A stretch of DNA of 64,000 bases from an uncultured bacterium (GCA_937930175.1 CALGLP010000022.1:2585-66584); one strand, 5' to 3'. Shown: positions 1 to 64,000, counted from the stretch's first letter. Numbers and translations are program-made. Notes: generated from the letters alone by a model not told the origin.

Positions 1-7
1 CTTCTTT

Positions 8-3000
8 GTGCTTTCGACGATTGCTTTTCGTCTTTGGAGAGAAAAGCTTAAGACATCCTTACAATGGCAATGGCTTGCGCTTTTTGGGTTGTTGCATGGC
101 ATGAGCAAATGGCTTGGCATGCTTGCCATGAGCGCCTCTTTTTATTTTTCCTTAAGAATTTTTACGCTGATCATGATGGCGGTTTCGTTTTGTTGCTTGT
201 TTGAATTTGGTCGACGGTCTTGTCGGGATGACAAAGGGCATTCCTTGGTTGGGATATGGATGTATGCGCCCCTGATTCTTTTGTGCAGTGTTTGTGGGTT
301 ACATGGGCTAACAGGTTGGAATATTGGGTTTCGTTATTCTTTTGGTTTGTTTGGTGGTCTGCTTGCTGGCCTTGCGTTCTTTCTTCGCGCGAAGGATACG
401 CCTTTTGATCATAAAGAATGGTTGCGTATGGGAGCTGTAGGTTTCTTTCTTTATGCGATAGCCTCTGGCTTTGTTGTTCCTCGGCTAGATTTTTTTCCTG
501 CCTCTATTGTTAATGATGATGCCTTTCTTCGTTTAACAGGGGTGGTTGTTCAGGTTATTCGGGCTTTGTGCGCAGGGCTGATCGCCTTTTTTTGTTTTCT
601 TATTTTTATTAATTTAAGGATCTCATGGTCTTCTGAAAGTGTACGTAGGCATATCAAGAGAGTTTTTCTTTGGCAAGCATTGATTTTGATTACTTTTGTT
701 ATTTTGGGTTGGTTTTTTGTTCATAAAGTATCGGAAGAAAAGATTGCGTCTAAGAAAGAATATCTTTTAAAGCAAGCACGTATTTTGTCGAAGTCTATTA
801 ATCCTGAGCATATTATGGCTCTTAAGGGAACAAAGGATGATGTGCTTTTGCCTCAGTATATTCGTATTTGGGGTCAGCTACAAAAGATTGTTGAGATCTT
901 TCCAGAATATCGATTTGCTTATCTTATGTCAAGCCAAGATCGAAGGCTTGTCTTTTTAGTTGATTCTGAGCCCTTAGGATCTGCGGATCGTTCAATGCCC
1001 GGGGATGTTTATGATGATGCTTCGGCTGATTTTCAAAATGCTTTTGTAAGGAAAGAAGAAAGTTTTTCCGGTCCTGATACGGATCAATGGGGGACGTGGG
1101 TTACTTTAACTGTGCCTATTTTTGATCCCCGTACAGGTAGTTTGCTGGCGATGTTTTGTCTTGATCAAGATGCTCAAGATTGGACGACTAGTTTTTTTCA
1201 GGATCGCTTGAAAGGTATCAGTTTGGTTTTAATTTTATCTATTTTTGTTTTGTTAGGGTTTTTTATTTTTGGAAGGGATAGACCTTTGGGCAAAAGGTTC
1301 TTTTACGCGGAGACCTTTTATGTTGCAGGATTTTGTTTACTCATGGCAGCTTGCGTTTTTCTTTCAGTTTTTTCTAAAAGTCGTGAGGATCTTTTTGATA
1401 AATTTCAACAAGTTGCCATCAATGCAGAACAGATCTTTTATTCAGAAATGAATAGTGTGCGGACGGATCTCGATTATTTATCAAGATTTTTCCGCGCTTC
1501 ACAGAATGTGGATCGAGCGGAATTTCATTTTTATGCTTTAGGGCTTGTTCGCGATTATCTCGGGCGTCAGGCCTTTGCGTGGTTGCCCCGTGTTAAGCAG
1601 GAAGAGGTTGCGCTTTACGAGGAAAAGGCTAGGGAAGATGGCTTAAGTGATTTTTTTATTTTTGAGAAATCTACGACAGGGGAAAAGAGACAGGTTGCTG
1701 GGAGGCCTGAATATTTTCCGTTGTATTATTTGGAGCCTCGTTCGGATAATAAGTCGGCTTTAGGCTTTGATGCTTATTCGGAGCCTTTGCGTCGCGATGC
1801 TTTGATGCGCGCGCAAGAATCCGGTCTTAGGTGCGCAACGGGGTGGATTGATTTTGTTGTGCATCAAAAAGAACGAAAGAGCGGTTTTCTGGTCTATCAA
1901 CCTATTGACGAGAACCAAATGATGTCAGCCGATGTGGAAGGTTCTCCCAGGGCGCTTAAAGGTTTTCTTATGGCTGCGATTCGTCCTCAGGCGATCCTCG
2001 AGACCGGGCTTTTGGGTGGGCCCCGCGGAAGAAAGCAGTTGGCCCAGATCATTGTTCTAGACCTTAATGATCCCTCGGGGATTAAGATGATCGCTTCCTA
2101 TCCTCACATGGATGACCGGGGCAAAGAGAAGCTTAAGGATTTTCTTAAAAGAAAACCTGGTGAACTTAAAGAAGTAACATTAAACACCTTTTTTGGGAAT
2201 TCTTATGCTATCGTGGCTATTCCAACAAAAGCATTTTTTGACGAATACCCCCAAAATTTACCTTGGGTTATATGTTTGGGAGGGCTATTTCTTACAACTG
2301 TTTTATCAGCCTTGTCATTTGTTTTGCAAAATGCACGTCGGCATGCAGAGAAAATAGTTGAGCAGCGGACCGCGGAACTATTTGAAAGTGAGCAGCGCTT
2401 TCGAAGCCTTTTTGACAATATGGCTGATGGTGTGGCGATTTATAAGGGTATTGATGACGGACAAGACTTTATTTTTGTTGATATCAATAAGGCGGGAGAA
2501 AGACTTTCTCAGGTTAGCCGCAAGGATGTTGTTGGTAAGCGGGTGACTCATGTTTTTCCGGGAGTCCAAGATCTTGGGCTCCTGAAGGCGTTTACCCGCG
2601 TTTGGAAAACAGGCACTTCTGAGATCTGCCCGCAAAGCCTTTACAAAGATGGGCGTATTGAGCAATGGGTGGAAAACTTTGTTTGCAAGGTTTCAAAAGA
2701 TCTTGTTGCCGCGATTTATACTGACATGACGAATTTGAAGCGTTCGCAAGAGGCTTTGAGTCGGGCGCACAAGGATCTTGCGTCGATTATGGATGCGGCA
2801 ACGCGCGTTTCTATTATTTCAACGGATCTTTCTGGGATTATTAAAACATTTAATAAGGGCGCAGAAAATCTTTTAGGGTATCGTTCAGAAGAGGTGGTTG
2901 GGAAGAAAGTTTATTCGTTGATTCATCTTGAGTCAGAGATGGTGGCCTACGACAAAGTGCTTTCGCAAGAGTTTGGTTATCACGTCAGCGGATTTGAAAC

Positions 3001-3334
3001 TTTTGTCGCCCGTGTTAAGCGCGGCTTGCATGAAGAGCATGAATGGACGTATCTTAAGAAAGATGGGGCATCTTTGACGGTTAATCTTGTGGTCACGGCG
3101 ATTAAAGATGAGAAAGGGGCTATGACGGGATTCTTGGGGATTGCCACAGACGTAACCGAGCGCAAACAATCCGATGAACGTTTAAAAAGAAGCCTTGCCG
3201 ATTTGCAGCAATTTCACGCTGCAACGATCAATCGTGAATCACGCGTTATTGAATTAAAGAAAGAAATCAACGCGCTGTCTTTGAAGTTGGGTCAACAACC
3301 TCCTTACGACCTATCTTTTTTAAGTGAGAGCTAA
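8..3334 (+). CDS. Membrane sensor protein: N-terminal multi-TM region, extracytoplasmic CHASE domain, two cytoplasmic PAS domains. No histidine-kinase, GGDEF or other output domain detected. N-terminus may be truncated by the window edge.
   Basis: 1108-aa ORF. Hydrophobic TM stretches in the first ~230 aa and around aa 400-445. CHASE-like region (AWLPRVKQEEV...EYFPLYYLEP...ALGFDAYSEP). PAS-like segments (DGVAIYKGIDDGQDFIFVDINKAGERLS; SIISTDLSGIIKTFNKGAENLLGY). C-terminus is a coiled-coil and ends without HisKA/HATPase motifs. Confidence 0.65.
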   Translation: MLSTIAFRLWREKLKTSLQWQWLALFGLLHGMSKWLGMLAMSASFYFSLRIFTLIMMAVSFCCLFEFGRRSCRDDKGHSLVGIWMYAPLILLCSVCGLHGLTGWNIGFRYSFGLFGGLLAGLAFFLRAKDTPFDHKEWLRMGAVGFFLYAIASGFVVPRLDFFPASIVNDDAFLRLTGVVVQVIRALCAGLIAFFCFLIFINLRISWSSESVRRHIKRVFLWQALILITFVILGWFFVHKVSEEKIASKKEYLLKQARILSKSINPEHIMALKGTKDDVLLPQYIRIWGQLQKIVEIFPEYRFAYLMSSQDRRLVFLVDSEPLGSADRSMPGDVYDDASADFQNAFVRKEESFSGPDTDQWGTWVTLTVPIFDPRTGSLLAMFCLDQDAQDWTTSFFQDRLKGISLVLILSIFVLLGFFIFGRDRPLGKRFFYAETFYVAGFCLLMAACVFLSVFSKSREDLFDKFQQVAINAEQIFYSEMNSVRTDLDYLSRFFRASQNVDRAEFHFYALGLVRDYLGRQAFAWLPRVKQEEVALYEEKAREDGLSDFFIFEKSTTGEKRQVAGRPEYFPLYYLEPRSDNKSALGFDAYSEPLRRDALMRAQESGLRCATGWIDFVVHQKERKSGFLVYQPIDENQMMSADVEGSPRALKGFLMAAIRPQAILETGLLGGPRGRKQLAQIIVLDLNDPSGIKMIASYPHMDDRGKEKLKDFLKRKPGELKEVTLNTFFGNSYAIVAIPTKAFFDEYPQNLPWVICLGGLFLTTVLSALSFVLQNARRHAEKIVEQRTAELFESEQRFRSLFDNMADGVAIYKGIDDGQDFIFVDINKAGERLSQVSRKDVVGKRVTHVFPGVQDLGLLKAFTRVWKTGTSEICPQSLYKDGRIEQWVENFVCKVSKDLVAAIYTDMTNLKRSQEALSRAHKDLASIMDAATRVSIISTDLSGIIKTFNKGAENLLGYRSEEVVGKKVYSLIHLESEMVAYDKVLSQEFGYHVSGFETFVARVKRGLHEEHEWTYLKKDGASLTVNLVVTAIKDEKGAMTGFLGIATDVTERKQSDERLKRSLADLQQFHAATINRESRVIELKKEINALSLKLGQQPPYDLSFLSES

Positions 3335-3373
3335 GAAAGGGTAGGGCGTTAAGGCCTGTCTATTATAAATATT

Positions 3374-5251
3374 ATGCAGCATTCTTTATTTTTACCCATG
3401 TTTCCAGACGATATAAAAGCTCGAGGATGGAGAGAGCTTGATGTTCTTATCATTAGCGGTGACGCCTATGTAGATCATCCTTCATATGGCACGGCAGTCA
3501 TTGGTCGGGTTTTAGAGGATCAGGGATATAAGGTTGGCATCATTGCTCAGCCGGATTGGCGAAGCCTTGAGGATTTTAAGCGGCTTGGTCGGCCACGACT
3601 TTGTGCCTGCATTACCTCTGGGAATGTTGATTCGATGGTGGCGCATTATACGGCCAACAAGCGTAAGCGTCATGGCGATGACTATACTCCCGGCGGGGTG
3701 GAGGGTAAGCGTCCAGATCGTGCCTTGATCGTTTATAGCCATCGCATACGCGAGGCGTTTAAAGGAATTCCCATTATTTTAGGTGGTCTTGAAGCGAGCA
3801 TGAGGCGGCTTGCGCATTATGATTATTGGGATGATGCTCCTCGGCGTTCGGTTTTGCTTGATGCGAAAGCGGATATGATTGTTTACGGCATGGGAGAGCG
3901 ACAAATCGTTGACGTTGTTAAGCGCCTTGATGGCGGTGAAATGATTGGCACCATGGTCAATGTACGTGGAACTGCGGTTAACGTTAAAAAAGAAAACATT
4001 CCTCAAGATGCTATTGTAATTCCTTCTTTTGAAGACGTGCAAAAAAGTCTTGAAGCTTTTAACAAGGCTTTTGTCGTTATAAATCAGCAGCTGAGCCCTG
4101 CGAAGGCTCGGGCGATTGTGCAGCTGCATAAGGATCAGTATGTGTTGCAGAATCCACCAGCATTACCTTTGACAACTAAAGAGCTTGACCATAGCTATGC
4201 TCTTCCTTATCAGCGTGCGTGGCACCCCTTTTATGATGCCTTAGGCGGGATCAAAGGTTTTGAAACTGTGCGTTGGTCGATCATTGCCTTACGTGGTTGT
4301 CCTGGCGAGTGCAGTTTTTGCGGACTAGGCATGCATCAGGGACGGATTGTGCAGAGTCGCAGCGAGGAATCGATTTTGAAAGAGGCAAGGCTTTTGGCTA
4401 GTCTACCTGGATTTCGGGGCACTATTACTGATCTTGGTGGTCCAACGGCAAATCTTTATCTTGCCACGTGTGCCAAATGGGATGCGCAGGATCCCTGTGC
4501 CTCAAGGCAATGTTTGATGCCGCAGAAATGTCCGTCTTTGAAATTAGGCTATAGCAAGACCCTGGCGCTTTATCGCGCGATCAAAAAGATTCCTGGCGTT
4601 AAACATCTTTTTATTGAAAGCGGCATTCGCTATGATTTGTTGGTTGAGTCGCAGGCGCAAGAATATCTTCGGGAGTTGTGCGCCAATTATATTAGCGGCC
4701 AGATGAAGGTGGCCCCGGAACATACCGATGAGGGTGTTTTGAAGCTAATGAATAAGCCTTCGTATAAAGTATATGAGGCCTTTGTTCATCAATTTGAAAA
4801 AGTGAATGCGCGGCTTGAAAAGAAAAGATTTCTTGTGAATTATTTTATCAGCGCGCATCCTGGAAGCCGTTTGAACGAAGCCTTGTCATGCGCCACAAGA
4901 CTTTTGTCGCGCAATATTTATCCTGAGCAAATTCAAGATTATTTGCCTCTTCCTATGACACTCGCGAGTTGCCTATATTATACCGGCGTTCACCCTGTAA
5001 GCGGAGAATCTGTTTTTGTTGCCAAGGATTCGCAGGAGCGCTTGATGCAGCGCGCGTTGTTGCAGTCGCAGAATTCTGAGAACCGTCCCTTGATTCAGAA
5101 GGCTTTGCGTATTCTTGGCCGGGAAGACCTGGAGGGCTATTTTTTTCCGCGTAGACCAAGAGAGCGCAAAATAATATCGAGGTATTTAGCATATCGTAAA
5201 AAACAAAAGAGTGGCGATCGAAGGGCGTTAAAAAAATCTAAAAGGAGGTAG
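3374..5251 (+). CDS. ygiQ: YgiQ family radical SAM protein (UPF0313)
   Basis: N-terminus MFPDDIKARGWRELDVLIISGDAYVDHPSYGTAVIGRVLEDQGYKVGIIAQPDW is the characteristic YgiQ N-terminal domain. 625 aa with Cys-rich radical SAM core (GCPGECSFCG). Confidence 0.88.
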   Translation: MQHSLFLPMFPDDIKARGWRELDVLIISGDAYVDHPSYGTAVIGRVLEDQGYKVGIIAQPDWRSLEDFKRLGRPRLCACITSGNVDSMVAHYTANKRKRHGDDYTPGGVEGKRPDRALIVYSHRIREAFKGIPIILGGLEASMRRLAHYDYWDDAPRRSVLLDAKADMIVYGMGERQIVDVVKRLDGGEMIGTMVNVRGTAVNVKKENIPQDAIVIPSFEDVQKSLEAFNKAFVVINQQLSPAKARAIVQLHKDQYVLQNPPALPLTTKELDHSYALPYQRAWHPFYDALGGIKGFETVRWSIIALRGCPGECSFCGLGMHQGRIVQSRSEESILKEARLLASLPGFRGTITDLGGPTANLYLATCAKWDAQDPCASRQCLMPQKCPSLKLGYSKTLALYRAIKKIPGVKHLFIESGIRYDLLVESQAQEYLRELCANYISGQMKVAPEHTDEGVLKLMNKPSYKVYEAFVHQFEKVNARLEKKRFLVNYFISAHPGSRLNEALSCATRLLSRNIYPEQIQDYLPLPMTLASCLYYTGVHPVSGESVFVAKDSQERLMQRALLQSQNSENRPLIQKALRILGREDLEGYFFPRRPRERKIISRYLAYRKKQKSGDRRALKKSKRR

Positions 5252-5255
5252 GGTT

Positions 5256-5675
5256 ATGGCAGGCATTGGTGCCTTTTTTTATCAATGGTTGAACTTTTTC
5301 TTGGGCAAGATCACTATTTTTATGGTTATTTTTGCTTGGATCTTTATTATGAGTGGAGTTTTAATGGTTATCTGGCCAGAACGTGCTAGAAAAAAACTTA
5401 TGCGTATTGGGTTTCGACCACTTAAATTTCTTTTGTTTGCTGTTGCTTTTTTTGTTATAACAAAATTATTATCGTCCATTAGTATTTTAAGAATGAGTCT
5501 TATTGTGTCAGGACTTATTGGCATTATTTGTTTATATTATTCTTTAAAGAAAATGATTTATGAAAAAATGAGCCGTGCCTTAGCAAAAGCCCCTGTGTCC
5601 TTGTTAAGGGGTTTTGCTTTGGCCCAGATCGGTGCTGGTCTTTTGATGCTTGTTTTTCAAAAAAGAATTTGGTAG
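5256..5675 (+). CDS. Hypothetical integral membrane protein (about 4 TM)
   Basis: 139-aa hydrophobic ORF immediately after ygiQ, preceded by AAGGAGG RBS. Confidence 0.5.
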   Translation: MAGIGAFFYQWLNFFLGKITIFMVIFAWIFIMSGVLMVIWPERARKKLMRIGFRPLKFLLFAVAFFVITKLLSSISILRMSLIVSGLIGIICLYYSLKKMIYEKMSRALAKAPVSLLRGFALAQIGAGLLMLVFQKRIW

Positions 5676-5713
5676 GATAAGTTAATATTTATCATTTTAT
5701 GAAAGGAGGGTGT

Positions 5714-5881
5714 ATGAAAATATTGAAGATTGTTTTGGCTATTTTTTTGCCACCGGTAGCTGCGTATATGCAAGTTGGTATTAGTACGCATTTTTGGATT
5801 AATATTGTGGCGACTCTTTGCCTTGGTGTTCCAGGCGTGATTCACGCTCTTTGGCTTGTTTTGACAGATAAAAAAGCGTGA
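5714..5881 (+). CDS. YqaE/Pmp3 family small membrane proteolipid (UPF0057)
   Basis: MKILKIVLAIFLPPVAAYMQVGISTHFWINIVATLCLGVPGVIHALW matches the Pmp3/YqaE two-TM proteolipid pattern. The GGAGG RBS lies inside the track ORF (5699), so the real start is likely ATG 5714. Confidence 0.75.
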   Translation: MKILKIVLAIFLPPVAAYMQVGISTHFWINIVATLCLGVPGVIHALWLVLTDKKA

Positions 5882-5906
5882 TATTTTTTTAGAGGGGTCT
5901 TTATGA

Positions 5907-5945
5907 GGGCCTTCTTGTCAAGATTTGACAAGAAGGCCCTTTTTA
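5907..5945 (+). terminator. Rho-independent terminator
   Basis: Perfect 14-bp stem GGGCCTTCTTGTCA/TGACAAGAAGGCCC with 5-nt loop, followed by TTTTT. Confidence 0.8.
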
Positions 5946-6166
5946 AAATAATTCATTTTTGATCATTTTAACTTCGATTGGTTTGTATGAATTCATCATG
6001 AGAATGAAAAAACATGTGATAGAATACTTTGTTTATGGTCCAGCAAAGAATAACTGTCAGGCAAAAAGATATTGCGCGTTTGTTGCGCAATCAGCGTAAA
6101 AATTGTAAAGCAAAGATAAAAATGGCGAAAGATCTTAAAACACGTTCTCGGTAATTAAAGGTTGCC

Positions 6167-7801
6167 ATGAATCCCATTATTCAAATAAGAAATCTTAAGA
6201 AAACATTTACGTCGCAGACAAGCGGCATTGACAAGATCAAGGCTGTGGATGGTATCAGCTTGGACATCCTTCAAGGAGAGGTCTTGGGGATCTTGGGTCC
6301 CAATGGCGCCGGTAAAACAACCTTTCTGAATATTCTTTCGACCCTTCTTTTAGCCGATAGCGGGATGGTGCAGATCGATGGGGTTCCTCTTGCGCCAAAA
6401 TATTTTAAGCGCCTAAGGAAAATCCTTAACATGTCCTCGGGTCATCCTAATTTTCCTTGGAGCTTGACCGTGGATGAGAATTTGAAGTTTTATGCCCTTC
6501 TTTACGGTCTTCGTGGCGGGGCTCTTGAGAGCAAATTGGGCGAACTTAAAGAGATGTTTAATCTTGGGCCTATTGCTCGTCAGCGCTTTGATGAGCTATC
6601 TAGCGGAAGCAAACAAAAAGTTTCCCTGGCGAAGGCTCTTCTTAATGATCCTAAAATAATTTTTCTTGATGAGCCAACCGTAGGTCTTGATCCGGATGTG
6701 GCGATGAAGATCCGTGAACGCATTTTGGATGTTTTTAAAAGAAAGAAGCTGACCATTTTATTGACGACGCATAACATGGCTGAGGCGGAGGCTATGTCAA
6801 ACCGTATTGCGTTTATCCGTCATGGGCGCTTGTTGCGCCTGGCCAAGCCCGCTGATTTAAAAGCCCTTGAGGGCAGGGCAAGCCTCGAAGAAGTTTTTTT
6901 AAAGCTTGTGGCGCAGCGTGAAGAGGTTCAGGGCGAGAAGGCTTTTTTCAGTGCAGAGGCGATGGCCTCATCCTCGTCAGAATCCATAAAAGAGCATGCT
7001 ATAGTTGATTCTAAGAGCATGCGGCTGTGGTTTCAGCGGACCTTTGCCTTTACGTATCGTAACTATAAATTTGCCGTTCGTAATTTTTTTGCCTTTGTCG
7101 AGCTTATTTTCTGGCCCCTCGTGAGTTTAGTATCGATTGGTCTGATGGGACATTTTCTTGAACTGAAAGAAAACGCCCTGGCCTTTGTCATGACCGGTGC
7201 GATTGCCGCGGGTGTTTTACAGGTGACACAACTGGATGTGGCATACAGCTTGCTTTATGAGGTTTGGTCCAAAAGCATGAAGCACACCTTTTTGACGCCG
7301 GTGGGTTTGAGTGAAAATCTTTTTGGATCATGGGTGATTGGCATAGCCCGAGGAAGCATTATTTTTGGTATTCTTTCTGTGTGCGCCACGTTTCTTTTTG
7401 GGTTTCATTTTCCGTCGATAGGGATCCTTGCGGTCTTTTTATTTGGTATTTTCTCTTCTGCCTTGTTGCTAGGCCTTTTAGTAAGCGTTTTGATCCTGAC
7501 CTTTGGACAAAAAGCTGAGATTACCGCTTGGATGTTTGCTTATCTTTTTATGCTCGTGAGTGGTATTTATTATCCGGTCAATACCTTGCCGCCCTTTTTC
7601 TACTATCTTGCTCAACTGCTGCCGATTACGTATTTCTTAGAATTCTTTCGTGCGAGTTTTGGCTTTGAGCCCCTGTTTTCGTTTGGGCTCGTTAAGGGCT
7701 TCTTGCTGATTGTGGTCTATTTAATCTTAGGACTTCAGGCCATGCGTTATGCTTTTTATCAGGCGAGGAAAAAAGGAATCATTGTTCGCCTTTCAGAATA
7801 A
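6167..7801 (+). CDS. ABC transporter, fused ATP-binding domain and ABC-2 type permease domain
   Basis: Walker A GPNGAGKTT, ABC signature LSSGSKQKVSLAKAL, Walker B IIFLDEPT in the N-terminal ~250 aa. C-terminal ~270 aa has six hydrophobic helices typical of ABC-2 permeases. Confidence 0.85.
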   Translation: MNPIIQIRNLKKTFTSQTSGIDKIKAVDGISLDILQGEVLGILGPNGAGKTTFLNILSTLLLADSGMVQIDGVPLAPKYFKRLRKILNMSSGHPNFPWSLTVDENLKFYALLYGLRGGALESKLGELKEMFNLGPIARQRFDELSSGSKQKVSLAKALLNDPKIIFLDEPTVGLDPDVAMKIRERILDVFKRKKLTILLTTHNMAEAEAMSNRIAFIRHGRLLRLAKPADLKALEGRASLEEVFLKLVAQREEVQGEKAFFSAEAMASSSSESIKEHAIVDSKSMRLWFQRTFAFTYRNYKFAVRNFFAFVELIFWPLVSLVSIGLMGHFLELKENALAFVMTGAIAAGVLQVTQLDVAYSLLYEVWSKSMKHTFLTPVGLSENLFGSWVIGIARGSIIFGILSVCATFLFGFHFPSIGILAVFLFGIFSSALLLGLLVSVLILTFGQKAEITAWMFAYLFMLVSGIYYPVNTLPPFFYYLAQLLPITYFLEFFRASFGFEPLFSFGLVKGFLLIVVYLILGLQAMRYAFYQARKKGIIVRLSE

Positions 7802-7816
7802 TTTAAAGAAACTATT

Positions 7817-8674
7817 ATGACTTCCGAGCCCTTAGCTTTTCATCATAAGGATAAGCTTCACGAGCGCCTTAAAGCCGTTCCTACCTTTTTGTCGGAATAT
7901 AGTTTTGCCAATCTCTATCTTTTTCGCCATGCGCACAACTTTCATCTTGTTGTCGATGGCCAAGAGATGTGGCTGACGGGTAAAACGTATGATGGACACT
8001 CCTTTGTGATGCCCACCTGTGATATTCGTACGCAAAGTGTGGAACCGCTTTTAAAGGTGGCGAGGGGTTATGATTTTATTTTTCCTATTGATGAAGCCTG
8101 GTTGAGCTCTTTTGATCCCAAGGGTGTCCGCGTGGAATTTGATGAAGGCGATTCTGATTATATTTATACAACGCAACAAATGGCGACCTATCAGGGACCC
8201 AAGATGCACGGGAAAAAGAATTTGTTGAATCAGTTTATGGCGCTGTATACGCCGGAGGCAAAACCTTTAACCAAAGAGCGCATGGCGGATGCGCGCGATG
8301 TCTTGGACGCATGGCAGGCAGATATGGCGGAATCTAAGGAAGAGACGGATTATGCGGCGTGCCTGGAAGCCTTTGACCTTTACGATGAGCTTGTTTTATG
8401 TGGAGGGATTTACTACGTGAATCAGGAACCTGCGGGGATCATCATGGGTGAGGAATTTAATCAAACAATGTTTACGCTGCATTTTGCCAAAGGAAAACGA
8501 AAATTTAAGGGCATGTACCAGTATATGTTTAATCATTTTACCAAGATGCTGCCGCATCACTATGAGTTTCTTAATCTTGAGCAAGACTTAGGCAAGCTGG
8601 CCTTAAAGATTGCCAAGGCGTCGTATCATCCGGAGCGGATGCTTAAGAAGTATCGTGTCCGTGTTTTAGCGTAG
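7817..8674 (+). CDS. DUF2156-like protein (resembles the C-terminal aminoacyl-phosphatidylglycerol synthase domain of MprF; GNAT-like fold)
   Basis: 285 aa. Motifs FANLYLFRH...GKKNLLNQF recall DUF2156/LPG_synthase_C. Assignment from memory of the family pattern only. Confidence 0.4.
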   Translation: MTSEPLAFHHKDKLHERLKAVPTFLSEYSFANLYLFRHAHNFHLVVDGQEMWLTGKTYDGHSFVMPTCDIRTQSVEPLLKVARGYDFIFPIDEAWLSSFDPKGVRVEFDEGDSDYIYTTQQMATYQGPKMHGKKNLLNQFMALYTPEAKPLTKERMADARDVLDAWQADMAESKEETDYAACLEAFDLYDELVLCGGIYYVNQEPAGIIMGEEFNQTMFTLHFAKGKRKFKGMYQYMFNHFTKMLPHHYEFLNLEQDLGKLALKIAKASYHPERMLKKYRVRVLA

Positions 8675-8693
8675 TGGCTGTGGGGTTTTTATT

Positions 8694-9356
8694 TTGGTGG
8701 GCTTTAATAAAATGAAAAGATTAAAAGACGGTTTATCGGATTTTAGTTCTCAGAACTTTGCCGCGGCCAAGGTTTTCCTGTTCATGGCTTTTTTTGTTTT
8801 GGGGGCATCGTCGATGGCCTGCGCTCAAGAGGCCAAGGTTTTTTTCTCGCCCAAGGGTGGATGCACGCAAGCCATTGTTGATCAATTATCTCAAGCCCGT
8901 CGGTCTGTTGACATTGCGATTTATTCATTAAGCAGCGAGGATATCGCACGGGAAATAGTTCGTTTAAAGAATAAAAAGGTTAACATCCGGATTCTTTCCG
9001 ATAGGGCTCAAAGCGCGCAAAAAGCTTCAAAAACCAAAGACCTTAAAGCGCAAGGCGTTGACGTGCGTCTTTATACCGGCGGCGGCTTAATGCATAATAA
9101 ATTTGCCGTGATTGATCGCAAGGTGTTGATCACAGGGAGTTTTAATTGGACGCAAAATGCCGAGGAAGATAACGCGGAGAATCTGCTGATCCTTGAGGAT
9201 CAGAAACTTATTGTACGATATACAAAGGAATTTGACTATTTGTGGGCCAGGGGAGAAGCGGAAGAAGGCCAAAGGAGCTTGAGTAAAACCGCACGAAATC
9301 TTTTCCGTTTTCTTGAAAAGATTTTAAAGCAAATCATTAAGGCCTTGCGGCATTAG
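8694..9356 (+). CDS. Phospholipase D family protein, single-HKD Nuc-like endonuclease/phosphodiesterase, secreted
   Basis: HKD motif HNKFAVIDRKVLITGSFNWT. N-terminal signal peptide (FLFMAFFVLGASSMACAQE). Confidence 0.8.
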   Translation: MVGFNKMKRLKDGLSDFSSQNFAAAKVFLFMAFFVLGASSMACAQEAKVFFSPKGGCTQAIVDQLSQARRSVDIAIYSLSSEDIAREIVRLKNKKVNIRILSDRAQSAQKASKTKDLKAQGVDVRLYTGGGLMHNKFAVIDRKVLITGSFNWTQNAEEDNAENLLILEDQKLIVRYTKEFDYLWARGEAEEGQRSLSKTARNLFRFLEKILKQIIKALRH

Positions 9357-9439
9357 ATCAAAAGCTACCAGGGTCGTTAAGATGTTTTTTGGTATTTAGC
9401 ATCGCAGCAAATCTCTGTTATTTTTAGCAAAGAAAATCT

Positions 9440-10570
9440 ATGATCAATAATCTTATTTGCCAAGAGTGTCCTAACGGTTGTTCCCTCATTGTGGAATGGA
9501 GCGATGAATTTCATGCTGTGATTGCTGGCAATCAATGTAGCCGAGGCGTCGGGTACGTTGGTCGGATTTTACGACAGGATAAGAAAATTTACGTTCTTTC
9601 TAAGGAAAAGATGCCAAGCTTTAGCACAGCTGCTCTTCAAGATATTGCGCTTTTGTGGGGAATCAAAGTGGCAGGGGCGCGATATGATATTTCTGTTCAA
9701 GGCAGCCCTGAGCGCAGCGCCTTTCGTGTGGTTGTGGAAGATGAGGAGAAAAAGCTTTTTGTCATGGAACAGCTTTTGCTTAAGAGTCTGGCAATTAAAA
9801 AGAATATTGCGAGAACTTTAGAGTTTTTGTCAGAGCGTAAACTTAGGCAGGTCAAGCCGTATATCCCAAACGCGCAAGGCGAGGCTATTGTTAAATATAA
9901 AAGTAGTTTCTGGCAGATCATGCCATTTATTTCCGGCGTTGAGCTTGATCGAGCGAAATATATGGATGATGCATGGCGCGGCCCTGTTTTGGCCAAGTTT
10001 TTAATTGATTTGCGAGAAAAATCTAAAGATATTCCTTTCTTTAATCCTCAAAGAAGTTTTTCCCTTAAAGACTATATCGATCGTTTAGTTGGCCATGTCA
10101 AAATGTATAAGACTTCTCTTCGAGAGGAAGTTGTCGGCGTTATGGATTTTCTTGAGAAGGAATTCATGCCCTCTTACGCAAAGCTGCCAGTTGCTTTTTG
10201 TCATGGGGATTATCACCCGATGAATATTATTTGGTCAGAAGATGACATCCATTGCGTGATTGATTGGGAATTTACAGGATATAAGAGTGAAATTTATGAT
10301 GTGGCCAATCTTATTGGTTGCGTTGGAGTTGAAGACCCTTTAGCCTTGACAGGGGAATTTATACAAAGTTTTATTGCGGCTATGCAAAAGGCAAGAATCA
10401 TTTCAGATGTCAGCTGGGATTGTTTAGTCCAGTTTATTGTGGCGCTCCGCTTTGCTTGGCTATCGGAATGGCTGAGGCGTCGTGATGAAGAAATGATTAC
10501 CCTTGAGATGGATTATATGCGTTTGCTGATGGAAAACAAAAAAGCGCTGCGTGAGTCTTGGCAACTGTAG
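9440..10570 (+). CDS. Fusion: N-terminal Cys-rich DUF1667-like domain + aminoglycoside-phosphotransferase/choline-kinase-like (APH) kinase domain
   Basis: N-terminus CQECPNGCSLIV...GNQCSRGVGY (DUF1667-like CxxCPxGC...GNxCxRG). C-terminus has APH catalytic motifs FCHGDYHPMNII and VIDWEF. Confidence 0.6.
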   Translation: MINNLICQECPNGCSLIVEWSDEFHAVIAGNQCSRGVGYVGRILRQDKKIYVLSKEKMPSFSTAALQDIALLWGIKVAGARYDISVQGSPERSAFRVVVEDEEKKLFVMEQLLLKSLAIKKNIARTLEFLSERKLRQVKPYIPNAQGEAIVKYKSSFWQIMPFISGVELDRAKYMDDAWRGPVLAKFLIDLREKSKDIPFFNPQRSFSLKDYIDRLVGHVKMYKTSLREEVVGVMDFLEKEFMPSYAKLPVAFCHGDYHPMNIIWSEDDIHCVIDWEFTGYKSEIYDVANLIGCVGVEDPLALTGEFIQSFIAAMQKARIISDVSWDCLVQFIVALRFAWLSEWLRRRDEEMITLEMDYMRLLMENKKALRESWQL

Positions 10571-10627
10571 GCTAAGGACAAATTAATTAAGCGCGTCGTC
10601 AAAAGTGTGGTAAAATGATTCACTTTT

Positions 10628-10897
10628 ATGGGGAAAAAGATGTCTTTAGGTCATGAGCGTATGAAAAAAATACCATTATCTCAAATCAAGGAAGCACAAA
10701 AAGTTTTTGTCTCTGATATTGACGGGGGGAGTATTTTTGTTAACCGTATGATGAGCTTGGGTATTTATCAAGGCCGAGAAATTGCTGTGCTGAGCCGTTT
10801 AGCATTAAGAGGCCCAACTGTTGTGAAGGTGGGGCGTTCGACCTTTGCCCTGGGCCGTAGCATGGCGGCAAAGATTTTAGTTGAGATCAAATCATGA
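10628..10897 (+). CDS. feoA: FeoA ferrous iron transport protein A
   Basis: FeoA SH3-like domain (KVFVSDIDGGSIFVNRMMSLGIYQGREIAV). Internal ATG at 10661 (MKKIPLS) is an alternative start. The 3' end overlaps the feoB start (ATGA). Confidence 0.8.
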   Translation: MGKKMSLGHERMKKIPLSQIKEAQKVFVSDIDGGSIFVNRMMSLGIYQGREIAVLSRLALRGPTVVKVGRSTFALGRSMAAKILVEIKS

Positions 10898-12624
10898 AAA
10901 AACTTTTTCTGATCGGCAACCCTAACGTTGGCAAAAGCACTGTTTTTTCACGGTTAACAGGCGTGGATGTTGTTTCATCGAATTATCCTGGCACAACCAT
11001 TGAGATTGCTAAGGGACAGTTGATCTTTGAAGGCGAGACCTGGGATGTGATTGACTTGCCTGGCATCTATTCTCTCGAGGCTGGATCAAAAGCGGAAGAG
11101 GTAGCTCTGTCTTTGTTGCGAGAGACCCCCAAGGAAGACATGGTGGTCTTGGACGTGATTGACTCGACTAACCTCGAGCGTAATCTTTATCTGACGTTTC
11201 AGCTTCTCGAGGCTCAATTTCCTGTTGTTGTCTGTCTTAATATGCATGATGATGGCATTCATCGTGGGATTACTATTGATGAAAAAGCTTTGGAAAAAAT
11301 CCTTGGTGTTGTGTGTGTGTCGACATGCGCGATCACAGGGTCTGGCATTAAAAGACTGATCGCTCAGCTTAAAGATGTCCGGATGGCGTTTCGTGAGCCT
11401 TTGGATCACCAAGGCCGCTGGCAGAGCATTGGTCAAGCCGTGGCATTCGCGCAAACCCTTGCGCACCGTCATCATAGCCTTCGAGAACATTTAGAAGATG
11501 CTTCGGTGCATCCATTTTCTGGCGCCGTGATCGCGATGAGCGTTCTTGTGTTGAGTTTTTGGGTTGTGCGCACCATCGGAGAATTTCTTGTCACGCGCGT
11601 GGCCGATCCTATTTTCTTTTTGTTTTACAAGCCTTTTTTAAATAAAATTAGTATTATTTTAGGGCCCGAGACGCTTTGGCATCATCTTTTGATTGGGGAT
11701 TTTGTGGGTGGGCAAATTGATTTTAAGCAATCGTTGGGGCTCTTGACAACAGCGCCATATATTGAATTTGCCATGGTCTTGCCCTATATTGTTTCGTTCT
11801 ATTTTGTTTTGAGCTTGCTTGAAGATATTGGCTTTCTTCCTCGTCTAGCGATGTTGCTCGATGGCCTTCTTCATCGTCTTGGACTCCATGGCTTCTCCAT
11901 TGTTCCTGTCTTTCTTGGGATCGGATGCAACGTCCCAGGAATCTTGTCTACACGTACGCTTGAATCACGACGTGAGCGCTTTATTGCGGCCACCTTGATC
12001 TCGATTGGCGTGCCGTGTGTGCCCCTGCAGGCCATGATCTTTGGCGTGATGGGGCAGTTTTCTGGTTTTTATGTCTTAGGCGTGTATTTGGTTTTATTCG
12101 CGGTGTGGCTTATTTTGGGATTAATGCTTAACCGCGTTATGAAAGGTTATAGTCCTGAGCTTTTGGTTGAGATTCCAAGCTATCGTATTCCTGACCTTAA
12201 GGCCTTGATCCAGAAACTATGGACGCGTGTGAAAGGATTTATCGTCGAGGCTATGCCGGTTGTGCTTGCGGGTGTTTTTGTAGTCAATGCTATGCTTTAT
12301 TTTCATTGGCTTGATGTTGCCACGTCATTTCTCGCGCCATTGATGAATAAGATCTTTGGCTTGCCTAAAGAAGCAGCCGTGGCCTTGGTTGTTGGTTTTT
12401 TCCGTAAGGATGTAGCGGTGGGGCTTCTCTTGCCGCTTGGACTTTCCATAAAGCAGTTTTTTATTGCGACGGTTCTTTTGGCCATTTCGTTTCCGTGTAT
12501 TGCGACCTTTGTCATTCTTTTGCGCGAGCTTGGGCTTAAAGACTTTTTAAAGTCTGTTGCGATCATGCTGGCTACAGGCTTGATCGTTGGGGCGTTGCTT
12601 AACGTTGCGATTGTTTCCATTTAG
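10894..12624 (+). CDS. feoB: FeoB ferrous iron transporter, GTPase + membrane domain
   Basis: N-terminal G-domain LFLIGNPNVGKSTVFSRLTG and DLPGIYSL, followed by a polytopic membrane domain. Translationally coupled to feoA. Confidence 0.9.
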   Translation: MKKLFLIGNPNVGKSTVFSRLTGVDVVSSNYPGTTIEIAKGQLIFEGETWDVIDLPGIYSLEAGSKAEEVALSLLRETPKEDMVVLDVIDSTNLERNLYLTFQLLEAQFPVVVCLNMHDDGIHRGITIDEKALEKILGVVCVSTCAITGSGIKRLIAQLKDVRMAFREPLDHQGRWQSIGQAVAFAQTLAHRHHSLREHLEDASVHPFSGAVIAMSVLVLSFWVVRTIGEFLVTRVADPIFFLFYKPFLNKISIILGPETLWHHLLIGDFVGGQIDFKQSLGLLTTAPYIEFAMVLPYIVSFYFVLSLLEDIGFLPRLAMLLDGLLHRLGLHGFSIVPVFLGIGCNVPGILSTRTLESRRERFIAATLISIGVPCVPLQAMIFGVMGQFSGFYVLGVYLVLFAVWLILGLMLNRVMKGYSPELLVEIPSYRIPDLKALIQKLWTRVKGFIVEAMPVVLAGVFVVNAMLYFHWLDVATSFLAPLMNKIFGLPKEAAVALVVGFFRKDVAVGLLLPLGLSIKQFFIATVLLAISFPCIATFVILLRELGLKDFLKSVAIMLATGLIVGALLNVAIVSI

Positions 12625-12642
12625 GTATAAAGGGCGGTTAGG

Positions 12643-13764
12643 GTGAATTGGTTGAGGATGACTTTTATGGAGCAGAGATGGTTATTAAAGAAATATTTTA
12701 ATCTTATTATTTGTTTTTTGATGGGGGTGACGATGACAGCTAGCGTTTTAGCGCAAGACAAACAACAAAAAGCAACCTTTGCCGGCGGATGTTTTTGGTG
12801 CATGGAAGAGCCTTTCGAAAGTCTTGAGGGGGTTGTGTCGGTCATGGCAGGTTATGAGGGAGGTAAAAAAGAAAATCCTTCTTATGAAGAGGTTTCAACT
12901 GGGGCAACTGGTCATCGTGAGGCGATCGAGATCGTCTTTGACCCATCGCGCGTTAGCTATGAGGAACTTCTTGATGTCTTTTGGAAAAGCGTTGACCCGA
13001 CCGACTCAAGCGGCCAATTTGCCGATCAAGGGAGCCAATACAAAACAGCTATCTTTTATCACAACGACGAGCAAAAGGTTTTAGCAGAGCGCTCCAAGCA
13101 GGCGCTTCAAGACGCGAAGATTTTTGCAAGGCCGATTGCCGTTGACATTCTTCCTGCCGAAAAGTTTTATCCTGCTGAAAGCTACCATCAAGATTATTAC
13201 AAGACAAATGCGTTGCATTATCAAGCTTATAAAAAAGGCTCAGGCCGAGCAGATTTCTTAAAGAAGACCTGGAAGGGTAGGGAAGATATCCCAATCTGTC
13301 CTATACGCTCTAGCCCAAAGGCAGCTTATGCCAAGCCTAATGCTAGCGCAATCAAGGCAAAGCTTAGCGCTAAGCAATATCACGTGACCCAAGAATGTGG
13401 TACCGAGGTCCCTTTTGCCAATGAATATTGGAACAATAAGCGAGATGGCATTTATGTTGATGTGGTTTCTGGCGAGCCGCTTTTTCTTTCGCTTGATAAA
13501 TTTGATTCTGGCACAGGATGGCCAAGTTTTACCAAGCCCTTAGAACCAGCCAATATTGTTGAGAAAAAAGATCAAGCGCTTGGCATGACCCGCACTGAAG
13601 TTCGCAGTAAAAACGCGGATTCGCATCTGGGCCATGTTTTTAACGATGGGCCACAGCCCACTGGAGAGCGTTATTGCATCAATTCCGCCGCGCTTCGTTT
13701 TATTCCTAAAGAGGATTTGGAAATAGAAGGGTATGGGCAATATTTAAGATATTTTGCTAAGTGA
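12643..13764 (+). CDS. msrAB: Bifunctional peptide methionine sulfoxide reductase MsrA/MsrB, secreted
   Basis: MsrA motif [12 protein letters not shown]. MsrB zinc/active-site region [10 protein letters not shown]...RYCINSAAL. Signal peptide present. Start (GTG 12643 vs ATG 12664) uncertain. Confidence 0.88.
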
Positions 13765-13767
13765 TAT

Positions 13768-14082
13768 ATGAAGAAGAAAGCAAAAAGGAAAAAGGCTAAG
13801 GGTGTAAAGAGGGTTAATAAGAAATCGATTGGCGATTGGAAAGTTTATATTCTTGAAACGGATAAACATCAGCTCTATACCGGTATCACGAACAATCTTG
13901 AGCATAGGCTTGCAACGCATAAAAAAGGCAAAGGCGCTCTTTTTACAAAATTTTTCGGTGTGAAGGAGCTTTTATATACAGAAAATTATCCTACGCGTTC
14001 GGCAGCGCTTATTCGTGAGCATGAAATTAAAACCTGGCCTCGCAGTAAAAAGGTTGAGCTCATTCAAACAAAAAATAATTAA
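13768..14082 (+). CDS. GIY-YIG nuclease family protein (UPF0213/YhbQ-like) with Lys-rich N-terminal tail
   Basis: GIY-YIG core YILETDKHQLYTGITNNLEHRLATHKKGKG. N-terminus MKKKAKRKKAKGVKR. Confidence 0.75.
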   Translation: MKKKAKRKKAKGVKRVNKKSIGDWKVYILETDKHQLYTGITNNLEHRLATHKKGKGALFTKFFGVKELLYTENYPTRSAALIREHEIKTWPRSKKVELIQTKNN

Positions 14083-14094
14083 GGAGAGTCCGCT

Positions 14095-14295
14095 ATGCCC
14101 GTTGTCATTATCGAAGGACCGCATCTGGAATTGGATGTCAAGAGAGTGCTTGTCAAGGACGTAACTGATGCTTTAGAGAAGGCCTACACCTTTCCTCGCC
14201 CTGCTTATGGGATTATTATCAAAGAGAATGCTTCGGAAAATGTCGCTAACGGCGGGGAGTTGGTCTTTGATCGCAAGAACAAACAAAGGTCTTGA
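14095..14295 (+). CDS. 4-oxalocrotonate tautomerase family protein
   Basis: 66 aa beginning MPVVIIEG (catalytic Pro1). AAGGAG RBS 8 nt upstream. Confidence 0.75.
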   Translation: MPVVIIEGPHLELDVKRVLVKDVTDALEKAYTFPRPAYGIIIKENASENVANGGELVFDRKNKQRS

Positions 14296-14339
14296 GCGTG
14301 CCTAATTTTTAGGCAGAAATCCCGTTGGTTCTTAAGAAA

Positions 14340-14690
14340 TATTACTGAACAGCTTCTTGCTTAAGCGGGGCGTGCTGACATTATCCTTCGCTCACACACC
14401 CTAGCCCCCAGATTTGACTAAAAAGGAACGAAGAAGATCTGAGGGCTAGGAAACTCGCGAGAGGACAATGCCAGCACGCCTTTCAAGCTTCGGTGATCTT
14501 TTAATCAAGACTGTTGCCAAAAAAATGTTCGAGATTGTCTTGCTTCGAGAAGGACGTTGGGCAGGCTTCGCGGGCATGGTCTTTGCCCTGTCTTTGGGCA
14601 AAGGAGCGAAGCCGAACATCGAGCGAAATGTTCCACGCTGGGGAACATAAGCGCTCCTGCGAAAAGAAGACAATCTCGAAAAACAAGTTA
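14340..14690 (-). ncRNA. Candidate structured non-coding RNA (class unidentified), probably transcribed from the minus strand
   Basis: Long GC-richer non-coding gap between the tautomerase gene and carB. Nested helices: 18-bp 14370-14387/14463-14480 and 13-bp 14400-14412/14437-14449, whose only three mismatches (A-C, A-C, C-A on plus) all become G-U wobbles on the minus strand. Further helices: 14-bp 14529-14542/14666-14679, 8-bp 14564-14571/14605-14612, and competing hairpins GAACAT/ATGTTCC/GGAACAT at 14613-14648. Overlapping short ORFs on both strands, none with RBS. No RNase P, tmRNA or SRP signature motifs seen. Confidence 0.4.
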
Positions 14691-14774
14691 GTGTTAATTA
14701 TGAACCAACAAATCAGTTTTTAGGATCGCTCTGTAATATTTGATATGGCCCAATGCGAAATCAATTTTTTAAAT

Positions 14775-14802
14775 TTGTACCCTTTTTATTTTATGCTACA
14801 AT
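14775..14802 (+). promoter_or_regulatory. Putative sigma70 promoter (TTGTAC-16 nt-TACAAT) driving a ~215-nt carB leader
   Basis: -35 TTGTAC at 14775-14780, -10 TACAAT at 14797-14802. The inverted-repeat element copy 1 lies just downstream, before the carB start at 15028. Confidence 0.4.
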
Positions 14803-14833
14803 GCTTCAAATTGAAATTGGAGTACAGAAGAGT

Positions 14834-14943
14834 GCACCCCGTTAGAGAATTGCATACTAATGGTTTTTTTATAAAGGGTAAAGATATCGCCAGCCATGCA
14901 GATCTATCAACGTTATTATCGGCACTCTTCTCTAACGGGGTGC
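14834..14943. repeat. Inverted-repeat element copy 1: perfect 16-bp terminal inverted repeats GCACCCCGTTAGAGAA / TTCTCTAACGGGGTGC enclosing 78 nt, in the carB leader
   Basis: Arms read directly at 14834-14849 and 14928-14943. A second copy with the same 14-15-nt arms is at 56343-56458. Confidence 0.7.
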
Positions 14944-15027
14944 AAGCTGTAAAGCCTTCCCAAAACCTACAACGTCGTGATCAAATAAAAATCATTCTTC
15001 AATTCTTTTTTACAAGAAAGGGTTTCT

Positions 15028-18000
15028 ATGCCAAGGCGTAATGACATTCATAAGATTCTTATTATTGGTTCTGGTCCGATTATCATTGGCCAGGCATGTG
15101 AGTTTGATTATTCTGGCACGCAGGCCTGCAAAGCGCTTCGTAAAGAAGGCTACGAGGTTGTTCTTGTCAATTCTAACCCAGCCACCATTATGACAGATCC
15201 CGAGATGGCGGATAAAACTTATATTGAGCCTTTAACTCTTGAATCTTTAGAGCGCATTATTGCTAAAGAGAGGCCTGATGCGTTGTTGCCTAACTTGGGA
15301 GGGCAAACGGGGCTTAATTTGTCGTCGGGATTATATAAGGCAGGCATTTTGGAGAAATATGGAGTTCAGATCATTGGTGTCAAGGCCGATGCGATTGAAC
15401 GGGGCGAAGATCGCGAGATTTTTAAAGCAACTATGAAGCGGCTTGGTATTCCTGTGCCTCAATCAGAGATCGCTGAGTCTGTGGAAGCTTCAGAAGCTAT
15501 TGCCCAGAGCCTTGGATATCCTGTCGTTATCCGCCCAGCTTATACTATGGGGGGCACAGGCGGCGGGATTGCTTATAACGTTGAAGAATTGCGCGCTATT
15601 GCCTTGCGTGGGCTTACCGTGAGCATTGCCCACCAGGTCTTGATCGAGGAAGCGGTCGTGGGCTGGGAAGAGCTTGAGCTTGAAGTGGTGCGCGATGAAA
15701 AGAATCAAAAGATCACCGTATGTTTTATTGAAAATATTGATGCTATGGGTGTGCACACCGGCGATAGTTTCTGTGCCGCGCCTATGTTGACAGTGCCCGT
15801 TGAACTTCAAAAGAAGATGCAGGATTTTTCGTATAAGATCGTTGATGCCATTGGCGTGGTGGGTGGGACCAATGTCCAATTTGCCCACAATAAAAAAGAT
15901 GGCCGTCTAGTTGTTATTGAAATTAATCCCCGCACCTCACGCTCCTCAGCGCTTGCATCCAAAGCCACAGGATTTCCTATCGCCATGGTCTCGACGCGTC
16001 TGGCTGCAGGATTTACCATGGATGAAATTCCTTATTGGCGCAATGGAACGCTGGAAAAGTATACGCCCAGCGGCGATTATGTGGTGATCAAGTTTGCGCG
16101 ATGGGCTTTTGAAAAATTTCCCCAAGCCAAGGATATTTTAGGAACGCAGATGAAGGCTGTTGGGGAAGTCATGAGTATTGGCAAGACATTTAAAGAGGCC
16201 TTCCAAAAGGCCATTCGTTCGCTTGAAACAAGCCGCTATGGTTTGGGCGGGGCGAAGAACTTTAAAACTCTTTCCGTAGAGCAATTGCGTGAAAAGCTTC
16301 GCAACCCATCGAGTGAACGCATTTTCTTGATGTACGAAGCCTTGCGTCAAGGCCTTGGCGTGGCAGAGCTTCATGCCATGACGCACATTGGCGAATGGTT
16401 TATTAAGGAAATGAAAGATTTGGTGGATTTTGAAGAGGCCATGATCAAAACGTCTTGGGCCAAGCTTTCCGATCAAGATTTTATCAAGGCCAAGGAGTGG
16501 GGATTTTCAGATAGATATCTGGCGGGCTTGTTTGGGGTCAATGAAAAAGATGTGCGCGCCAGACGCTTAAAGCTTGGCAAGATCGCGCGTTACGAAGCTG
16601 TGCCTGTGAGCGGAGTTCAAAATGCCGCGTATTATTATTCAACGTATAGCCCGGGCAAAGACGAGGTCAAGGTTTCAAACAAAAAGAAGATCATGATCTT
16701 AGGCGGTGGCCCAAACCGTATTGGACAGGGGATTGAGTTTGATTATACTTGCGTGCACGCTGCCTTTGCGTTGCGTGAGGCAGGGTACGAAACGATCATG
16801 ATCAATTGTAATCCAGAAACAGTCTCAACCGATTACGATACTTCGGATAAGCTTTATTTTGAGCCGTTAACCGTCGAGGATGTTTTAACAATTTATGAAA
16901 AAGAAAAGCCCGAGGGCGTGATCGTGCAGTTTGGCGGACAAACCCCGCTTAACATCGCAGACCAGCTTAAAGAAAATGGGGTCAAGATTTTAGGTACAAC
17001 GCCGGAAAGCATTGCTTTTGCTGAAGACCGTGAACTCTTCCGTCAGAAAATGATTGACCTTAATATTTTACAGCCAGAGAGTGGCACTGCGCGATCGCTT
17101 GAGGAAGCGTTAGCGATTGCTCAAAAGATCGGCTATCCGTTAATGGTGCGGCCGTCGTTTGTTTTGGGTGGACGCGGCATGGAAATTATTTATGATGAAG
17201 GAATGCTTAAGAAATATGCCATTGAGGCGATCAAGGTGAGCCCCGAACATCCGATGTTGATTGACCGCTTTCTTGAACAAGCCCTGGAATGCGAAGTCGA
17301 TGCCCTTTGTGATGGCAGCGAGACCTTTATTCCGACGGTAATGGAGCATATTGAGTGGGCTGGGGTGCATTCAGGGGATTCCGCGTGTTCAATCCCAAGC
17401 CGCAATATTAGCAATAAGCATTTAGAAGAAATCAAGAAATTTACTGCCATTATTGCCAAAGAGTTAAAGGTTGTCGGGATCATTAATATTCAGTATGCGA
17501 TTTGTCACGATAAGCTTTACATTTTGGAGGCCAATCCGCGGGCCTCGCGCACCGTGCCGATTGTCTCCAAGGTCATGGGGGTTCCCATTGCGCGTATTGC
17601 GACATTCTTAATGTTGGGCAAGAAATTAAAAGACTTTCCGGAAATTAAAAAGATTAAAGCTGTGTTTGTTGGCGTGAAAGAAGCCGTGTTTCCTTTTAAT
17701 ATGTTTCCCGAAGTGGATCCGCTCTTGGGCCCAGAGATGCGTGCCACCGGCGAGGTTATGGGCATTGGCGATACCTTTGGGGCTGCGTTTGCCAAGGCCC
17801 AAGAAGCCGTTGGCTCGAAGCTTCCTTGGGCAGGAACTGTACTTTTGACGATAGCGGAAAAAGACAAGAAATTGCTTTTGTCCATTGCGCGGGAACTTAG
17901 TCGGCTTGGATTTAAGATCCGCGCCACCACAGGGACCAGTGCGTTTTTGGATAAAAATCATATTGTCAACACGCGCATTCAGAAGCTTCATGAAGGCCGT

Positions 18001-18234
18001 CCCAATATCGCGGATGCCATCAAGAATAATGAATTGCAATTGATCATCAATACACCGATTGGCCGCGATAGTAAGCATGATGATAGCTATGTGCGCATGA
18101 TGGCGATTCAGCGCAAAATTCCGTATGTGACATCTATGGCCGCGGCTCAGGCCACGGTTGAGGGGATCGCGGCGATGAAAAAAGGCGATCAAGCGCCAAA
18201 ATCATTACAAGAGCATCATAAGGGTTTAGCTTAA
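15028..18234 (+). CDS. carB: Carbamoyl-phosphate synthase large subunit
   Basis: 1068 aa. N-terminus MPRRNDIHKILIIGSGPIIIGQACEFDYSGTQACKALRKEGYEVVLVNSNPATIMTD, duplicated ATP-grasp halves, C-terminal MGS-like domain. No carA adjacent. Confidence 0.97.
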   Translation: MPRRNDIHKILIIGSGPIIIGQACEFDYSGTQACKALRKEGYEVVLVNSNPATIMTDPEMADKTYIEPLTLESLERIIAKERPDALLPNLGGQTGLNLSSGLYKAGILEKYGVQIIGVKADAIERGEDREIFKATMKRLGIPVPQSEIAESVEASEAIAQSLGYPVVIRPAYTMGGTGGGIAYNVEELRAIALRGLTVSIAHQVLIEEAVVGWEELELEVVRDEKNQKITVCFIENIDAMGVHTGDSFCAAPMLTVPVELQKKMQDFSYKIVDAIGVVGGTNVQFAHNKKDGRLVVIEINPRTSRSSALASKATGFPIAMVSTRLAAGFTMDEIPYWRNGTLEKYTPSGDYVVIKFARWAFEKFPQAKDILGTQMKAVGEVMSIGKTFKEAFQKAIRSLETSRYGLGGAKNFKTLSVEQLREKLRNPSSERIFLMYEALRQGLGVAELHAMTHIGEWFIKEMKDLVDFEEAMIKTSWAKLSDQDFIKAKEWGFSDRYLAGLFGVNEKDVRARRLKLGKIARYEAVPVSGVQNAAYYYSTYSPGKDEVKVSNKKKIMILGGGPNRIGQGIEFDYTCVHAAFALREAGYETIMINCNPETVSTDYDTSDKLYFEPLTVEDVLTIYEKEKPEGVIVQFGGQTPLNIADQLKENGVKILGTTPESIAFAEDRELFRQKMIDLNILQPESGTARSLEEALAIAQKIGYPLMVRPSFVLGGRGMEIIYDEGMLKKYAIEAIKVSPEHPMLIDRFLEQALECEVDALCDGSETFIPTVMEHIEWAGVHSGDSACSIPSRNISNKHLEEIKKFTAIIAKELKVVGIINIQYAICHDKLYILEANPRASRTVPIVSKVMGVPIARIATFLMLGKKLKDFPEIKKIKAVFVGVKEAVFPFNMFPEVDPLLGPEMRATGEVMGIGDTFGAAFAKAQEAVGSKLPWAGTVLLTIAEKDKKLLLSIARELSRLGFKIRATTGTSAFLDKNHIVNTRIQKLHEGRPNIADAIKNNELQLIINTPIGRDSKHDDSYVRMMAIQRKIPYVTSMAAAQATVEGIAAMKKGDQAPKSLQEHHKGLA

Positions 18235-18268
18235 TTGTGAAGGGCATTGGTCAGGACAGGGGGAGGAG

Positions 18269-18871
18269 ATGGGGGCCTTAATTGTTCTTTTCATTTTGGG
18301 GATGTTGTTTGTTCTTCTTGTTTTTCCTCTTTGGATGATCATTCATTGCGTCATGGCCGAGGATAGGAAGCTTGTTTTTAAAGTGTTATGGATTATTTTT
18401 ATTTTTTTTAGTTGGGTCTTAGGAAGCCTTATTTATGGGTTGTTTGCTTCGCGTAAAGCACTGATCCAGTGGATTGCAGGAAGTATTCTTGTTGTAGGGT
18501 TTCTGAGTATTTTTTTTATTGTGAATACTCTTTATCAAGTAGCGCGTAGCGTATCGCTGGAGTCTGTGCAGAAAGTATCTACGCTTGTTTCGCAGGATCT
18601 TTCGCTAGAGCATGTTAAGAAGCTTAAGGGTTGTTTGATGACGCTGCGTCAAGAACTTAATGATGCCAAGGGCTTGAAGTCTGTGTATTTGATTCAGGAG
18701 ACGTATAAAGATATGATGCTTAATCAGGTTTTTGTTGTTATGATGGATGATGGACAGATGAGTATTTCTGAATATAATGCGTGGATTGAGAAATTTGACA
18801 ATAGAAGGCGCTTGGATGCAAGAGTGCTCAGTGCGTATTTAAAGAGCCTAGGACAAGCGAAAAAGGAATAG
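18269..18871 (+). CDS. Hypothetical membrane protein (three N-terminal TM helices + soluble C-terminal domain)
   Basis: 200-aa ORF with hydrophobic N-terminus. No recognisable motif. Confidence 0.5.
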   Translation: MGALIVLFILGMLFVLLVFPLWMIIHCVMAEDRKLVFKVLWIIFIFFSWVLGSLIYGLFASRKALIQWIAGSILVVGFLSIFFIVNTLYQVARSVSLESVQKVSTLVSQDLSLEHVKKLKGCLMTLRQELNDAKGLKSVYLIQETYKDMMLNQVFVVMMDDGQMSISEYNAWIEKFDNRRRLDARVLSAYLKSLGQAKKE

Positions 18872-18917
18872 GTTTAAAAGAGCAAAGGGATGTTGATCAA
18901 AGAAAGGAATGAAGGAT

Positions 18918-19022
18918 ATGGGAAAAGGGGATAAACGCACACGCCGTGGAAAGATTTGGCAAAAGACCTATGGCAAGCTTCGTCCTAAGAAGAAGAACGA
19001 AGTGAAGAAAGCCAAGGCATAG
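18918..19022 (+). CDS. 30S ribosomal protein bTHX (Thx)
   Basis: 34-aa [37 protein letters not shown], near-identical in pattern to Thermus Thx ([26 protein letters not shown]). GGA-rich RBS, terminator immediately downstream. Absent from the ORF track (<60 aa). Confidence 0.8.
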
Positions 19023-19051
19023 TTCTTGGAAATTGAGCTAGAAGGCTTGGT

Positions 19052-19092
19052 AAAGACATCCATTAACACGAATGGGTGTCTTTTTGTTTGTC
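19052..19092 (+). terminator. Rho-independent terminator after the bTHX gene
   Basis: Stem AAAGACATCC/GGGTGTCTTT (one mismatch), then TTTTTGTTTG. Confidence 0.7.
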
Positions 19093-19188
19093 TATTTTGA
19101 TTCGTGGAAACTGGTACTAAAATCTAGACAGCCTGTTTTTTGTTTGTTAATATGCATATATTATTAATATATATAGCTAGGAGGGTTT

Positions 19189-20892
19189 ATGTTAAAGGTC
19201 ATGCGGTTTGTTCTTGTCGGAGCCTTTCTTTCTCTTTCTTTTAACATTTGCTTCGCTGAAGTGATCACCCCTGAATCAACCATTACCCGCGTTAGCGTCT
19301 ATCCTGGGTCCGCACGGATCACTCGTCAAGCGCAAGTCAACCTCTCCGAAGGTGAGCATACTATTGTTTTTGACAACATTATCCCGATGATCGATCAGAA
19401 TTCGCTTTCCATTTCTGGGCAGGGAAATGCGCAGGTTAAGCTTTATGGCGCAAGCTTTAAAACAACACAGTTAGCTGTTGTTGCTGATGAGCGCGTCAAG
19501 GATCTTGACGCTCAGATTGAAATATTGGCAGATCAGATTAGCCTTCAGAACATGAAGATGACGATCGTGAATCAGCAAAAAGAGTTTATTAATTCGGTTA
19601 AGTTGACTGCCAACCAGCAAATTCCTGAAGATATTATGACCAAGATGCCGACAGCTCAAGACTTAAGCGGCATTTTTGATTTTATCGGCAATGGATTGCA
19701 GGGTTTAAATGATAAGCAAGAAGCGATTCGCCTTGAGATCCGACGACTTTCTAAAGAGAAAGATGTGCTTGAGCGCGAGATGAGTCAATTGCGCGGAGGC
19801 AATGCACAAAAAGCCAAGCGTTCCATCGAAGTGGAATTGTCATGTCAGGCGGCAGGGGCGTTTACCTTGGAAACATCGTATATGGTCATGGGGCCTGGTT
19901 GGCGTCCGGTTTATGACGCGCGCGCAGGATTTAACCCATCGCAAGTTGAAATGGTGCAATACGCCATGGTGCAGCAGAATACCGGTGAGGATTGGTCCAA
20001 TGTGGATGTTACCTTGTCAACGGTCCAACCTCTCTTGGGCGGCCGCATGCCGTATGTGGATTCGTGGATTGTGAGGCCTGCTGAGACTAGAAGGTCCGAG
20101 GGTGGGATGTTAGGTAGGGCTTTAAAAGGATCACTTCGCGAAGCTGCTGTGCAATATGAGGCGTATTCTGATTCTAACGGGGTGAAACAGTTTGCCACGC
20201 CCACGCAGAACATCGAAACAAAAGCTGAGATTAATTACGCAAGTGTTGTTCAAAAAGGTGTTTCGGTTGTTTTTAACATTGCGCGGCCAATCATGCTAGC
20301 TTCTGATGGAACCGAGCGGAAATTTCCTGTGACAACGCAAATGCTCAAAGCGGATTATGAATACGCAACCTTCCCTAAGGTGGCTAGCTTGGCCTACCTT
20401 GGCAGCCGCGTGATCAATAGCGACGAGCTAAGTTTTTTGTCCGGGGAAGTGAATTTGTTTGTCGAAGGCGATTATATTGGAAAGTCCAGCATTGATAATG
20501 TTGGGCCCGGCGAAACCTTTGATCTTTATTTGGGCGCGGATGAAAATGTCAAGGTTAAGCGTGAGATGATCAAGAAGGAAATAGACAAGACCTTGTTCGC
20601 CAACATTGATGCCATGAATCGTAAGGTGACGTATACTTACAAGCTCACGGTTGAAAATTATAAGTCCCGAGACATTAAGGTCAAACTTTTTGAATCCATG
20701 CCTACGGCTCAAGACGACCGCATCAAGACCAAAGTCTTTGACGTTAGCGATGAGCCTAGCCAGAAGGACTGGAAAGATCGTCAAGGTGTTTGGCTCTGGG
20801 AATTTTCATTGAAGCCTAAGGAGAAGAAAGAGATTCGTTATTCTTTTGTGATCGATCATCCTAAGAATCTTCAACTTCCGGAGGTTGATTAA
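19189..20892 (+). CDS. Secreted DUF4140/DUF4139-type protein (mucoidy-inhibitor-A-like family) with central coiled coil
   Basis: Signal peptide, N-terminal VSVYPGSARITRQAQVNLSEGEHTIVF block, central coiled coil, large C-terminal beta-rich domain. Family assignment from recollection of the architecture. Confidence 0.5.
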   Translation: MLKVMRFVLVGAFLSLSFNICFAEVITPESTITRVSVYPGSARITRQAQVNLSEGEHTIVFDNIIPMIDQNSLSISGQGNAQVKLYGASFKTTQLAVVADERVKDLDAQIEILADQISLQNMKMTIVNQQKEFINSVKLTANQQIPEDIMTKMPTAQDLSGIFDFIGNGLQGLNDKQEAIRLEIRRLSKEKDVLEREMSQLRGGNAQKAKRSIEVELSCQAAGAFTLETSYMVMGPGWRPVYDARAGFNPSQVEMVQYAMVQQNTGEDWSNVDVTLSTVQPLLGGRMPYVDSWIVRPAETRRSEGGMLGRALKGSLREAAVQYEAYSDSNGVKQFATPTQNIETKAEINYASVVQKGVSVVFNIARPIMLASDGTERKFPVTTQMLKADYEYATFPKVASLAYLGSRVINSDELSFLSGEVNLFVEGDYIGKSSIDNVGPGETFDLYLGADENVKVKREMIKKEIDKTLFANIDAMNRKVTYTYKLTVENYKSRDIKVKLFESMPTAQDDRIKTKVFDVSDEPSQKDWKDRQGVWLWEFSLKPKEKKEIRYSFVIDHPKNLQLPEVD

Positions 20893-20897
20893 GGGTT

Positions 20898-22214
20898 ATG
20901 AAAATTAATGTTTTTGGATTAGGCTATGTTGGCAATGTTGTGGCCTTGAAGCTCGTGGATATGGGTCACGAGGTCACGGGCGTCGAAGTTGTGGCGCGCA
21001 AGGTCGAAGCCCTTAAAAAAGGTCGCTTATCGATCTTTGAGCCGGGGCTTCAAGAGCTTTTGTCAACGGCCCTTAAGAATAAGACTAAGGGCAAGCTTGC
21101 CGTTGTTACAGAACTTTCCCTGTCCGATTTTAAGAAATCCGAGGGATCCATTGTTTGCGTAGGCACACCAAGCTTGTCCTCGGGAGAAGTGGATTTGGGC
21201 CAGCTACGTGCAACATTAAGAACGATTGGTGCGGCTCTCAAAGAATCCAGCCGCTGGCACAATGTTATTATCCGCAGTACCGTTCCACCGGGAACAACCG
21301 AAGATGTCCTGATCCCGATCCTTGAGGCGGAAAGCCAGAAAAAAGCAGGAAAAGATTTTGGTGTTGGTTTTTATCCTGAATTCCTGCGGGAGGGCACGGC
21401 GGTCAAAGATTTTTCTTCTCCCAGCCTTAATGTCCTCGGGTTTTATGGCGCCAAGACATTTTCTTTTGTTGAGCGTGCTTTTCGCGTGAAAAAGAAATTA
21501 AAAAACGTCAGCCTTCGCACCGCAGAGATGATCAAGTACGCCAACAATAGTTTTCATGCCCTGAAGGTGACTTTTGCGAACGAAATCGGAACGTTGTGCA
21601 AGGCCTACGGCGTGGATAGCGACGATGTGATGGATGTTTTCTTAAGTGATACAACGCTTAATCTTTCGCCGTATTATTTGCATCCAGGCTTTGCCTTTGG
21701 TGGATCTTGTTTTCCTAAAGAGCTTAGGGCGGTTTCTTCGCTTTTTCTTCAAAAAGGTGTCAAGGCGCCCTTGATCAATAGCATTGCACCTAGCAACGAC
21801 GAGCATATCAGCCGGTTGATCAGCCTTATTCAGTCTCAAGACGTTGCGAGTGTCGGCTTTTTAGGGGTAACGTTTAAACCAGATACTGACGATGTTCGCG
21901 AAAGCCCCTTGTTAAAAGTGCTGGCGTCGCTTTTGGCTATTCCTTCGTATAAAAAGACAACACGCTTGATGGTTTGTGATTCACTCTTGGTGATGGATCG
22001 GGTCAAGAAAGATTTTGCTTCGACGGCGATCAGTTGCTATGTCAATCCGCTGAGTCTTTTTGACAAGGCGCAAATGCTCATCGTTGGCCCTTTGAGACTT
22101 AGCCCACGTGAGCTTAAGCAATTAGCTCTCTTTTCAGGGCCGATTATTGATTTGAAATATTTAGATTTGCCCCAAGAGATCAAAAACAAACCACATTATC
22201 ACGCTTTTTGTTAG
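20898..22214 (+). CDS. Nucleotide-sugar dehydrogenase (UDP-glucose/GDP-mannose dehydrogenase family)
   Basis: N-terminal Rossmann MKINVFGLGYVGNVVA. Catalytic Cys motif GGSCFPKE. Confidence 0.85.
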   Translation: MKINVFGLGYVGNVVALKLVDMGHEVTGVEVVARKVEALKKGRLSIFEPGLQELLSTALKNKTKGKLAVVTELSLSDFKKSEGSIVCVGTPSLSSGEVDLGQLRATLRTIGAALKESSRWHNVIIRSTVPPGTTEDVLIPILEAESQKKAGKDFGVGFYPEFLREGTAVKDFSSPSLNVLGFYGAKTFSFVERAFRVKKKLKNVSLRTAEMIKYANNSFHALKVTFANEIGTLCKAYGVDSDDVMDVFLSDTTLNLSPYYLHPGFAFGGSCFPKELRAVSSLFLQKGVKAPLINSIAPSNDEHISRLISLIQSQDVASVGFLGVTFKPDTDDVRESPLLKVLASLLAIPSYKKTTRLMVCDSLLVMDRVKKDFASTAISCYVNPLSLFDKAQMLIVGPLRLSPRELKQLALFSGPIIDLKYLDLPQEIKNKPHYHAFC

Positions 22215-22229
22215 GTTAAAGGAGTTTAA

Positions 22230-23168
22230 ATGACTAAAAAGATCTGCGCTGTGATTCCGACGAAAAATGAGCAAGCCAGCATTGAAAAGGTTGTTCGTGA
22301 TTTACGCGCTGAAGTTGACCGTCTTGATCATGAATTAGTCGGTGTCATTATTACCGACGATTCTACGGATCAAACGCGCAAGATCGCTAAAGCCATGGGT
22401 GCGACGGTTGTGATCGGTGAGGGCAAGGGTTTAGGCTATGCGATGTGGAAAGGCTTAAAGGCAGCGCTTAAATTTAACCCAGAGATCATTATTTCTATGG
22501 ATGCGGATGGCCAAAGCGAGATCAAGGAACTTGGGCGTTTCTTAGCGCCGATCCTTAGCGATGAGGCGGATCTCGTTTTGGGTTCACGTTTTAAGGCTAA
22601 GGGACTCATTGCTTATGCGTATCATTGGAAAAATCGACTGGGTATTCGTATCCTTGTGAAGATTTTGCGGTATCTGACCAAATTGCCGCTGACGGATTCT
22701 CACGGCGGATTGCGTGCCATGGTTCCCGATGTCGCAAGAGAACTTGAGATGGTTGGCACCCACACCTATGTCCAAGAAACCATTATCGACGCCAAAGAAA
22801 AGGGTTTCCGCATTCAAGAAATTGAAAGCGCCTGGCGCGAACGCAAGGAAGGATCATCTCGCGTTGTGTCGTCGATCCCGGTCTATGTTTTCTATACGCT
22901 TCCGGTCCTTATTTTACGCGCGGGCCAGCATATTAAATTTCTTTATCCTATGGGGCTTCTTTTTATCGCGTTATCTTTTCTTGATTTTTGTTATGTCCTC
23001 TGGGACACGCAGTTTAGTTTGGCTGAAATGATTCATCGGCAATCGTTTCATTTGATTTTTCTTCTTTTGTCCATTGGCCTCAATATGTTTTTCATGGGAT
23101 TTTCTCTTGAGCTCATCAACCGTATCAAGTGTCGACTGGATAAAGCCTACGGCAGTTTGTATCTGTAA
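22230..23168 (+). CDS. Glycosyltransferase family 2 (Dpm1-like), C-terminal membrane anchor
   Basis: ICAVIPTKNEQASIEKVV...ITDDSTDQT...MDADGQ (DxD region). Two hydrophobic helices at the C-terminus. Confidence 0.8.
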   Translation: MTKKICAVIPTKNEQASIEKVVRDLRAEVDRLDHELVGVIITDDSTDQTRKIAKAMGATVVIGEGKGLGYAMWKGLKAALKFNPEIIISMDADGQSEIKELGRFLAPILSDEADLVLGSRFKAKGLIAYAYHWKNRLGIRILVKILRYLTKLPLTDSHGGLRAMVPDVARELEMVGTHTYVQETIIDAKEKGFRIQEIESAWRERKEGSSRVVSSIPVYVFYTLPVLILRAGQHIKFLYPMGLLFIALSFLDFCYVLWDTQFSLAEMIHRQSFHLIFLLLSIGLNMFFMGFSLELINRIKCRLDKAYGSLYL

Positions 23169-23174
23169 CGCCTT

Positions 23175-24842
23175 ATGAACAGTACAAGTCCAAACCATTA
23201 TCTCGAAGCTGTTTTGCCGCAAATCCCACGGATTTTATCTTTGCAAGACCGCAATCCTTTTTCACAAACCTATGGATGTTTTGATCGTGGGTTTTGGTTG
23301 CATCGGACCAGTGATTTCCCCAGTGCCATCAACCAAATGGGTTCCTCGATCCTTGCCCTTGTGTGGGCGAAGAAGTTTGAAAACAATCCTTATTACCAGA
23401 ATCCAAAAATTTTAGAATGGTGTATCGCGAGCATCCGCTATTGGGCGAGTATCCAGCATGGCGATGGGTCATTTGACGAATGGTATCCTAACGAACGAGG
23501 ATGGGCTGGTCCAACCGGGTATTTGCTTAACGCCATGGCCGATAGCTATGCCTTACTCGAGGATGTCTTCCCTCAGGATCTCAGGGAATCTTTTTTTGTC
23601 GCCGTTGCCAAGGCCGGGCGCTATTTAGTTGATTATAATGAAGAGTTTGTCTTGGCCAATCATTACGTGATGGCGCTTCTTCCGATTTATCAAGCGTATC
23701 TTTTGACCAAGGATGAGTATCTGCTCAAAGGATTTAAACAGAAATTTGCCGCATTGGAAACCTACTGTTATGACGAAGGCTGGTGTTTAGAGTATGACGG
23801 TGCGGATATTGGATATTTGTCGGGGACGATTAGTTTTCTAGCCCGGCTTTATCAGCTTTGGCCAGACAAGCGCATTGAACGGATTGTTGAAAAGGCCATT
23901 GAGTTTAGCAGTTACTTTTTGTATCCTGATGGATTTTTTGGTGGCGCCATGGGCAGTCGCGAGACAGGGCATTTTTACCATTTTGGATACGAATTCTGGG
24001 GCAAGCAATTTCCCCTTGCTGCGAAAATGGCGGAAGAAGGTTTAAAAAGTCTACAGGCGCACAAACTCGTTTCTCCGTCGACACAAGAAGATCATTATGT
24101 CTTGTATCGCTTGGCAGAATACCTCAAAGCGCACGGCGAATACGTGCCACGCCCTTCTCATTTGCCAAATTTACCTTTTGAACGCCAGGATTTTGAAAAG
24201 ACGTTTCCGCGCGCAGGTATTTTTGTTAAGAAAGCAGGATCGATGTATTGCGTGGTCAATTTAGCTCGCGGCGGCATTGTGAAGGCTTTTGATTGTAATA
24301 GCAAAAAACTTTTCTTTAATGATTCAGGATGGATGGCCAAGCTCATAAATGGCAAGGTCGTGACGTCGAAGTGGAATGATTCCACATATCAAATTATTAT
24401 GCAAGCCAACAAGGTTGCGGTCGGGGGCCCGGGGCATTATGTTGTGATGAAGACCTTTACGCCCGTCACGATGATCCTATTTCGTTTTTTTATGTTGGTG
24501 TTTGGCTGGCAAACACAGATCGCCTATTATATTAAGGCGCTCATTCGTAAACTTTTAACTGTAGGATCTCGACCGGCACCGATCGGTTTTAAAAGGACAA
24601 TCGAGTTTAATCGCGAAGGGCTTGTGATCGAAGATGAATGGACGCTCAAAGATCACGCGCGCATTGAAAATATTTATCTTGGCGATGAAATCCCTGTCCG
24701 CTATGTTCCGCAGTCGCGTTATTTTCAGGCCTTTGAGCTTGGAGTGAAGGGTGAGTATTTGTCAGTTCAAGATATCGCGCGTCTTAATTTCGATAAAAAG
24801 ATTTCGATTGTTCGTCCAATCAAATTTCCCGGGCACTCCTAA
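23175..24842 (+). CDS. Hypothetical cytoplasmic protein in the polysaccharide-type locus (possibly a glycan-modifying or lyase-like enzyme)
   Basis: 555-aa ORF, no signal peptide, no motif I can assign. Operon context only. Confidence 0.45.
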   Translation: MNSTSPNHYLEAVLPQIPRILSLQDRNPFSQTYGCFDRGFWLHRTSDFPSAINQMGSSILALVWAKKFENNPYYQNPKILEWCIASIRYWASIQHGDGSFDEWYPNERGWAGPTGYLLNAMADSYALLEDVFPQDLRESFFVAVAKAGRYLVDYNEEFVLANHYVMALLPIYQAYLLTKDEYLLKGFKQKFAALETYCYDEGWCLEYDGADIGYLSGTISFLARLYQLWPDKRIERIVEKAIEFSSYFLYPDGFFGGAMGSRETGHFYHFGYEFWGKQFPLAAKMAEEGLKSLQAHKLVSPSTQEDHYVLYRLAEYLKAHGEYVPRPSHLPNLPFERQDFEKTFPRAGIFVKKAGSMYCVVNLARGGIVKAFDCNSKKLFFNDSGWMAKLINGKVVTSKWNDSTYQIIMQANKVAVGGPGHYVVMKTFTPVTMILFRFFMLVFGWQTQIAYYIKALIRKLLTVGSRPAPIGFKRTIEFNREGLVIEDEWTLKDHARIENIYLGDEIPVRYVPQSRYFQAFELGVKGEYLSVQDIARLNFDKKISIVRPIKFPGHS

Positions 24843-24844
24843 GC

Positions 24845-26773
24845 ATGTGTGGCATTTTAGGGCTTCTTCATTTTAACGGTCGTCAGGCTCAAGCGCACAG
24901 CCTCCATGAGGCTTTGCAGTGGATGCATCATCGCGGCCCCGATGATGAAGGCGTTTGGGTCAAAGGGGCGATTGGTTTAGCACATAAACGGCTTTCGATT
25001 CTTGACCTTTCCTCGGCGGGCCATCAGCCTATGGTTTCTCCCCATGGCCAGGCCGTCATTGTCTATAATGGCGAGTGCTACAATTTCCAAGAGCTTCGGC
25101 AAGATTTAGAGAAAAAAGGTCATGTCTTTCGCTCGCGCACAGACACAGAGGTCATTTTGTATGGGATACAAGAGTATGGCCCAGGCTTTGTCACAAAGAT
25201 GAATGGCATGTTTGCCTTTGCGCTCTGGCTCGAAAAAGACAAAGAGCTTTTGATTTTTCGTGACAGGCTTGGCGTGAAGCCTGTTTATCTGTATCATGAT
25301 TTAGAAAAGTTTTGTTTTGCGTCGGAAATCAAACCTCTTTTAAGCTTAGGTGTTGACCCTCGGCTTGAAGAAAGTGCGGTTAGTTCTTTTTTTAGTCTTC
25401 GCTATTGCCCAGGAGAACAGACGCTTTTTAAATCCATTACAAAGTTGTCGTCGGGATCTTTTTTGCGCATTAAGCAAAGTGGCGAGGTGCAAGAGCATTG
25501 CTATTGGTCTTTGGATGATTGCTCTTCTATGGCGGATTGTTCCTTTTTCCAGGCGCAAGAAAAGTTTTTTGATCTTTTAGATTCTGCCGTGTCCCTACGC
25601 CAAATCGCGGATGTTCCCGTTGGCGCATTTCTTTCTGGAGGCATTGATTCCAGCGCGATTGTGGCCCTGATGCGTAAGCACGAGCCCAATGTCCAAAGCT
25701 TTACGATGGCCATGGGAGGCGATGTTGATGAGTCTTTGGCAGCCAAACGGGTTGCGGATTTTGTTGGGATCACCAACGAGGTGATCGCGCTTCAAAAAGA
25801 TGATTATCGTTTTTATGAAAAAGCCCTTTGGCATCTGGAAGAACCCATTGGCGATTCCATTATTGTTCCCACCTATCTTTTGGCTCAGCATGCCGCCAAG
25901 AGCCTTAAAGTCATTGAGCTTGGTGAAGGCGCCGACGAAATTCTCGGCGGTTATGTGCACCAGCTGGCTATGACCTATGGGAGTGAGCTTCGCGCATCAT
26001 TGCCAGGATTTATGTTTGGGTTGATTCCTAAAGTTTTGCAAGCCCTGCCTCAAGGCCTGGTGGAAAAAGTTTTTCCGTATCCTGCGAAATTAGGCGCTTC
26101 GGGAACGCAGAAGGTGATTCGCTATCTTCAATCGATTGATAATGTAGCCACAAGTTATTTTGATCTCGTTGGACTTTTTGGTGAAGGAAGAAAGCAGGAT
26201 ATTTTTTCTCAAGAATTCTTTGAGGGCTCTGTCCGCGACGCTGATCCTTCAAGCATTTTTTCAGGGTTTTTAGCTCGCCAGAAGAATCCTGTTTTCCAAA
26301 ATCGATTGCTTGCCCTTGATTTGAGGTATTGGAACGCAGACTACACGCTTTTACGTATGGATAAATTGACCATGGCGCATTCCCTGGAGGCTAGGGTTCC
26401 GTATTTAGATTATCGCTTGGTGGAGTTTTGCTTGAGCTTGCCGCGTTCGTTTAAGACAAAAGGTTTTCAGCAAAAGATTTTATTACGTAAAGCACTTGCG
26501 CCAAAGAATCTTCTTCCCAAGACAACGATCCAGGCGCCGAAGAAAGCTTTTTATTTGCCGGTTGAAAAATGCTTTGATCGTGGGTTTGAGCAATATGCGC
26601 GCGACGTGCTATCGGCTGAAAATCTTAAGAAGCGAAAGATTTTTAATGTGGCGAACGTTCAGAAGCTTTTGGACAAGGTGGAGCGCGAGCTCATTGGTAA
26701 CAAAGAAATCATGGTTTTGCTTATGTTTGAACTTTGGGCGCAAACTTTTCTTGACGGAAAATGGGATAAGTAG
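24845..26773 (+). CDS. asnB: Asparagine synthetase (glutamine-hydrolysing)-family amidotransferase, polysaccharide-locus type
   Basis: N-terminal nucleophile MCGILGL (class II GATase). PP-loop SGGIDSS. 642 aa. Confidence 0.88.
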   Translation: MCGILGLLHFNGRQAQAHSLHEALQWMHHRGPDDEGVWVKGAIGLAHKRLSILDLSSAGHQPMVSPHGQAVIVYNGECYNFQELRQDLEKKGHVFRSRTDTEVILYGIQEYGPGFVTKMNGMFAFALWLEKDKELLIFRDRLGVKPVYLYHDLEKFCFASEIKPLLSLGVDPRLEESAVSSFFSLRYCPGEQTLFKSITKLSSGSFLRIKQSGEVQEHCYWSLDDCSSMADCSFFQAQEKFFDLLDSAVSLRQIADVPVGAFLSGGIDSSAIVALMRKHEPNVQSFTMAMGGDVDESLAAKRVADFVGITNEVIALQKDDYRFYEKALWHLEEPIGDSIIVPTYLLAQHAAKSLKVIELGEGADEILGGYVHQLAMTYGSELRASLPGFMFGLIPKVLQALPQGLVEKVFPYPAKLGASGTQKVIRYLQSIDNVATSYFDLVGLFGEGRKQDIFSQEFFEGSVRDADPSSIFSGFLARQKNPVFQNRLLALDLRYWNADYTLLRMDKLTMAHSLEARVPYLDYRLVEFCLSLPRSFKTKGFQQKILLRKALAPKNLLPKTTIQAPKKAFYLPVEKCFDRGFEQYARDVLSAENLKKRKIFNVANVQKLLDKVERELIGNKEIMVLLMFELWAQTFLDGKWDK

Positions 26774-26781
26774 GGGCACGC

Positions 26782-28344
26782 ATGTCTTTTCCTAAGAAAG
26801 CTTATAAGAAAAATATCATCGTTCACCGTCCTCGCAAGGACAGGGCGGATGTTTTGCTTGTCTATCCTATTTGGGCGTCTAATGAAGGCCGTGTTCGTTT
26901 GCAGCGCATGTTACCGCCCTTAGGTATTTTGTCCATTGCCTCCTATTTAGAAGAAAAAGGTTTTGAGGTGCATGTCCTTGATCTTCACGGAGAACAATTG
27001 AGCCCTGAAGATTTCCGGCGCACGATCCAAGTCCTCAAGCCGCGTATTGTTGGCATAACGGTCTTAGCTGCGCATTTTATTCCAGCGCATTATGTGGCTA
27101 CGATCTGTAAAGAGGAAGTCAGTGATGTGAAAGTTTACGTCGGTGGTCCACACGCGGAATCGAATCCAGAGCAGATGCTGCAAAATAAAAACATTGATGC
27201 GGTTTGCCAAGGCGACGGGGAAGAGATCATGCTTGATTTGGCGCGTGGCGTGGCTTATGAGGATGTCCTGGGCCTGGCTTATCGGGGCAAAGACGGCAAG
27301 GTTGTTGTCAATCCGCCAAGGCCCATCGAGCACAATCTTGATAAATATCCTTTTCCAGCTTATCACTTGATTGATTTTGATAACTATTTTCCAGCTATTG
27401 GCACGTACCGAGATTTACCAGCGGCGAATGTTTTGATGACGCGAGGTTGTCCTGGCAAATGCACTTTTTGTAATTCCGCGAATACGCCCTTGCGTAGCCG
27501 TTCGGTTGAGAAAATGATTGAGTTGATCAAATGTCTGCGCTATGACTACGGCATGCGGCAGATTAATTTTTATGATGATACCTTTACCGCTAATATCCAA
27601 AGCGTTCGCGCGATTTGTGAGCAGTTGATCGCTCAAAAAATTGATATTAAATTTGTTTGTTATGTCCGTGGGGACATGATGAATGAACGCTTGGCAGAGC
27701 TTCTGGCCAAGGCTGGCTGTCACCAGCTCTTGATTGGCATTGAGTCTGGCAGTAAGCTTTTACGTGAGAAAATAAATAAGCCTATCAACGAGGAGAAATA
27801 TAAAGAAACTGTGCGCCTGGCCCACAAATACGGCATGGAGGTGCGCGGTTCGTTTATTATCGGGCATATTGAGGAAACTAAGGAAACGCTGAGGGAAACC
27901 TTGGAGTCTGCGATCAATCTCGACGTGGATTTTCTTCAACCGTGTATCATGACCCCGTATCCCGGCACGCAACTTTATCGGGAAGCCAAGCAAAATCATT
28001 TACTGGAACATGAAAACTACGAATTGTATGGCCAAGGCCAGCCGATCTTGAAAATGAAGCATTTGACGCACAAAGACATCATGTGGTTTCAAACCTATTC
28101 ATTTTTTCGTTTCTATTTTCGGCCCAAAGCGATTTGGCGTCAGCTCAAGAGTTTGAAACGTTGGGCGCATGTGGTTGACTTGTTTAATGCGTTTTACGTG
28201 ATCTTGATCGAAGGTATTTCTAGCCGCGGCAAGAATCGTTTGCGCCAATGGATGGATTTTGATTTGAGCACTGTCAGAGATTCCTTGGTTGTTGTGCCAG
28301 AAACGCCGCGATTGACGTGGGAAGTGCGGGAAGGAAAAGGATAA
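26782..28344 (+). CDS. B12-binding domain-containing (class B) radical SAM protein
   Basis: N-terminal B12-binding-like Rossmann region (VLLVYPIW...VGITVLAAH). Radical SAM motif MTRGCPGKCTFCNS (CxxxCxxC). Confidence 0.85.
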   Translation: MSFPKKAYKKNIIVHRPRKDRADVLLVYPIWASNEGRVRLQRMLPPLGILSIASYLEEKGFEVHVLDLHGEQLSPEDFRRTIQVLKPRIVGITVLAAHFIPAHYVATICKEEVSDVKVYVGGPHAESNPEQMLQNKNIDAVCQGDGEEIMLDLARGVAYEDVLGLAYRGKDGKVVVNPPRPIEHNLDKYPFPAYHLIDFDNYFPAIGTYRDLPAANVLMTRGCPGKCTFCNSANTPLRSRSVEKMIELIKCLRYDYGMRQINFYDDTFTANIQSVRAICEQLIAQKIDIKFVCYVRGDMMNERLAELLAKAGCHQLLIGIESGSKLLREKINKPINEEKYKETVRLAHKYGMEVRGSFIIGHIEETKETLRETLESAINLDVDFLQPCIMTPYPGTQLYREAKQNHLLEHENYELYGQGQPILKMKHLTHKDIMWFQTYSFFRFYFRPKAIWRQLKSLKRWAHVVDLFNAFYVILIEGISSRGKNRLRQWMDFDLSTVRDSLVVVPETPRLTWEVREGKG

Positions 28345-28445
28345 AGGAAGCCCCTCGGTCGCTAACGCTACCTTAGGGTAAATTCGCCTAGCAAACTTAT
28401 GTTCGCTAGAACTCCGTAAGTTTGGGGCTCATTTAAGGAGGCATT

Positions 28446-28598
28446 ATGAAAGTATGTGGCAAATCCGTGAAGGTGTTTAAGATCAAGAATCGTAGTGGAT
28501 ACGCAGCGCTTTGCAATGATCATTTAACGGAAGGCGCAACCCCTACCCAGGCCTGTGCGCGCATGGAAAAGGCGTTGAAGAGGACTTCGAAAAAGTGA
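28446..28598 (+). CDS. Small hypothetical protein (50 aa, three Cys), strong RBS
   Basis: TTAAGGAGGCATTATG; MKVCGKSVKVFKIKNRSGYAALCNDHLTEGATPTQACARMEKALKRTSKK. Not in the ORF track (<60 aa). Lies immediately downstream of the B12-radical SAM gene. Confidence 0.4.
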   Translation: MKVCGKSVKVFKIKNRSGYAALCNDHLTEGATPTQACARMEKALKRTSKK

Positions 28599-28675
28599 AA
28601 ATAAATAAGTAAGTGTTTTTTTCTATTGGATTCTTAGATAGTCCTGGTGTGCGGATTAAATAAGGGAGGTGTTTT

Positions 28676-30118
28676 ATGCGTAGGGTGATATGTTTTGTGC
28701 TCTGTCTGCTCACGTGTTGCTTGACCGGCTGTGCTAAAAAATCAGTTGTCCCTGAATGGTTTCTTCCGACTTCTCAGGACCCGTATGCTGTTTTTAACGC
28801 ATGGCGTCATCTCACAACAAGAGAGGCTGTTTTGGTTCTTGGCAAGGATTGGAAAGTATGCGCTGGTGTTCTGCAAGATAAGAAGGGAGAGCCGATCAGC
28901 AATTGTGTTTTGGGCTTCACTTTTTTCGATGGAATACGACCCCATTCTGCCGTTTTAAAGACTGATGCAAATGGCCGTTTCATTATCTATTCACCGTATG
29001 GCGGGTTGTCTCTGAAGACTGATCATGTTTCTTTTTCCGCTGCGCCGTTGGGTTGTCCATTCCCTGCAATTCCTGCAACAGACATGGACTTTGTCGCTAT
29101 GCGTATTATCCCTGTTTCCAAGGATAGGTGCTTTTGTGTTTTAACCAGTGCGCGTCAAAGCAAATATAGTGAGGCGGAAGCTAAGGAATCTGTGGAACGT
29201 CAAATGATAGAATGGAAGAATCGCCAGCTTGCCCCGTATCGGGAAGAGCCGCGGACGCGAGAAGGCACTGTCGGTCGCGGGATACGCAACGAATATTCGA
29301 TTAAAGTTGTCGCACCTGGAGGAGTCGCGATCTCGAATGCGGGATTGAAGTTTTCGGCGTATGATCAGTATGAGGGTAATTATCAGGTGGTACGTACGGA
29401 TGCCGACGGAAAATGCACCTTGACAGAGGAACTCCTTTCTGGTCAAAATTCCGATTATTACGCTCGAGTTCAAAGATGGTTAACACTTGACATTCCAGGA
29501 TATGCAGTGGGTCCTATGTCGTTCAATTTTAAAACAAATGAGTTGAATGTTGTCACCGCAAAGGAGGGGGCGCGAGTTTGCGGCAGGGTGATCGATTGGA
29601 ACGGGAATCCTTTCCGGCGGCGTGTTCGTGTTGTGTATAGGAACAAAAACCATGTCTCCTTTGAACTTTATGTTCTCTCGGATCCGGAAGGTTATTTTGT
29701 TATTGATCGGATTATGCCTGGAGAACCCTTTAAACTTCTCGTTGAGGGAAGGTGTCAAAGCTTCGCCTCAGGACCTAATGTCTGGTCAGATACATTCAAT
29801 CTTAAGGATAGGCAAATACTGAACGACGTAGTTCTGAAGGTGCCACAAGCAGCGGCGTTGCGAGGTATTGTCGTGGATGAGGAGGACCGCCCTGTGACCA
29901 GTATTTGGCAGGTTGAGTTTCAAGGTCAAGATGATTATTGGGTAGATCATAAAACTGCTGACGGCAAGTTTGGAGCCTTCGGCGTTACCCCTGGCCCTTT
30001 GAAAATTAAGGTGAGGGCAGATGGATTTGTGCCTTATATGAGTGAGCAGATCCAACTGGAGCCAGGAGAGTTGCGCTTCGTCAAAGTGGTGATGAAAAAG
30101 GAGGCTCTGAAGCCTTAG
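28676..30118 (+). CDS. Lipoprotein with repeated carboxypeptidase-regulatory-like / Ig-like beta-sandwich domains
   Basis: Lipobox LLTCCLTGCAKK after a signal peptide. Repeated segments GRVIDWNGNPF, GIVVDEEDRPV, IKVRADGFVPY typical of CarboxypepD_reg-like folds. Confidence 0.55.
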   Translation: MRRVICFVLCLLTCCLTGCAKKSVVPEWFLPTSQDPYAVFNAWRHLTTREAVLVLGKDWKVCAGVLQDKKGEPISNCVLGFTFFDGIRPHSAVLKTDANGRFIIYSPYGGLSLKTDHVSFSAAPLGCPFPAIPATDMDFVAMRIIPVSKDRCFCVLTSARQSKYSEAEAKESVERQMIEWKNRQLAPYREEPRTREGTVGRGIRNEYSIKVVAPGGVAISNAGLKFSAYDQYEGNYQVVRTDADGKCTLTEELLSGQNSDYYARVQRWLTLDIPGYAVGPMSFNFKTNELNVVTAKEGARVCGRVIDWNGNPFRRRVRVVYRNKNHVSFELYVLSDPEGYFVIDRIMPGEPFKLLVEGRCQSFASGPNVWSDTFNLKDRQILNDVVLKVPQAAALRGIVVDEEDRPVTSIWQVEFQGQDDYWVDHKTADGKFGAFGVTPGPLKIKVRADGFVPYMSEQIQLEPGELRFVKVVMKKEALKP

Positions 30119-30167
30119 TAAAACCCACTAAAGCGTTTCTATTTAACCTTTTGAAAGTAGAAAGGTT

Positions 30168-31235
30168 TTGAAGGACGTGACCAAATCCCTTGCGACTCAA
30201 TCCTACCCCACCCTTATCACCCAACTCAAGAAAGTTTTTATTGAAGGCCTGCAAAGGATTGAAGAAGAAAAGGTCAAAGCGTATTGGCAAACAGGCAAGC
30301 TGATTTCTGAGCACCTTCTTACGAACAAAGACCGCGCGGATTATGGCACAACGCTTTTGGGAAAGCTTTCCGATGATCTCAACATTGACCTGAGCACTTT
30401 ACAGCGTATTGTCAGGTTTTACCGCACCTTCCCAATTTCCGCCACGTGGCCTAAATTGACCTGGTCGCACCACCGAGAGCTGATCACGATCGGGGACAAA
30501 AAACAACGGGAATATTTTGCGGATCAGGCTATCAAGAAAGAATGGGACGCTAGGCGTTTGGCGCAAGCCATTCATCTGGAGAGGGTGAGCATTGAGGATG
30601 CGCAGTTGCCTTTGTCCAAAACCACTCCCGCTGTGCCTAAACTTTCCGTGTCGCGCGCTCGCCTTTTTACCTATCGGGTTATGGAGCCGTCGTTTATTCA
30701 TCCTGTGGAAGAAAAGATGGTTGTTGACCTGGGGTTTAGCGTTTTTGTCCACACGGAGATCAAGGGGATCAAATTAAAGGATGGAGAAATACTGGAGTCA
30801 GCGAAAAAGGGTGAAGGGTATTCTTTTAAGCATTCCGACGCAGGCCCTAAAGAGCTCTACACTTACAAAGCACTTGTGGAAAGAGTTATTGACGCAGATA
30901 CGCTTGTACTCAACATTGACTTAGGTTTTAGTTCGTGGGTCAGGGAAAAGGTGCGCTTGCGTGGGATTGACGCGCCAGAACTCGCCACGCCCGAAGGCAA
31001 AAAAGCAAAAGCCTTTGTTGAGGCGCGATTGAAGGAAGTTGATTTTGTCATTGTCAAGACACATAAAAACGATAAATACGGACGATTTGTGGTGGATGTG
31101 TTTTATCAGCCCGGCGAGGAAAGGGAGGAAGTTTCTCGGGAAGGGGCGAGCGAAGCGAGCCCCGAAGATGTTTTGAGCAAGGGCGCTTTTCTGAACCAGG
31201 AATTGCTCAGCCTTGGTTTCGCGGTTCTTATGTAG
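30168..31235 (+). CDS. Fusion protein: YhcG-type N-terminal domain (DUF1016_N) + staphylococcal-nuclease (SNase/thermonuclease)-like domain
   Basis: N-terminus KAYWQTGKLISEHLL...ADYGTTLLGKLSDDL...LQRIVRFYRTFP...LTWSHHRELI matches the YhcG N-terminal region. C-terminus VIDADTLVLNIDLG...VRLRGIDAPELATPEGKKAKAFVEARL...NDKYGRFVVDV matches the SNase fold in place of the usual PDDEXK domain. TTG start per the track. Confidence 0.6.
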   Translation: MKDVTKSLATQSYPTLITQLKKVFIEGLQRIEEEKVKAYWQTGKLISEHLLTNKDRADYGTTLLGKLSDDLNIDLSTLQRIVRFYRTFPISATWPKLTWSHHRELITIGDKKQREYFADQAIKKEWDARRLAQAIHLERVSIEDAQLPLSKTTPAVPKLSVSRARLFTYRVMEPSFIHPVEEKMVVDLGFSVFVHTEIKGIKLKDGEILESAKKGEGYSFKHSDAGPKELYTYKALVERVIDADTLVLNIDLGFSSWVREKVRLRGIDAPELATPEGKKAKAFVEARLKEVDFVIVKTHKNDKYGRFVVDVFYQPGEEREEVSREGASEASPEDVLSKGAFLNQELLSLGFAVLM

Positions 31236-31383
31236 AGAGATCCCGCGATCGTTTGCGTTCCCGGGGATAAATTTGGCCATAAATGATGGCCTCATTTAAA
31301 GATGATGGTCATTTGAAAAGAGAATATTTGATTTATCGTGCACATGCGTGGTATTATTTTATTAGGCTGACAACACGGAGGCA

Positions 31384-31920
31384 TTGCTTATGACAACGAA
31401 GGTGAAGAGAAAAATAGTTCCCGCCCGCAGTCAAGCATCCCAAGAAATGATCGAGGGTATGATCTATTTTATCCGGGGCCGTAAGGTCATGTTTGATGTG
31501 GATCTGGCTTCGCTTTATGGCGTAGAGACCAAGCAGCTTAAAAGAGCCGTGCGGCGTAACATTACCCGGTTTCCAGAAGATTTTATGTTTGAGCTTACCT
31601 TGAGTGAATACAACTCTTCAAGGTGCCAATTTGGCACCTTGAAAAGAGGCGCAAACATTAAATATCTTCCGTATGTTTTTACAGAGCAGGGAGTGGCTAT
31701 GCTTTCGAGTGTCTTAAAGAGCGAAAGGGCTATCCATGTTAATATTGATATTATGAGGACCTTTACGCGATTAAGGCGGACGATCCTTTTGCATAAAGAT
31801 TTAAAAGAAAAGATTGATAAGATGGAAGAGAAGTATGATGCGCAATTTCAGGTTGTTTTTAGAGCCATGAGGGAGTTACTGGATCCTCCGGAAAAGCCAA
31901 AAGGAAAATTAGGATTTTGA
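31384..31920 (+). CDS. ORF6N (KilA-N-like) domain DNA-binding protein, phage antirepressor-associated family
   Basis: IYFIRGRKVMFDVDLASLYGVETKQLKRAVRRNITRFPEDFMFELT...YVFTEQGVAMLSSVLKSERAIHVNIDIMRTFTRLR is the ORF6N domain pattern. Confidence 0.7.
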   Translation: MLMTTKVKRKIVPARSQASQEMIEGMIYFIRGRKVMFDVDLASLYGVETKQLKRAVRRNITRFPEDFMFELTLSEYNSSRCQFGTLKRGANIKYLPYVFTEQGVAMLSSVLKSERAIHVNIDIMRTFTRLRRTILLHKDLKEKIDKMEEKYDAQFQVVFRAMRELLDPPEKPKGKLGF

Positions 31921-31972
31921 CGAAAAATGTGCCAGGCACTTAAGCGTAAGCGGGGAAGAGAACGGATGATCA

Positions 31973-32902
31973 ATGTTGTTCGCTGAATGGATAGGGATTG
32001 TAGCCATTGCTGTTGCAATGGTTTTTGTTGTACGGCATGAAGTGATGTTTTTCTTTTCCTGGGTTCGTAGACAGGAAATCCCTCAGACAAAAGTTTCTTT
32101 ATTTGTTCACTGTGTTTTCTTGATCGGCATTGTGCTTTTAGCCTATGCCTTTTTTGTTGAGCCTTATTGGCTGGAAGTAAAGCATGTTGAGATTAGCACG
32201 GAAAAGCTCAAGCGAGTGGATTTTACGCTTGTTCAGATCGCCGATTTGCATTGCGATGTTCAGCAAAGAAATGAGAGAAAAATTGTTGAGCTAGTTAACA
32301 AGATCAATCCAGACATTATTGTATTCACCGGGGATTCAATCAACGTCCCGCAAGCTCTACCCGTTTTTAAGCATGTTCTGAGTAACTTAACGGCGCGATT
32401 GGGGAAAATCGCAGTTAAAGGCAATTGGGACGTTTGGTATTGGAAAGATTTTGATCTTTTTAACGAAACAGGATTTCAAGAGCTTAATGGAAAAGCAGAA
32501 ACATTTTTAAAAGAGGGTGAGGCGATTTCCATTGCTGGTTTTAATCCGGATGAGCAAATAAGCGCTAGCAACATTTTTGATCTAGCTTTTCCAGATATGT
32601 ACAACATTCTTTTGTATCATTATCCTGGCATTAACGAAGAAATTGAGAATAACCCGTTTAATCTTATTTTGTCAGGGCACACGCATGGCGGACAGGTTGC
32701 GTTGCCATTTTATGGCGCTATCATAACGCTTTCTCAGTATGGCAAGAAATATGAGTCTGGCGTGTATCTTCTTGCTCGTGATAAAATGTTATATGTCAGT
32801 CGAGGCGTTGGCATGGAGGGGGGAGCCGCGCCGAGGGTGAGGTTTTTATCTCGACCTGAGATAACTGTTTTCCACATTAAACCAGAAAAGACAAAAGAAT
32901 AG
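31973..32902 (+). CDS. Membrane-anchored metallophosphoesterase (calcineurin-like)
   Basis: Two N-terminal TM helices. MPP motifs VQIADLHCD, IVFTGDSIN, GNWD, LSGHTHGGQV. Confidence 0.8.
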   Translation: MLFAEWIGIVAIAVAMVFVVRHEVMFFFSWVRRQEIPQTKVSLFVHCVFLIGIVLLAYAFFVEPYWLEVKHVEISTEKLKRVDFTLVQIADLHCDVQQRNERKIVELVNKINPDIIVFTGDSINVPQALPVFKHVLSNLTARLGKIAVKGNWDVWYWKDFDLFNETGFQELNGKAETFLKEGEAISIAGFNPDEQISASNIFDLAFPDMYNILLYHYPGINEEIENNPFNLILSGHTHGGQVALPFYGAIITLSQYGKKYESGVYLLARDKMLYVSRGVGMEGGAAPRVRFLSRPEITVFHIKPEKTKE

Positions 32903-32912
32903 AAAGCAAAGA

Positions 32913-33470
32913 ATGAAAAAACTTTCTGAAGAAATTTTATTTAAAGGTAAGTGGCTGTCAGTCAAGCACGCGCATTTTTTGAATTCCCGTGGGCAGGAAG
33001 TCATGTGGGAAACCGTGGTGCGCAACAAAAAGGAAAGTAGCGTCATCATTGTGCCTGTGTTGATGCCAAGCCGACGTATTGTTTTGATCAAGCAGTATCG
33101 TTTGCCTCTAGAGGATTATGTGATTGGTTTTCCCGCTGGTATGACGGATGGAAATCCCGATCAAGCGTTTAAGGAGCTTAAAGAAGAAACAGGTTATGTT
33201 GGAAAAATTGTTGGAGAAAGCCCGGCCCTGCAGGTCAACTCCGGGTTGTTAGATGAAAAGACCAAAATTGTTGTGATGCATATTGATGAAAACGACCCCC
33301 TTAACCAGAATCCTCGTCAGGCCTTAGAACCTACCGAAGAAATCGAAGTCTTGCTTGTTCCTCATGATCAAGTTTATTCTTTTTTGCTTGCCCAAGGCAA
33401 AAGAGGCATGCGCATTGCTGCCGGCGTATGGAATGTTTTTGGCGTGCAGCTTCATATCAATAACCAATAA
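32913..33470 (+). CDS. NUDIX hydrolase (ADP-ribose pyrophosphatase-like)
   Basis: Nudix box GFPAGMTDGNPDQAFKELKEETGYVG. Confidence 0.8.
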   Translation: MKKLSEEILFKGKWLSVKHAHFLNSRGQEVMWETVVRNKKESSVIIVPVLMPSRRIVLIKQYRLPLEDYVIGFPAGMTDGNPDQAFKELKEETGYVGKIVGESPALQVNSGLLDEKTKIVVMHIDENDPLNQNPRQALEPTEEIEVLLVPHDQVYSFLLAQGKRGMRIAAGVWNVFGVQLHINNQ

Positions 33471-33536
33471 CCAAGACGCAAGATACAAACAAAAGATCCA
33501 ATCACCAATGTTTGGTTATTGGTTATTGGATTTTGG

Positions 33537-34520
33537 TCATTGCTTGGTCATTGTGTCTTGGTGTTTGGGTATTGATGACAACGCGACATGCTTCATATCG
33601 TCATAGACTTTTTTGTTGGCGGGAACGGGGATGTTGTGCTTTTGGGCAAGTTCAAGCACGACGCCGGTCAAGGCTTCGATTTCAATGCGTTTGCCCAAGC
33701 GCAGGGCTTGTAGCGTCGAGGAGCGATGGTTAGCTGTAGCTGGAACAAGCTTGTCGTAGAAAGTTTTTGTATATTCTTGCGCTGTGGCCCAATGCGTTTG
33801 ATAGCCAGACGCCTGCATCACGCAAAAGATTTCCTTGATGATCTCTTCCATGATTTTTCGTGTTTCTTCCTTTTCTGCTAAAGCCCCGTAGGAAACACCA
33901 AGAACAGCGCCCAAGGGATTGAGCGCGCAATTGTAAATAAGTTTGGCCCAAAGGTCCTTGGCGATGTCGTTGACCACAATACAGGGAAGACCGCCTTGCG
34001 TGATGGCTTGGGCTAGGGGTTGCAAACAATCGAGCGGAGTACTAAAAAGAGATCCGATGTGCACATCGTCGGCATGAACCGTCACCACAACTTGATTGGG
34101 TTTGGGCCGTGTAAAACCTGTAATGATGCGAATGCTGTAGATTTGATTCTTAGGAAAATACTGAGCAAAGATTTCCGCGTTGCCCCAGCCGTTTTGGCAG
34201 AGGATGAGCTTGGTGTCTTTACCGAAAATATTTTTATGTTGGCTTAAATCGTTAGCCGCGCTTTGAGAATCGTAGGATTTGACTGAGACGATGACAAAGT
34301 CGTAATCGGCATCTGGGATGTCAGAAAGTTTGCTGAATGCCCGAAAGCTGTTTGGCGCAGCCGTGAAATCGCCAAAAATTCCTGAACGCGTAAAGCCTTC
34401 TTTATTTAAAAGCTCAGCGGTTTCTTGGCGAGCTATCACATCAACCGTCTGGCCGCTTTTGATTAGGCAGCTATCTAATCCTAATCCGACCGCCCCAGCA
34501 CCATAATTTAAGATCTTCAT
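33537..34520 (-). CDS. 2-dehydropantoate 2-reductase (ketopantoate reductase, ApbA/PanE) family
   Basis: N-terminal Rossmann MKILNYGAGAVGLGL. 327 aa with ApbA_C-like C-terminal half. Confidence 0.65.
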   Translation of the reverse strand: MKILNYGAGAVGLGLDSCLIKSGQTVDVIARQETAELLNKEGFTRSGIFGDFTAAPNSFRAFSKLSDIPDADYDFVIVSVKSYDSQSAANDLSQHKNIFGKDTKLILCQNGWGNAEIFAQYFPKNQIYSIRIITGFTRPKPNQVVVTVHADDVHIGSLFSTPLDCLQPLAQAITQGGLPCIVVNDIAKDLWAKLIYNCALNPLGAVLGVSYGALAEKEETRKIMEEIIKEIFCVMQASGYQTHWATAQEYTKTFYDKLVPATANHRSSTLQALRLGKRIEIEALTGVVLELAQKHNIPVPANKKVYDDMKHVALSSIPKHQDTMTKQ

Positions 34521-34652
34521 TGGACACCTCTTTTGTTATTATAGGGATTTTTTCCTAAAAGACAAAAATTTTCCTATTTGGCATGAAGATTGCTATAATA
34601 AATTTTCATGAAAACCATTTTTTTGTCGTCATTTTAAAAAGGAGGCATATCT

Positions 34653-35228
34653 ATGAAATATCTGGTCGTCTATGCTCATCCAAATCCAAAAAGTTTTTGT
34701 CACGCGATCAAAGAAGAGATCGTTGTTAGGCTTAAGGAGCAGGGAGCGATTGTGGACGTGCGAGATTTGTATCAGATGGGGTTTAATCCTGTCTTAAGCG
34801 CAAATGATTTTATGCAACTTGCTCAAAAAAAGATACCGGCGGATATTCAAAAAGAACAAGATCTTGTTGCTGGGGCGGATACGATTATTTTCATTTATCC
34901 TGTTTGGTGGTTTAGCATGCCCGCGATATTAAAAGGGTATGTTGACCGTGTCTTTATGCGAGGATTTGCCTATGACATGAAAGGGCACATGCTCCAGGGG
35001 CTTTTAAAGGGCAAGAAGGCTATGCTGTTCTCAACGACCGGTGGCCCGCGCTTTGCTTATTATCTTCTTGGCTATTTGGTTGCCATGAAAATCGCCATTG
35101 ATGCGGGGGTCTTTAATTTTTGCGGCTTGAAAGTCGCGTTGCATAAATATTTTTACGCTGTGCCGACGATTAGTGATGGGGCAAGACGGCAGATGTTAGC
35201 TAGTATTAAGAATATTAAGTTTTCATGA
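34653..35228 (+). CDS. NAD(P)H-dependent oxidoreductase, Flavodoxin_2 / NQO-like family
   Basis: MKYLVVYAHPNPKSFCHAIKEEI...IIFIYPVWWFSMPAILKGYVDRVF. Confidence 0.75.
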   Translation: MKYLVVYAHPNPKSFCHAIKEEIVVRLKEQGAIVDVRDLYQMGFNPVLSANDFMQLAQKKIPADIQKEQDLVAGADTIIFIYPVWWFSMPAILKGYVDRVFMRGFAYDMKGHMLQGLLKGKKAMLFSTTGGPRFAYYLLGYLVAMKIAIDAGVFNFCGLKVALHKYFYAVPTISDGARRQMLASIKNIKFS

Positions 35229-35238
35229 AAAGGCATTT

Positions 35239-35832
35239 TTGAGAGGGTCCAGGAGACTTTATCCCATGGGAAAAACAATGATCAAGGTGGTTTTCGTATT
35301 TCTTTGCGCTTTGATGGTGAGCTCGGCTTGGGCACAGGAGCAGATTCCAGAAAAGCCAAAGGTTTTGGTGGTCTATTATTCGCGTGAAGGCCATACGAAG
35401 CAGGTGGCCCAAGAGTTGGCAAAGAAATTTAACGCGGATCTTGAACAATTGATCGATAAGAAAAAAAGGATTGGGCCGATCGCGTTTAGTGCCGCTGGAA
35501 AAGACGCTGTTGCCGGTAATCTGACAAAGCTTGAGCCGTTAACGCATGATCCGCAGCAATACGAGATCATTTTGATTGGTACGCCCAGCTGGTTTGGCAA
35601 TGTCACGCCCGCGGTCAGAACCTTTATTACTCAACATGATCTTTCCAAAAAGCGTATCGGGGTTTTTGGTACAACGCATTTGACCGGGGTTGAAAATGCG
35701 CTTAGCCAGGCCGCAACGCTCCTAGCCCCGGACAGAGCAGGGGAAATCCCAAGTCTCCCTCTTCGGCATCGCGACTTGGTGCCAGAGGTCTTGCCCTCAA
35801 AGATCGACGCCTTTTATCAACAATTGAAATAA
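35239..35832 (+). CDS. Flavodoxin-like protein with N-terminal signal peptide (putatively exported)
   Basis: Signal peptide MIKVVFVFLCALMVSSAWAQE, then flavodoxin-like KVLVVYYSREGHTKQVAQELA...IILIGTPSWFGNV. Real start probably ATG 35266 or 35278. Confidence 0.6.
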   Translation: MRGSRRLYPMGKTMIKVVFVFLCALMVSSAWAQEQIPEKPKVLVVYYSREGHTKQVAQELAKKFNADLEQLIDKKKRIGPIAFSAAGKDAVAGNLTKLEPLTHDPQQYEIILIGTPSWFGNVTPAVRTFITQHDLSKKRIGVFGTTHLTGVENALSQAATLLAPDRAGEIPSLPLRHRDLVPEVLPSKIDAFYQQLK

Positions 35833-35851
35833 TGTTTAGGTGAAATAAAGC

Positions 35852-36646
35852 ATGGCGGACGTAAGAACACAAAAAGAAGAGGACGACACCCAGGCGGTCC
35901 GTCAGGTTTTTGACCAGATCGCGTTTCGCTATGATTTCTTAAATGATCTTTTTTCAGGCTTCATTCATCATCACTGGATGAGGGTCCTTGTTCGAGAAGA
36001 GCCTTGCAGCGTCGAGACCAAGGTCCTCGATGTCTGCACGGGAACTGCTGATGTCGCTATCGCGATAGCGCGGCACAATTCGAAAGCCCGTATTGTTGGC
36101 CTTGATATCAGTGAAAAGATGTTAAGTTTGGCCAAGGCAAAGATCGCCCGGCTTAAGCTTGAGGATCGGATTGAGCTTTGCTGGGGTGACGGATTGGCGA
36201 TGCCGCTTGCGGATCAAAGCGTGGATGTGGTTTTTAATAGTTTTGGCTTAAGGAATCAAGGTGATTATAAAAAAGCTTTAACAGAAATGGCTCGCGTTCT
36301 TAAATTTCAGGGCCGGATCAACATCCTGGAGTTTACGCGGCCTGCCAATATTGTTATTCGAAGCGTCTATCTGTTTTATTTAACTAGGATCATGCCCGTG
36401 GTGAGCCGGTTTTTCTTAAAAGAGCGAGCATCGTTTGATTATTTATCGAGGACCATTAAGCATTTTCCTGCACCGGATGTCGTGGCACAGTTGATGCGTG
36501 ATTGTGGTTTTGCGCAGGTTTGTGTTAAACCTTTGACCGGCGGAATCGCTTGCCTTTACCGGGCAACGCGAGTTCCGGCGGATGGTGGGCAGGGCCCTCG
36601 CGGGGCTCAAGGGAAAAGCTGTTATCATGAGGATCGGAGCCGATGA
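35852..36646 (+). CDS. Class I SAM-dependent methyltransferase, UbiE/MenG (COQ5) family
   Basis: UbiE-type N-terminus VFDQIAFRYDFLNDLFSGFIHHHWMRVLV. SAM motif VLDVCTGTADVA. Stop overlaps the next gene start (ATGA). Confidence 0.8.
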   Translation: MADVRTQKEEDDTQAVRQVFDQIAFRYDFLNDLFSGFIHHHWMRVLVREEPCSVETKVLDVCTGTADVAIAIARHNSKARIVGLDISEKMLSLAKAKIARLKLEDRIELCWGDGLAMPLADQSVDVVFNSFGLRNQGDYKKALTEMARVLKFQGRINILEFTRPANIVIRSVYLFYLTRIMPVVSRFFLKERASFDYLSRTIKHFPAPDVVAQLMRDCGFAQVCVKPLTGGIACLYRATRVPADGGQGPRGAQGKSCYHEDRSR

Positions 36647-39600
36647 AGATCACCTTTATTTATCCGCGTTTTGAAAAGTTTCTAAGTACAAATAAAGATT
36701 TAGACCAGGGGTTGGTGGATTATTTTCTTGGTGATTTTACGACGCCGCCATCTTTGGGTATCCCTATTTTGGCGTCATGGACACCGGCTGATGTTGACGT
36801 CGAGCTGGTGGATGATAACAGCGGGGATCCTGTTGATTTTAACGCTGCTACGGATCTGGTGGCGATCAATTGTTTTACCCCTCAGGCGACGCGGGCTTTT
36901 GAGATCGCGGATGGGTATCGTGCTTGTGGTAAAAAAGTTGTTATGGGTGGTTTTTTTCCTTCGTTTATGGCGGAGGAATGTCTTAAGCACGCGGATGCGG
37001 TTTGTGTCGGTGAGGCGGAGCCTGTTTGGGAAGCGATTGTCGCGGATGCGCGCGCGGGACAGCTTAAGAAAAAATATATTGGTGGCTGCCGCTTTGACTT
37101 AGCCAAGATGCGTATCCCTAGGCGTGCAATCTTTTATAATAAAAAGAATTATGACTGGGATGAAGATCTCGTGCAGATTACCCGGGGATGTTCTTATAAT
37201 TGCGCGATGTGCGCGATCCCCGCCCATATGGGAAGCCATATTCGTTTTCGGCCTATTGACCATATCGTTGAGGAGATGAGAACGCTTAAGTATGACAATG
37301 TGTATCTTGCGGATGATGTGCTCTTTTTTCCGCATAAACGCATTCATGATTATGTGAAGGCATTATTGCAGGAGCTGATCCCTCTTAAGAAGAAGTATTT
37401 TGTCTCCTCGACCATGGCGTTGCGCTCGGAGCCTGCGTTTCTGGACCTTGCGGCTAAGGCGGGCGTCCGTAATTTTTATTGTACGATGAATGTTGACCCG
37501 GTTTCGATCCAGGCGCTGCAAGGGGGAGCAAAAGAACAGCAGATCTTGTGCGACTTGGTCAAGAACATGGAAGATCGTGGTATTCGTTTTTTTGGGTCGT
37601 TTGCCGTTGGCCGCGATTGGGATGATACGAGCATTGCCGATCGGATTATTGATTTGAGCAACAAAGCGAATATTCGCACATCGGAATTCTTTCTTTTTAC
37701 TCCTTATCCGGGCACGGTGCATTGGGATCGACTTGAGCGCCAGGGCAGGATTTTTGATAGGACTTGGAAGCATTATAATGGGGCGCATATTGTCGCGCAC
37801 CATCCAACGATGAGCGACGAAGAGCTTTATGGACAATTTCTTAAGGTGTGGAGAGAATTCTTTAAAAAGAATAAGGATCAGCACGCTGTGCATTTGGCGC
37901 CAATTGTTTATGAGGGTGAAAACGTTGTGGTGGGCAAGCAATTGGCGAAGAAAGGTGTGCGTGGCCAGGCTGCGATTACAGGGGTAGGATTTCTCAGCCC
38001 GATCGGTCACGAAAAAGAAACGATGATCGAGGCTCTCAAGGAAGGCCGTCACGGGATAGCGCCCATCACAAAGCTTGATACCTCTTCCTTTAGTACAAAT
38101 CTCGGCGGAGAAATAAAAGATTTTGATCCTTTGGATCACATGAGCCCGGTGGAATGTCATGATTTTGATGATCCTTATATTCAGCATGCTGTCGTCGCCT
38201 CGCGTAAGGCGATCAAGGATGCGGGCTTGGTGTTGGACAAACATGCCATCAATCGCGATATTGCAGTTGTTTTAGGTACGTGCAACGGTGGGCTGGTTTC
38301 TGGCGAAAAAGAATATCGCTGGATCCACGGGAAGTCCGATGTTCCCTTTGATGAGAAAATGAATCTTTTGGTGAAGTATTACGGATTAGGTAAGGCGATC
38401 GCGCAAGCCCTTAAGATCGGCGGGGAAACGTGGATGGTGACAACGGCCTGCTCTTCCACCACAGCGGCATTGGGGCTGGCTCAGATGTTGATCCGTCGGG
38501 GTTATTATAAAAAGGTGCTGGTAGGCGGCTCGGACAGCTTGAGCCTAGCCAACATTTCTGGGTTTAATGGATTAAAAGCGTTATCGTCTGGCCAGATCGC
38601 GCCTTTTTCAATGCCCTATGGATTGAATATTGGTGAAGCGGCCTGCTTTTGGGTTGTGGAAGAGATGGAGCATGCCCTTTTACGTAACGCTAGATGTTAT
38701 GGTAAGATCATCGGTCATGCTACGACCTCGGATGCCTATCATCCTACGACTCCGGATCCTCGTGGTGAAGGCGTTTTTAAAACGCTCGATCATGCCTTGC
38801 GGAACGCGGGAATTCCTTTAAAGGACATTGCTTATATTAATGCCCATGGAACAGGGACGGAAGCCAATGATCGCGCGGAAAGTAAGGGGATCGCGAAATT
38901 TATTAAAGATGAGCCTGTACCGGTTGTTTCATTAAAATCTTTTTTTGGCCATTGCATGGGAACTGCTGGTATTTTAGAGGCGACATGCAGCTTGTTAAGC
39001 ATGAACGAGGGTTTTATTCCCCCTACGGTCAATTTTTCCAGCGCTCGTCCGGGATGCACGCTTGATTATGTGCCTCAGACATCACGCCCAAAAGAACATC
39101 AGGCTTTTATTTCTGCAAATTATGCTTTTGGCGGGAATAACGCTGCTGTTGTTATTTCCAAATGGGATTTTCCAACACCGGCCATAGAACGGAAAAGCCA
39201 GCGTGTTGTTATTACAGGCCTTGGTGCTATTACATCGCTAGGATTATCGGTCAAGGAGACGCTGGTGGCCTTGCGTCAAAGCAAAAAAGGTCTTGGTTCC
39301 ATTGAACGCTTACAGCTTAAGGGTGTTGGGTCTGCCTTGGCTGGCCTTGTTCCAGATTTTAAAGCAGCACAGATCGATAGGCGCCTTGACTTCTCTTCGT
39401 TAAATCTTATAAGCAAGTTTGCCACGGCTGCAGCCAAGTTGGCTTTAGATCACGCGGGAATTCGTGTGGGAACAAGTAATGCTGATCAGGTTGGTATCGT
39501 CATGGGAGTTTGCAATGGTCCATCGGAGTCAGGCCACATGGACAGTGTTTTTACGTCTGAAAATTACCAGCCGCATATCAGCAGTTTTTCAAATATCACG

Positions 39601-40422
39601 GCTAATTCCACAGCTGGATGGGTGTCCAATCTTTTGTATTTAAAGGGTGTGAATATCTCTTTGGCGCCGGGGCAGCACGCAGGGCTTCAGGCCTTAGCCT
39701 ATGCCTATGATTTTTTAGCAGAAGGGCAGGCTCAGTTTTTGGTCGTGGGAGCAGCGGATGAGGTTTATCCAAGGCATTATTGGAAATATGACGTTATCCA
39801 TTATTTGTATCAAGGGCCAGAGGAGCGGGATTATCGACTGCGACTGGATCATGAAAAGCAAAAAGTAGTTGGTGAAGGCGCGGGGATGATCGTTATGGAA
39901 ACACTTGATCAGGCTAAAGAGCGAGGCGCTCATATCTTAGGCGAGGTTTTAGGCTATGGAATGTCGATGGATGCCGGGCCGTTTATCGGGCAAAATCTTG
40001 ACGTGGAGGGCCTTTTGCATGCCTGTAAGCTTGCCATGGAAAGGGCGCAGATTGTTCGTGACCAGGTTGGCCTTGTTGTGTGGGCTCCTCAGGGCAATGT
40101 CCAGGATCAAAAGGTTATGGATGCGTGCAAGAATATTTTTGCTGCGCGCTACGAAGAAATTCCCCTTGTTACGACAACTTTCAACACAGGATACCTGGAG
40201 AGCGCGTCGATCATGGTGACCCTGGGGTGCGTGCTTGCAGCTTTTGAGCAAGGTTTTGATCTTTGGCCTCAGGTCACAGGGGTTTCAGAGATTGATCGCA
40301 AGGTTCTTGTTAAGTCGCCTGAGCATATTCTTGTGATCGGCAGTAGTGACGTGGGATACAACTTTGCCGTTGTTATTAAGCGTGAACTGTCTACGTTGAA
40401 GGTTCTTTCTGTCAGTGCTTAG
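36643..40422 (+). CDS. Tri-domain protein: B12-binding-like domain + radical SAM core, fused to beta-ketoacyl synthase (KS) and a second KS-like (KS-beta/CLF-like) domain
   Basis: aa 1-150 B12-binding-like (IPILASWTPADVDVELVDDN...VVMGGFFPS...VCVGEAEPVW). Radical SAM CxxxCxxC at ITRGCSYNCAMCAIP. KS domain from about aa 435 (AITGVGFLSPIG) with active-site TACSSTTAALG, NAHGTGTEANDRAE and KSFFGHCMGTAG. Second KS-like domain from about aa 850 (VVITGLGAITSLG...VMGVCNGPSESG). Continuous 1259-aa ORF, no internal stops. Confidence 0.8.
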   Translation: MKITFIYPRFEKFLSTNKDLDQGLVDYFLGDFTTPPSLGIPILASWTPADVDVELVDDNSGDPVDFNAATDLVAINCFTPQATRAFEIADGYRACGKKVVMGGFFPSFMAEECLKHADAVCVGEAEPVWEAIVADARAGQLKKKYIGGCRFDLAKMRIPRRAIFYNKKNYDWDEDLVQITRGCSYNCAMCAIPAHMGSHIRFRPIDHIVEEMRTLKYDNVYLADDVLFFPHKRIHDYVKALLQELIPLKKKYFVSSTMALRSEPAFLDLAAKAGVRNFYCTMNVDPVSIQALQGGAKEQQILCDLVKNMEDRGIRFFGSFAVGRDWDDTSIADRIIDLSNKANIRTSEFFLFTPYPGTVHWDRLERQGRIFDRTWKHYNGAHIVAHHPTMSDEELYGQFLKVWREFFKKNKDQHAVHLAPIVYEGENVVVGKQLAKKGVRGQAAITGVGFLSPIGHEKETMIEALKEGRHGIAPITKLDTSSFSTNLGGEIKDFDPLDHMSPVECHDFDDPYIQHAVVASRKAIKDAGLVLDKHAINRDIAVVLGTCNGGLVSGEKEYRWIHGKSDVPFDEKMNLLVKYYGLGKAIAQALKIGGETWMVTTACSSTTAALGLAQMLIRRGYYKKVLVGGSDSLSLANISGFNGLKALSSGQIAPFSMPYGLNIGEAACFWVVEEMEHALLRNARCYGKIIGHATTSDAYHPTTPDPRGEGVFKTLDHALRNAGIPLKDIAYINAHGTGTEANDRAESKGIAKFIKDEPVPVVSLKSFFGHCMGTAGILEATCSLLSMNEGFIPPTVNFSSARPGCTLDYVPQTSRPKEHQAFISANYAFGGNNAAVVISKWDFPTPAIERKSQRVVITGLGAITSLGLSVKETLVALRQSKKGLGSIERLQLKGVGSALAGLVPDFKAAQIDRRLDFSSLNLISKFATAAAKLALDHAGIRVGTSNADQVGIVMGVCNGPSESGHMDSVFTSENYQPHISSFSNITANSTAGWVSNLLYLKGVNISLAPGQHAGLQALAYAYDFLAEGQAQFLVVGAADEVYPRHYWKYDVIHYLYQGPEERDYRLRLDHEKQKVVGEGAGMIVMETLDQAKERGAHILGEVLGYGMSMDAGPFIGQNLDVEGLLHACKLAMERAQIVRDQVGLVVWAPQGNVQDQKVMDACKNIFAARYEEIPLVTTTFNTGYLESASIMVTLGCVLAAFEQGFDLWPQVTGVSEIDRKVLVKSPEHILVIGSSDVGYNFAVVIKRELSTLKVLSVSA

Positions 40423-40552
40423 AGGAGCGGTGGATCGACTTAAGACGTGATTTGACATTTGACATGCTTGGGAATATCGGGTATCCTGTTTTTTAAGTTT
40501 TGTGATCAATGAGTTATTCACGTTAAAAGCTTTAAAGGAGGGACAATCGAGA

Positions 40553-40849
40553 ATGGATCAGTCTATGCAGGCAACGATTGATGAGCGCGTTGCTGTTATT
40601 CAAGCCATTAAGGAGGAGCTTATTCGGCGTTTAAATCTGCCTTATAAGCCTGAAGATTTACACGAAGATGTTTCGTTGTTTGGGGCAGGGCTAGGCCTGG
40701 ATTCCCTCGATGCCCTCGAGGTTGTTTTGTGTGTTGAAAATTGTTTTGGCATCAGGATCCCGGACAATAATATTGCGATCTTGCGTTCGATCAATACGTT
40801 AGCTGATTATGTTTTAGAGCACAAAGCTAAGCAAGGAGGCGCCGCATGA
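40553..40849 (+). CDS. Acyl carrier protein
   Basis: Phosphopantetheine attachment motif GLDSLDALEVV. AAAGGAGGG RBS 8 nt upstream of ATG 40553 (track start 40502 is inside the RBS region). Stop overlaps next start (ATGA). Confidence 0.75.
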   Translation: MDQSMQATIDERVAVIQAIKEELIRRLNLPYKPEDLHEDVSLFGAGLGLDSLDALEVVLCVENCFGIRIPDNNIAILRSINTLADYVLEHKAKQGGAA

Positions 40850-41955
40850 GAATATCAGCGTTGCGTGACCTCTTGTCCCAGCAGGGGGCTTCGTTTAAAG
40901 AGCGTTTTGGTGTAGAGGTTCCGTCGGTTATCAGTGACCTTAAAACAGAATATCATGCGATTCGTGACCATGTCGGCATTACAGATTTTTCATCCATGCA
41001 GAAGTTTCGGATCACTGCGGAACGGGGAGTTGATTTCTTGGAAAATCTTTTTCCGGGAAATGTAGCGAAGATCCGTTTTTGTCGAGTTTTGCATACTTTT
41101 TTGTCCGATGAAAATGGTAACTTGATCGCAGACTGCTATATTGCTAACAATGATGAAGATTTTATTGTGCTTTGTGACAGCGTTGTTGATGATGCGACGC
41201 TTAAGGCCCTTATGAATAAATATGGCGCTCAGGAGTTTGGGCTTGAGGATATCACCGCGACACATGTTGTTTTTAGCGTCGACGGATATAAAGCCTGGGC
41301 GGTTGTTAAAGAGCTTTGCGGTGCTGATGTCTTAGGCTTGCCGTATCTCTCTGTCGAGACCTATCGCTTTGAAGAAGCCCCGTTTTCTCTTTTCCGAGCT
41401 GGCAAAACATCAGAATTTGGATATTTGATCTTGGCTACTAAGGACATGGGCCCTAAGTTGTTAGCAAAGTTGATTGCGCTTGCGCAAAAAAACGAGGGTG
41501 GCCTTTGTGGGACAACAATTCATGATACCTTGCGTCTTGAGGGGCGCTTCTTTAATATTTTTGCGGAAGGCCTGTCTGTCAAAGATCCGTTGGCCTTGGG
41601 TTTGCAGTGGATGATCGATTTTGATAAGGAGGTCTTTATTGGCCGCGATCCTATTGTTACTAGGCGAGAAAAAGGATTGACGCATAAAATCATCGGTGTC
41701 AAGGCCGAGAGTGCCCTTGAGGATCTTAAAGCCGGCGCTTTCATTTTTCATGAAGGAAAACAAGTCGCTCAAGTGCAGGCTGCCTGCTTTTCGTATGGAC
41801 TCAATGCATGGATTGGCTTGGCGCTTTTTCCAGTTGCTATCGCCTATCCGTATCTGTCTTTTAATCTTGAAAAGCCTGATGGGCTTACGATCGCCACGAT
41901 TGCGATGCCGCCGATCATGCCCAAAAGCTTAACTGTGAAACTCGATGAGCTCTAA
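40846..41955 (+). CDS. Glycine-cleavage T-protein (aminomethyltransferase GcvT/YgfZ/DmdA) family folate-binding protein
   Basis: GcvT-fold signatures HVGITDFSSMQKFRITAERGVDFLENLF and TIHDTLRLEGRFFNIFAEG. Confidence 0.6.
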   Translation: MRISALRDLLSQQGASFKERFGVEVPSVISDLKTEYHAIRDHVGITDFSSMQKFRITAERGVDFLENLFPGNVAKIRFCRVLHTFLSDENGNLIADCYIANNDEDFIVLCDSVVDDATLKALMNKYGAQEFGLEDITATHVVFSVDGYKAWAVVKELCGADVLGLPYLSVETYRFEEAPFSLFRAGKTSEFGYLILATKDMGPKLLAKLIALAQKNEGGLCGTTIHDTLRLEGRFFNIFAEGLSVKDPLALGLQWMIDFDKEVFIGRDPIVTRREKGLTHKIIGVKAESALEDLKAGAFIFHEGKQVAQVQAACFSYGLNAWIGLALFPVAIAYPYLSFNLEKPDGLTIATIAMPPIMPKSLTVKLDEL

Positions 41956-41969
41956 AGTGTGGAGGCATT

Positions 41970-42404
41970 ATGGATAATGCAAAGGGAAGGCTTATTAAGC
42001 GCAAGCTGTCGATCATCCCACGCTTGTGCGATATTGATATGGTTGGTGTGGTTTATAATGTTAATCATTTCAAGTGGTTTGATGAGGGGCGCTTTGCTAT
42101 TATTTCTGAAATGATCAGCTTAGATGAGATCGTTGAAACTGGAATGACGTTTATGATCGCGGAAAATCATTGTAAGTATGAGAACTATGCGACTTATGGC
42201 GAGCCGTTGATTTTATACACCACGCATCGTGTCCAATCTGCTTACCAGGGTCGTTTTGATTTTACGCATTCGATTATCCATGAAAAGAAAAAGACCGAGA
42301 TCGCGAGTGGATCCTCGAGCATGGTGGTCGTTAATTACAAAACACGGCAATTACTTAAAGAACTACCGGATTTTATGTGGCAACGTTATCTTAAAATGCA
42401 ATAG
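41970..42404 (+). CDS. Hotdog-fold acyl-CoA/acyl-ACP thioesterase (4HBT/YbgC-like)
   Basis: 144 aa; IPRLCDIDMVGVVYNVNHFKWFDEGRFAII 4HBT-type pattern. Confidence 0.65.
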   Translation: MDNAKGRLIKRKLSIIPRLCDIDMVGVVYNVNHFKWFDEGRFAIISEMISLDEIVETGMTFMIAENHCKYENYATYGEPLILYTTHRVQSAYQGRFDFTHSIIHEKKKTEIASGSSSMVVVNYKTRQLLKELPDFMWQRYLKMQ

Positions 42405-43151
42405 GTGCCAAATATGCTTCTTGAAGGTCGTATCGCAGTGGTGACTGGGGGTTCTCGGGGGATTGGCCGGGCGATCGTCACCGAATTTGTGCGGAATAAA
42501 GCCAAGGTTTATTTTACCTACCACAAGGATGATGCCGCGGCCAATGAAGTGCGAGATCTCTGCGGTGCTATTCCTGTTAAATGTTCCCAGACGAATTTGG
42601 AAGAGGTCGAAAAGACGATCGCATTTATTTTGGCAGAGAGCGGCAGGATCGATATTTTGGTGAATAATGCGGGCATTACCTCGGATCAGTTTCTGATGAT
42701 GATGCCTTTTGATCAATGGGACAAAGTGATCAATGTTAATCTCAATGGCGCGTATCGCTGGGTCAAGGCGGTGAGCCGGACCATGATCTCTGCGGGAAAA
42801 GGTGTCATCATCAATGTGGCTTCGATCGCGGGTTTGGTGGGTACCCCGGGGCAGAGTAATTATGCAGCCTCCAAAGGGGGCTTGATCGCTTTTACGCGGT
42901 CGCTAGCAGCAGAGCTTGGAACCAAGGGAATTCGTGTGAATGCAATCGTTCCTGGTTTTATTGAAACGGATATGACCGCGGTGATGCCACGGCAGATCAA
43001 AAAGCAAAACATGGAAAGAATTCTTTTAAAGCGATTTGGGAAGCCTGAAGAAATTGCCCCGATCGCTTTATTTTTAGCCTCTGAAGGATCTTCTTATATT
43101 GCAGGTCAAGCAATTGTCGCGGATGGAGGATTGTCGGCCACCGCGGTCTAA
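42405..43151 (+). CDS. fabG: 3-oxoacyl-ACP reductase (SDR family, FabG-like ketoreductase)
   Basis: GRIAVVTGGSRGIGRAIV cofactor motif. Catalytic NVASIAG...YAASKGG (S-Y-K). GTG 42405 or ATG 42414 start. Confidence 0.8.
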   Translation: MPNMLLEGRIAVVTGGSRGIGRAIVTEFVRNKAKVYFTYHKDDAAANEVRDLCGAIPVKCSQTNLEEVEKTIAFILAESGRIDILVNNAGITSDQFLMMMPFDQWDKVINVNLNGAYRWVKAVSRTMISAGKGVIINVASIAGLVGTPGQSNYAASKGGLIAFTRSLAAELGTKGIRVNAIVPGFIETDMTAVMPRQIKKQNMERILLKRFGKPEEIAPIALFLASEGSSYIAGQAIVADGGLSATAV

Positions 43152-43187
43152 TCAAAAATGATGTACATAAGCGATCGTTTTTAAATA

Positions 43188-44135
43188 ATGGCAAAAACTG
43201 TATTCTTATTCCCAGGTCAGGGATCGCAAGAAGTTGGTATGGCGCGCGATTTATTTCATGGTGATGAGTATTTTTTGTCTCTGATTGCTCAGGCGAGCCG
43301 GATCACAGGGGAGGATCTTGCCAGGCTTTGTTTAAAGGGTCCTGAAAAAAGGCTTGCCAATGCGCGTTTTTTGCAGCCCTTGATTGTTGCCGTGTCGCTT
43401 GGCTATCTGAGGCGCGTTCAAGAAAAAGGGATCAAGCCAGATTATTTACTAGGACATTCTTTAGGTGAGATCACTGCCTTGGCTGCGGCAGGCGTTATCA
43501 GCGATGATCTCGCGGTTGTGATGGCTGCTCAGCGTGGGGCGCTTATGGATGAAGCCGCCCAACTTTGCGACGGAGCCATGATGGCGGTATCCGCGCAGGT
43601 CAACGATATTGAAGCCCTTATTGAGGCTCTAGGATTAAGCAATCAAGTGTTCATCAGTAATATTAATTCACCAGAGCAAATAGTCCTTTCGGCAGACAAG
43701 ACATCGTTAAGCATTATGTCCTCCAGGATCCACGCTCAAGGGGGTAAATATAAAATGCTCAATATCGCAGGGCCTTGGCACAGCCCCTATATGGCGAGCG
43801 CTTATGAAAAATTTAAAGTGTGGGCAAAGACCTTGATCCTCCAAGAGCCCTGCACGCCGATTATTTTTAACGCCATGGCCAAACCTGAATCAAATCCGGA
43901 AAAAATAAAAGAATATATAACCGTGCAGATGAAAAGTCCTGTGCATTTTAAGCAGTGCATGGAATATCTTCATCGCGAACCGGTGGAGACTTTTTTAGAA
44001 ATAGGTCCCGGAAGGGTCTTGTCAGGCTTGGTGCGCGCCAATGGTTTTATGCAAGGGACCAAGGTCTTTTGCGTGAATGATCTGCGCGGCGTGGATAACG
44101 CCGCGCGTGAGCTTTCGGTGTCGCGTGACCTTTAG
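43188..44135 (+). CDS. fabD: Malonyl-CoA:ACP transacylase
   Basis: FLFPGQGSQEVGM and active-site GHSLGEITALAAAG. Confidence 0.88.
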   Translation: MAKTVFLFPGQGSQEVGMARDLFHGDEYFLSLIAQASRITGEDLARLCLKGPEKRLANARFLQPLIVAVSLGYLRRVQEKGIKPDYLLGHSLGEITALAAAGVISDDLAVVMAAQRGALMDEAAQLCDGAMMAVSAQVNDIEALIEALGLSNQVFISNINSPEQIVLSADKTSLSIMSSRIHAQGGKYKMLNIAGPWHSPYMASAYEKFKVWAKTLILQEPCTPIIFNAMAKPESNPEKIKEYITVQMKSPVHFKQCMEYLHREPVETFLEIGPGRVLSGLVRANGFMQGTKVFCVNDLRGVDNAARELSVSRDL

Positions 44136-44608
44136 ATGGCGCCTTCCACGCTAGCAAGCATGAGCGTTCCCTTAGCGATGGTTTTCCGACCGGCGATCGC
44201 TTCCACAAGATAGGAATAAAGAACCCCAAATTCTTCTTTGCGTTCTGCGATGAGTTCAAGGGTTTCTCCAGGATATGCGGGAGAAACAAACTTGATATTA
44301 GACGATGCAAGATAAAAAAGGCGCGGTGAGGTTGGTGGCGTCGCGCTCAAGGTCTTTTGGCTAAATCCCATAAGTAACCCGCTTGTTTGCGCTAGGGCGT
44401 CCAGCACGAGCACGCCAGGCATGATCGCTTTTTGTGGAAAATGTCCTTTAAGCCAGGGTTCATCATTGCGTATGGTGCGTTCAGCTACGATCATTTTGTT
44501 GGGGATGAATTTTGTCACGCGATCAACAAAAAGAAAAGGTGGTCTGTGTGGGATGATCGCAAGGATATCGTCTAACCCAAAAATTGTTTTCTTTTCCATG
44601 GCCGGCAT
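44132..44608 (-). CDS. fabZ: 3-hydroxyacyl-ACP dehydratase FabZ (hotdog)
   Basis: IPHRPPFLFVDRV...GHFPQKAIMPGVLVLDALAQTSG. Convergent with fabD, 4-nt overlap. Confidence 0.85.
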   Translation of the reverse strand: MPAMEKKTIFGLDDILAIIPHRPPFLFVDRVTKFIPNKMIVAERTIRNDEPWLKGHFPQKAIMPGVLVLDALAQTSGLLMGFSQKTLSATPPTSPRLFYLASSNIKFVSPAYPGETLELIAERKEEFGVLYSYLVEAIAGRKTIAKGTLMLASVEGAI

Positions 44609-44706
44609 CGATGGTTTTATAAAATATTTATTATTTTAATAACTTAACAAAGATAGTATCATAAGTCAAACAGATTACCGTTAGGCAAAACCTAAAGAGA
44701 TATTAA

Positions 44707-45192
44707 ATGAAGTGCGAAGGCTTGAACTCTACGATTAAACTCGTCATCAGCATATTGATCTGTCAAAGTGCCGGGATCATCGGGTCCTTTTTCACGCGCT
44801 CAGCAATCTCGCCATGGTATGCGTTTCTCAATAAACCAACTTTTAACCCGCCCAACTGGGTCTTTGCGCCGGTATGGACAATTCTTTATACTTTCATGGG
44901 CGTTGCCTTCTTTTTAGTTTGGAGAAAAGGACTTTATGTCCAGGGTGTGAAAAAGGCGCTTCGCGTATTTCTTTTTCAGTTAGTGCTCAACAGCCTTTGG
45001 TCGATCGTCTTTTTTGGCGCGCATTCGATCGTCGGAGGGTTTACGACTATCGTGATCCTTTGGCTAGCCATCGTCTGGACAATCATGGAGTTTTTTTCGG
45101 TCTCAAAATGGGCCGCAGCATTACTGGTCCCGTATATTGCCTGGGTCAGTTTTGCGGCAATTCTAAACGGCGCATTGGTTTTTTTAAATTAA
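44707..45192 (+). CDS. tspO: TspO/MBR family tryptophan-rich sensory protein
   Basis: WYAFLNKPTFNPPNWVFAPVWTILYTFMGVAFFLVWRKG; five TM helices. Confidence 0.8.
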   Translation: MKCEGLNSTIKLVISILICQSAGIIGSFFTRSAISPWYAFLNKPTFNPPNWVFAPVWTILYTFMGVAFFLVWRKGLYVQGVKKALRVFLFQLVLNSLWSIVFFGAHSIVGGFTTIVILWLAIVWTIMEFFSVSKWAAALLVPYIAWVSFAAILNGALVFLN

Positions 45193-45219
45193 AGTAATTT
45201 TTATATTTAGCGGTTTAAA

Positions 45220-45894
45220 ATGGCTTTAATCAAAGAAAAACGCTTTATCATTGTGTTCGCAAAAGAGCCTCAGCGCGGAAAGATTAAAACCCGCCTGAAT
45301 AATGACCTCTCTCAAAAGAGCATTGTGGGTCTTTACAAGGCATTTCTTAAAGATACCGTTGCGGCAATTAACACATATAAAAACGTTCATAAAATAATGG
45401 CTTATTGTTCTGAAGGTCATCCTGTTTATTTAAAAAGGATTGCCCCAGGCTATATTTTATATAAGCAAGAAGGTGTTTCTTTAGGACAAAGACTTTATGC
45501 CGCGTTTGTATTCGCAAAAAATCAAGGAGCCACCAAAATTGTTGTCGTTGGCTCAGACGCGCCGGATCTTCCTTGCGCGTATATTAAAACAGCTTTTCGT
45601 AAGCTTGCGCGGCATGATGTGGTTTTCGGGCCATCCACCGATGGGGGGTATTATTTGGTGGCTTTAAAAAAACCTGTACGGAATATCTTTCAAGGAATAA
45701 AATGGAGCACATCCAGCGTGCTTGCGGAAAGTTTACGCAAGGCCAAAGGGGCTCGTCAAAAAGTGTCTTTGCTCAAACCCTGGCGTGATATAGACCAATA
45801 TGAAGATCTTGAAGCGCTCAGGACATCAGTAAAGAAAAACAAAGCTTGTGCCAGGCATACCCGGGAGTTTCTCTATGGAACGTGTTTCAAGTAA
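45220..45894 (+). CDS. DUF2064 family nucleotidyl/glycosyl-transferase-like protein (TIGR04282-like)
   Basis: RFIIVFAKEPQRGKIKTRL...IVVVGSDAPDLP...VVFGPSTDGGYYLVALKKP. Recognised from memory as the DUF2064 pattern. Confidence 0.55.
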   Translation: MALIKEKRFIIVFAKEPQRGKIKTRLNNDLSQKSIVGLYKAFLKDTVAAINTYKNVHKIMAYCSEGHPVYLKRIAPGYILYKQEGVSLGQRLYAAFVFAKNQGATKIVVVGSDAPDLPCAYIKTAFRKLARHDVVFGPSTDGGYYLVALKKPVRNIFQGIKWSTSSVLAESLRKAKGARQKVSLLKPWRDIDQYEDLEALRTSVKKNKACARHTREFLYGTCFK

Positions 45895-46207
45895 TTTGGT
45901 TATCATTACTCAATATAAATGGGCGGGGCAGATGGGGCCTTTCAAGATCCGTTCGACGTGTGAAGAGTGCGACATGACCACGCATCGGCTTAAAAAGATC
46001 ATAGGGGAATATTTTGCCGCTGAGCCTGTTGCTTTTGAAATTAAGCCATGGCTTGATCATGCGTTTTATTGTTTATCTAAAGGAACCTTTCATCCGCCGA
46101 TCATTTTGATCAACGGAAGAAAATTTTATCAATTTAGCCACGCGCATCCGGCTTTTGATCAAGAAAAGTTTATTGCACGGGTCCACCAGTTGCTGAAAGG
46201 AGAATAA
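45875..46207 (+). CDS. Hypothetical small protein with CEEC motif (possibly thioredoxin/glutaredoxin-like fold)
   Basis: ORF in a different frame, overlapping the 3' end of the previous gene. STCEECDMT and PPIILINGRKF loosely Grx-like. Start ambiguous (45848, 45875 or ~45940). Confidence 0.35.
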   Translation: MERVSSNLVIITQYKWAGQMGPFKIRSTCEECDMTTHRLKKIIGEYFAAEPVAFEIKPWLDHAFYCLSKGTFHPPIILINGRKFYQFSHAHPAFDQEKFIARVHQLLKGE

Positions 46208-46214
46208 ACGTAAT

Positions 46215-47216
46215 ATGGTCATCAACGATATCATTAACAAATCTTTAAACGGGGAAGCATTGGAAGCTTTGGAAATCAAAAAGCTTTTTGAGGTCGATCT
46301 TTTTACCGAAGAAAGCGCGTTGGTGCAGGTGGCGTCTTATCAGAAAAGCCAGAAGGCTTGCCATGGCAAGGCGGAGGTGCATGCGCAGGTGGGGATCAAT
46401 ATTGCGCCGTGTCCCAGGGATTGTTTGTTTTGTGCCTTTGCTGCAGTGAATAAAGTTTTTAAAGAATCATCGCAGTTAACCCCGCAGCAGGCTGTTGAGA
46501 AGTTACGTCAATTTGAGCAAGATGGTGCGAATGCGGTTTTTGTGATGGCCACGGGCAATTATCCGGTGGAAAAGTTTTTTGAGGTTTCGCAGGAGATTCG
46601 TCGCGGTTTAAAACCGCAAACGATCTTGATCGCGAATGTGGGTGATTTTTCGCTCGCTGAAGCCAGGCGGTTAAAAGCGTGCGGGTATGCGGGAATTTAT
46701 CATGCGGTGCGTTTAGGCGAGGGACGAGATACAAAGATCAAGAAAGAAAAACGTTTGGAAACTTTTCGCTATGCGAAAGAAGCAGGACTCCTTTTGGGAA
46801 CATGTCTTGAGCCTGTGGGAACCGAGCATTCGGTGGATGAGCTGGTTGAAAAAACGATCATCACCCGCGATGCCAAACCGGTTTATAGCGGCGCGGCCCG
46901 GCGCATTCCGATCCCTAACACCAAGCTTGGTTCCTATCCGATCGTTAGCGAAGCAAAGATGGCGCATATTTTAGCGGTTGTTCGATTGGCCCTTGGCTAC
47001 GATATTCCCGGTAACTGTACCCATGAGCCCAACGTGATCGGCTGTGCTGCCGGCGCGAACTTGCTTTGGGCGGAAGTCGGCTCTAATCCGCGCGACACGC
47101 ATCAGGAGACCCAGCAGGCACGCGGAATGAACGTGCTTCAGTGCCGGAATGTTCTTAAGGAAGCGCATTGGGACGTGCTCGACGGGCCTTCTGTTTTTTA
47201 TTCGGGAAAAAATTAA
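46215..47216 (+). CDS. Radical SAM protein of the BioB/HydE/PylB-like family
   Basis: Cluster-binding motif NIAPCPRDCLFCAFA (CxxxCxxC). BioB-like LKACGYAGIYHAV...GTCLEPVG layout. 333 aa. Confidence 0.65.
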   Translation: MVINDIINKSLNGEALEALEIKKLFEVDLFTEESALVQVASYQKSQKACHGKAEVHAQVGINIAPCPRDCLFCAFAAVNKVFKESSQLTPQQAVEKLRQFEQDGANAVFVMATGNYPVEKFFEVSQEIRRGLKPQTILIANVGDFSLAEARRLKACGYAGIYHAVRLGEGRDTKIKKEKRLETFRYAKEAGLLLGTCLEPVGTEHSVDELVEKTIITRDAKPVYSGAARRIPIPNTKLGSYPIVSEAKMAHILAVVRLALGYDIPGNCTHEPNVIGCAAGANLLWAEVGSNPRDTHQETQQARGMNVLQCRNVLKEAHWDVLDGPSVFYSGKN

Positions 47217-48007
47217 TCGTTGCTGTAAGAAAGAATGTTGGTAGAGTGGCGGCCGGTCTCTAGGCCTTGATATTGGACCCATTGAAAAGGATAAGTTCTT
47301 TGGTACCAGACAAAGGTTGCGGGAACATATTGATCAAAAACATTATCCAGAATGCCCATATCGGCAATGAGGCGAATTTTGACACAGTCATAACTGCGGC
47401 CGCTGGGTAGTGTAATAGTTTCTTGGCCTTGTTGTTTGACAAGAACTTTGTAGAGAGCGGGTTCGAATGTTATTAAATAAAATGATTGGTTGTTCTTTTC
47501 GTTTAGATAAGGAATAAAGCTTTTCACAAAATTTGTTAAGCAGATTTCATCGATAGTCGGGCCTTTGATCGGAAAAGTGTAGTTTTTAACCCGTGCTCTT
47601 TTTGGGTTACGGCGGTCATCGATCTTAATGGTGATTTTCTTTTTTTCGTAATCAAAGTCTTTTTGGGCCTGGTAGAGCGTGTTACCTTCAAGATCTTTGA
47701 TGACGCACAATGATTTTTTTTGGATCAGGCGTCTGTCTTTGATGGTCCCGGTTGCCTCCGCGAGCCAGTCAACGAGCTCAAAGTGATCAAAAGCGCCGCG
47801 TCCTTTTTTCTGGGCTGTAAAGGAGTCACTGGTAACCGTAAAAGAGTGCGAGGAGGCAGAGCGCGGTGTTTGTGTCGGGAAATTAAGGATCGCGGCCGAT
47901 CCTGCTTGCTGAAAATCAGTCCAAGACGCCTCGGTCGCGAAAGCCGGAACACAAACGCTGATAAGCCAAAGACAAGATAAGAGTATTATTTTCATTGGAA
48001 GTTTCAT
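47213..48007 (-). CDS. Hypothetical secreted protein
   Basis: Signal peptide MKLPMKIILLSCLWLISVCVPAFA. Non-repetitive 264-aa ORF convergent with the radical SAM gene. Confidence 0.5.
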   Translation of the reverse strand: MKLPMKIILLSCLWLISVCVPAFATEASWTDFQQAGSAAILNFPTQTPRSASSHSFTVTSDSFTAQKKGRGAFDHFELVDWLAEATGTIKDRRLIQKKSLCVIKDLEGNTLYQAQKDFDYEKKKITIKIDDRRNPKRARVKNYTFPIKGPTIDEICLTNFVKSFIPYLNEKNNQSFYLITFEPALYKVLVKQQGQETITLPSGRSYDCVKIRLIADMGILDNVFDQYVPATFVWYQRTYPFQWVQYQGLETGRHSTNILSYSND

Positions 48008-48053
48008 CAGTTCATATCATAAGGAAAAGTTTAAAGAAAGCCAACAAGAATTT

Positions 48054-48737
48054 ATGCCTTATTATTCATTGATTGTGATCACTCTTAAAGCGGACAGCGC
48101 GCTTTTGCAGAAAACACGGATTCTGCTTGAGCGTTATCCGGATTTGGAAGTTATCATTGTTCAAGCGGACGGCTCTAAAGAATGTCCTGCGTCCTGGTCT
48201 TCGCGTCTTTGTTTAGCGCAGGCCCCCAAGGGAAGAGGTCTGCAGTGCAACGCGGGTGCGCGTCTTGCCAGCGGCGAGAATTTGATCTTCCTGCATGCAG
48301 ATACGGAGTTACCACAAAAGGCGTTTGAGGTTATTGATAAAGTGTTTCAAGATCCGAAAGTTCAGTTGGCGTGTTTTCGTTTGCGCTTCGATATGGCGCA
48401 TGGACTTCTAAAGTTTTATAGTTTTTTTACACGTTTTGATTCTTTTTGGACGAGTTTTGGAGATCAGGGGATTGTCGTTCGGCGAACATTTTTTGATCGG
48501 GTTAAAGGTTTTCCGGATTGGCCATTGCTTGAGGATGTGGAGTTCTTTAGGCGCGCTAGAAAGTTTACAAAAGTTGTTAAGCTGCCGCTCTCGGTTACGA
48601 CATCGGCTATTCGCTATAAAGAGAATGGAATCTTACGTCAACAACTTAAGAATGCTTGGTTGCTGATCCGATACCGCTTGGGTGCTTCCCCTTGGGACTT
48701 GGTCAAAGAATATGAAAAGAAAAGAGGCGGCCTGTGA
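48054..48737 (+). CDS. Small glycosyltransferase family 2 protein (TIGR04283-like)
   Basis: SLIVITLKADSALL...VIIVQADGS...IFLHADTELP GT2 signature; about 227 aa. Confidence 0.6.
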   Translation: MPYYSLIVITLKADSALLQKTRILLERYPDLEVIIVQADGSKECPASWSSRLCLAQAPKGRGLQCNAGARLASGENLIFLHADTELPQKAFEVIDKVFQDPKVQLACFRLRFDMAHGLLKFYSFFTRFDSFWTSFGDQGIVVRRTFFDRVKGFPDWPLLEDVEFFRRARKFTKVVKLPLSVTTSAIRYKENGILRQQLKNAWLLIRYRLGASPWDLVKEYEKKRGGL

Positions 48738-49501
48738 AATTTAAGATAGCATTTTTTTTGATGATATTTTCTTTGTTTTCTGTTAACGCGCAAGCCCTGA
48801 ACCATGATCTTTTTACGGGTGTGCTTCAAAGTTATGTCACCGAGGGTATGGTTGATTATAAGGGGATGTGCGGGGATATGCGCTTAGCGCAGTACATTGA
48901 TCAAATAAGCCAGGCAGACCCGGAAAAGATTACCGATAACAAGGCGCGCTTAGCTTTTTGGCTGAATGCGTACAATGCCTGGACGCTCAAGATTATTTGT
49001 GATCATTATCCTTTAAAAAGTATTAATGAGCTGCATTCCGGCGGGCTGGCCGTCGGGATGATCCTTAAAACGACCGTTTGGGATAAGAAAATAGTTACAA
49101 TTAATAACCAGAAAACCTCTTTGAGCCGTATCGAACACAAAATCATTCGCCCTGTTTTTAAAGATCCCCGCATTCATTTTGCCGTTGTTTGCGCAGCGAA
49201 GGGCTGTCCACCTCTAAGAAATGAGGCATATGAAGCCAAGGTATTGGATCAGCAGCTTGATAGTCAAGGCAGCATATTTCTTGCTCAAGAGAAGAAGAAC
49301 TCATTTAATTTTGAAACTAAAACAGCCAATATTTCGCCTATTTTCGGTTGGTTCAAGGAAGATTTTGGAGGGAAGCCCGAAGCGGTTTTGCGTTTTATTG
49401 CCGGCTATTTACCTGAAGAAGAAGGGAAGATCCTTTCTCAAGATGCAGCCAGATGGAAAATCAAATATACGTTTTACGATTGGAGCTTAAATGAGCAGTG
49501 A
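48734..49501 (+). CDS. DUF547 domain protein, secreted
   Basis: Signal peptide. DUF547 core LAFWLNAYNAWTLKIICDHYPLKSINEL. Confidence 0.6.
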   Translation: MKFKIAFFLMIFSLFSVNAQALNHDLFTGVLQSYVTEGMVDYKGMCGDMRLAQYIDQISQADPEKITDNKARLAFWLNAYNAWTLKIICDHYPLKSINELHSGGLAVGMILKTTVWDKKIVTINNQKTSLSRIEHKIIRPVFKDPRIHFAVVCAAKGCPPLRNEAYEAKVLDQQLDSQGSIFLAQEKKNSFNFETKTANISPIFGWFKEDFGGKPEAVLRFIAGYLPEEEGKILSQDAARWKIKYTFYDWSLNEQ

Positions 49502-50267
49502 TCTAATCGCGGGAACCGTATTCCTGATACTGTTCCTTATCCTAGAGAACACTTGGCCTTTTTATAAGGGACGCAAGGAAGTCCTTACGCATGGCTTTCG
49601 GAACTTGTCGATTGCTGCTTTGAATGGGCTTATCAATGTTGCTTTTGGGCCTTTAATCATAATGGTCATTTTGTGGGGGCAGGCCAATAAGATTAGTATT
49701 CATCAATGGCTTGGTCTTTCAGGGGCGTTTTCCTGGATCATCATGTTTTTACTTTTTGACGCATGGATGTACATCTGGCATCGTCTTAATCATACATGGT
49801 TTTTTTTGTGGCCTTTTCATGCAATGCACCATGCGGACACACAAATGGACTCGACGACTGCGTTACGATTTCATCCGGCAGAGATCGTTTTCTCGAATAT
49901 TTTAAATATCGGTGTTTTATGTTTGCTTGGCATGAGCTTGGAACAGTTTGTTTTTTATAAAACCGCATTATTTCTGGTTATTATTTTTCATCATAGCAAT
50001 ATCAATTTGAGTGAAAGATTGGATCGCGGGTTGAAAAGATTCATCGTAAGTCCCTCCATGCACAGGGTCCATCATTCCCGGAAAATAGAGGAGCTTAATA
50101 CCAACTACGGTAGTGTTTTTTCTTTTTGGGATAGATTTTTTAAGTCTTTTTGTCAACGGAATGATATGGAAGCCGTTGAGTTCGGCCTTGGCCTGCCGTT
50201 CGACAGAAGCGGGGGAACATTGGTTGGGATGCTGAAGATTCCCTTGGCCAAAAAGATATCACAATGA
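49491..50267 (+). CDS. Fatty acid hydroxylase / sterol desaturase superfamily membrane protein
   Basis: Histidine boxes HRLNH, HAMHHAD and HRVHHS. Confidence 0.75.
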   Translation: MSSDLIAGTVFLILFLILENTWPFYKGRKEVLTHGFRNLSIAALNGLINVAFGPLIIMVILWGQANKISIHQWLGLSGAFSWIIMFLLFDAWMYIWHRLNHTWFFLWPFHAMHHADTQMDSTTALRFHPAEIVFSNILNIGVLCLLGMSLEQFVFYKTALFLVIIFHHSNINLSERLDRGLKRFIVSPSMHRVHHSRKIEELNTNYGSVFSFWDRFFKSFCQRNDMEAVEFGLGLPFDRSGGTLVGMLKIPLAKKISQ

Positions 50268-50323
50268 ACCCCTGATAATACATTTTTTGTTTTAAAAAAG
50301 GCTGTGAAAGAAGAGTTTTTATT

Positions 50324-51226
50324 ATGCGATTAGGACTGTGTTGTAAATTTCTAGAACAACCGATAAAATTTTCTACAACAACAGCGACATCCATTTTGAG
50401 AATGCGGCGTAAAGATGCCCTGGCGAAACTCTCGGGGTTATGTTTTGAAAACGCCTGCGCCTTAGAAAAAGCTATCCAATATTGCGCCGGTCATGGTATC
50501 GGCTCTTTCCGCATCAACAGCCAAATTTTGCCTGTCAAGACCCATCCCAGGGCTGGCTATGACATCAAGGACTTGCCTTTGGCTGAGGAGATCGTCTTGA
50601 AATTCAAAGAATGCGGTCAATGGGCCAAGAAAAACAATGTACGCCTGACGTTTCATCCGGATCAATTTATTGTGCTAAGCTCTAAAAACAATGATGTTGT
50701 TGATCGTTCTATTGTTGACTTAGAATATCATGCCTTGGTGAGTGAATGGGTTGGCGCCGATGTGATTAATATCCATGGGGGAGGGGCTTATGGCGATAAG
50801 AGGTCTGCGCTTAAAAGGGTTATGAAGAATGTTAAGAAGTTGTCTCAAAAAGTACGGTGTCGCCTGACGTTTGAGAATGATGAGAAAGTTTATTCACCGG
50901 TAGATTTGATTCCGCTTTGTCAAGCAACAGGCGCCGGCTTTGTTTATGATGTGCATCATCATCGGTGCCGGCCGGACGGTTGTTCCGTGGAAGAGATAAC
51001 CAAGAAAGCCGTTAAGACCTGGAACCGTGAGCCGTTGTTTCATATTTCTTCGCCTATTCATGGATGGCGGAAAAAGAATACCGCATATCATCATGACTAC
51101 ATCAATATTAAAGATTTTCCTAAATGTTGGCTAGGGCTTGATGTGACCGTTGACATTGAAGCTAAAGCAAAAGAACTTGCCATTTTTCGCTTGCAAAAAG
51201 ATTTAAAAAGAATAGAGAAGAAATGA
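50324..51226 (+). CDS. uvsE: UV damage endonuclease (UvdE/UvsE family)
   Basis: N-terminus MRLGLCCKF, TIM-barrel-type motifs (LTFHPDQF, INIHGGG) typical of UVDE. Confidence 0.7.
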   Translation: MRLGLCCKFLEQPIKFSTTTATSILRMRRKDALAKLSGLCFENACALEKAIQYCAGHGIGSFRINSQILPVKTHPRAGYDIKDLPLAEEIVLKFKECGQWAKKNNVRLTFHPDQFIVLSSKNNDVVDRSIVDLEYHALVSEWVGADVINIHGGGAYGDKRSALKRVMKNVKKLSQKVRCRLTFENDEKVYSPVDLIPLCQATGAGFVYDVHHHRCRPDGCSVEEITKKAVKTWNREPLFHISSPIHGWRKKNTAYHHDYINIKDFPKCWLGLDVTVDIEAKAKELAIFRLQKDLKRIEKK

Positions 51227-52323
51227 CTAACCATTTTTTAACCTGCCAGTGGAAGAATCTTGCCATGGTCAATTTTGAAATGGACCCGGAGCTTCTGTTG
51301 CCTTTTGTGCCAGCTGGTACGGAACTGGATCTTTGGGAAGGTAAAACATTCGTGAGCCTCGTGGGATTTCAATGGGATGATGCTTGTCTTAAGGGTTGCA
51401 AGATCTTCGGCCATAGTAAATTTGAGGAAATGAATTTAAGATTTTATGTCAAGCGCCAAGCGCCTGAGGGTTGGCGTCGGGGCGTTTGTTTTATTCGGGA
51501 ATTCATTGGCTTGCCGGCCGCGGCTTTAGTCGCCAATATCTGTTACGGCGAGAAATTCCGTATCCGTACCGTTGCCTCCTGCCTTGAGCAAAAGGCGCTT
51601 GGCACTTATATTCAATACCGCGTTGAAGATCGTAGGCGGCCAAGCATCCTCGATATGGTGGCAAATTCTGCCATGCAGAATATCCGTTCTGGTAGCTTTG
51701 AAGAATTTATCATCGGCCACGCGTGGGCCTATGCGTCTTTAAAGAATGGTAGGACGCTCGAATACCGCATCGAGCGGCCTGATTGGCATTTTGCCGAAGC
51801 CAATTTTGTGCATGTGGGTTTTGACGGCGCTGGGCTTTATGGTCCGGCCCTGGGACACGTGATCCGCGGAAAACCGCACTCAGCTTTCTTGGTCGATGGT
51901 TCTGCGGTCAAGGTTGTGGCCCCTCAAAAGATCCCTTATGCGATCCGGCATTCGATCGTGATCTTTGACGGTGTTTGCCATTTGTGCAACGGGTTTGTTG
52001 ATTTCATTCTAAAGCATGATAAAAATAAGAACTTTCGTTTATTACCCAACCAGTCATCGGCAGCAGGGAAAATGTTGTCTGTGTTTGGATTAGTTTCGCA
52101 GATCAATGATTCCGTGTATTTGATCCAGGGAGGGAAGGTTTACAAAGAATCGGCAGCCGGTTTGCGGATCTTAAGAACATTAGGGGTTCCTTTTAACTTG
52201 TGTTATGTTTTTATGGTTGTCCCGTCTTTTTTGCGTAATATTGTCTATCGGATCATTGCTCAAAATCGTTATCGTTGGTTTGGAAAAAGAGAATCTTGCA
52301 GGCTTTTACTGCCTCAAGAATAA
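51223..52323 (+). CDS. Fusion: DUF2071 domain + DCC-family thiol-disulfide oxidoreductase (DUF393)
   Basis: N-terminal block FEMDPELLLPFVPAGTELDLWEGKTFVSLVGFQW (DUF2071-like). C-terminal VIFDGVCHLCNGFVDFILKHD (DCC CxxC motif). Confidence 0.55.
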   Translation: MTNHFLTCQWKNLAMVNFEMDPELLLPFVPAGTELDLWEGKTFVSLVGFQWDDACLKGCKIFGHSKFEEMNLRFYVKRQAPEGWRRGVCFIREFIGLPAAALVANICYGEKFRIRTVASCLEQKALGTYIQYRVEDRRRPSILDMVANSAMQNIRSGSFEEFIIGHAWAYASLKNGRTLEYRIERPDWHFAEANFVHVGFDGAGLYGPALGHVIRGKPHSAFLVDGSAVKVVAPQKIPYAIRHSIVIFDGVCHLCNGFVDFILKHDKNKNFRLLPNQSSAAGKMLSVFGLVSQINDSVYLIQGGKVYKESAAGLRILRTLGVPFNLCYVFMVVPSFLRNIVYRIIAQNRYRWFGKRESCRLLLPQE

Positions 52324-52343
52324 TAGAATAGAAAGGAGGCAAG

Positions 52344-52895
52344 ATGAAAACCGTTTTGTTGAGTTTTGCAACATTAGGATTTTTTATGCTGGTGGCCGCA
52401 CCGGTTAAGGCTCAAAAACCAGCGGATATCTACGGATTTACAGTTTCTGACATTGATGGAAAACCTGTGCCGCTTGCTGATTATAAAGGCAAGGTTTTGC
52501 TCATTGTCAACACCGCTTCCCGCTGTGGATTTACATCTCAATATAAAACCTTGGAGGATCTTTATCAAAAATATAAAGAGCGGGGTTTTGTGGTTTTGGG
52601 ATTTCCAGCGAATAATTTTATGGGCCAGGAGCCGGGTAGCAACGAAGAGATCAAGAATTTTTGTTTTATGAATTACAAGACGACCTTTCCCTTGTTTGCC
52701 AAGATCAGCGTCAAGGGTGCGGATATCGCGCCGTTATATGCCTATTTGACAGGTGTTCCCGGCTTTGAAGGAGGCATCATCTGGAATTTCAATAAATTCT
52801 TGATCGATCGCAATGGCAAAGTCGTTGCCCGTTTCGCCAGCCCTGTGGATCCGATGTCTCCAGAGCTGGTCAATGCTGTCGAACAACAATTATAA
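52344..52895 (+). CDS. gpx: Glutathione peroxidase, secreted
   Basis: VNTASRCGFTSQYKTLEDLYQKY...LGFPANNF; signal peptide. Confidence 0.88.
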   Translation: MKTVLLSFATLGFFMLVAAPVKAQKPADIYGFTVSDIDGKPVPLADYKGKVLLIVNTASRCGFTSQYKTLEDLYQKYKERGFVVLGFPANNFMGQEPGSNEEIKNFCFMNYKTTFPLFAKISVKGADIAPLYAYLTGVPGFEGGIIWNFNKFLIDRNGKVVARFASPVDPMSPELVNAVEQQL

Positions 52896-53105
52896 ATGAA
52901 AGGAAAAGTTTCTATGTTTCAGATGATCGAAGTGATTGGGGTGTCCAAGGAAGGTTTTAGTCAGGCGGTTGATCAGGCAGTGAGCGATGTGGCGAAGACA
53001 AAGAAGAATATTCATTTTTTTGAAGTGACAGAGCAACGGGGTTGTGTCCACGAGGGTAAGATCAAAGAGTTTCAGGTCAAGGTTAAGGTGGCATTTATTG
53101 AATAA
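52896..53105 (+). CDS. Dodecin family flavin-binding protein
   Basis: MIEVIGVSKEGFSQAVDQAVSDVAKTKKNIHFFEVTEQRGCVHEGKIKEFQVKVKVAF matches the dodecin pattern. Probable true start ATG 52914. Confidence 0.75.
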   Translation: MKGKVSMFQMIEVIGVSKEGFSQAVDQAVSDVAKTKKNIHFFEVTEQRGCVHEGKIKEFQVKVKVAFIE

Positions 53106-53106
53106 C

Positions 53107-54459
53107 ATGAATTTAGCGCGTAGGCGTCAACTCAACTCGTTTGATTATTCAAGTGGGCCGGTTGTTTATTGGATGAGTCGGGACCAGCGGTTTGCGGATA
53201 ACTGGGCGCTTATTTACGCCCAGGAGCTCGCGCTTAAGAATAAAGTGCCGCTGGTGATTGGTTTTACGCTTGCGCCGGGTTTTTTGGGCGCGACACAACG
53301 TCAGTATGCTTTTATGCTCAAAGGTTTAAGTGATGTGGCCTCTGCTAGCTCCCAGAAAAATATCCCGTTTTTTCTTTTGCTCGGCAATCCGTCAGAGGCA
53401 ATTGTTAAGTTTATAAAAAAATATAAGGTTGGTGCGCTTGTTTGCGACTTTGACCCTTTAAGGGTCAAAGTCGCTTGGAAAAAGGCTGTCGCGCGCAGCA
53501 TCGATATCCCTTTCTACGAAGTGGATGCGCATAATATTGTGCCGTGTTGGATTGCCTCGCCTAAACAAGAGTTTGGCGCCTACACGTTGCGGCCTAAGAT
53601 CAACCGTTTAGTGGATCAATTTTTGGAAGATTTTCCGCTTGTCAGAAAACATCCCTTTTCTTTTGATGTTAAGCCCACATTGATCGATGTTGATCAGATC
53701 TTGCGTACTTTAGATATCGATAAGAGTGTTGCTGAGCTTTCTTGGATCAAGCCCGGAGAGATGGAAGCGCACAAAGCCTTGCGCGATTTTGCGCAGGAAA
53801 GATTGTCTGATTATAACGTAAAGCGCAATGATCCATGTCTTAAGGGCCAATCCGATCTCTCACCGTATTTGCACTTTGGCCAATTGTCAGCCCAGCGCGT
53901 GGCGCTCGCTGTCGCTCGCGCAAAAGCTAACGAAAACTCGAAGCAGGCATTCTTGGAAGAACTTATTATCCGACGGGAACTGGCGGATAATTTTTGTTTT
54001 TACAATCTGTATTATGATTCCACAAAAGGTGCACCAGCCTGGGTCCAGAAAACCTTGCTTGAACATCGCAAGGATAAGCGAGAGTATTGTTATTCGCTCA
54101 AAGAGCTTGAGGCTGCCAAGACCCATGATGATCTCTGGAATGCGGCACAATCGGAAATGGTAGCAATTGGCAAGATGCATGGGTTTATGCGTATGTACTG
54201 GGCCAAAAAGATTTTAGAGTGGACGCCCGTTGCGGACAAGGCCTTTGCCGCTGCGGTTTATTTAAATGATAAATATGAGCTCGACGGCCGCGACCCCAAT
54301 GGTTATGCTGGCATTGCCTGGTCCATCGCCGGCGTGCACGATCGCGCCTGGGGCGAGCGCGCGGTTTTTGGGAAAATCCGGTATATGAGCTATCAGGGGT
54401 GCAAAAATAAATTTGATGTGGATAAATATATCGAGAAAGTTAGAAAAATGAAAGGCTAG
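53107..54459 (+). CDS. phr: Deoxyribodipyrimidine photolyase, class II CPD photolyase
   Basis: FDYSSGPVVYWMSRDQRFADNWALIYAQ class II N-terminus. FAD-binding C-terminal domain (WNAAQSEMVAIGKMHGFMRMYWAKKIL). Start moved to ATG 53107; the track ORF overlaps dodecin. Confidence 0.88.
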   Translation: MNLARRRQLNSFDYSSGPVVYWMSRDQRFADNWALIYAQELALKNKVPLVIGFTLAPGFLGATQRQYAFMLKGLSDVASASSQKNIPFFLLLGNPSEAIVKFIKKYKVGALVCDFDPLRVKVAWKKAVARSIDIPFYEVDAHNIVPCWIASPKQEFGAYTLRPKINRLVDQFLEDFPLVRKHPFSFDVKPTLIDVDQILRTLDIDKSVAELSWIKPGEMEAHKALRDFAQERLSDYNVKRNDPCLKGQSDLSPYLHFGQLSAQRVALAVARAKANENSKQAFLEELIIRRELADNFCFYNLYYDSTKGAPAWVQKTLLEHRKDKREYCYSLKELEAAKTHDDLWNAAQSEMVAIGKMHGFMRMYWAKKILEWTPVADKAFAAAVYLNDKYELDGRDPNGYAGIAWSIAGVHDRAWGERAVFGKIRYMSYQGCKNKFDVDKYIEKVRKMKG

Positions 54460-54462
54460 CTT

Positions 54463-55386
54463 ATGGACCGTGAATTAAAAGAAAAAATCCGTATCGGCAT
54501 CAGCGAATGTAATTTTGGTGGACAGGTGCGCTGGAATCACATTGGTTGGGATCGAGTTGCGCGCCTGGAAAGAGAGCGAAATGATTATGTTTGGATCCCT
54601 GTCTGCCCCGAGGTCTTAAGCGGCTTGGGTGTGCCGCGTCATCCAATGAAGCTCGTTGTTGGAACCGGCGATGATTTCTGGCAAGATAAGGCCAGGATGA
54701 AAAATCGTAAGGGCCAAGATGTCTCTGCGAATCTGCGTGTTGGGGCTTTAAATGCGCTTGAGATCGTAGAGCGCTCTCAAGCTGAGGCCTTTGCGTTTAT
54801 GGAGGGCAGTCCATCGTGTGGGGTTTATCGCACGACATTAAAGGATAAAAGGCTTGGTCGTCCGCCAGGAGTTTTTGGATCGCTACTTTTGAAACAAGAT
54901 CTATTTCTTATTCCTGTTTTGGATTTTGATAGCCCATGGAAATGGTGGGACTGGTCCAGGCGCCTACATGCCTTTGTGTGGCTCAAGCGCTTAGAAATTA
55001 AGGGCAAGCAGGAATTATATGAGGCCTGGCATATGCTTAAATTTATTTGCCAGGAGGCGCACGAGAAGAGCGCGCGGGATTTGGGTGCTGTTTTGGCTGC
55101 TGCTCCTAAAAGATTGACTCAGGAATTTATCAGCACTTGGAAAACACAGGCTTTTCAGCTGTTGCGTCGGCCTTCTACTTTGCAGCGTATTCAGGCGGTT
55201 ATGGTCAAGCATTATGCCCACTATCGTAAAGTCTTTGGCCTAAGCGTTAAAGACGTTGCGGCGCCAACCTTGGATGTCAATAAGCATGCATTTATCGAGG
55301 AGCTAAAGAAGATGGAGCGCAAGGCCTTTGACCAAGGGTATTTATTTGTAGGCCATCCCATCGTTTATCGTCCAGAGGAGAGGTAG
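54463..55386 (+). CDS. DUF523/DUF1722 two-domain protein (YbbK/YbgA-like; photolyase-associated)
   Basis: N-terminus RIGISECNFGGQVRWNHIGWD (DUF523). C-terminal half is DUF1722-like. Sits directly downstream of the photolyase, as ybgA does in E. coli. Confidence 0.65.
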   Translation: MDRELKEKIRIGISECNFGGQVRWNHIGWDRVARLERERNDYVWIPVCPEVLSGLGVPRHPMKLVVGTGDDFWQDKARMKNRKGQDVSANLRVGALNALEIVERSQAEAFAFMEGSPSCGVYRTTLKDKRLGRPPGVFGSLLLKQDLFLIPVLDFDSPWKWWDWSRRLHAFVWLKRLEIKGKQELYEAWHMLKFICQEAHEKSARDLGAVLAAAPKRLTQEFISTWKTQAFQLLRRPSTLQRIQAVMVKHYAHYRKVFGLSVKDVAAPTLDVNKHAFIEELKKMERKAFDQGYLFVGHPIVYRPEER

Positions 55387-55413
55387 TTAATAGTGTTTTG
55401 AAAGGAGTTTTAG

Positions 55414-55566
55414 ATGAAAATGAGTGCTTATCAGGTCGTCGCAGCTTTAGGTTCATCGCTTTTGATGGTGTCGGGATTGTTAAGATATCTTCAATTTGGG
55501 AATCCCAAGGAATTGATCATCGGGGTTTTATATTTTATTGCAAATATCTTTATATTTTGCTTATAA
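55414..55566 (+). CDS. Small hydrophobic protein (50 aa, two predicted TM)
   Basis: GAAAGGAG RBS 7 nt upstream. MKMSAYQVVAALGSSLLMVSGLLRYLQFGNPKELIIGVLYFIANIFIFCL. Different frame from the track ORF 55398. Confidence 0.4.
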   Translation: MKMSAYQVVAALGSSLLMVSGLLRYLQFGNPKELIIGVLYFIANIFIFCL

Positions 55567-55607
55567 AGACAGTATATATTACTCCATAATATGTTCTGAT
55601 AGGATAT

Positions 55608-55650
55608 AAAATAGGGATTCTGATATCAGAATCCCTATTTTATTCTGTAT
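55608..55650. terminator. Bidirectional rho-independent terminator between convergent genes
   Basis: Perfect 16-bp stem AAAATAGGGATTCTGA/TCAGAATCCCTATTTT with 3-nt loop, T/A-rich on both sides. Confidence 0.75.
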
Positions 55651-55693
55651 TTTACTCCACTTCTAGAGTAAGATACCTATAAGTCTATATTTT

Positions 55694-56155
55694 TCAATTA
55701 CTTAAGTAAGTTTTAAGTACTTCCCACGTCTTTGCACCTACAATGCTATCCCCCTTAAGATTATTGGCTTTTTGGAATGCAGCAATAGCGGAAATGGTAT
55801 TTGGGCCAATTTTTCCATCAATATTGCCAGTATAGTAGCCAGCTGATTTTAAGGCGCTTTGAACATCCGTGACCTTGACAGGGACCCGGATAATACCGAT
55901 ATGATCTTTATTGTCGGTAGAAAGGGATCCTGCGGATACCGCCTTATTTTTACTGCCAACTTGTTGGCTTAATTCATCAACCTGATCCTTAAGGCTGTTG
56001 ATCTCCTTGTCCTTTTCTTCTAAGGCGTTTTCAAGCGTCTGGACTTGGCTTGAGAGAGAATCGACTTGTTGTTTGTGGCCTTGCGTTGTTTGACAGCCGG
56101 TTAACGTCATGGTTATGGCAAAGAGGCCGATAAGAATGAAGATATTTTTCTGCAT
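55694..56155 (-). CDS. Lipoprotein with coiled-coil region and C-terminal peptidoglycan-binding (PG_binding_1) domain
   Basis: Lipobox LTGC after signal peptide (MQKNIFILIGLFAITMTLTGC). PG_binding_1-like VQSALKSAGYYTGNIDGKIGPNTISAIAAFQKANNL. Start trimmed to the ATG with AAAGGAG RBS. Confidence 0.65.
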   Translation of the reverse strand: MQKNIFILIGLFAITMTLTGCQTTQGHKQQVDSLSSQVQTLENALEEKDKEINSLKDQVDELSQQVGSKNKAVSAGSLSTDNKDHIGIIRVPVKVTDVQSALKSAGYYTGNIDGKIGPNTISAIAAFQKANNLKGDSIVGAKTWEVLKTYLSN

Positions 56156-56320
56156 AAAAATGCTCCTTTTTGGTTGGTTTTCATTTATTATAGGTGAATT
56201 TGATGGCTTGTCTAGATGATTTATGAAATAATTCTCTCTCCTTTTATTACTAGATTTGAAATCGATTGACAAAAGTTTTATTTAACCATACCATAAATTA
56301 TTAAACATATGGAGGAGACG

Positions 56321-56563
56321 ATGACGCAGGACAAAAACCCTATTCACCCCGTTAGAGAATTAAATGATTCGGCGGTTGGTGTTGACAAGAAGGTTCCACT
56401 TGATGGCGAGTCACCCCTAATGGGAAATCTACGGCTGACGTATTTCTCTAACGGGGTAAAGAAATTTTTTAAAGATTTGTTGGAAAAGCTGGACCAAAAG
56501 ATGCTCGAGAAAGCAAAGACAAAGCCTTGCTGCGCAAAAAGCAAGCCTAAGGATGCCTCGTGA
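56321..56563 (+). CDS. Possible small leader ORF (80 aa) spanning inverted-repeat element copy 2; coding status doubtful
   Basis: GGAGGAG RBS before ATG 56321. C-terminus ...KTKPCCAKSKPKDAS. Its stop overlaps the permease start. Similarity to the analogous ORF at copy 1 is limited to the inverted-repeat arms, so the conservation is at nucleotide level. Confidence 0.2.
   Translation: MTQDKNPIHPVRELNDSAVGVDKKVPLDGESPLMGNLRLTYFSNGVKKFFKDLLEKLDQKMLEKAKTKPCCAKSKPKDAS
56343..56458. repeat. Inverted-repeat element copy 2 (arms TCACCCCGTTAGAGAATT / ATTTCTCTAACGGGGTA, enclosing about 84 nt) in the leader of the ArsP-like permease gene
   Basis: Left arm 56345-56359 and right arm 56444-56456, identical over 14-15 nt to copy 1. 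Interior unrelated to copy 1. Confidence 0.7.
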
Positions 56564-57519
56564 TCAAACCCATCATTGATTGGTTTTTTTATTCGCTGTT
56601 TCAGCTTGACCCTGAATCTCACGTCGTGGGAGCGCTGCATTTTTTTATTTATGACACGATTAAGATCATGGTGCTTCTTTTTGTGATGATTTCTTTTTTG
56701 GGTTTCTTGCGATCGTTTCTTGATCAAAAACGTATTAAGCAATGGCTGAGCCACAATTCCTTTTTTGCTAGCGTCTATGCCGCGATATTTGGCGCGATTA
56801 CGCCTTTTTGTTCGTGCTCCTCGATCCCCATTTTTTTAAGTTTTGTCAAAATGGGCATTCCTCTGGGCGTGATGTTTTCTTTTCTGATTACTTCCCCGAT
56901 GATTAACGAGTATCTGGTTGTTCTGATGTTAATTTTTTTTGGTTGGAAAATCACCTTGGTTTATGTTGTGAGTGGCATGGTCATCGGTATTGGCTCAGGC
57001 CTTATCCTAGGACGGATGAATCTTGAGAAATACTTGGAGCGAGATCTTTTTTTAACAGCAGAGGAGTCTCAAGAAGAAAAGGGGCCGAAGACGTTAGGAG
57101 AGCGGATCAACTTTGGTCTGGGCGAGGCCAAGACCATTTTGGCGCGGCTTTGGATATGGATTATGGTTGGTGTTGGGTTGGGTGCTTTGATCCATAATTA
57201 TATTCCTGAAGAAGCGATTCATGCTGCGATTAATAAAACAGGGCCATTTTCTGTGCCGATCGCCGTGGCCTTGGGTGTGCCGATGTATGGCAGCTGTGCC
57301 GCGATTGTTCCGATTGCCGTGGCCCTTTTTCACAAAGGTGTTCCTTTAGGGACAGCGCTTAGCTTTATGATGGCGACAAGCGCCTTGAGTCTTCCTGAGA
57401 TGGTTATTCTCCGTCGAGCCATGAAATTAAAGTTGATCATTATCTTTTTTGCCATTACGACCTTGGGAATTATTTTTACAGGGTATCTCTTTAATATTTT
57501 GCAAAAGGTGTTAATATAA
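56560..57519 (+). CDS. COG0701/DUF318-family permease (ArsP-like), with TPFCSCS motif
   Basis: 319 aa polytopic. ITPFCSCSSIPIFLSFVKMGIPLGVMFSFLITSPMINEYLVVLML matches the predicted-permease (ArsP) family. Confidence 0.75.
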   Translation: MIKPIIDWFFYSLFQLDPESHVVGALHFFIYDTIKIMVLLFVMISFLGFLRSFLDQKRIKQWLSHNSFFASVYAAIFGAITPFCSCSSIPIFLSFVKMGIPLGVMFSFLITSPMINEYLVVLMLIFFGWKITLVYVVSGMVIGIGSGLILGRMNLEKYLERDLFLTAEESQEEKGPKTLGERINFGLGEAKTILARLWIWIMVGVGLGALIHNYIPEEAIHAAINKTGPFSVPIAVALGVPMYGSCAAIVPIAVALFHKGVPLGTALSFMMATSALSLPEMVILRRAMKLKLIIIFFAITTLGIIFTGYLFNILQKVLI

Positions 57520-57561
57520 ATAAAGTATTTGATCAACAAACCATTCAATCAAGGAGGACGC

Positions 57562-57861
57562 ATGAAAGTGCAGGAGATTGGCAAGAGGCTCGAGATTTGG
57601 CAAGCGATTGTTTTAGTGGAGCTTGTAATGATTATTTTCTTAGGACTTTATTCAAGTTATCAGGGCAAGGCTTTAGCAGCTCAATCTACGTATGCGTCTA
57701 AGGTTGAACAAGTGGTAGCGGATAAGGATAGGCGCGAGAAAGAACTTTCTGCAAGGCTCACGGCCGTTATGACGCTTTTACAAAGAGCCGTTAATGATCT
57801 TAATCAAGGCCAGCCGAGTGGCGCTATTAATAATATGCCGGCTCCAGGAGTTGTTAAGTAG
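57562..57861 (+). CDS. Hypothetical single-TM protein
   Basis: AAGGAGG RBS before ATG 57562. TM helix AIVLVELVMIIFLGLY. Confidence 0.45.
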   Translation: MKVQEIGKRLEIWQAIVLVELVMIIFLGLYSSYQGKALAAQSTYASKVEQVVADKDRREKELSARLTAVMTLLQRAVNDLNQGQPSGAINNMPAPGVVK

Positions 57862-57975
57862 CAAAGAGTACGTTTTTTGGGTGCCTTAAAAATCTGCTTT
57901 TCCTATTCTTTTATGCTATATTTATAGTAGCAGTATCGCTCTTTTATAATATCGGTTGTAGTATTTTCTTAGCCA

Positions 57976-58015
57976 AGCCCCGCCAAGGCGTATCCTTGGT
58001 GGGGCTTTTGTGTAA
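57976..58015 (+). terminator. Rho-independent terminator-like hairpin
   Basis: 14-bp stem AAGCCCCGCCAAGG/CCTTGGTGGGGCTT (one G-U on plus strand), followed by TTTTGTGT. Confidence 0.5.
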
Positions 58016-58076
58016 AGAGTTTTTGAGTTGATTTTCAAGAGTTTTGAGTATAATAAAACAAAGGATTGCAAAAGTT

Positions 58077-58769
58077 ATGTCGACCAAAGATTTGATTATT
58101 GTTTTTTCTGTTTTGTGCATTGTTGTCTTTATTGTCTTTACGATCTTTTTCCCTCCAGAGGAGAGTCGAAGGCGTAAGCGGCGAAAGCTTGAAGCGCCGC
58201 AAGAGACTCTTTCTAAGGAGGAGAAGGGTTGGCAGGAGGCGGCCTTTCGACTTAAGGAGCATGTGATTAAACACAAGCAAGAAATTCTTGCGCTTAAAGA
58301 GGAAGAAAAACAGCTTCGCGAGAAAATCAAAGATGAAGAGCAGAAGACGCAGAAATTTGAAGAAAAGCTAAAGCGCGAAAAGCAATGGCTTGCTGAGCAG
58401 GAGTCATCACTAGATCGGCGTACCAAAGAAATGCGTCATGTCAAGATTGATTTGACCAAGGCCCAAACAGATCGCGAGCATGAGTATTCTTTACGTCTAG
58501 CCGCAGAACGCGATAAAAAAGAGATCCAGGTTGCGCTAGAAAAGCTTACCAAGGAGCGCAATGATCTTGTTTTAAAAGTAACGAATCTAGAATTTATTTT
58601 ACGTACACAAAAGGAAGAGCTTGCGGATTTGCGTAAGACCAACGCGAGTCTTCAGAAGAAAAAAGAGGAAGATCAGTGGGTTGCCAAATCTGAATTTGAT
58701 AAGCTTGAGATGCAGCTTAAGCAAAAAGAAAAAGAAATTCAAAAATTGCATGATGATCTGAAACGTTAA
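58077..58769 (+). CDS. Membrane-anchored coiled-coil protein (E/K-rich)
   Basis: N-terminal TM (LIIVFSVLCIVVFIVFTIFF), then about 200 aa of charged heptad-like sequence. Confidence 0.6.
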   Translation: MSTKDLIIVFSVLCIVVFIVFTIFFPPEESRRRKRRKLEAPQETLSKEEKGWQEAAFRLKEHVIKHKQEILALKEEEKQLREKIKDEEQKTQKFEEKLKREKQWLAEQESSLDRRTKEMRHVKIDLTKAQTDREHEYSLRLAAERDKKEIQVALEKLTKERNDLVLKVTNLEFILRTQKEELADLRKTNASLQKKKEEDQWVAKSEFDKLEMQLKQKEKEIQKLHDDLKR

Positions 58770-58776
58770 GTCTCCT

Positions 58777-59946
58777 ATGTTTTCTCACCGCACGAATTGG
58801 CCTTTTGATTCAAATCCGTTGATGCTTCGGCTTCAAGAACTCAAAGAACGCCATGTTAAGATTTTTGACCTGACAGAGTCCAATCCAACCCGTGCTGGGT
58901 TTGTGTATCCGCAGAAAGAAATTCTCAAATCCTTTGGCAAAGCGGCAAATATGCTCTATCAGCCGCAAGCCTTTGGGGATATGAAGGCGAGAGAAGCGAT
59001 TTGCCGGATGTACCGCAATCAAGGGATGGACGTGAAGCCGTCACAGGTTATTTTGACGTCGAGTTCGAGCGAGGCGTATTCCTTCTTGTTTCGTTTACTG
59101 CTCAATCCTCAAGACGTTGTTTTGTTCCCAAGCCCGAGTTATCCGTTGTTTGATTGTTTAGCACAGCTCAATGATGTCGAAATTAAGCAGTATCCGCTTG
59201 TTTACCATGAGACTTGGGAGATTGACCAAAAGCGATTAAGGGCCGCTGTGACAGAAAAAACAAAGGCCTTGGTGCTCGTAAGCCCCAACAACCCTACGGG
59301 TTCGTGTGTGAATGAAAAAGAATTGAGTGTGATCGATCAGGTTTGTCGCGAAAAGAATTTAGCGATTATTTGTGATGAGGTTTTCTTTGATTATGTTTTT
59401 GAGGGCGAAAAAAACAAGACAAGAAGCTTGGCAGGTCATAAGCCTGTTTTGACTTTTACTCTAGGAGGACTTTCTAAAAGCCTCGGGCTTCCGCAGATGA
59501 AATTGTCCTGGATTGTTGTAAGCGGCCCTCAGGAGCACGTGACCCAGGCTTTACAGCGTCTAGAGATCATTGCTGATACCTATCTTTCAGTTAATACGCC
59601 TTCGCAAAATGCCCTTGCAGATTGGCTTTTGCAAAAAGAATATATGCAGAGGCAAGTCAAGGATCGCATTGAAAAGAATAAAAAAGTGTTGGGCGCCTTT
59701 TGCCCAAAGGCGCCCTTAGAGCTTTTACATGCCCAAGGGGGATGGTATGGCATGGTGCGTCTTCTCAAAGCGACTTCGGAGGAAGTCTGGGTGTTGGATC
59801 TTCTTGAGCGTGCGCATGTCCTTGTTCATCCGGGATATTTCTTCGACGTGCAGCATGGTGCGCATATCATTTTAAGCTATTTGACCCCTGAAGATATTTT
59901 TAAAGAAGGGCTTGCACAGATTGGTCAATATAACGCGCATTTTTAG
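58777..59946 (+). CDS. Pyridoxal-phosphate-dependent aminotransferase, class I/II (AlaC/AspC-like)
   Basis: PLP-lysine region LGGLSKSLGLPQMKLSW. 389 aa typical fold-type I layout. Confidence 0.82.
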   Translation: MFSHRTNWPFDSNPLMLRLQELKERHVKIFDLTESNPTRAGFVYPQKEILKSFGKAANMLYQPQAFGDMKAREAICRMYRNQGMDVKPSQVILTSSSSEAYSFLFRLLLNPQDVVLFPSPSYPLFDCLAQLNDVEIKQYPLVYHETWEIDQKRLRAAVTEKTKALVLVSPNNPTGSCVNEKELSVIDQVCREKNLAIICDEVFFDYVFEGEKNKTRSLAGHKPVLTFTLGGLSKSLGLPQMKLSWIVVSGPQEHVTQALQRLEIIADTYLSVNTPSQNALADWLLQKEYMQRQVKDRIEKNKKVLGAFCPKAPLELLHAQGGWYGMVRLLKATSEEVWVLDLLERAHVLVHPGYFFDVQHGAHIILSYLTPEDIFKEGLAQIGQYNAHF

Positions 59947-60053
59947 ATTTCTAGGGTTTGTTTTGATTCAAGCCTTGCAAACATCCAGAAGCTGCATATA
60001 ATATTAATATATTAATATAAAATAAATTATCATAATCAATACGGAGAGATACT

Positions 60054-60527
60054 ATGGCACGACCATCTTGGGATGAATATTTTTTAAAATTAGCAATGCT
60101 TGCGTCTGAACGAGCGACTTGTCCGCGGATGCATTGTGGATGTGTTTTAGTGAAAGATAAAAACGTGATTGCCACTGGCTACAATGGATCAATTCCTGGG
60201 GATGACCATTGTGAAGATGTGGGATGCCTGGTTGTGGATAATCATTGTATCCGCACCAATCACGCGGAGATGAACGCCTTAACGCAAGCGGCGAAAAAAG
60301 GGCATCCGACGGATGGCGCAACCGCGTATGTGACGAATATGCCTTGTACGAGCTGTGCGAAAGCCTTGATTGCCGCGGGGATCAAGCGGGTTGTTGTTTT
60401 TTCTGATTTTCACGATACCATGGCCAAGACATTCTTTGAGAAGGCGCATGTTTCGATCGATAAAATAACCAAGCCGTGTAATGAGATCAATTATAATCTC
60501 GATAGTTATTCTTCAGCGAGGAAGTAG
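60054..60527 (+). CDS. dCMP deaminase (CMP/dCMP deaminase zinc-binding family)
   Basis: HAEMNAL and PCTSCAKALIAAGIKRVV zinc-ligand motifs. Confidence 0.85.
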   Translation: MARPSWDEYFLKLAMLASERATCPRMHCGCVLVKDKNVIATGYNGSIPGDDHCEDVGCLVVDNHCIRTNHAEMNALTQAAKKGHPTDGATAYVTNMPCTSCAKALIAAGIKRVVVFSDFHDTMAKTFFEKAHVSIDKITKPCNEINYNLDSYSSARK

Positions 60528-60541
60528 CCTTCGATTGTTTG

Positions 60542-60587
60542 ATCAGCAGGAACATTGTGGAAAGCATGCCTGCTGATTGTTTTTTAA
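60542..60587 (+). terminator. Rho-independent terminator
   Basis: Stem ATCAGCAGG/CCTGCTGAT followed by TGTTTTTT. Confidence 0.65.
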
Positions 60588-60609
60588 GAAATGTCAAAAG
60601 TGAAGAAAC

Positions 60610-61410
60610 ATGAAAATTTTAGTTTTAATCATTACGTGTTTTGTTCTTTCTTTTCTTTTCATTCGTTATCTTGAAAGGGCAAGCCTTTTCTTTCCTCAGA
60701 AAGAGATGGATTTTGACCCAGCCCAACAAGGCGTAGTCTTCGAGGATATTTTTTTAAAGACTGAAGATCATCTTTTACTGAACGGATGGTTTTTTAAAGC
60801 ACCGTCAGCCAAAGCCACGATTCTTTTTTTTCATGGCAATGCGGGCAATATGAGCCATCGGCTTGAGAAAATTTTCTGGTTTCGCGATCTCGGCGTCAAT
60901 GTTTTTATTATTGATTATCGTGGTTATGGGAAGAGCCAGGGAGTCCCAAGCGAAGAGGGTCTTTACAAGGATGCTCGCGCGGCTTTTGATTATGTCAGTC
61001 AACGACAGGATGTTGATAAAAAGTGTATCGTTGGCTATGGGGAATCGTTGGGTGGGGCCGTTGTGGCTGACTTGGCCTTGCACCGGCCATTGGCGAGCAT
61101 GATTGTGGATTCTTCTTTTTCGTCAGCCGCGGACATGGCGCGTCGATACTATCCTCTGATTCCCGCTTTTTTACTTAAGACAAGAATGGATTCGGCGGCA
61201 AAGGTTAAAGAAATACAATTGCCAAAACTTTTTATTCATAGTAAGGATGACGAGATTGTCCCATATGCTTTAGCCAAAAAGCTTTTTGATGCTGCGCAGA
61301 AACCCAAAACCTTTTTAGAGATTAACGGTGATCACAACGGTGGTTATGCGTTATCTAAGGAACGTTATTTATCAGGGATCAAAGACTTTCTTATAAGCCA
61401 AGGATTGTAA
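60610..61410 (+). CDS. Alpha/beta hydrolase (S33/BAAT-like), N-terminal membrane anchor
   Basis: ILFFHGNAGNM oxyanion region. Nucleophile elbow GYGESLGGAV. Confidence 0.7.
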   Translation: MKILVLIITCFVLSFLFIRYLERASLFFPQKEMDFDPAQQGVVFEDIFLKTEDHLLLNGWFFKAPSAKATILFFHGNAGNMSHRLEKIFWFRDLGVNVFIIDYRGYGKSQGVPSEEGLYKDARAAFDYVSQRQDVDKKCIVGYGESLGGAVVADLALHRPLASMIVDSSFSSAADMARRYYPLIPAFLLKTRMDSAAKVKEIQLPKLFIHSKDDEIVPYALAKKLFDAAQKPKTFLEINGDHNGGYALSKERYLSGIKDFLISQGL

Positions 61411-61411
61411 C

Positions 61412-62608
61412 ATGAACGACCCATTCTTAAGAACACACAAGACACATATCGTGGATGCGCAAGGACGCAAGGTGATGCTGCGGGGGGTTAATCTGGGCGG
61501 ATGGTTGATGATGGAGGGTTATTTTATGCAAGCTCCTAATATCGCTGTACGCCAATTTAAGAAAACATTTGCATCAGCCTTGGGAGAAAAAACCCTCAAA
61601 GATTTTGAACGCAATTTTTACGCGACCTTTATTCAAGAAAAAGATTTTCAAGAGATTGCTAAGCTGGGATTTAATTGTATTCGTTTGCCATTTCATCATG
61701 GCCTCGTTGAGACACGACCCTATCATTATAGTCTGGAGGGCTTGGCGTATCTTGATCGGGCGATTGCGTGGGCGAAGAAGTATCATCTCTATGTTATTTT
61801 AGATCTTCATGCCGCGCCAGGATCTCAGAATCATGATTGGCATTCAGACAGCTTGGGCCAGGCAGAGTTGTGGAAAAAGAAAATATTTCAGGCGCGAACC
61901 TTTGCATTGTGGGAATTTCTCGCTCATCGCTATAAAGACAATGTAACCATTGCCGGTTATGATCTGTTAAATGAAGCGGTAATCAACGATGTCAAGGGTT
62001 TGAATGATTTCTATGCAACGCTCATCAAGCGTATTCGTGCGGTTGACCCACGTCACATCCTTTTTGTGGAAGGCAATACATGGGCCACGGACCTTAAGTC
62101 TCTCGATAAATTCTACGACGATCGTATAGCCTTGAGCATTCATTTTTATCATCCGATGGATTTTACATTTAATTTTGTTCCGCTCTTGTCGTATCCTTTG
62201 CGGTATCAGGGTATTCGCTGGGACAAGGCGATGCTTAGGCGCATGGTGGCCTCCTATGCAAAGATTGCCAAGGATTATCCTGCCCCAGTTTTTGTTGGAG
62301 AGTTTGGTGTGCAATCCCGGGATAATCGCGAGGGAGAGCTTGACTGGCTTTCCGATGTGGTGCAGTGTTTTAACGAAAAGGATTTCCATTGGACCTATTG
62401 GACCTATAAGGCAGTCAAAAATACAATCTTTCCCGATGGGATCTTAAGTTATTATCCTAATGATCCTTGGATCAACCGTCAGGGGCCCCAGGTGGGTTGG
62501 GATACTTATGCGAAACTTTGGCCGACGCATAAGGAGCAAATCATTGAGTCTTGGAAGAGTAAGCATTTTACCCTCAATCAAAAAGTTGCCCGGGCGCTCC
62601 AATCATGA
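61412..62608 (+). CDS. Glycoside hydrolase family 5 (cellulase/exo-beta-1,3-glucanase-like)
   Basis: VNLGGWLMMEGY, catalytic DLLNEAV (acid/base Glu) and VGEFG (nucleophile Glu). Confidence 0.75.
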   Translation: MNDPFLRTHKTHIVDAQGRKVMLRGVNLGGWLMMEGYFMQAPNIAVRQFKKTFASALGEKTLKDFERNFYATFIQEKDFQEIAKLGFNCIRLPFHHGLVETRPYHYSLEGLAYLDRAIAWAKKYHLYVILDLHAAPGSQNHDWHSDSLGQAELWKKKIFQARTFALWEFLAHRYKDNVTIAGYDLLNEAVINDVKGLNDFYATLIKRIRAVDPRHILFVEGNTWATDLKSLDKFYDDRIALSIHFYHPMDFTFNFVPLLSYPLRYQGIRWDKAMLRRMVASYAKIAKDYPAPVFVGEFGVQSRDNREGELDWLSDVVQCFNEKDFHWTYWTYKAVKNTIFPDGILSYYPNDPWINRQGPQVGWDTYAKLWPTHKEQIIESWKSKHFTLNQKVARALQS

Positions 62609-63408
62609 CAGGTATTAAAGAAATTACGAGCTTAAGAAATCCCCAGGTCAAGGCGGTTGTTGATCTTCGCGAGCGAAGATTTCGCGATGAAACAGGCTTG
62701 ATGATCGTGGAGGGTCTGCGTGAGATTGCGCTCGCGCAGAGCGCAGGCGTTGTTTTTTCTCAGGTGTATTTTGAGCAGGGATTTTTTGATGCCAAGGAGA
62801 ATAAAAAGTTTATTGAGGATATCAGCCCCCAATGCAAAGAAATCTTTTTGCTTCCCGAATATGTTTTTGAAAAAATGACCTTTGGCCATCGTCATGAAGG
62901 TGTCCTTGGCGTATGCGTCCAGCCGAAGAAAAAGCTAAAAGACATAAAACTTTCTCCTAATCCGCTTTTGATTGTTGTGGAAGCGGTTGAAAAGCCTGGG
63001 AACCTTGGGGCGATCTTGCGTACTGCCGATGCGGTGGGTGCCGACGGGCTTATTATTTGTGATCCTGTAACAGATGTCTATAATCCCAATGTCATTCGTT
63101 CAAGCTTGGGGTCTATTTTTTCTGTTGGTGTTGTGCAGGCCGGTAACGATGAAGCATGGAAGTTTCTTCACTCAAACAAAATAACCCTTTATGCGACCTT
63201 GCCGCAGGCCAAGGAGTCCTATGCCCATGTTGATATGCGTGGCCCCATGGCGATTGTCATGGGAAGCGAGGAAAAGGGTTTAAGTGAATTTTGGCAGAAC
63301 CATTGCGATAAGGCTGTTTATATTCCGATGAAAGGAAAAGTTGATTCACTTAATGTCTCTGTTTCTGCCGCTGTGATCCTTTATGAAATTATCCGTCAAC
63401 GAGAATAA
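62605..63408 (+). CDS. TrmH/SpoU family RNA 2'-O-methyltransferase (RlmB-like)
   Basis: SpoU motifs LLIVVEAVEKPGNLGAILRTADAVGADGLI and AIVMGSEEKGLS. Confidence 0.85.
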   Translation: MTGIKEITSLRNPQVKAVVDLRERRFRDETGLMIVEGLREIALAQSAGVVFSQVYFEQGFFDAKENKKFIEDISPQCKEIFLLPEYVFEKMTFGHRHEGVLGVCVQPKKKLKDIKLSPNPLLIVVEAVEKPGNLGAILRTADAVGADGLIICDPVTDVYNPNVIRSSLGSIFSVGVVQAGNDEAWKFLHSNKITLYATLPQAKESYAHVDMRGPMAIVMGSEEKGLSEFWQNHCDKAVYIPMKGKVDSLNVSVSAAVILYEIIRQRE

Positions 63409-64000
63409 TAAAATACGTCTTCAGGTCTTTTTGTCGCATAACGGCGTTTGCTCCAGGCGTAAGGCTATGGACCTGATCCAGCAAGGCCATGTAACATTAA
63501 ACGGTAAGCTTGCGCTAGAGCCATCAACCCTTGTGGATCCCAAGAATGATGAGGTTTGTTTTGACGGGCAGATTGTTTGCGCGCAGAAATATGAATATAT
63601 CCTGTTGAATAAGCCGCAGGGCTATACAACGACCACGGAAGATCCTTTTGCCCAAGAAATCGTTCTGGATCTGTTGCCGCATCATTTAAGACATCTGAAT
63701 CCCGTCGGGCGGTTGGACAAGAACACCGAAGGCCTTCTGTTGTTTACCAATGATGGCCAGGTGGCGCAGAAGTTGACACATCCTAGTTTTCATGTTGACA
63801 AAGTGTATTACGTGATCATTGATGGCGTGTTGAGCGCGCAAGACAAGACGCGCCTTGAGCAAGGAGTTATTTTTGACAATCAGAAAACAGCGCCGGCCAA
63901 GATTTTTGACCTGCGTCGCGAGAAAATAGAAACGTCGTTAAGGATCACAATCCATGAGGGGCGCAAGCGTCAAGTGCGCCGTATGTTTGATGCCTTGGGC
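63383..64000 (+). CDS. Pseudouridine synthase, RsuA/RluB family (S4 domain + catalytic domain), 3' end beyond window
   Basis: S4-like LQVFLSHNGVCSRRKAMDLIQQGHVTLNG. Catalytic motif GRLDKNTEGLLLFTNDG. Start ATG 63383 overlaps the trmH end; alternative non-ATG starts possible. Confidence 0.75.
   Translation, partial: MKLSVNENNKIRLQVFLSHNGVCSRRKAMDLIQQGHVTLNGKLALEPSTLVDPKNDEVCFDGQIVCAQKYEYILLNKPQGYTTTTEDPFAQEIVLDLLPHHLRHLNPVGRLDKNTEGLLLFTNDGQVAQKLTHPSFHVDKVYYVIIDGVLSAQDKTRLEQGVIFDNQKTAPAKIFDLRREKIETSLRITIHEGRKRQVRRMFDALG

Follow-up and report, generated by a model that had tools for sequence, protein, structure and literature searches.

This locus, from an uncultured bacterium, raises the question of why a radical SAM enzyme resembling biotin synthase (BioB) is encoded between two transferases with arsenosugar-related names. 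ArsM and ArsS form the experimentally established arsenosugar pathway; the TIGR04282 and TIGR04283 transferases were both named from co-occurrence, and the NCBIfam name “arsenosugar biosynthesis glycosyltransferase” itself derives from comparative genomics. A preliminary description of the sequence had proposed a variant of the three-gene system formed by these transferases and a radical SAM partner, with the BioB-like enzyme standing in for the TIGR04167 protein ArsS. From here on, we use “the window” for the whole 64-kb stretch of DNA that was analysed, and rSAM for the radical SAM enzyme encoded at 46215-47216 and its family.

Gene content of the locus

The genes form an eight-gene block, listed here in order and followed by one more distant feature. 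The DUF3108-like gene is on the opposite strand to the others.

44707-45192, + strand: TspO/MBR membrane protein (PF03073, 160.6 bits)
45220-45894, + strand: TIGR04282/DUF2064 protein, 224 aa, CofC/MobA-like nucleotidyltransferase fold (profile matches)
45875-46207, + strand: predicted thioredoxin-fold protein with C29-E-E-C32, 110 aa (AlphaFold model, Foldseek)
46215-47216, + strand: rSAM, radical SAM enzyme, 333 aa, BioB/HydE/HydG/PylB-type full TIM barrel
47213-48007, - strand: DUF3108-like exported protein, 264 aa (PF11306, 32.1 bits)
48054-48737, + strand: TIGR04283 short GT2 (GT-A) transferase, soluble, 227 aa (profile matches)
48734-49501, + strand: DUF547 protein with signal peptide (PF04784, 92.9 bits)
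49491-50267, + strand: membrane di-iron protein of the fatty-acid hydroxylase/sterol desaturase family (PF04116, 103.3 bits)
35239-35832, + strand: Flavodoxin_5-type protein, a possible accessory of uncertain cassette membership

All open reading frames of the preliminary description were recovered in place, and its identification of TspO, DUF547 and a fatty-acid hydroxylase as flanking genes is confirmed by the Pfam scores listed above. The start of the DUF547 gene overlaps the stop of the GT2 gene, and the start of the hydroxylase gene overlaps the stop of DUF547. No hydrophobic segments are present in rSAM, the two transferases or the thioredoxin-like protein. The N-termini of the DUF3108 and DUF547 proteins are signal-peptide-like (hydrophobic in DUF547), and the hydroxylase, with hydrophobic segments and HxxxH/HxxHH His-box motifs, is a membrane protein that also has a weak match to OlsE (79.7 bits).

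The DUF3108-like gene, which lies between rSAM and the GT2 gene, converging on the former with a 4-nt overlap and diverging from the latter, is absent from the preliminary description and yet is a conserved part of the cassette, being found at the same position and on the same strand in loci L004, L006, L008, L010 and L095.

Both transferase assignments hold when searched with the curated models, the second narrowly. The 45220-45894 protein matches TIGR04282 over profile positions 1-189 of 189 with 182.3 bits (curated cut-off 134), and Pfam DUF2064 (PF09837) with 104.6 bits. The 48054-48737 protein matches TIGR04283 over positions 2-221 of 221 with 186.7 bits, marginally above the curated cut-off of 182, and also matches Pfam Glycos_transf_2. 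TIGR04282 is matched too by 17 homologues encoded beside rSAM homologues, and TIGR04283 by all 26 GT2 proteins (the one in the window plus 25 beside rSAM homologues).

The small CEEC protein of the preliminary description is a real gene at 45875-46207. Gene callers working on identical contigs chose the ATG at 45875, the likely start, which gives a protein of 110 aa whose gene overlaps the stop of DUF2064 by 20 nt and ends 7 nt ahead of rSAM. It matches no Pfam or NCBIfam family above threshold (three of four homologues have sub-threshold matches to Thioredoxin_3), and only 20 homologues, all with C29 and C32, were found among 5.8 billion proteins. In its AlphaFold model (pLDDT 88.8), C29 and C32 are at the beginning of helix 30-46 and a cis-Pro-type H73-P74-P75 loop lies just before strand 76-79; thioredoxins make up nearly all of the 50 best Foldseek matches in the PDB (TM 0.5-0.6, with weak E-values of about 1e-3). 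Judged by its predicted fold, CxxC motif and cis-Pro loop, the protein is a member of the thioredoxin superfamily.

The rSAM family

The product of 46215-47216 matches Pfam Radical_SAM and carries the cluster motif APCPRDCLFCAF, that is C66-x3-C70-x2-C73 (CX3CX2C), with all three cysteines invariant in the rSAM alignment. Its structural model (pTM 0.82) has eight strand-helix repeats, and Foldseek matches it to BioB, HydE, HydG and PylB (TM 0.72-0.77), including HydE crystallised with an S-adenosyl-L-cysteine product. With this motif and a (beta/alpha)8 fold, rSAM is a member of the BioB/HydE/PylB/ThiH full-barrel subgroup.

The best curated match is to BioB (TIGR00433), at only 44.9 bits against a cut-off of 225. 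BioB (PDB 1r30, 8vdw and 8vcw) shares the CX3CX2C motif, the full barrel (TM about 0.7-0.76) and a YHxxxL-type motif region, and is alignable over residues ~17-194, but identity is only 13-16%. The auxiliary [2Fe-2S] cluster of BioB is bound by C97, C128, C188 and R260 (E. coli numbering), and these ligand positions are not conserved in rSAM: C97 falls in VFVMAT, C128 corresponds to the invariant N141, C188 aligns with G195, two residues before C197, and the R260 region is not alignable. The auxiliary-cluster cysteines, which the preliminary description had singled out for checking, are thus replaced at C97 and C128, in agreement with its view of an enzyme that is BioB-like but not biotin synthase. 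Although JGI pipelines call many homologues “biotin synthase” and BioB is the top match among curated models and PDB sequences, it is hardly credible that rSAM is simply a biotin synthase, given its low score, the absent ligands and the lack of bio genes nearby (58777-59946 encodes a generic aminotransferase, not BioF). A profile search of 1.84 billion representatives returned only 794 matches at E<=0.001, and so does not reach the large BioB family.

HydE (TIGR03956; PDB 3ciw and 5few) is an equally good fold match (TM 0.73-0.76), but scores 18.6 bits against a cut-off of 254.6, and differs in its extra cysteines; nor does rSAM have a hydG, hydF or hydrogenase context. The aminofutalosine synthase MqnE, whose reaction adds a 5'-deoxyadenosyl radical to the substrate, shares the structural subgroup and has weak N-terminal similarity (26.9 bits against a cut-off of 560, E 2e-6), but rSAM in the window has no menaquinone (mqn) context. 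There is no match to the ArsS model TIGR04167 (cut-off 300) at E<=0.01. ArsL, a radical SAM enzyme used in C-As bond formation in arsinothricin biosynthesis, resembles rSAM in having three additional conserved cysteines; it is however ~450 aa long, carries the cluster motif around residue 209 and has an RCCLKC tail at the C-terminus, whereas rSAM ends in ...DGPSVFYSGKN and has its extra cysteines inside the barrel domain. Model scores or the absent tail rule out HydE, ArsS and ArsL as the identity of rSAM.

At E<=1e-30 the family comprises 205 clusters (50% identity) among the 1.84 billion representatives, with 60-70% identity across phyla, Thermoplasmatales archaea included. rSAM is a small, isolated and strongly conserved uncharacterised family with a BioB/HydE-type fold and no dedicated curated model. 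Three further cysteines, C197, C268 and C310, on barrel strands 5 and 7 and the C-terminal helix, are invariant in 24 clade members; the full triad is confined to the core clade, being found in only 11 of 90 aligned sequences (89 diverse representatives and the one from the window). Fusions occur in distant paralogues (28-31% identical), the partner being a cysteine-desulfurase-type class V aminotransferase, an ArsM-type Methyltransf_31 domain or a peroxiredoxin.

Linkage of rSAM with the transferases

Across 82 independent loci from at least seven phyla that carry the rSAM family, 24 have a TIGR04283 gene and 16 a TIGR04282 gene no more than 5 kb from the rSAM homologue. By our own rough estimate, assuming ~1 TIGR04283 gene per ~3000-gene genome and ~10 genes per 10-kb span, fewer than one locus would be expected by chance, so the grouping is far beyond coincidence. 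Four distinct gene orders show the adjacency, with genes that often overlap or are tightly spaced, and the linked loci belong to Planctomycetota, Omnitrophota, Nitrospirota, Armatimonadota, Bacillota, Desulfobacterota and others. Other genes within 5 kb encode rhodanese (17/82), a CCG/4Fe-4S protein (13/82), a MerA-like FAD disulfide reductase (12/82), peroxiredoxin (7/82) and C_GCAxxG_C_C (7/82). About two thirds of rSAM homologues (~58/82) have no transferase pair within 10 kb, and some of these lie beside metal-uptake or regulator genes (TonB/ExbBD, Fur, FeoB, DtxR).

Leaving TspO aside, the block has a seven-gene core that is found again in MAGs of Planctomycetales and Omnitrophota; L004, L008 and L010/L096 keep its order, and L006 and L040 do so in part. 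The DUF547 protein is 56-77% identical across cassettes. TspO is an accessory member of the cassette: it also lies upstream in L010/L096, whereas L095 has a second DUF3108 paralogue in its place.

ArsS in the rSAM slot

In locus L095, a single 8.4-kb metagenome contig, an orthologous cassette carries a bona fide ArsS (400.3 bits, cut-off 300) in the slot of rSAM. Its gene order is TIGR04282 (183 bits), small thioredoxin-like protein, ArsS, DUF3108 on the opposite strand, TIGR04283 (222 bits), DUF547 and hydroxylase. The L095 proteins are 45-67% identical to those of the cassettes with rSAM, with the exception of DUF3108 (35-38% to the window and L004, and 51-53% to L006, L008 and L010), while identity falls to only 25-40% for the transferases of other gene orders. 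The window resembles the ArsS/TIGR04282/TIGR04283 cassette in having both transferases above curated cut-offs with a radical SAM gene between, but differs in that this gene belongs to an unrelated family, that no ArsM is nearby, and that four more conserved genes are present (thioredoxin-like, DUF3108, DUF547 and fatty-acid hydroxylase).

The recurrent adjacency and the L095 slot swap support the proposed variant of the three-gene system. The accompanying claim, that rSAM stands in for the TIGR04167 partner, is backed by both results, although the replacement is not a clean one: in L049 and L070 ArsS and rSAM both lie near the transferase pair and hence cannot be plain equivalents, and for about two thirds of the family there is no pair within 10 kb. 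The ArsS proteins of L049, L070 and L095 are genuine (358-411 bits against TIGR04167), and that of L049 is an ArsS-ArsM fusion 2.7 kb from rSAM. ArsS lies within 10 kb of the rSAM family in only 2 of the 82 loci.

Possible functions of the cassette

The occurrence of rSAM in the ArsS slot points to a parallel pathway whose product is probably a modified envelope lipid or sugar. The explanation we favour, with about even confidence, is that 45220-50267 is one cassette, in which rSAM is an alternative radical module of the TIGR04282/TIGR04283 system that adenosylates a heteroatom on the way to an envelope product. ArsS is known to adenosylate DMAs(III) (PMC13598754; bioRxiv 10.64898/2026.04.29.721666). 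The cytoplasmic part would consist of the CofC-like TIGR04282 protein, the thioredoxin-fold CxxC protein, rSAM and the TIGR04283 GT2, and the envelope part of the exported DUF3108 and DUF547 proteins and the membrane di-iron hydroxylase. By analogy with ArsS and dimethylarsenite, and with the structural neighbour HydE, which couples the adenosyl radical to a sulfur atom, rSAM would make an unusual building block, most likely by joining a 5'-deoxyadenosyl radical to a substrate with a heteroatom of S, Se or As type. From there the modified ribosyl or head group would be moved by the two transferases onto an acceptor, and finishing or placing the product, probably a lipid, would fall to the envelope proteins. 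Gene identities, family boundaries, recurrent linkage and the slot swap are shown directly, while it is by these analogies that we infer the chemistry, the substrate and a lipid as the product; the rSAM sequence has no feature that tells radical addition from H-abstraction chemistry; our best guess is radical adenosylation or a sulfur/selenium-type modification feeding both transferases. It is conceivable, if unlikely, that rSAM adenosylates a chalcogen or other heteroatom donor in a new radical reaction, giving a 5'-substituted 5'-deoxyadenosine and, via TIGR04282 and TIGR04283, 5-thio-, 5-seleno- or similar ribosyl lipids. Such lipids would be a previously unseen class, the sulfur/selenium counterpart of arsenosugar lipids, and the “arsenosugar” transferase cassette would serve envelope modification in general, with radical modules that can be exchanged and, in this case, a link to light and oxidative stress.

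A rather unlikely alternative is that rSAM is a BioB-type enzyme that inserts sulfur (or selenium) after H abstraction from its substrate, which may be a lipid or sugar made as an intermediate within the cassette. C197, C268 and C310 would then bind a putative auxiliary Fe-S cluster, and partner proteins (rhodanese, cysteine desulfurase, thioredoxin-like protein and disulfide reductase) would resupply it. The best sequence and fold relatives of rSAM are biotin synthases, among them the anaerobe-type 8vdw, the three extra cysteines are invariant in the clade, with C197 close to the position of BioB C188, sulfur-trafficking and thiol-redox genes are common neighbours, one paralogue is fused to a cysteine-desulfurase-type domain, and the thioredoxin-fold CxxC gene is directly upstream of rSAM in the window. 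Set against this, the C97 and C128 positions are not Cys, the triad is missing in most of the wider family, and sulfur insertion leaves unexplained why the adenosylating ArsS fits the same slot. The slot shared with ArsS also speaks against an independent housekeeping role in anaerobes, for example HydE-like maturation of a metal cofactor, with rSAM merely co-located or co-regulated with the pair in some lineages. The many homologues without the pair, contexts such as TonB/ExbBD/TonB-dependent receptor/DUF4198, Fur with NifX-like proteins, and FeoB/DtxR, and a cross-phylum identity that suggests a strongly constrained core function are in its favour, but tightly spaced TIGR04283 adjacency in 24 of 82 loci, in four arrangements and at least seven phyla, makes it quite unlikely, and a family of 205 clusters among 1.84 billion representatives is not a general housekeeping gene.

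That the cassette is a genuine arsenic pathway to an arsenosugar or arsenolipid, with the extra rSAM cysteines binding As(III) like those of ArsM and ArsL, appears quite unlikely. The transferase names, ArsS in L095 and L049, and the three-Cys As(III) sites documented for ArsL speak for it, as does an ArsP_1-family permease 9 kb downstream in the window and also near rSAM in L011 and L022; by its scores, however, this permease is nearer to the families of Cu/Zn efflux and SaoE proteins than to that of arsenic efflux. No homologue of ArsM or ArsS was found in six frames of the window, nor were ArsC and ArsR, and the sole class I methyltransferase (35852-36646) scores as UbiE/MenG (216.7 bits). 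ArsS is rarely near rSAM, and the cassette is surrounded by UV and oxidative-stress genes (a stress island), not ars genes.

Surroundings of the cassette

Location in a UV/oxidative-stress island makes a putative role of the cassette in envelope protection plausible. The preliminary description had joined the cassette with the adjacent rSAM-KS operon into a ~15-kb lipid-modification neighbourhood, an idea that is borne out only in part. Their adjacency does recur, in L094 and L095, but the whole rSAM-KS block is absent from the syntenic relative L004 and from the sequenced flanks of L010/L096, and we infer a lipid product for the cassette itself. In L011 and L022/L090 the gene immediately upstream of the rSAM homologue encodes a homologue of the Flavodoxin_5-type protein.

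Composition of the cassette

All of the ORFs that the preliminary description had placed in this region are present at the coordinates it gave, and its reading of the flanking genes (TspO, DUF547 and a fatty-acid hydroxylase) agrees with ours. Its two transferase assignments are borne out by curated models: the DUF2064 protein matches TIGR04282 with 182.3 bits against a cut-off of 134 (Pfam DUF2064, 104.6 bits), and the short GT2 matches TIGR04283 with 186.7 bits, a small margin over the cut-off of 182, as well as Glycos_transf_2. The cassette and its accessory TspO gene are composed as follows.

44707-45192: TspO
45220-45894: DUF2064 protein (TIGR04282)
from ATG at 45875: CEEC small protein, 110 aa
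46215-47216: radical SAM protein (rSAM), 333 aa, with the CX3CX2C motif APCPRDCLFCAF (C66/C70/C73) and a Pfam Radical_SAM match
47213-48007, minus strand: DUF3108-like protein, 264 aa, between rSAM and GT2, missed at the first reading
48054-48737: GT2 (TIGR04283)
48734-49501: DUF547 protein
49491-50267: fatty-acid (FA) hydroxylase family protein

The start given for the small protein is the likeliest one, based on the choice of gene callers on identical contigs; its gene shares 20 nt with the 3' end of the DUF2064 gene and stops 7 nt short of the rSAM start. Hydrophobic segments, along with His boxes, are seen in the hydroxylase, and signal-peptide-like N-termini in the DUF3108 and DUF547 proteins, whereas no hydrophobic segment was found in the rSAM, either transferase or the small protein. 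This would place synthesis in the cytoplasm and later steps in the membrane or periplasm. A promoter and terminator scan of 44000-51500 gave the same counts as the shuffled expectation.

The small protein is modelled with a thioredoxin fold (pLDDT 88.8), and nearly all of its 50 best Foldseek matches are thioredoxins (TM 0.5-0.6), with C29-x-x-C32 opening helix 1, and an HPP motif ahead of the third strand. Its profile has no meaningful match among PDB sequences, so that the fold is shown via the model. The protein is rare: a search of 5.8 billion proteins gave only 20 homologues, of which one carries a fused glutaredoxin domain. Distant homologues in archaea are solitary genes, and in Omnitrophota CP070807.1 (L114:7355-8333) an overlapping pair of DUF2064 and small thioredoxin-like genes has no adjacent rSAM or GT2; together these refute a dedicated rSAM partner, and the small protein looks like a recruited redox module. 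The neighbours of the CP070807.1 pair are dodecin, 4HBT, rubrerythrin and 2-thiouracil-desulfurase-like genes.

A small and isolated radical SAM family

By membership tests, the radical enzyme of the cassette is none of BioB, HydE, ArsS and ArsL. Its best curated match, BioB, scores 44.9 bits where the equivalog cut-off is 225, which rules out a biotin synthase identity; MqnE, HydE, CofH and PylB are rejected at 17-27 bits against cut-offs of 250-560. A curated-model search gave no TIGR04167 (ArsS) match for the protein, and ArsL is rejected on an absent RCCLKC tail and an unlike architecture. Searched against the PDB, a profile of 24 family members retrieves biotin synthases (only at E 1e-8 to 3e-5) and, more weakly, HydE (about 4e-4). 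The proposal that the enzyme is BioB-like and not simply BioB is upheld at the auxiliary-ligand positions C97 and C128, which are non-Cys whether the profile is aligned with PDB entries or with the E. coli BioB sequence; at the C128 position the family has the invariant Asn N141, and C188 is aligned with G195. No biotin genes were found near the rSAM, and a candidate BioF at 58777-59946 is a generic class I/II aminotransferase instead.

The AlphaFold model is a full eight-stranded barrel (pLDDT 77, pTM 0.82), for which BioB, HydE, HydG and PylB are the best structural matches (TM 0.72-0.77), with ThiH lower (0.67), at 13-19% identity. The family is small and isolated, comprising about 200 clusters at 50% identity: against 1.84 billion representatives its profile finds 205 clusters at E<=1e-30 and just 794 at E<=0.001, and thus does not reach the large BioB family. 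Core-clade members from Nitrospirota, Planctomycetota, Omnitrophota, Desulfobacterota, Bacillota and Thermoplasmatales archaea are 60-70% identical. This clade has three further invariant cysteines outside the cluster motif, C197, C268 and C310; this triad was rejected as a family-wide trait, being found in only 11 of 90 aligned sequences (that of the window and 89 diverse relatives), and is clade-specific. Residues conserved family-wide include N141, Y162-H163, R166, E169, E199 and P292-R293.

No Pfam or NCBIfam model is specific to the family, and its members are labelled "biotin synthase" by JGI pipelines and "radical SAM protein" by NCBI. Distant paralogues at 28-31% identity (P0278, P0274, P0272, P0227, P0232, P0224 and P0164) are fused to other domains, namely cysteine-desulfurase-type class V aminotransferase, ArsM-type Methyltransf_31, AhpC/TSA peroxiredoxin and PadR-type regulators; one of these paralogues is a tandem duplication.

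Linkage to the transferase pair

Neighbours were counted at 82 non-redundant loci, from 80 genome loci carrying the rSAM family plus several contigs found by exact look-up; ORFs were called and then searched with the window proteins and iterated profiles.

Genes within 5 kb of the rSAM gene (loci out of 82)
TIGR04283-type GT2: 24
Rhodanese: 17
DUF2064 (TIGR04282): 16
GlcF/GlpC-like CCG Fe-S protein: 13
MerA-like FAD disulfide reductase (NF004991, 853 bits): 12
Class I methyltransferase: 8
FA hydroxylase: 7
Peroxiredoxin: 7
C_GCAxxG_C_C protein: 7
DUF547: 6

All 26 GT2 proteins (that of the window and 25 neighbours) match TIGR04283, and all 17 DUF2064 proteins (that of the window and 16 neighbours) match TIGR04282; two of the transferase neighbours are fusions of the two families. 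Besides the order seen in the window, the pair and the rSAM occur in other arrangements:

Bacillota: rhodanese, GCAxxG, GT2, DUF2064, rSAM
Nitrospirota: GT2, rSAM, CCG protein, DUF2064
Armatimonadota and others: rSAM, FAD reductase, GT2, DUF2064

Two cultured organisms, Desulfoscipio geothermicus DSM 3669 and Desulfallas sp. Bu1-1, have the first of these. With independent arrangements in at least seven phyla, the linkage is explained neither by chance nor by simple inheritance of one operon.

For many family members the pair is not found close by, and metal-uptake genes and regulators lie alongside. At the loci of P0020 and P0053 (L089 and L090), where the pair is absent, the rSAM homologue adjoins metal-related genes, one context holding TonB/ExbB/ExbD, a TonB-dependent receptor and DUF4198, and the other Flavodoxin_5, Fur, DUF5320 and two NifX-like (Nitro_FeMo-Co) genes. 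In Thermoplasmatales loci it adjoins FeoB and DtxR-like genes.

Exchange of the radical module with ArsS

The window-type order (DUF2064, small CxxC protein, rSAM, DUF3108 on the opposite strand, GT2, DUF547, FA hydroxylase) is repeated in L004, with an rSAM 82% identical to that of the window, and also in a Planctomycetales MAG (L008) and an Omnitrophota MAG (L010/L096), and partly in L006 and L040. A further lineage (L118/L119) has ApbA, DUF2064, small protein and rSAM. Searching metagenome contigs with an alignment of DUF3108-like proteins recovered L095, an 8.4-kb contig with the order and strands of the window-type cassette but with ArsS at the rSAM position:

3973-4650: TIGR04282, 183.4 bits
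3632-4003: small thioredoxin-like protein, no family match
2679-3635: ArsS (TIGR04167), 400.3 bits, cut-off 300
1882-2700, opposite strand: DUF3108-like protein, no family match
1189-1860: TIGR04283, 222.3 bits
425-1192: DUF547 protein
from position 1: FA hydroxylase, cut by the contig end

The identity of L095 proteins to those of cassettes with the BioB-like rSAM is 43-53% for DUF2064, 45-61% for GT2, 49-62% for DUF547, 51-67% for the small protein and 35-53% for DUF3108. Comparisons of the BioB-like cassettes with one another span these values, while transferases of other arrangements show only 25-40%. The rSAM slot is one that ArsS also occupies, and this one contig indicates that the radical module was exchanged for a non-orthologous one inside a single cassette lineage. 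It also gives the strongest support to the earlier suggestion that a BioB-like rSAM is the partner in a variant of the three-gene system.

ArsS and the BioB-like rSAM are not strict alternatives, since two loci carry both. L049, of a Nitrospiraceae MAG, has GT2, rSAM and CCG protein followed, 2.7 kb downstream of the rSAM, by a single 674-aa ORF (L049:5707-7728) fusing ArsS (TIGR04167, 358.5 bits) with an ArsM-like arsenite methyltransferase (146.5 bits), and in L070 ArsS (410.9 bits) lies 4.8 kb from the rSAM. The DUF3108-like protein was rejected as a cassette marker, most of its 23 metagenome homologues lying outside any cassette or on short contigs.

Genomic surroundings

The cassette is preceded and followed by these groups of genes:

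35852-36646: UbiE/MenG-type methyltransferase, preceding rSAM-KS
36643-40422: rSAM-KS, 1259 aa, a fusion of B12-binding radical SAM and FabF-like ketosynthase
40502-44608: ACP, GcvT-like aminomethyltransferase, 4HBT thioesterase, FabG, FabD and convergent FabZ
50324-55386: UV/oxidative-stress island of UvdE/UvsE, DUF2071-DCC1, GPx, class II photolyase and DUF523

The rSAM-KS protein has weak similarity (48 bits) to the ladderane-type "lipid biosynthesis B12-binding/radical SAM" family. On either side of the cassette, the window and L004 share their gene order, with NUDIX and ApbA upstream, and DUF2071-DCC, GPx, photolyase, DUF523, a PG-binding protein, the ArsP_1 permease and two small ORFs downstream. 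L004 is without the window block of about 10.5 kb at 34653-45192 that holds flavodoxins, the UbiE-type methyltransferase, rSAM-KS, ACP, GcvT-like protein, thioesterase, FabG, FabD, FabZ and TspO, with a Flavodoxin_2 homologue retained upstream of NUDIX. The cassette can thus occur without the rSAM-KS operon. The association of the two, part of the lipid-modification neighbourhood proposed earlier, does recur, as FabZ and FabD again adjoin the cassette in L095 and a DUF3108-like gene adjoins FabZ, FabD, FabG, thioesterase and GcvT-like genes in L094, but the case of L004 shows that it is not obligatory.

Downstream, the UvdE/UvsE endonuclease scores 183.8 bits and the class II photolyase 642.9 bits; the island is kept in L004, minus UvdE and plus a dodecin gene. 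The DUF2071 protein is a fusion with a DCC1-like thiol-disulfide oxidoreductase, and the DUF523 protein is of the 2-thiouracil desulfurase family. The ArsP_1-family permease (56560-57519) lies 9 kb downstream of the cassette and is, by curated models, nearer to Cu/Zn efflux and SaoE than to the arsenic efflux family. Close homologues of it (about 420 bits), with a Flavodoxin_5 gene, adjoin the rSAM homologue in two MAGs (L011:4768-5739 and L022:3515-4495).

Proposed function

From sequence, fold and gene context, on which every functional statement here is based, we infer that the rSAM is a functional partner of the TIGR04282/TIGR04283 pair. MqnE, a weak sequence relative of the rSAM, incorporates the adenosyl radical. 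HydE, among its best structural neighbours, forms a C5'-S bond, its final product being S-adenosyl-L-cysteine (from the title of PDB entry 5few), and ArsS joins the 5'-deoxyadenosyl radical and dimethylarsenite into 5'-deoxy-5'-dimethylarsinoyl-adenosine (PMC13598754; bioRxiv 10.64898/2026.04.29.721666). The rSAM of the window would, by analogy, probably supply an adenosyl-derived or otherwise heteroatom-modified precursor, which the CofC-like and GT-A enzymes would then pass to an acceptor, and the hydroxylase, DUF547 and DUF3108 proteins may act on the product in the envelope. Rhodanese, MerA-like reductase, CCG, peroxiredoxin, GCAxxG and thioredoxin-like neighbours, together with the paralogue fusions, suggest a chemistry of sulfur, selenium, metalloids or thiol redox without singling out one substrate.

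The main rival to such a precursor-supplying role is a BioB-like sulfur insertion, drawing on a putative auxiliary cluster that the Cys triad of the core clade might hold. A genuine arsenic role is less likely. Current NCBIfam names confirm the three-family system named in the preliminary description (TIGR04282 and TIGR04283 are "arsenosugar biosynthesis glycosyltransferase" and TIGR04167 is "ArsS"), and by curated tests the cassette belongs to the TIGR04282/TIGR04283 system; measured against the arsenosugar pathway as defined by experiment it does not qualify, because ArsS and ArsM are absent from the whole 64-kb window, and its surroundings are a UV/oxidative-stress island, not an ars operon. 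Also less likely is a housekeeping role of the rSAM unrelated to the transferases, for which the many members set beside metal-uptake genes and regulators, away from the pair, can be cited.

To our knowledge, only ArsM and ArsS have been experimentally shown in the arsenosugar route, and a search of the available literature library found no functional study on TIGR04282, TIGR04283, DUF2064, bacterial DUF547 or this rSAM family. The "arsenosugar" transferases are uncharacterised, yet the name is attached to genes in many genomes whose owners may not produce arsenosugars at all, and this annotation should not be read as evidence of arsenic metabolism. What we rate as new is an uncharacterised radical SAM family, here defined for characterisation, within a known but poorly understood system. 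A cassette that accepts ArsS or an unrelated rSAM offers a concrete route to what the transferases really handle, and the two cultured carriers make the question directly testable.

Other features of the window

The Flavodoxin_5-type protein at 35239-35832 has a signal-peptide-like N-terminus (…VFVFLCALMVSSAWAQEQ…), unusual in an electron donor; its L090 homologue is called as 145 aa, with the N-terminal signal-like part absent. Two proteins have sub-threshold matches to Chlamydia-associated models, at 31973-32902 to LpxG (116 bits against a cut-off of 350) and at 60610-61410 to the CPn0927/CPn0928 hydrolase family (42 bits); both weakly hint that the window comes from the Chlamydiota/PVC group. 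Scans of the 64-kb window for tRNA and Rfam families found none. Nearly all genes across 1-64000 are on the plus strand, and GC skew is above 0 in every 2-kb bin, so that the cumulative skew climbs monotonically.
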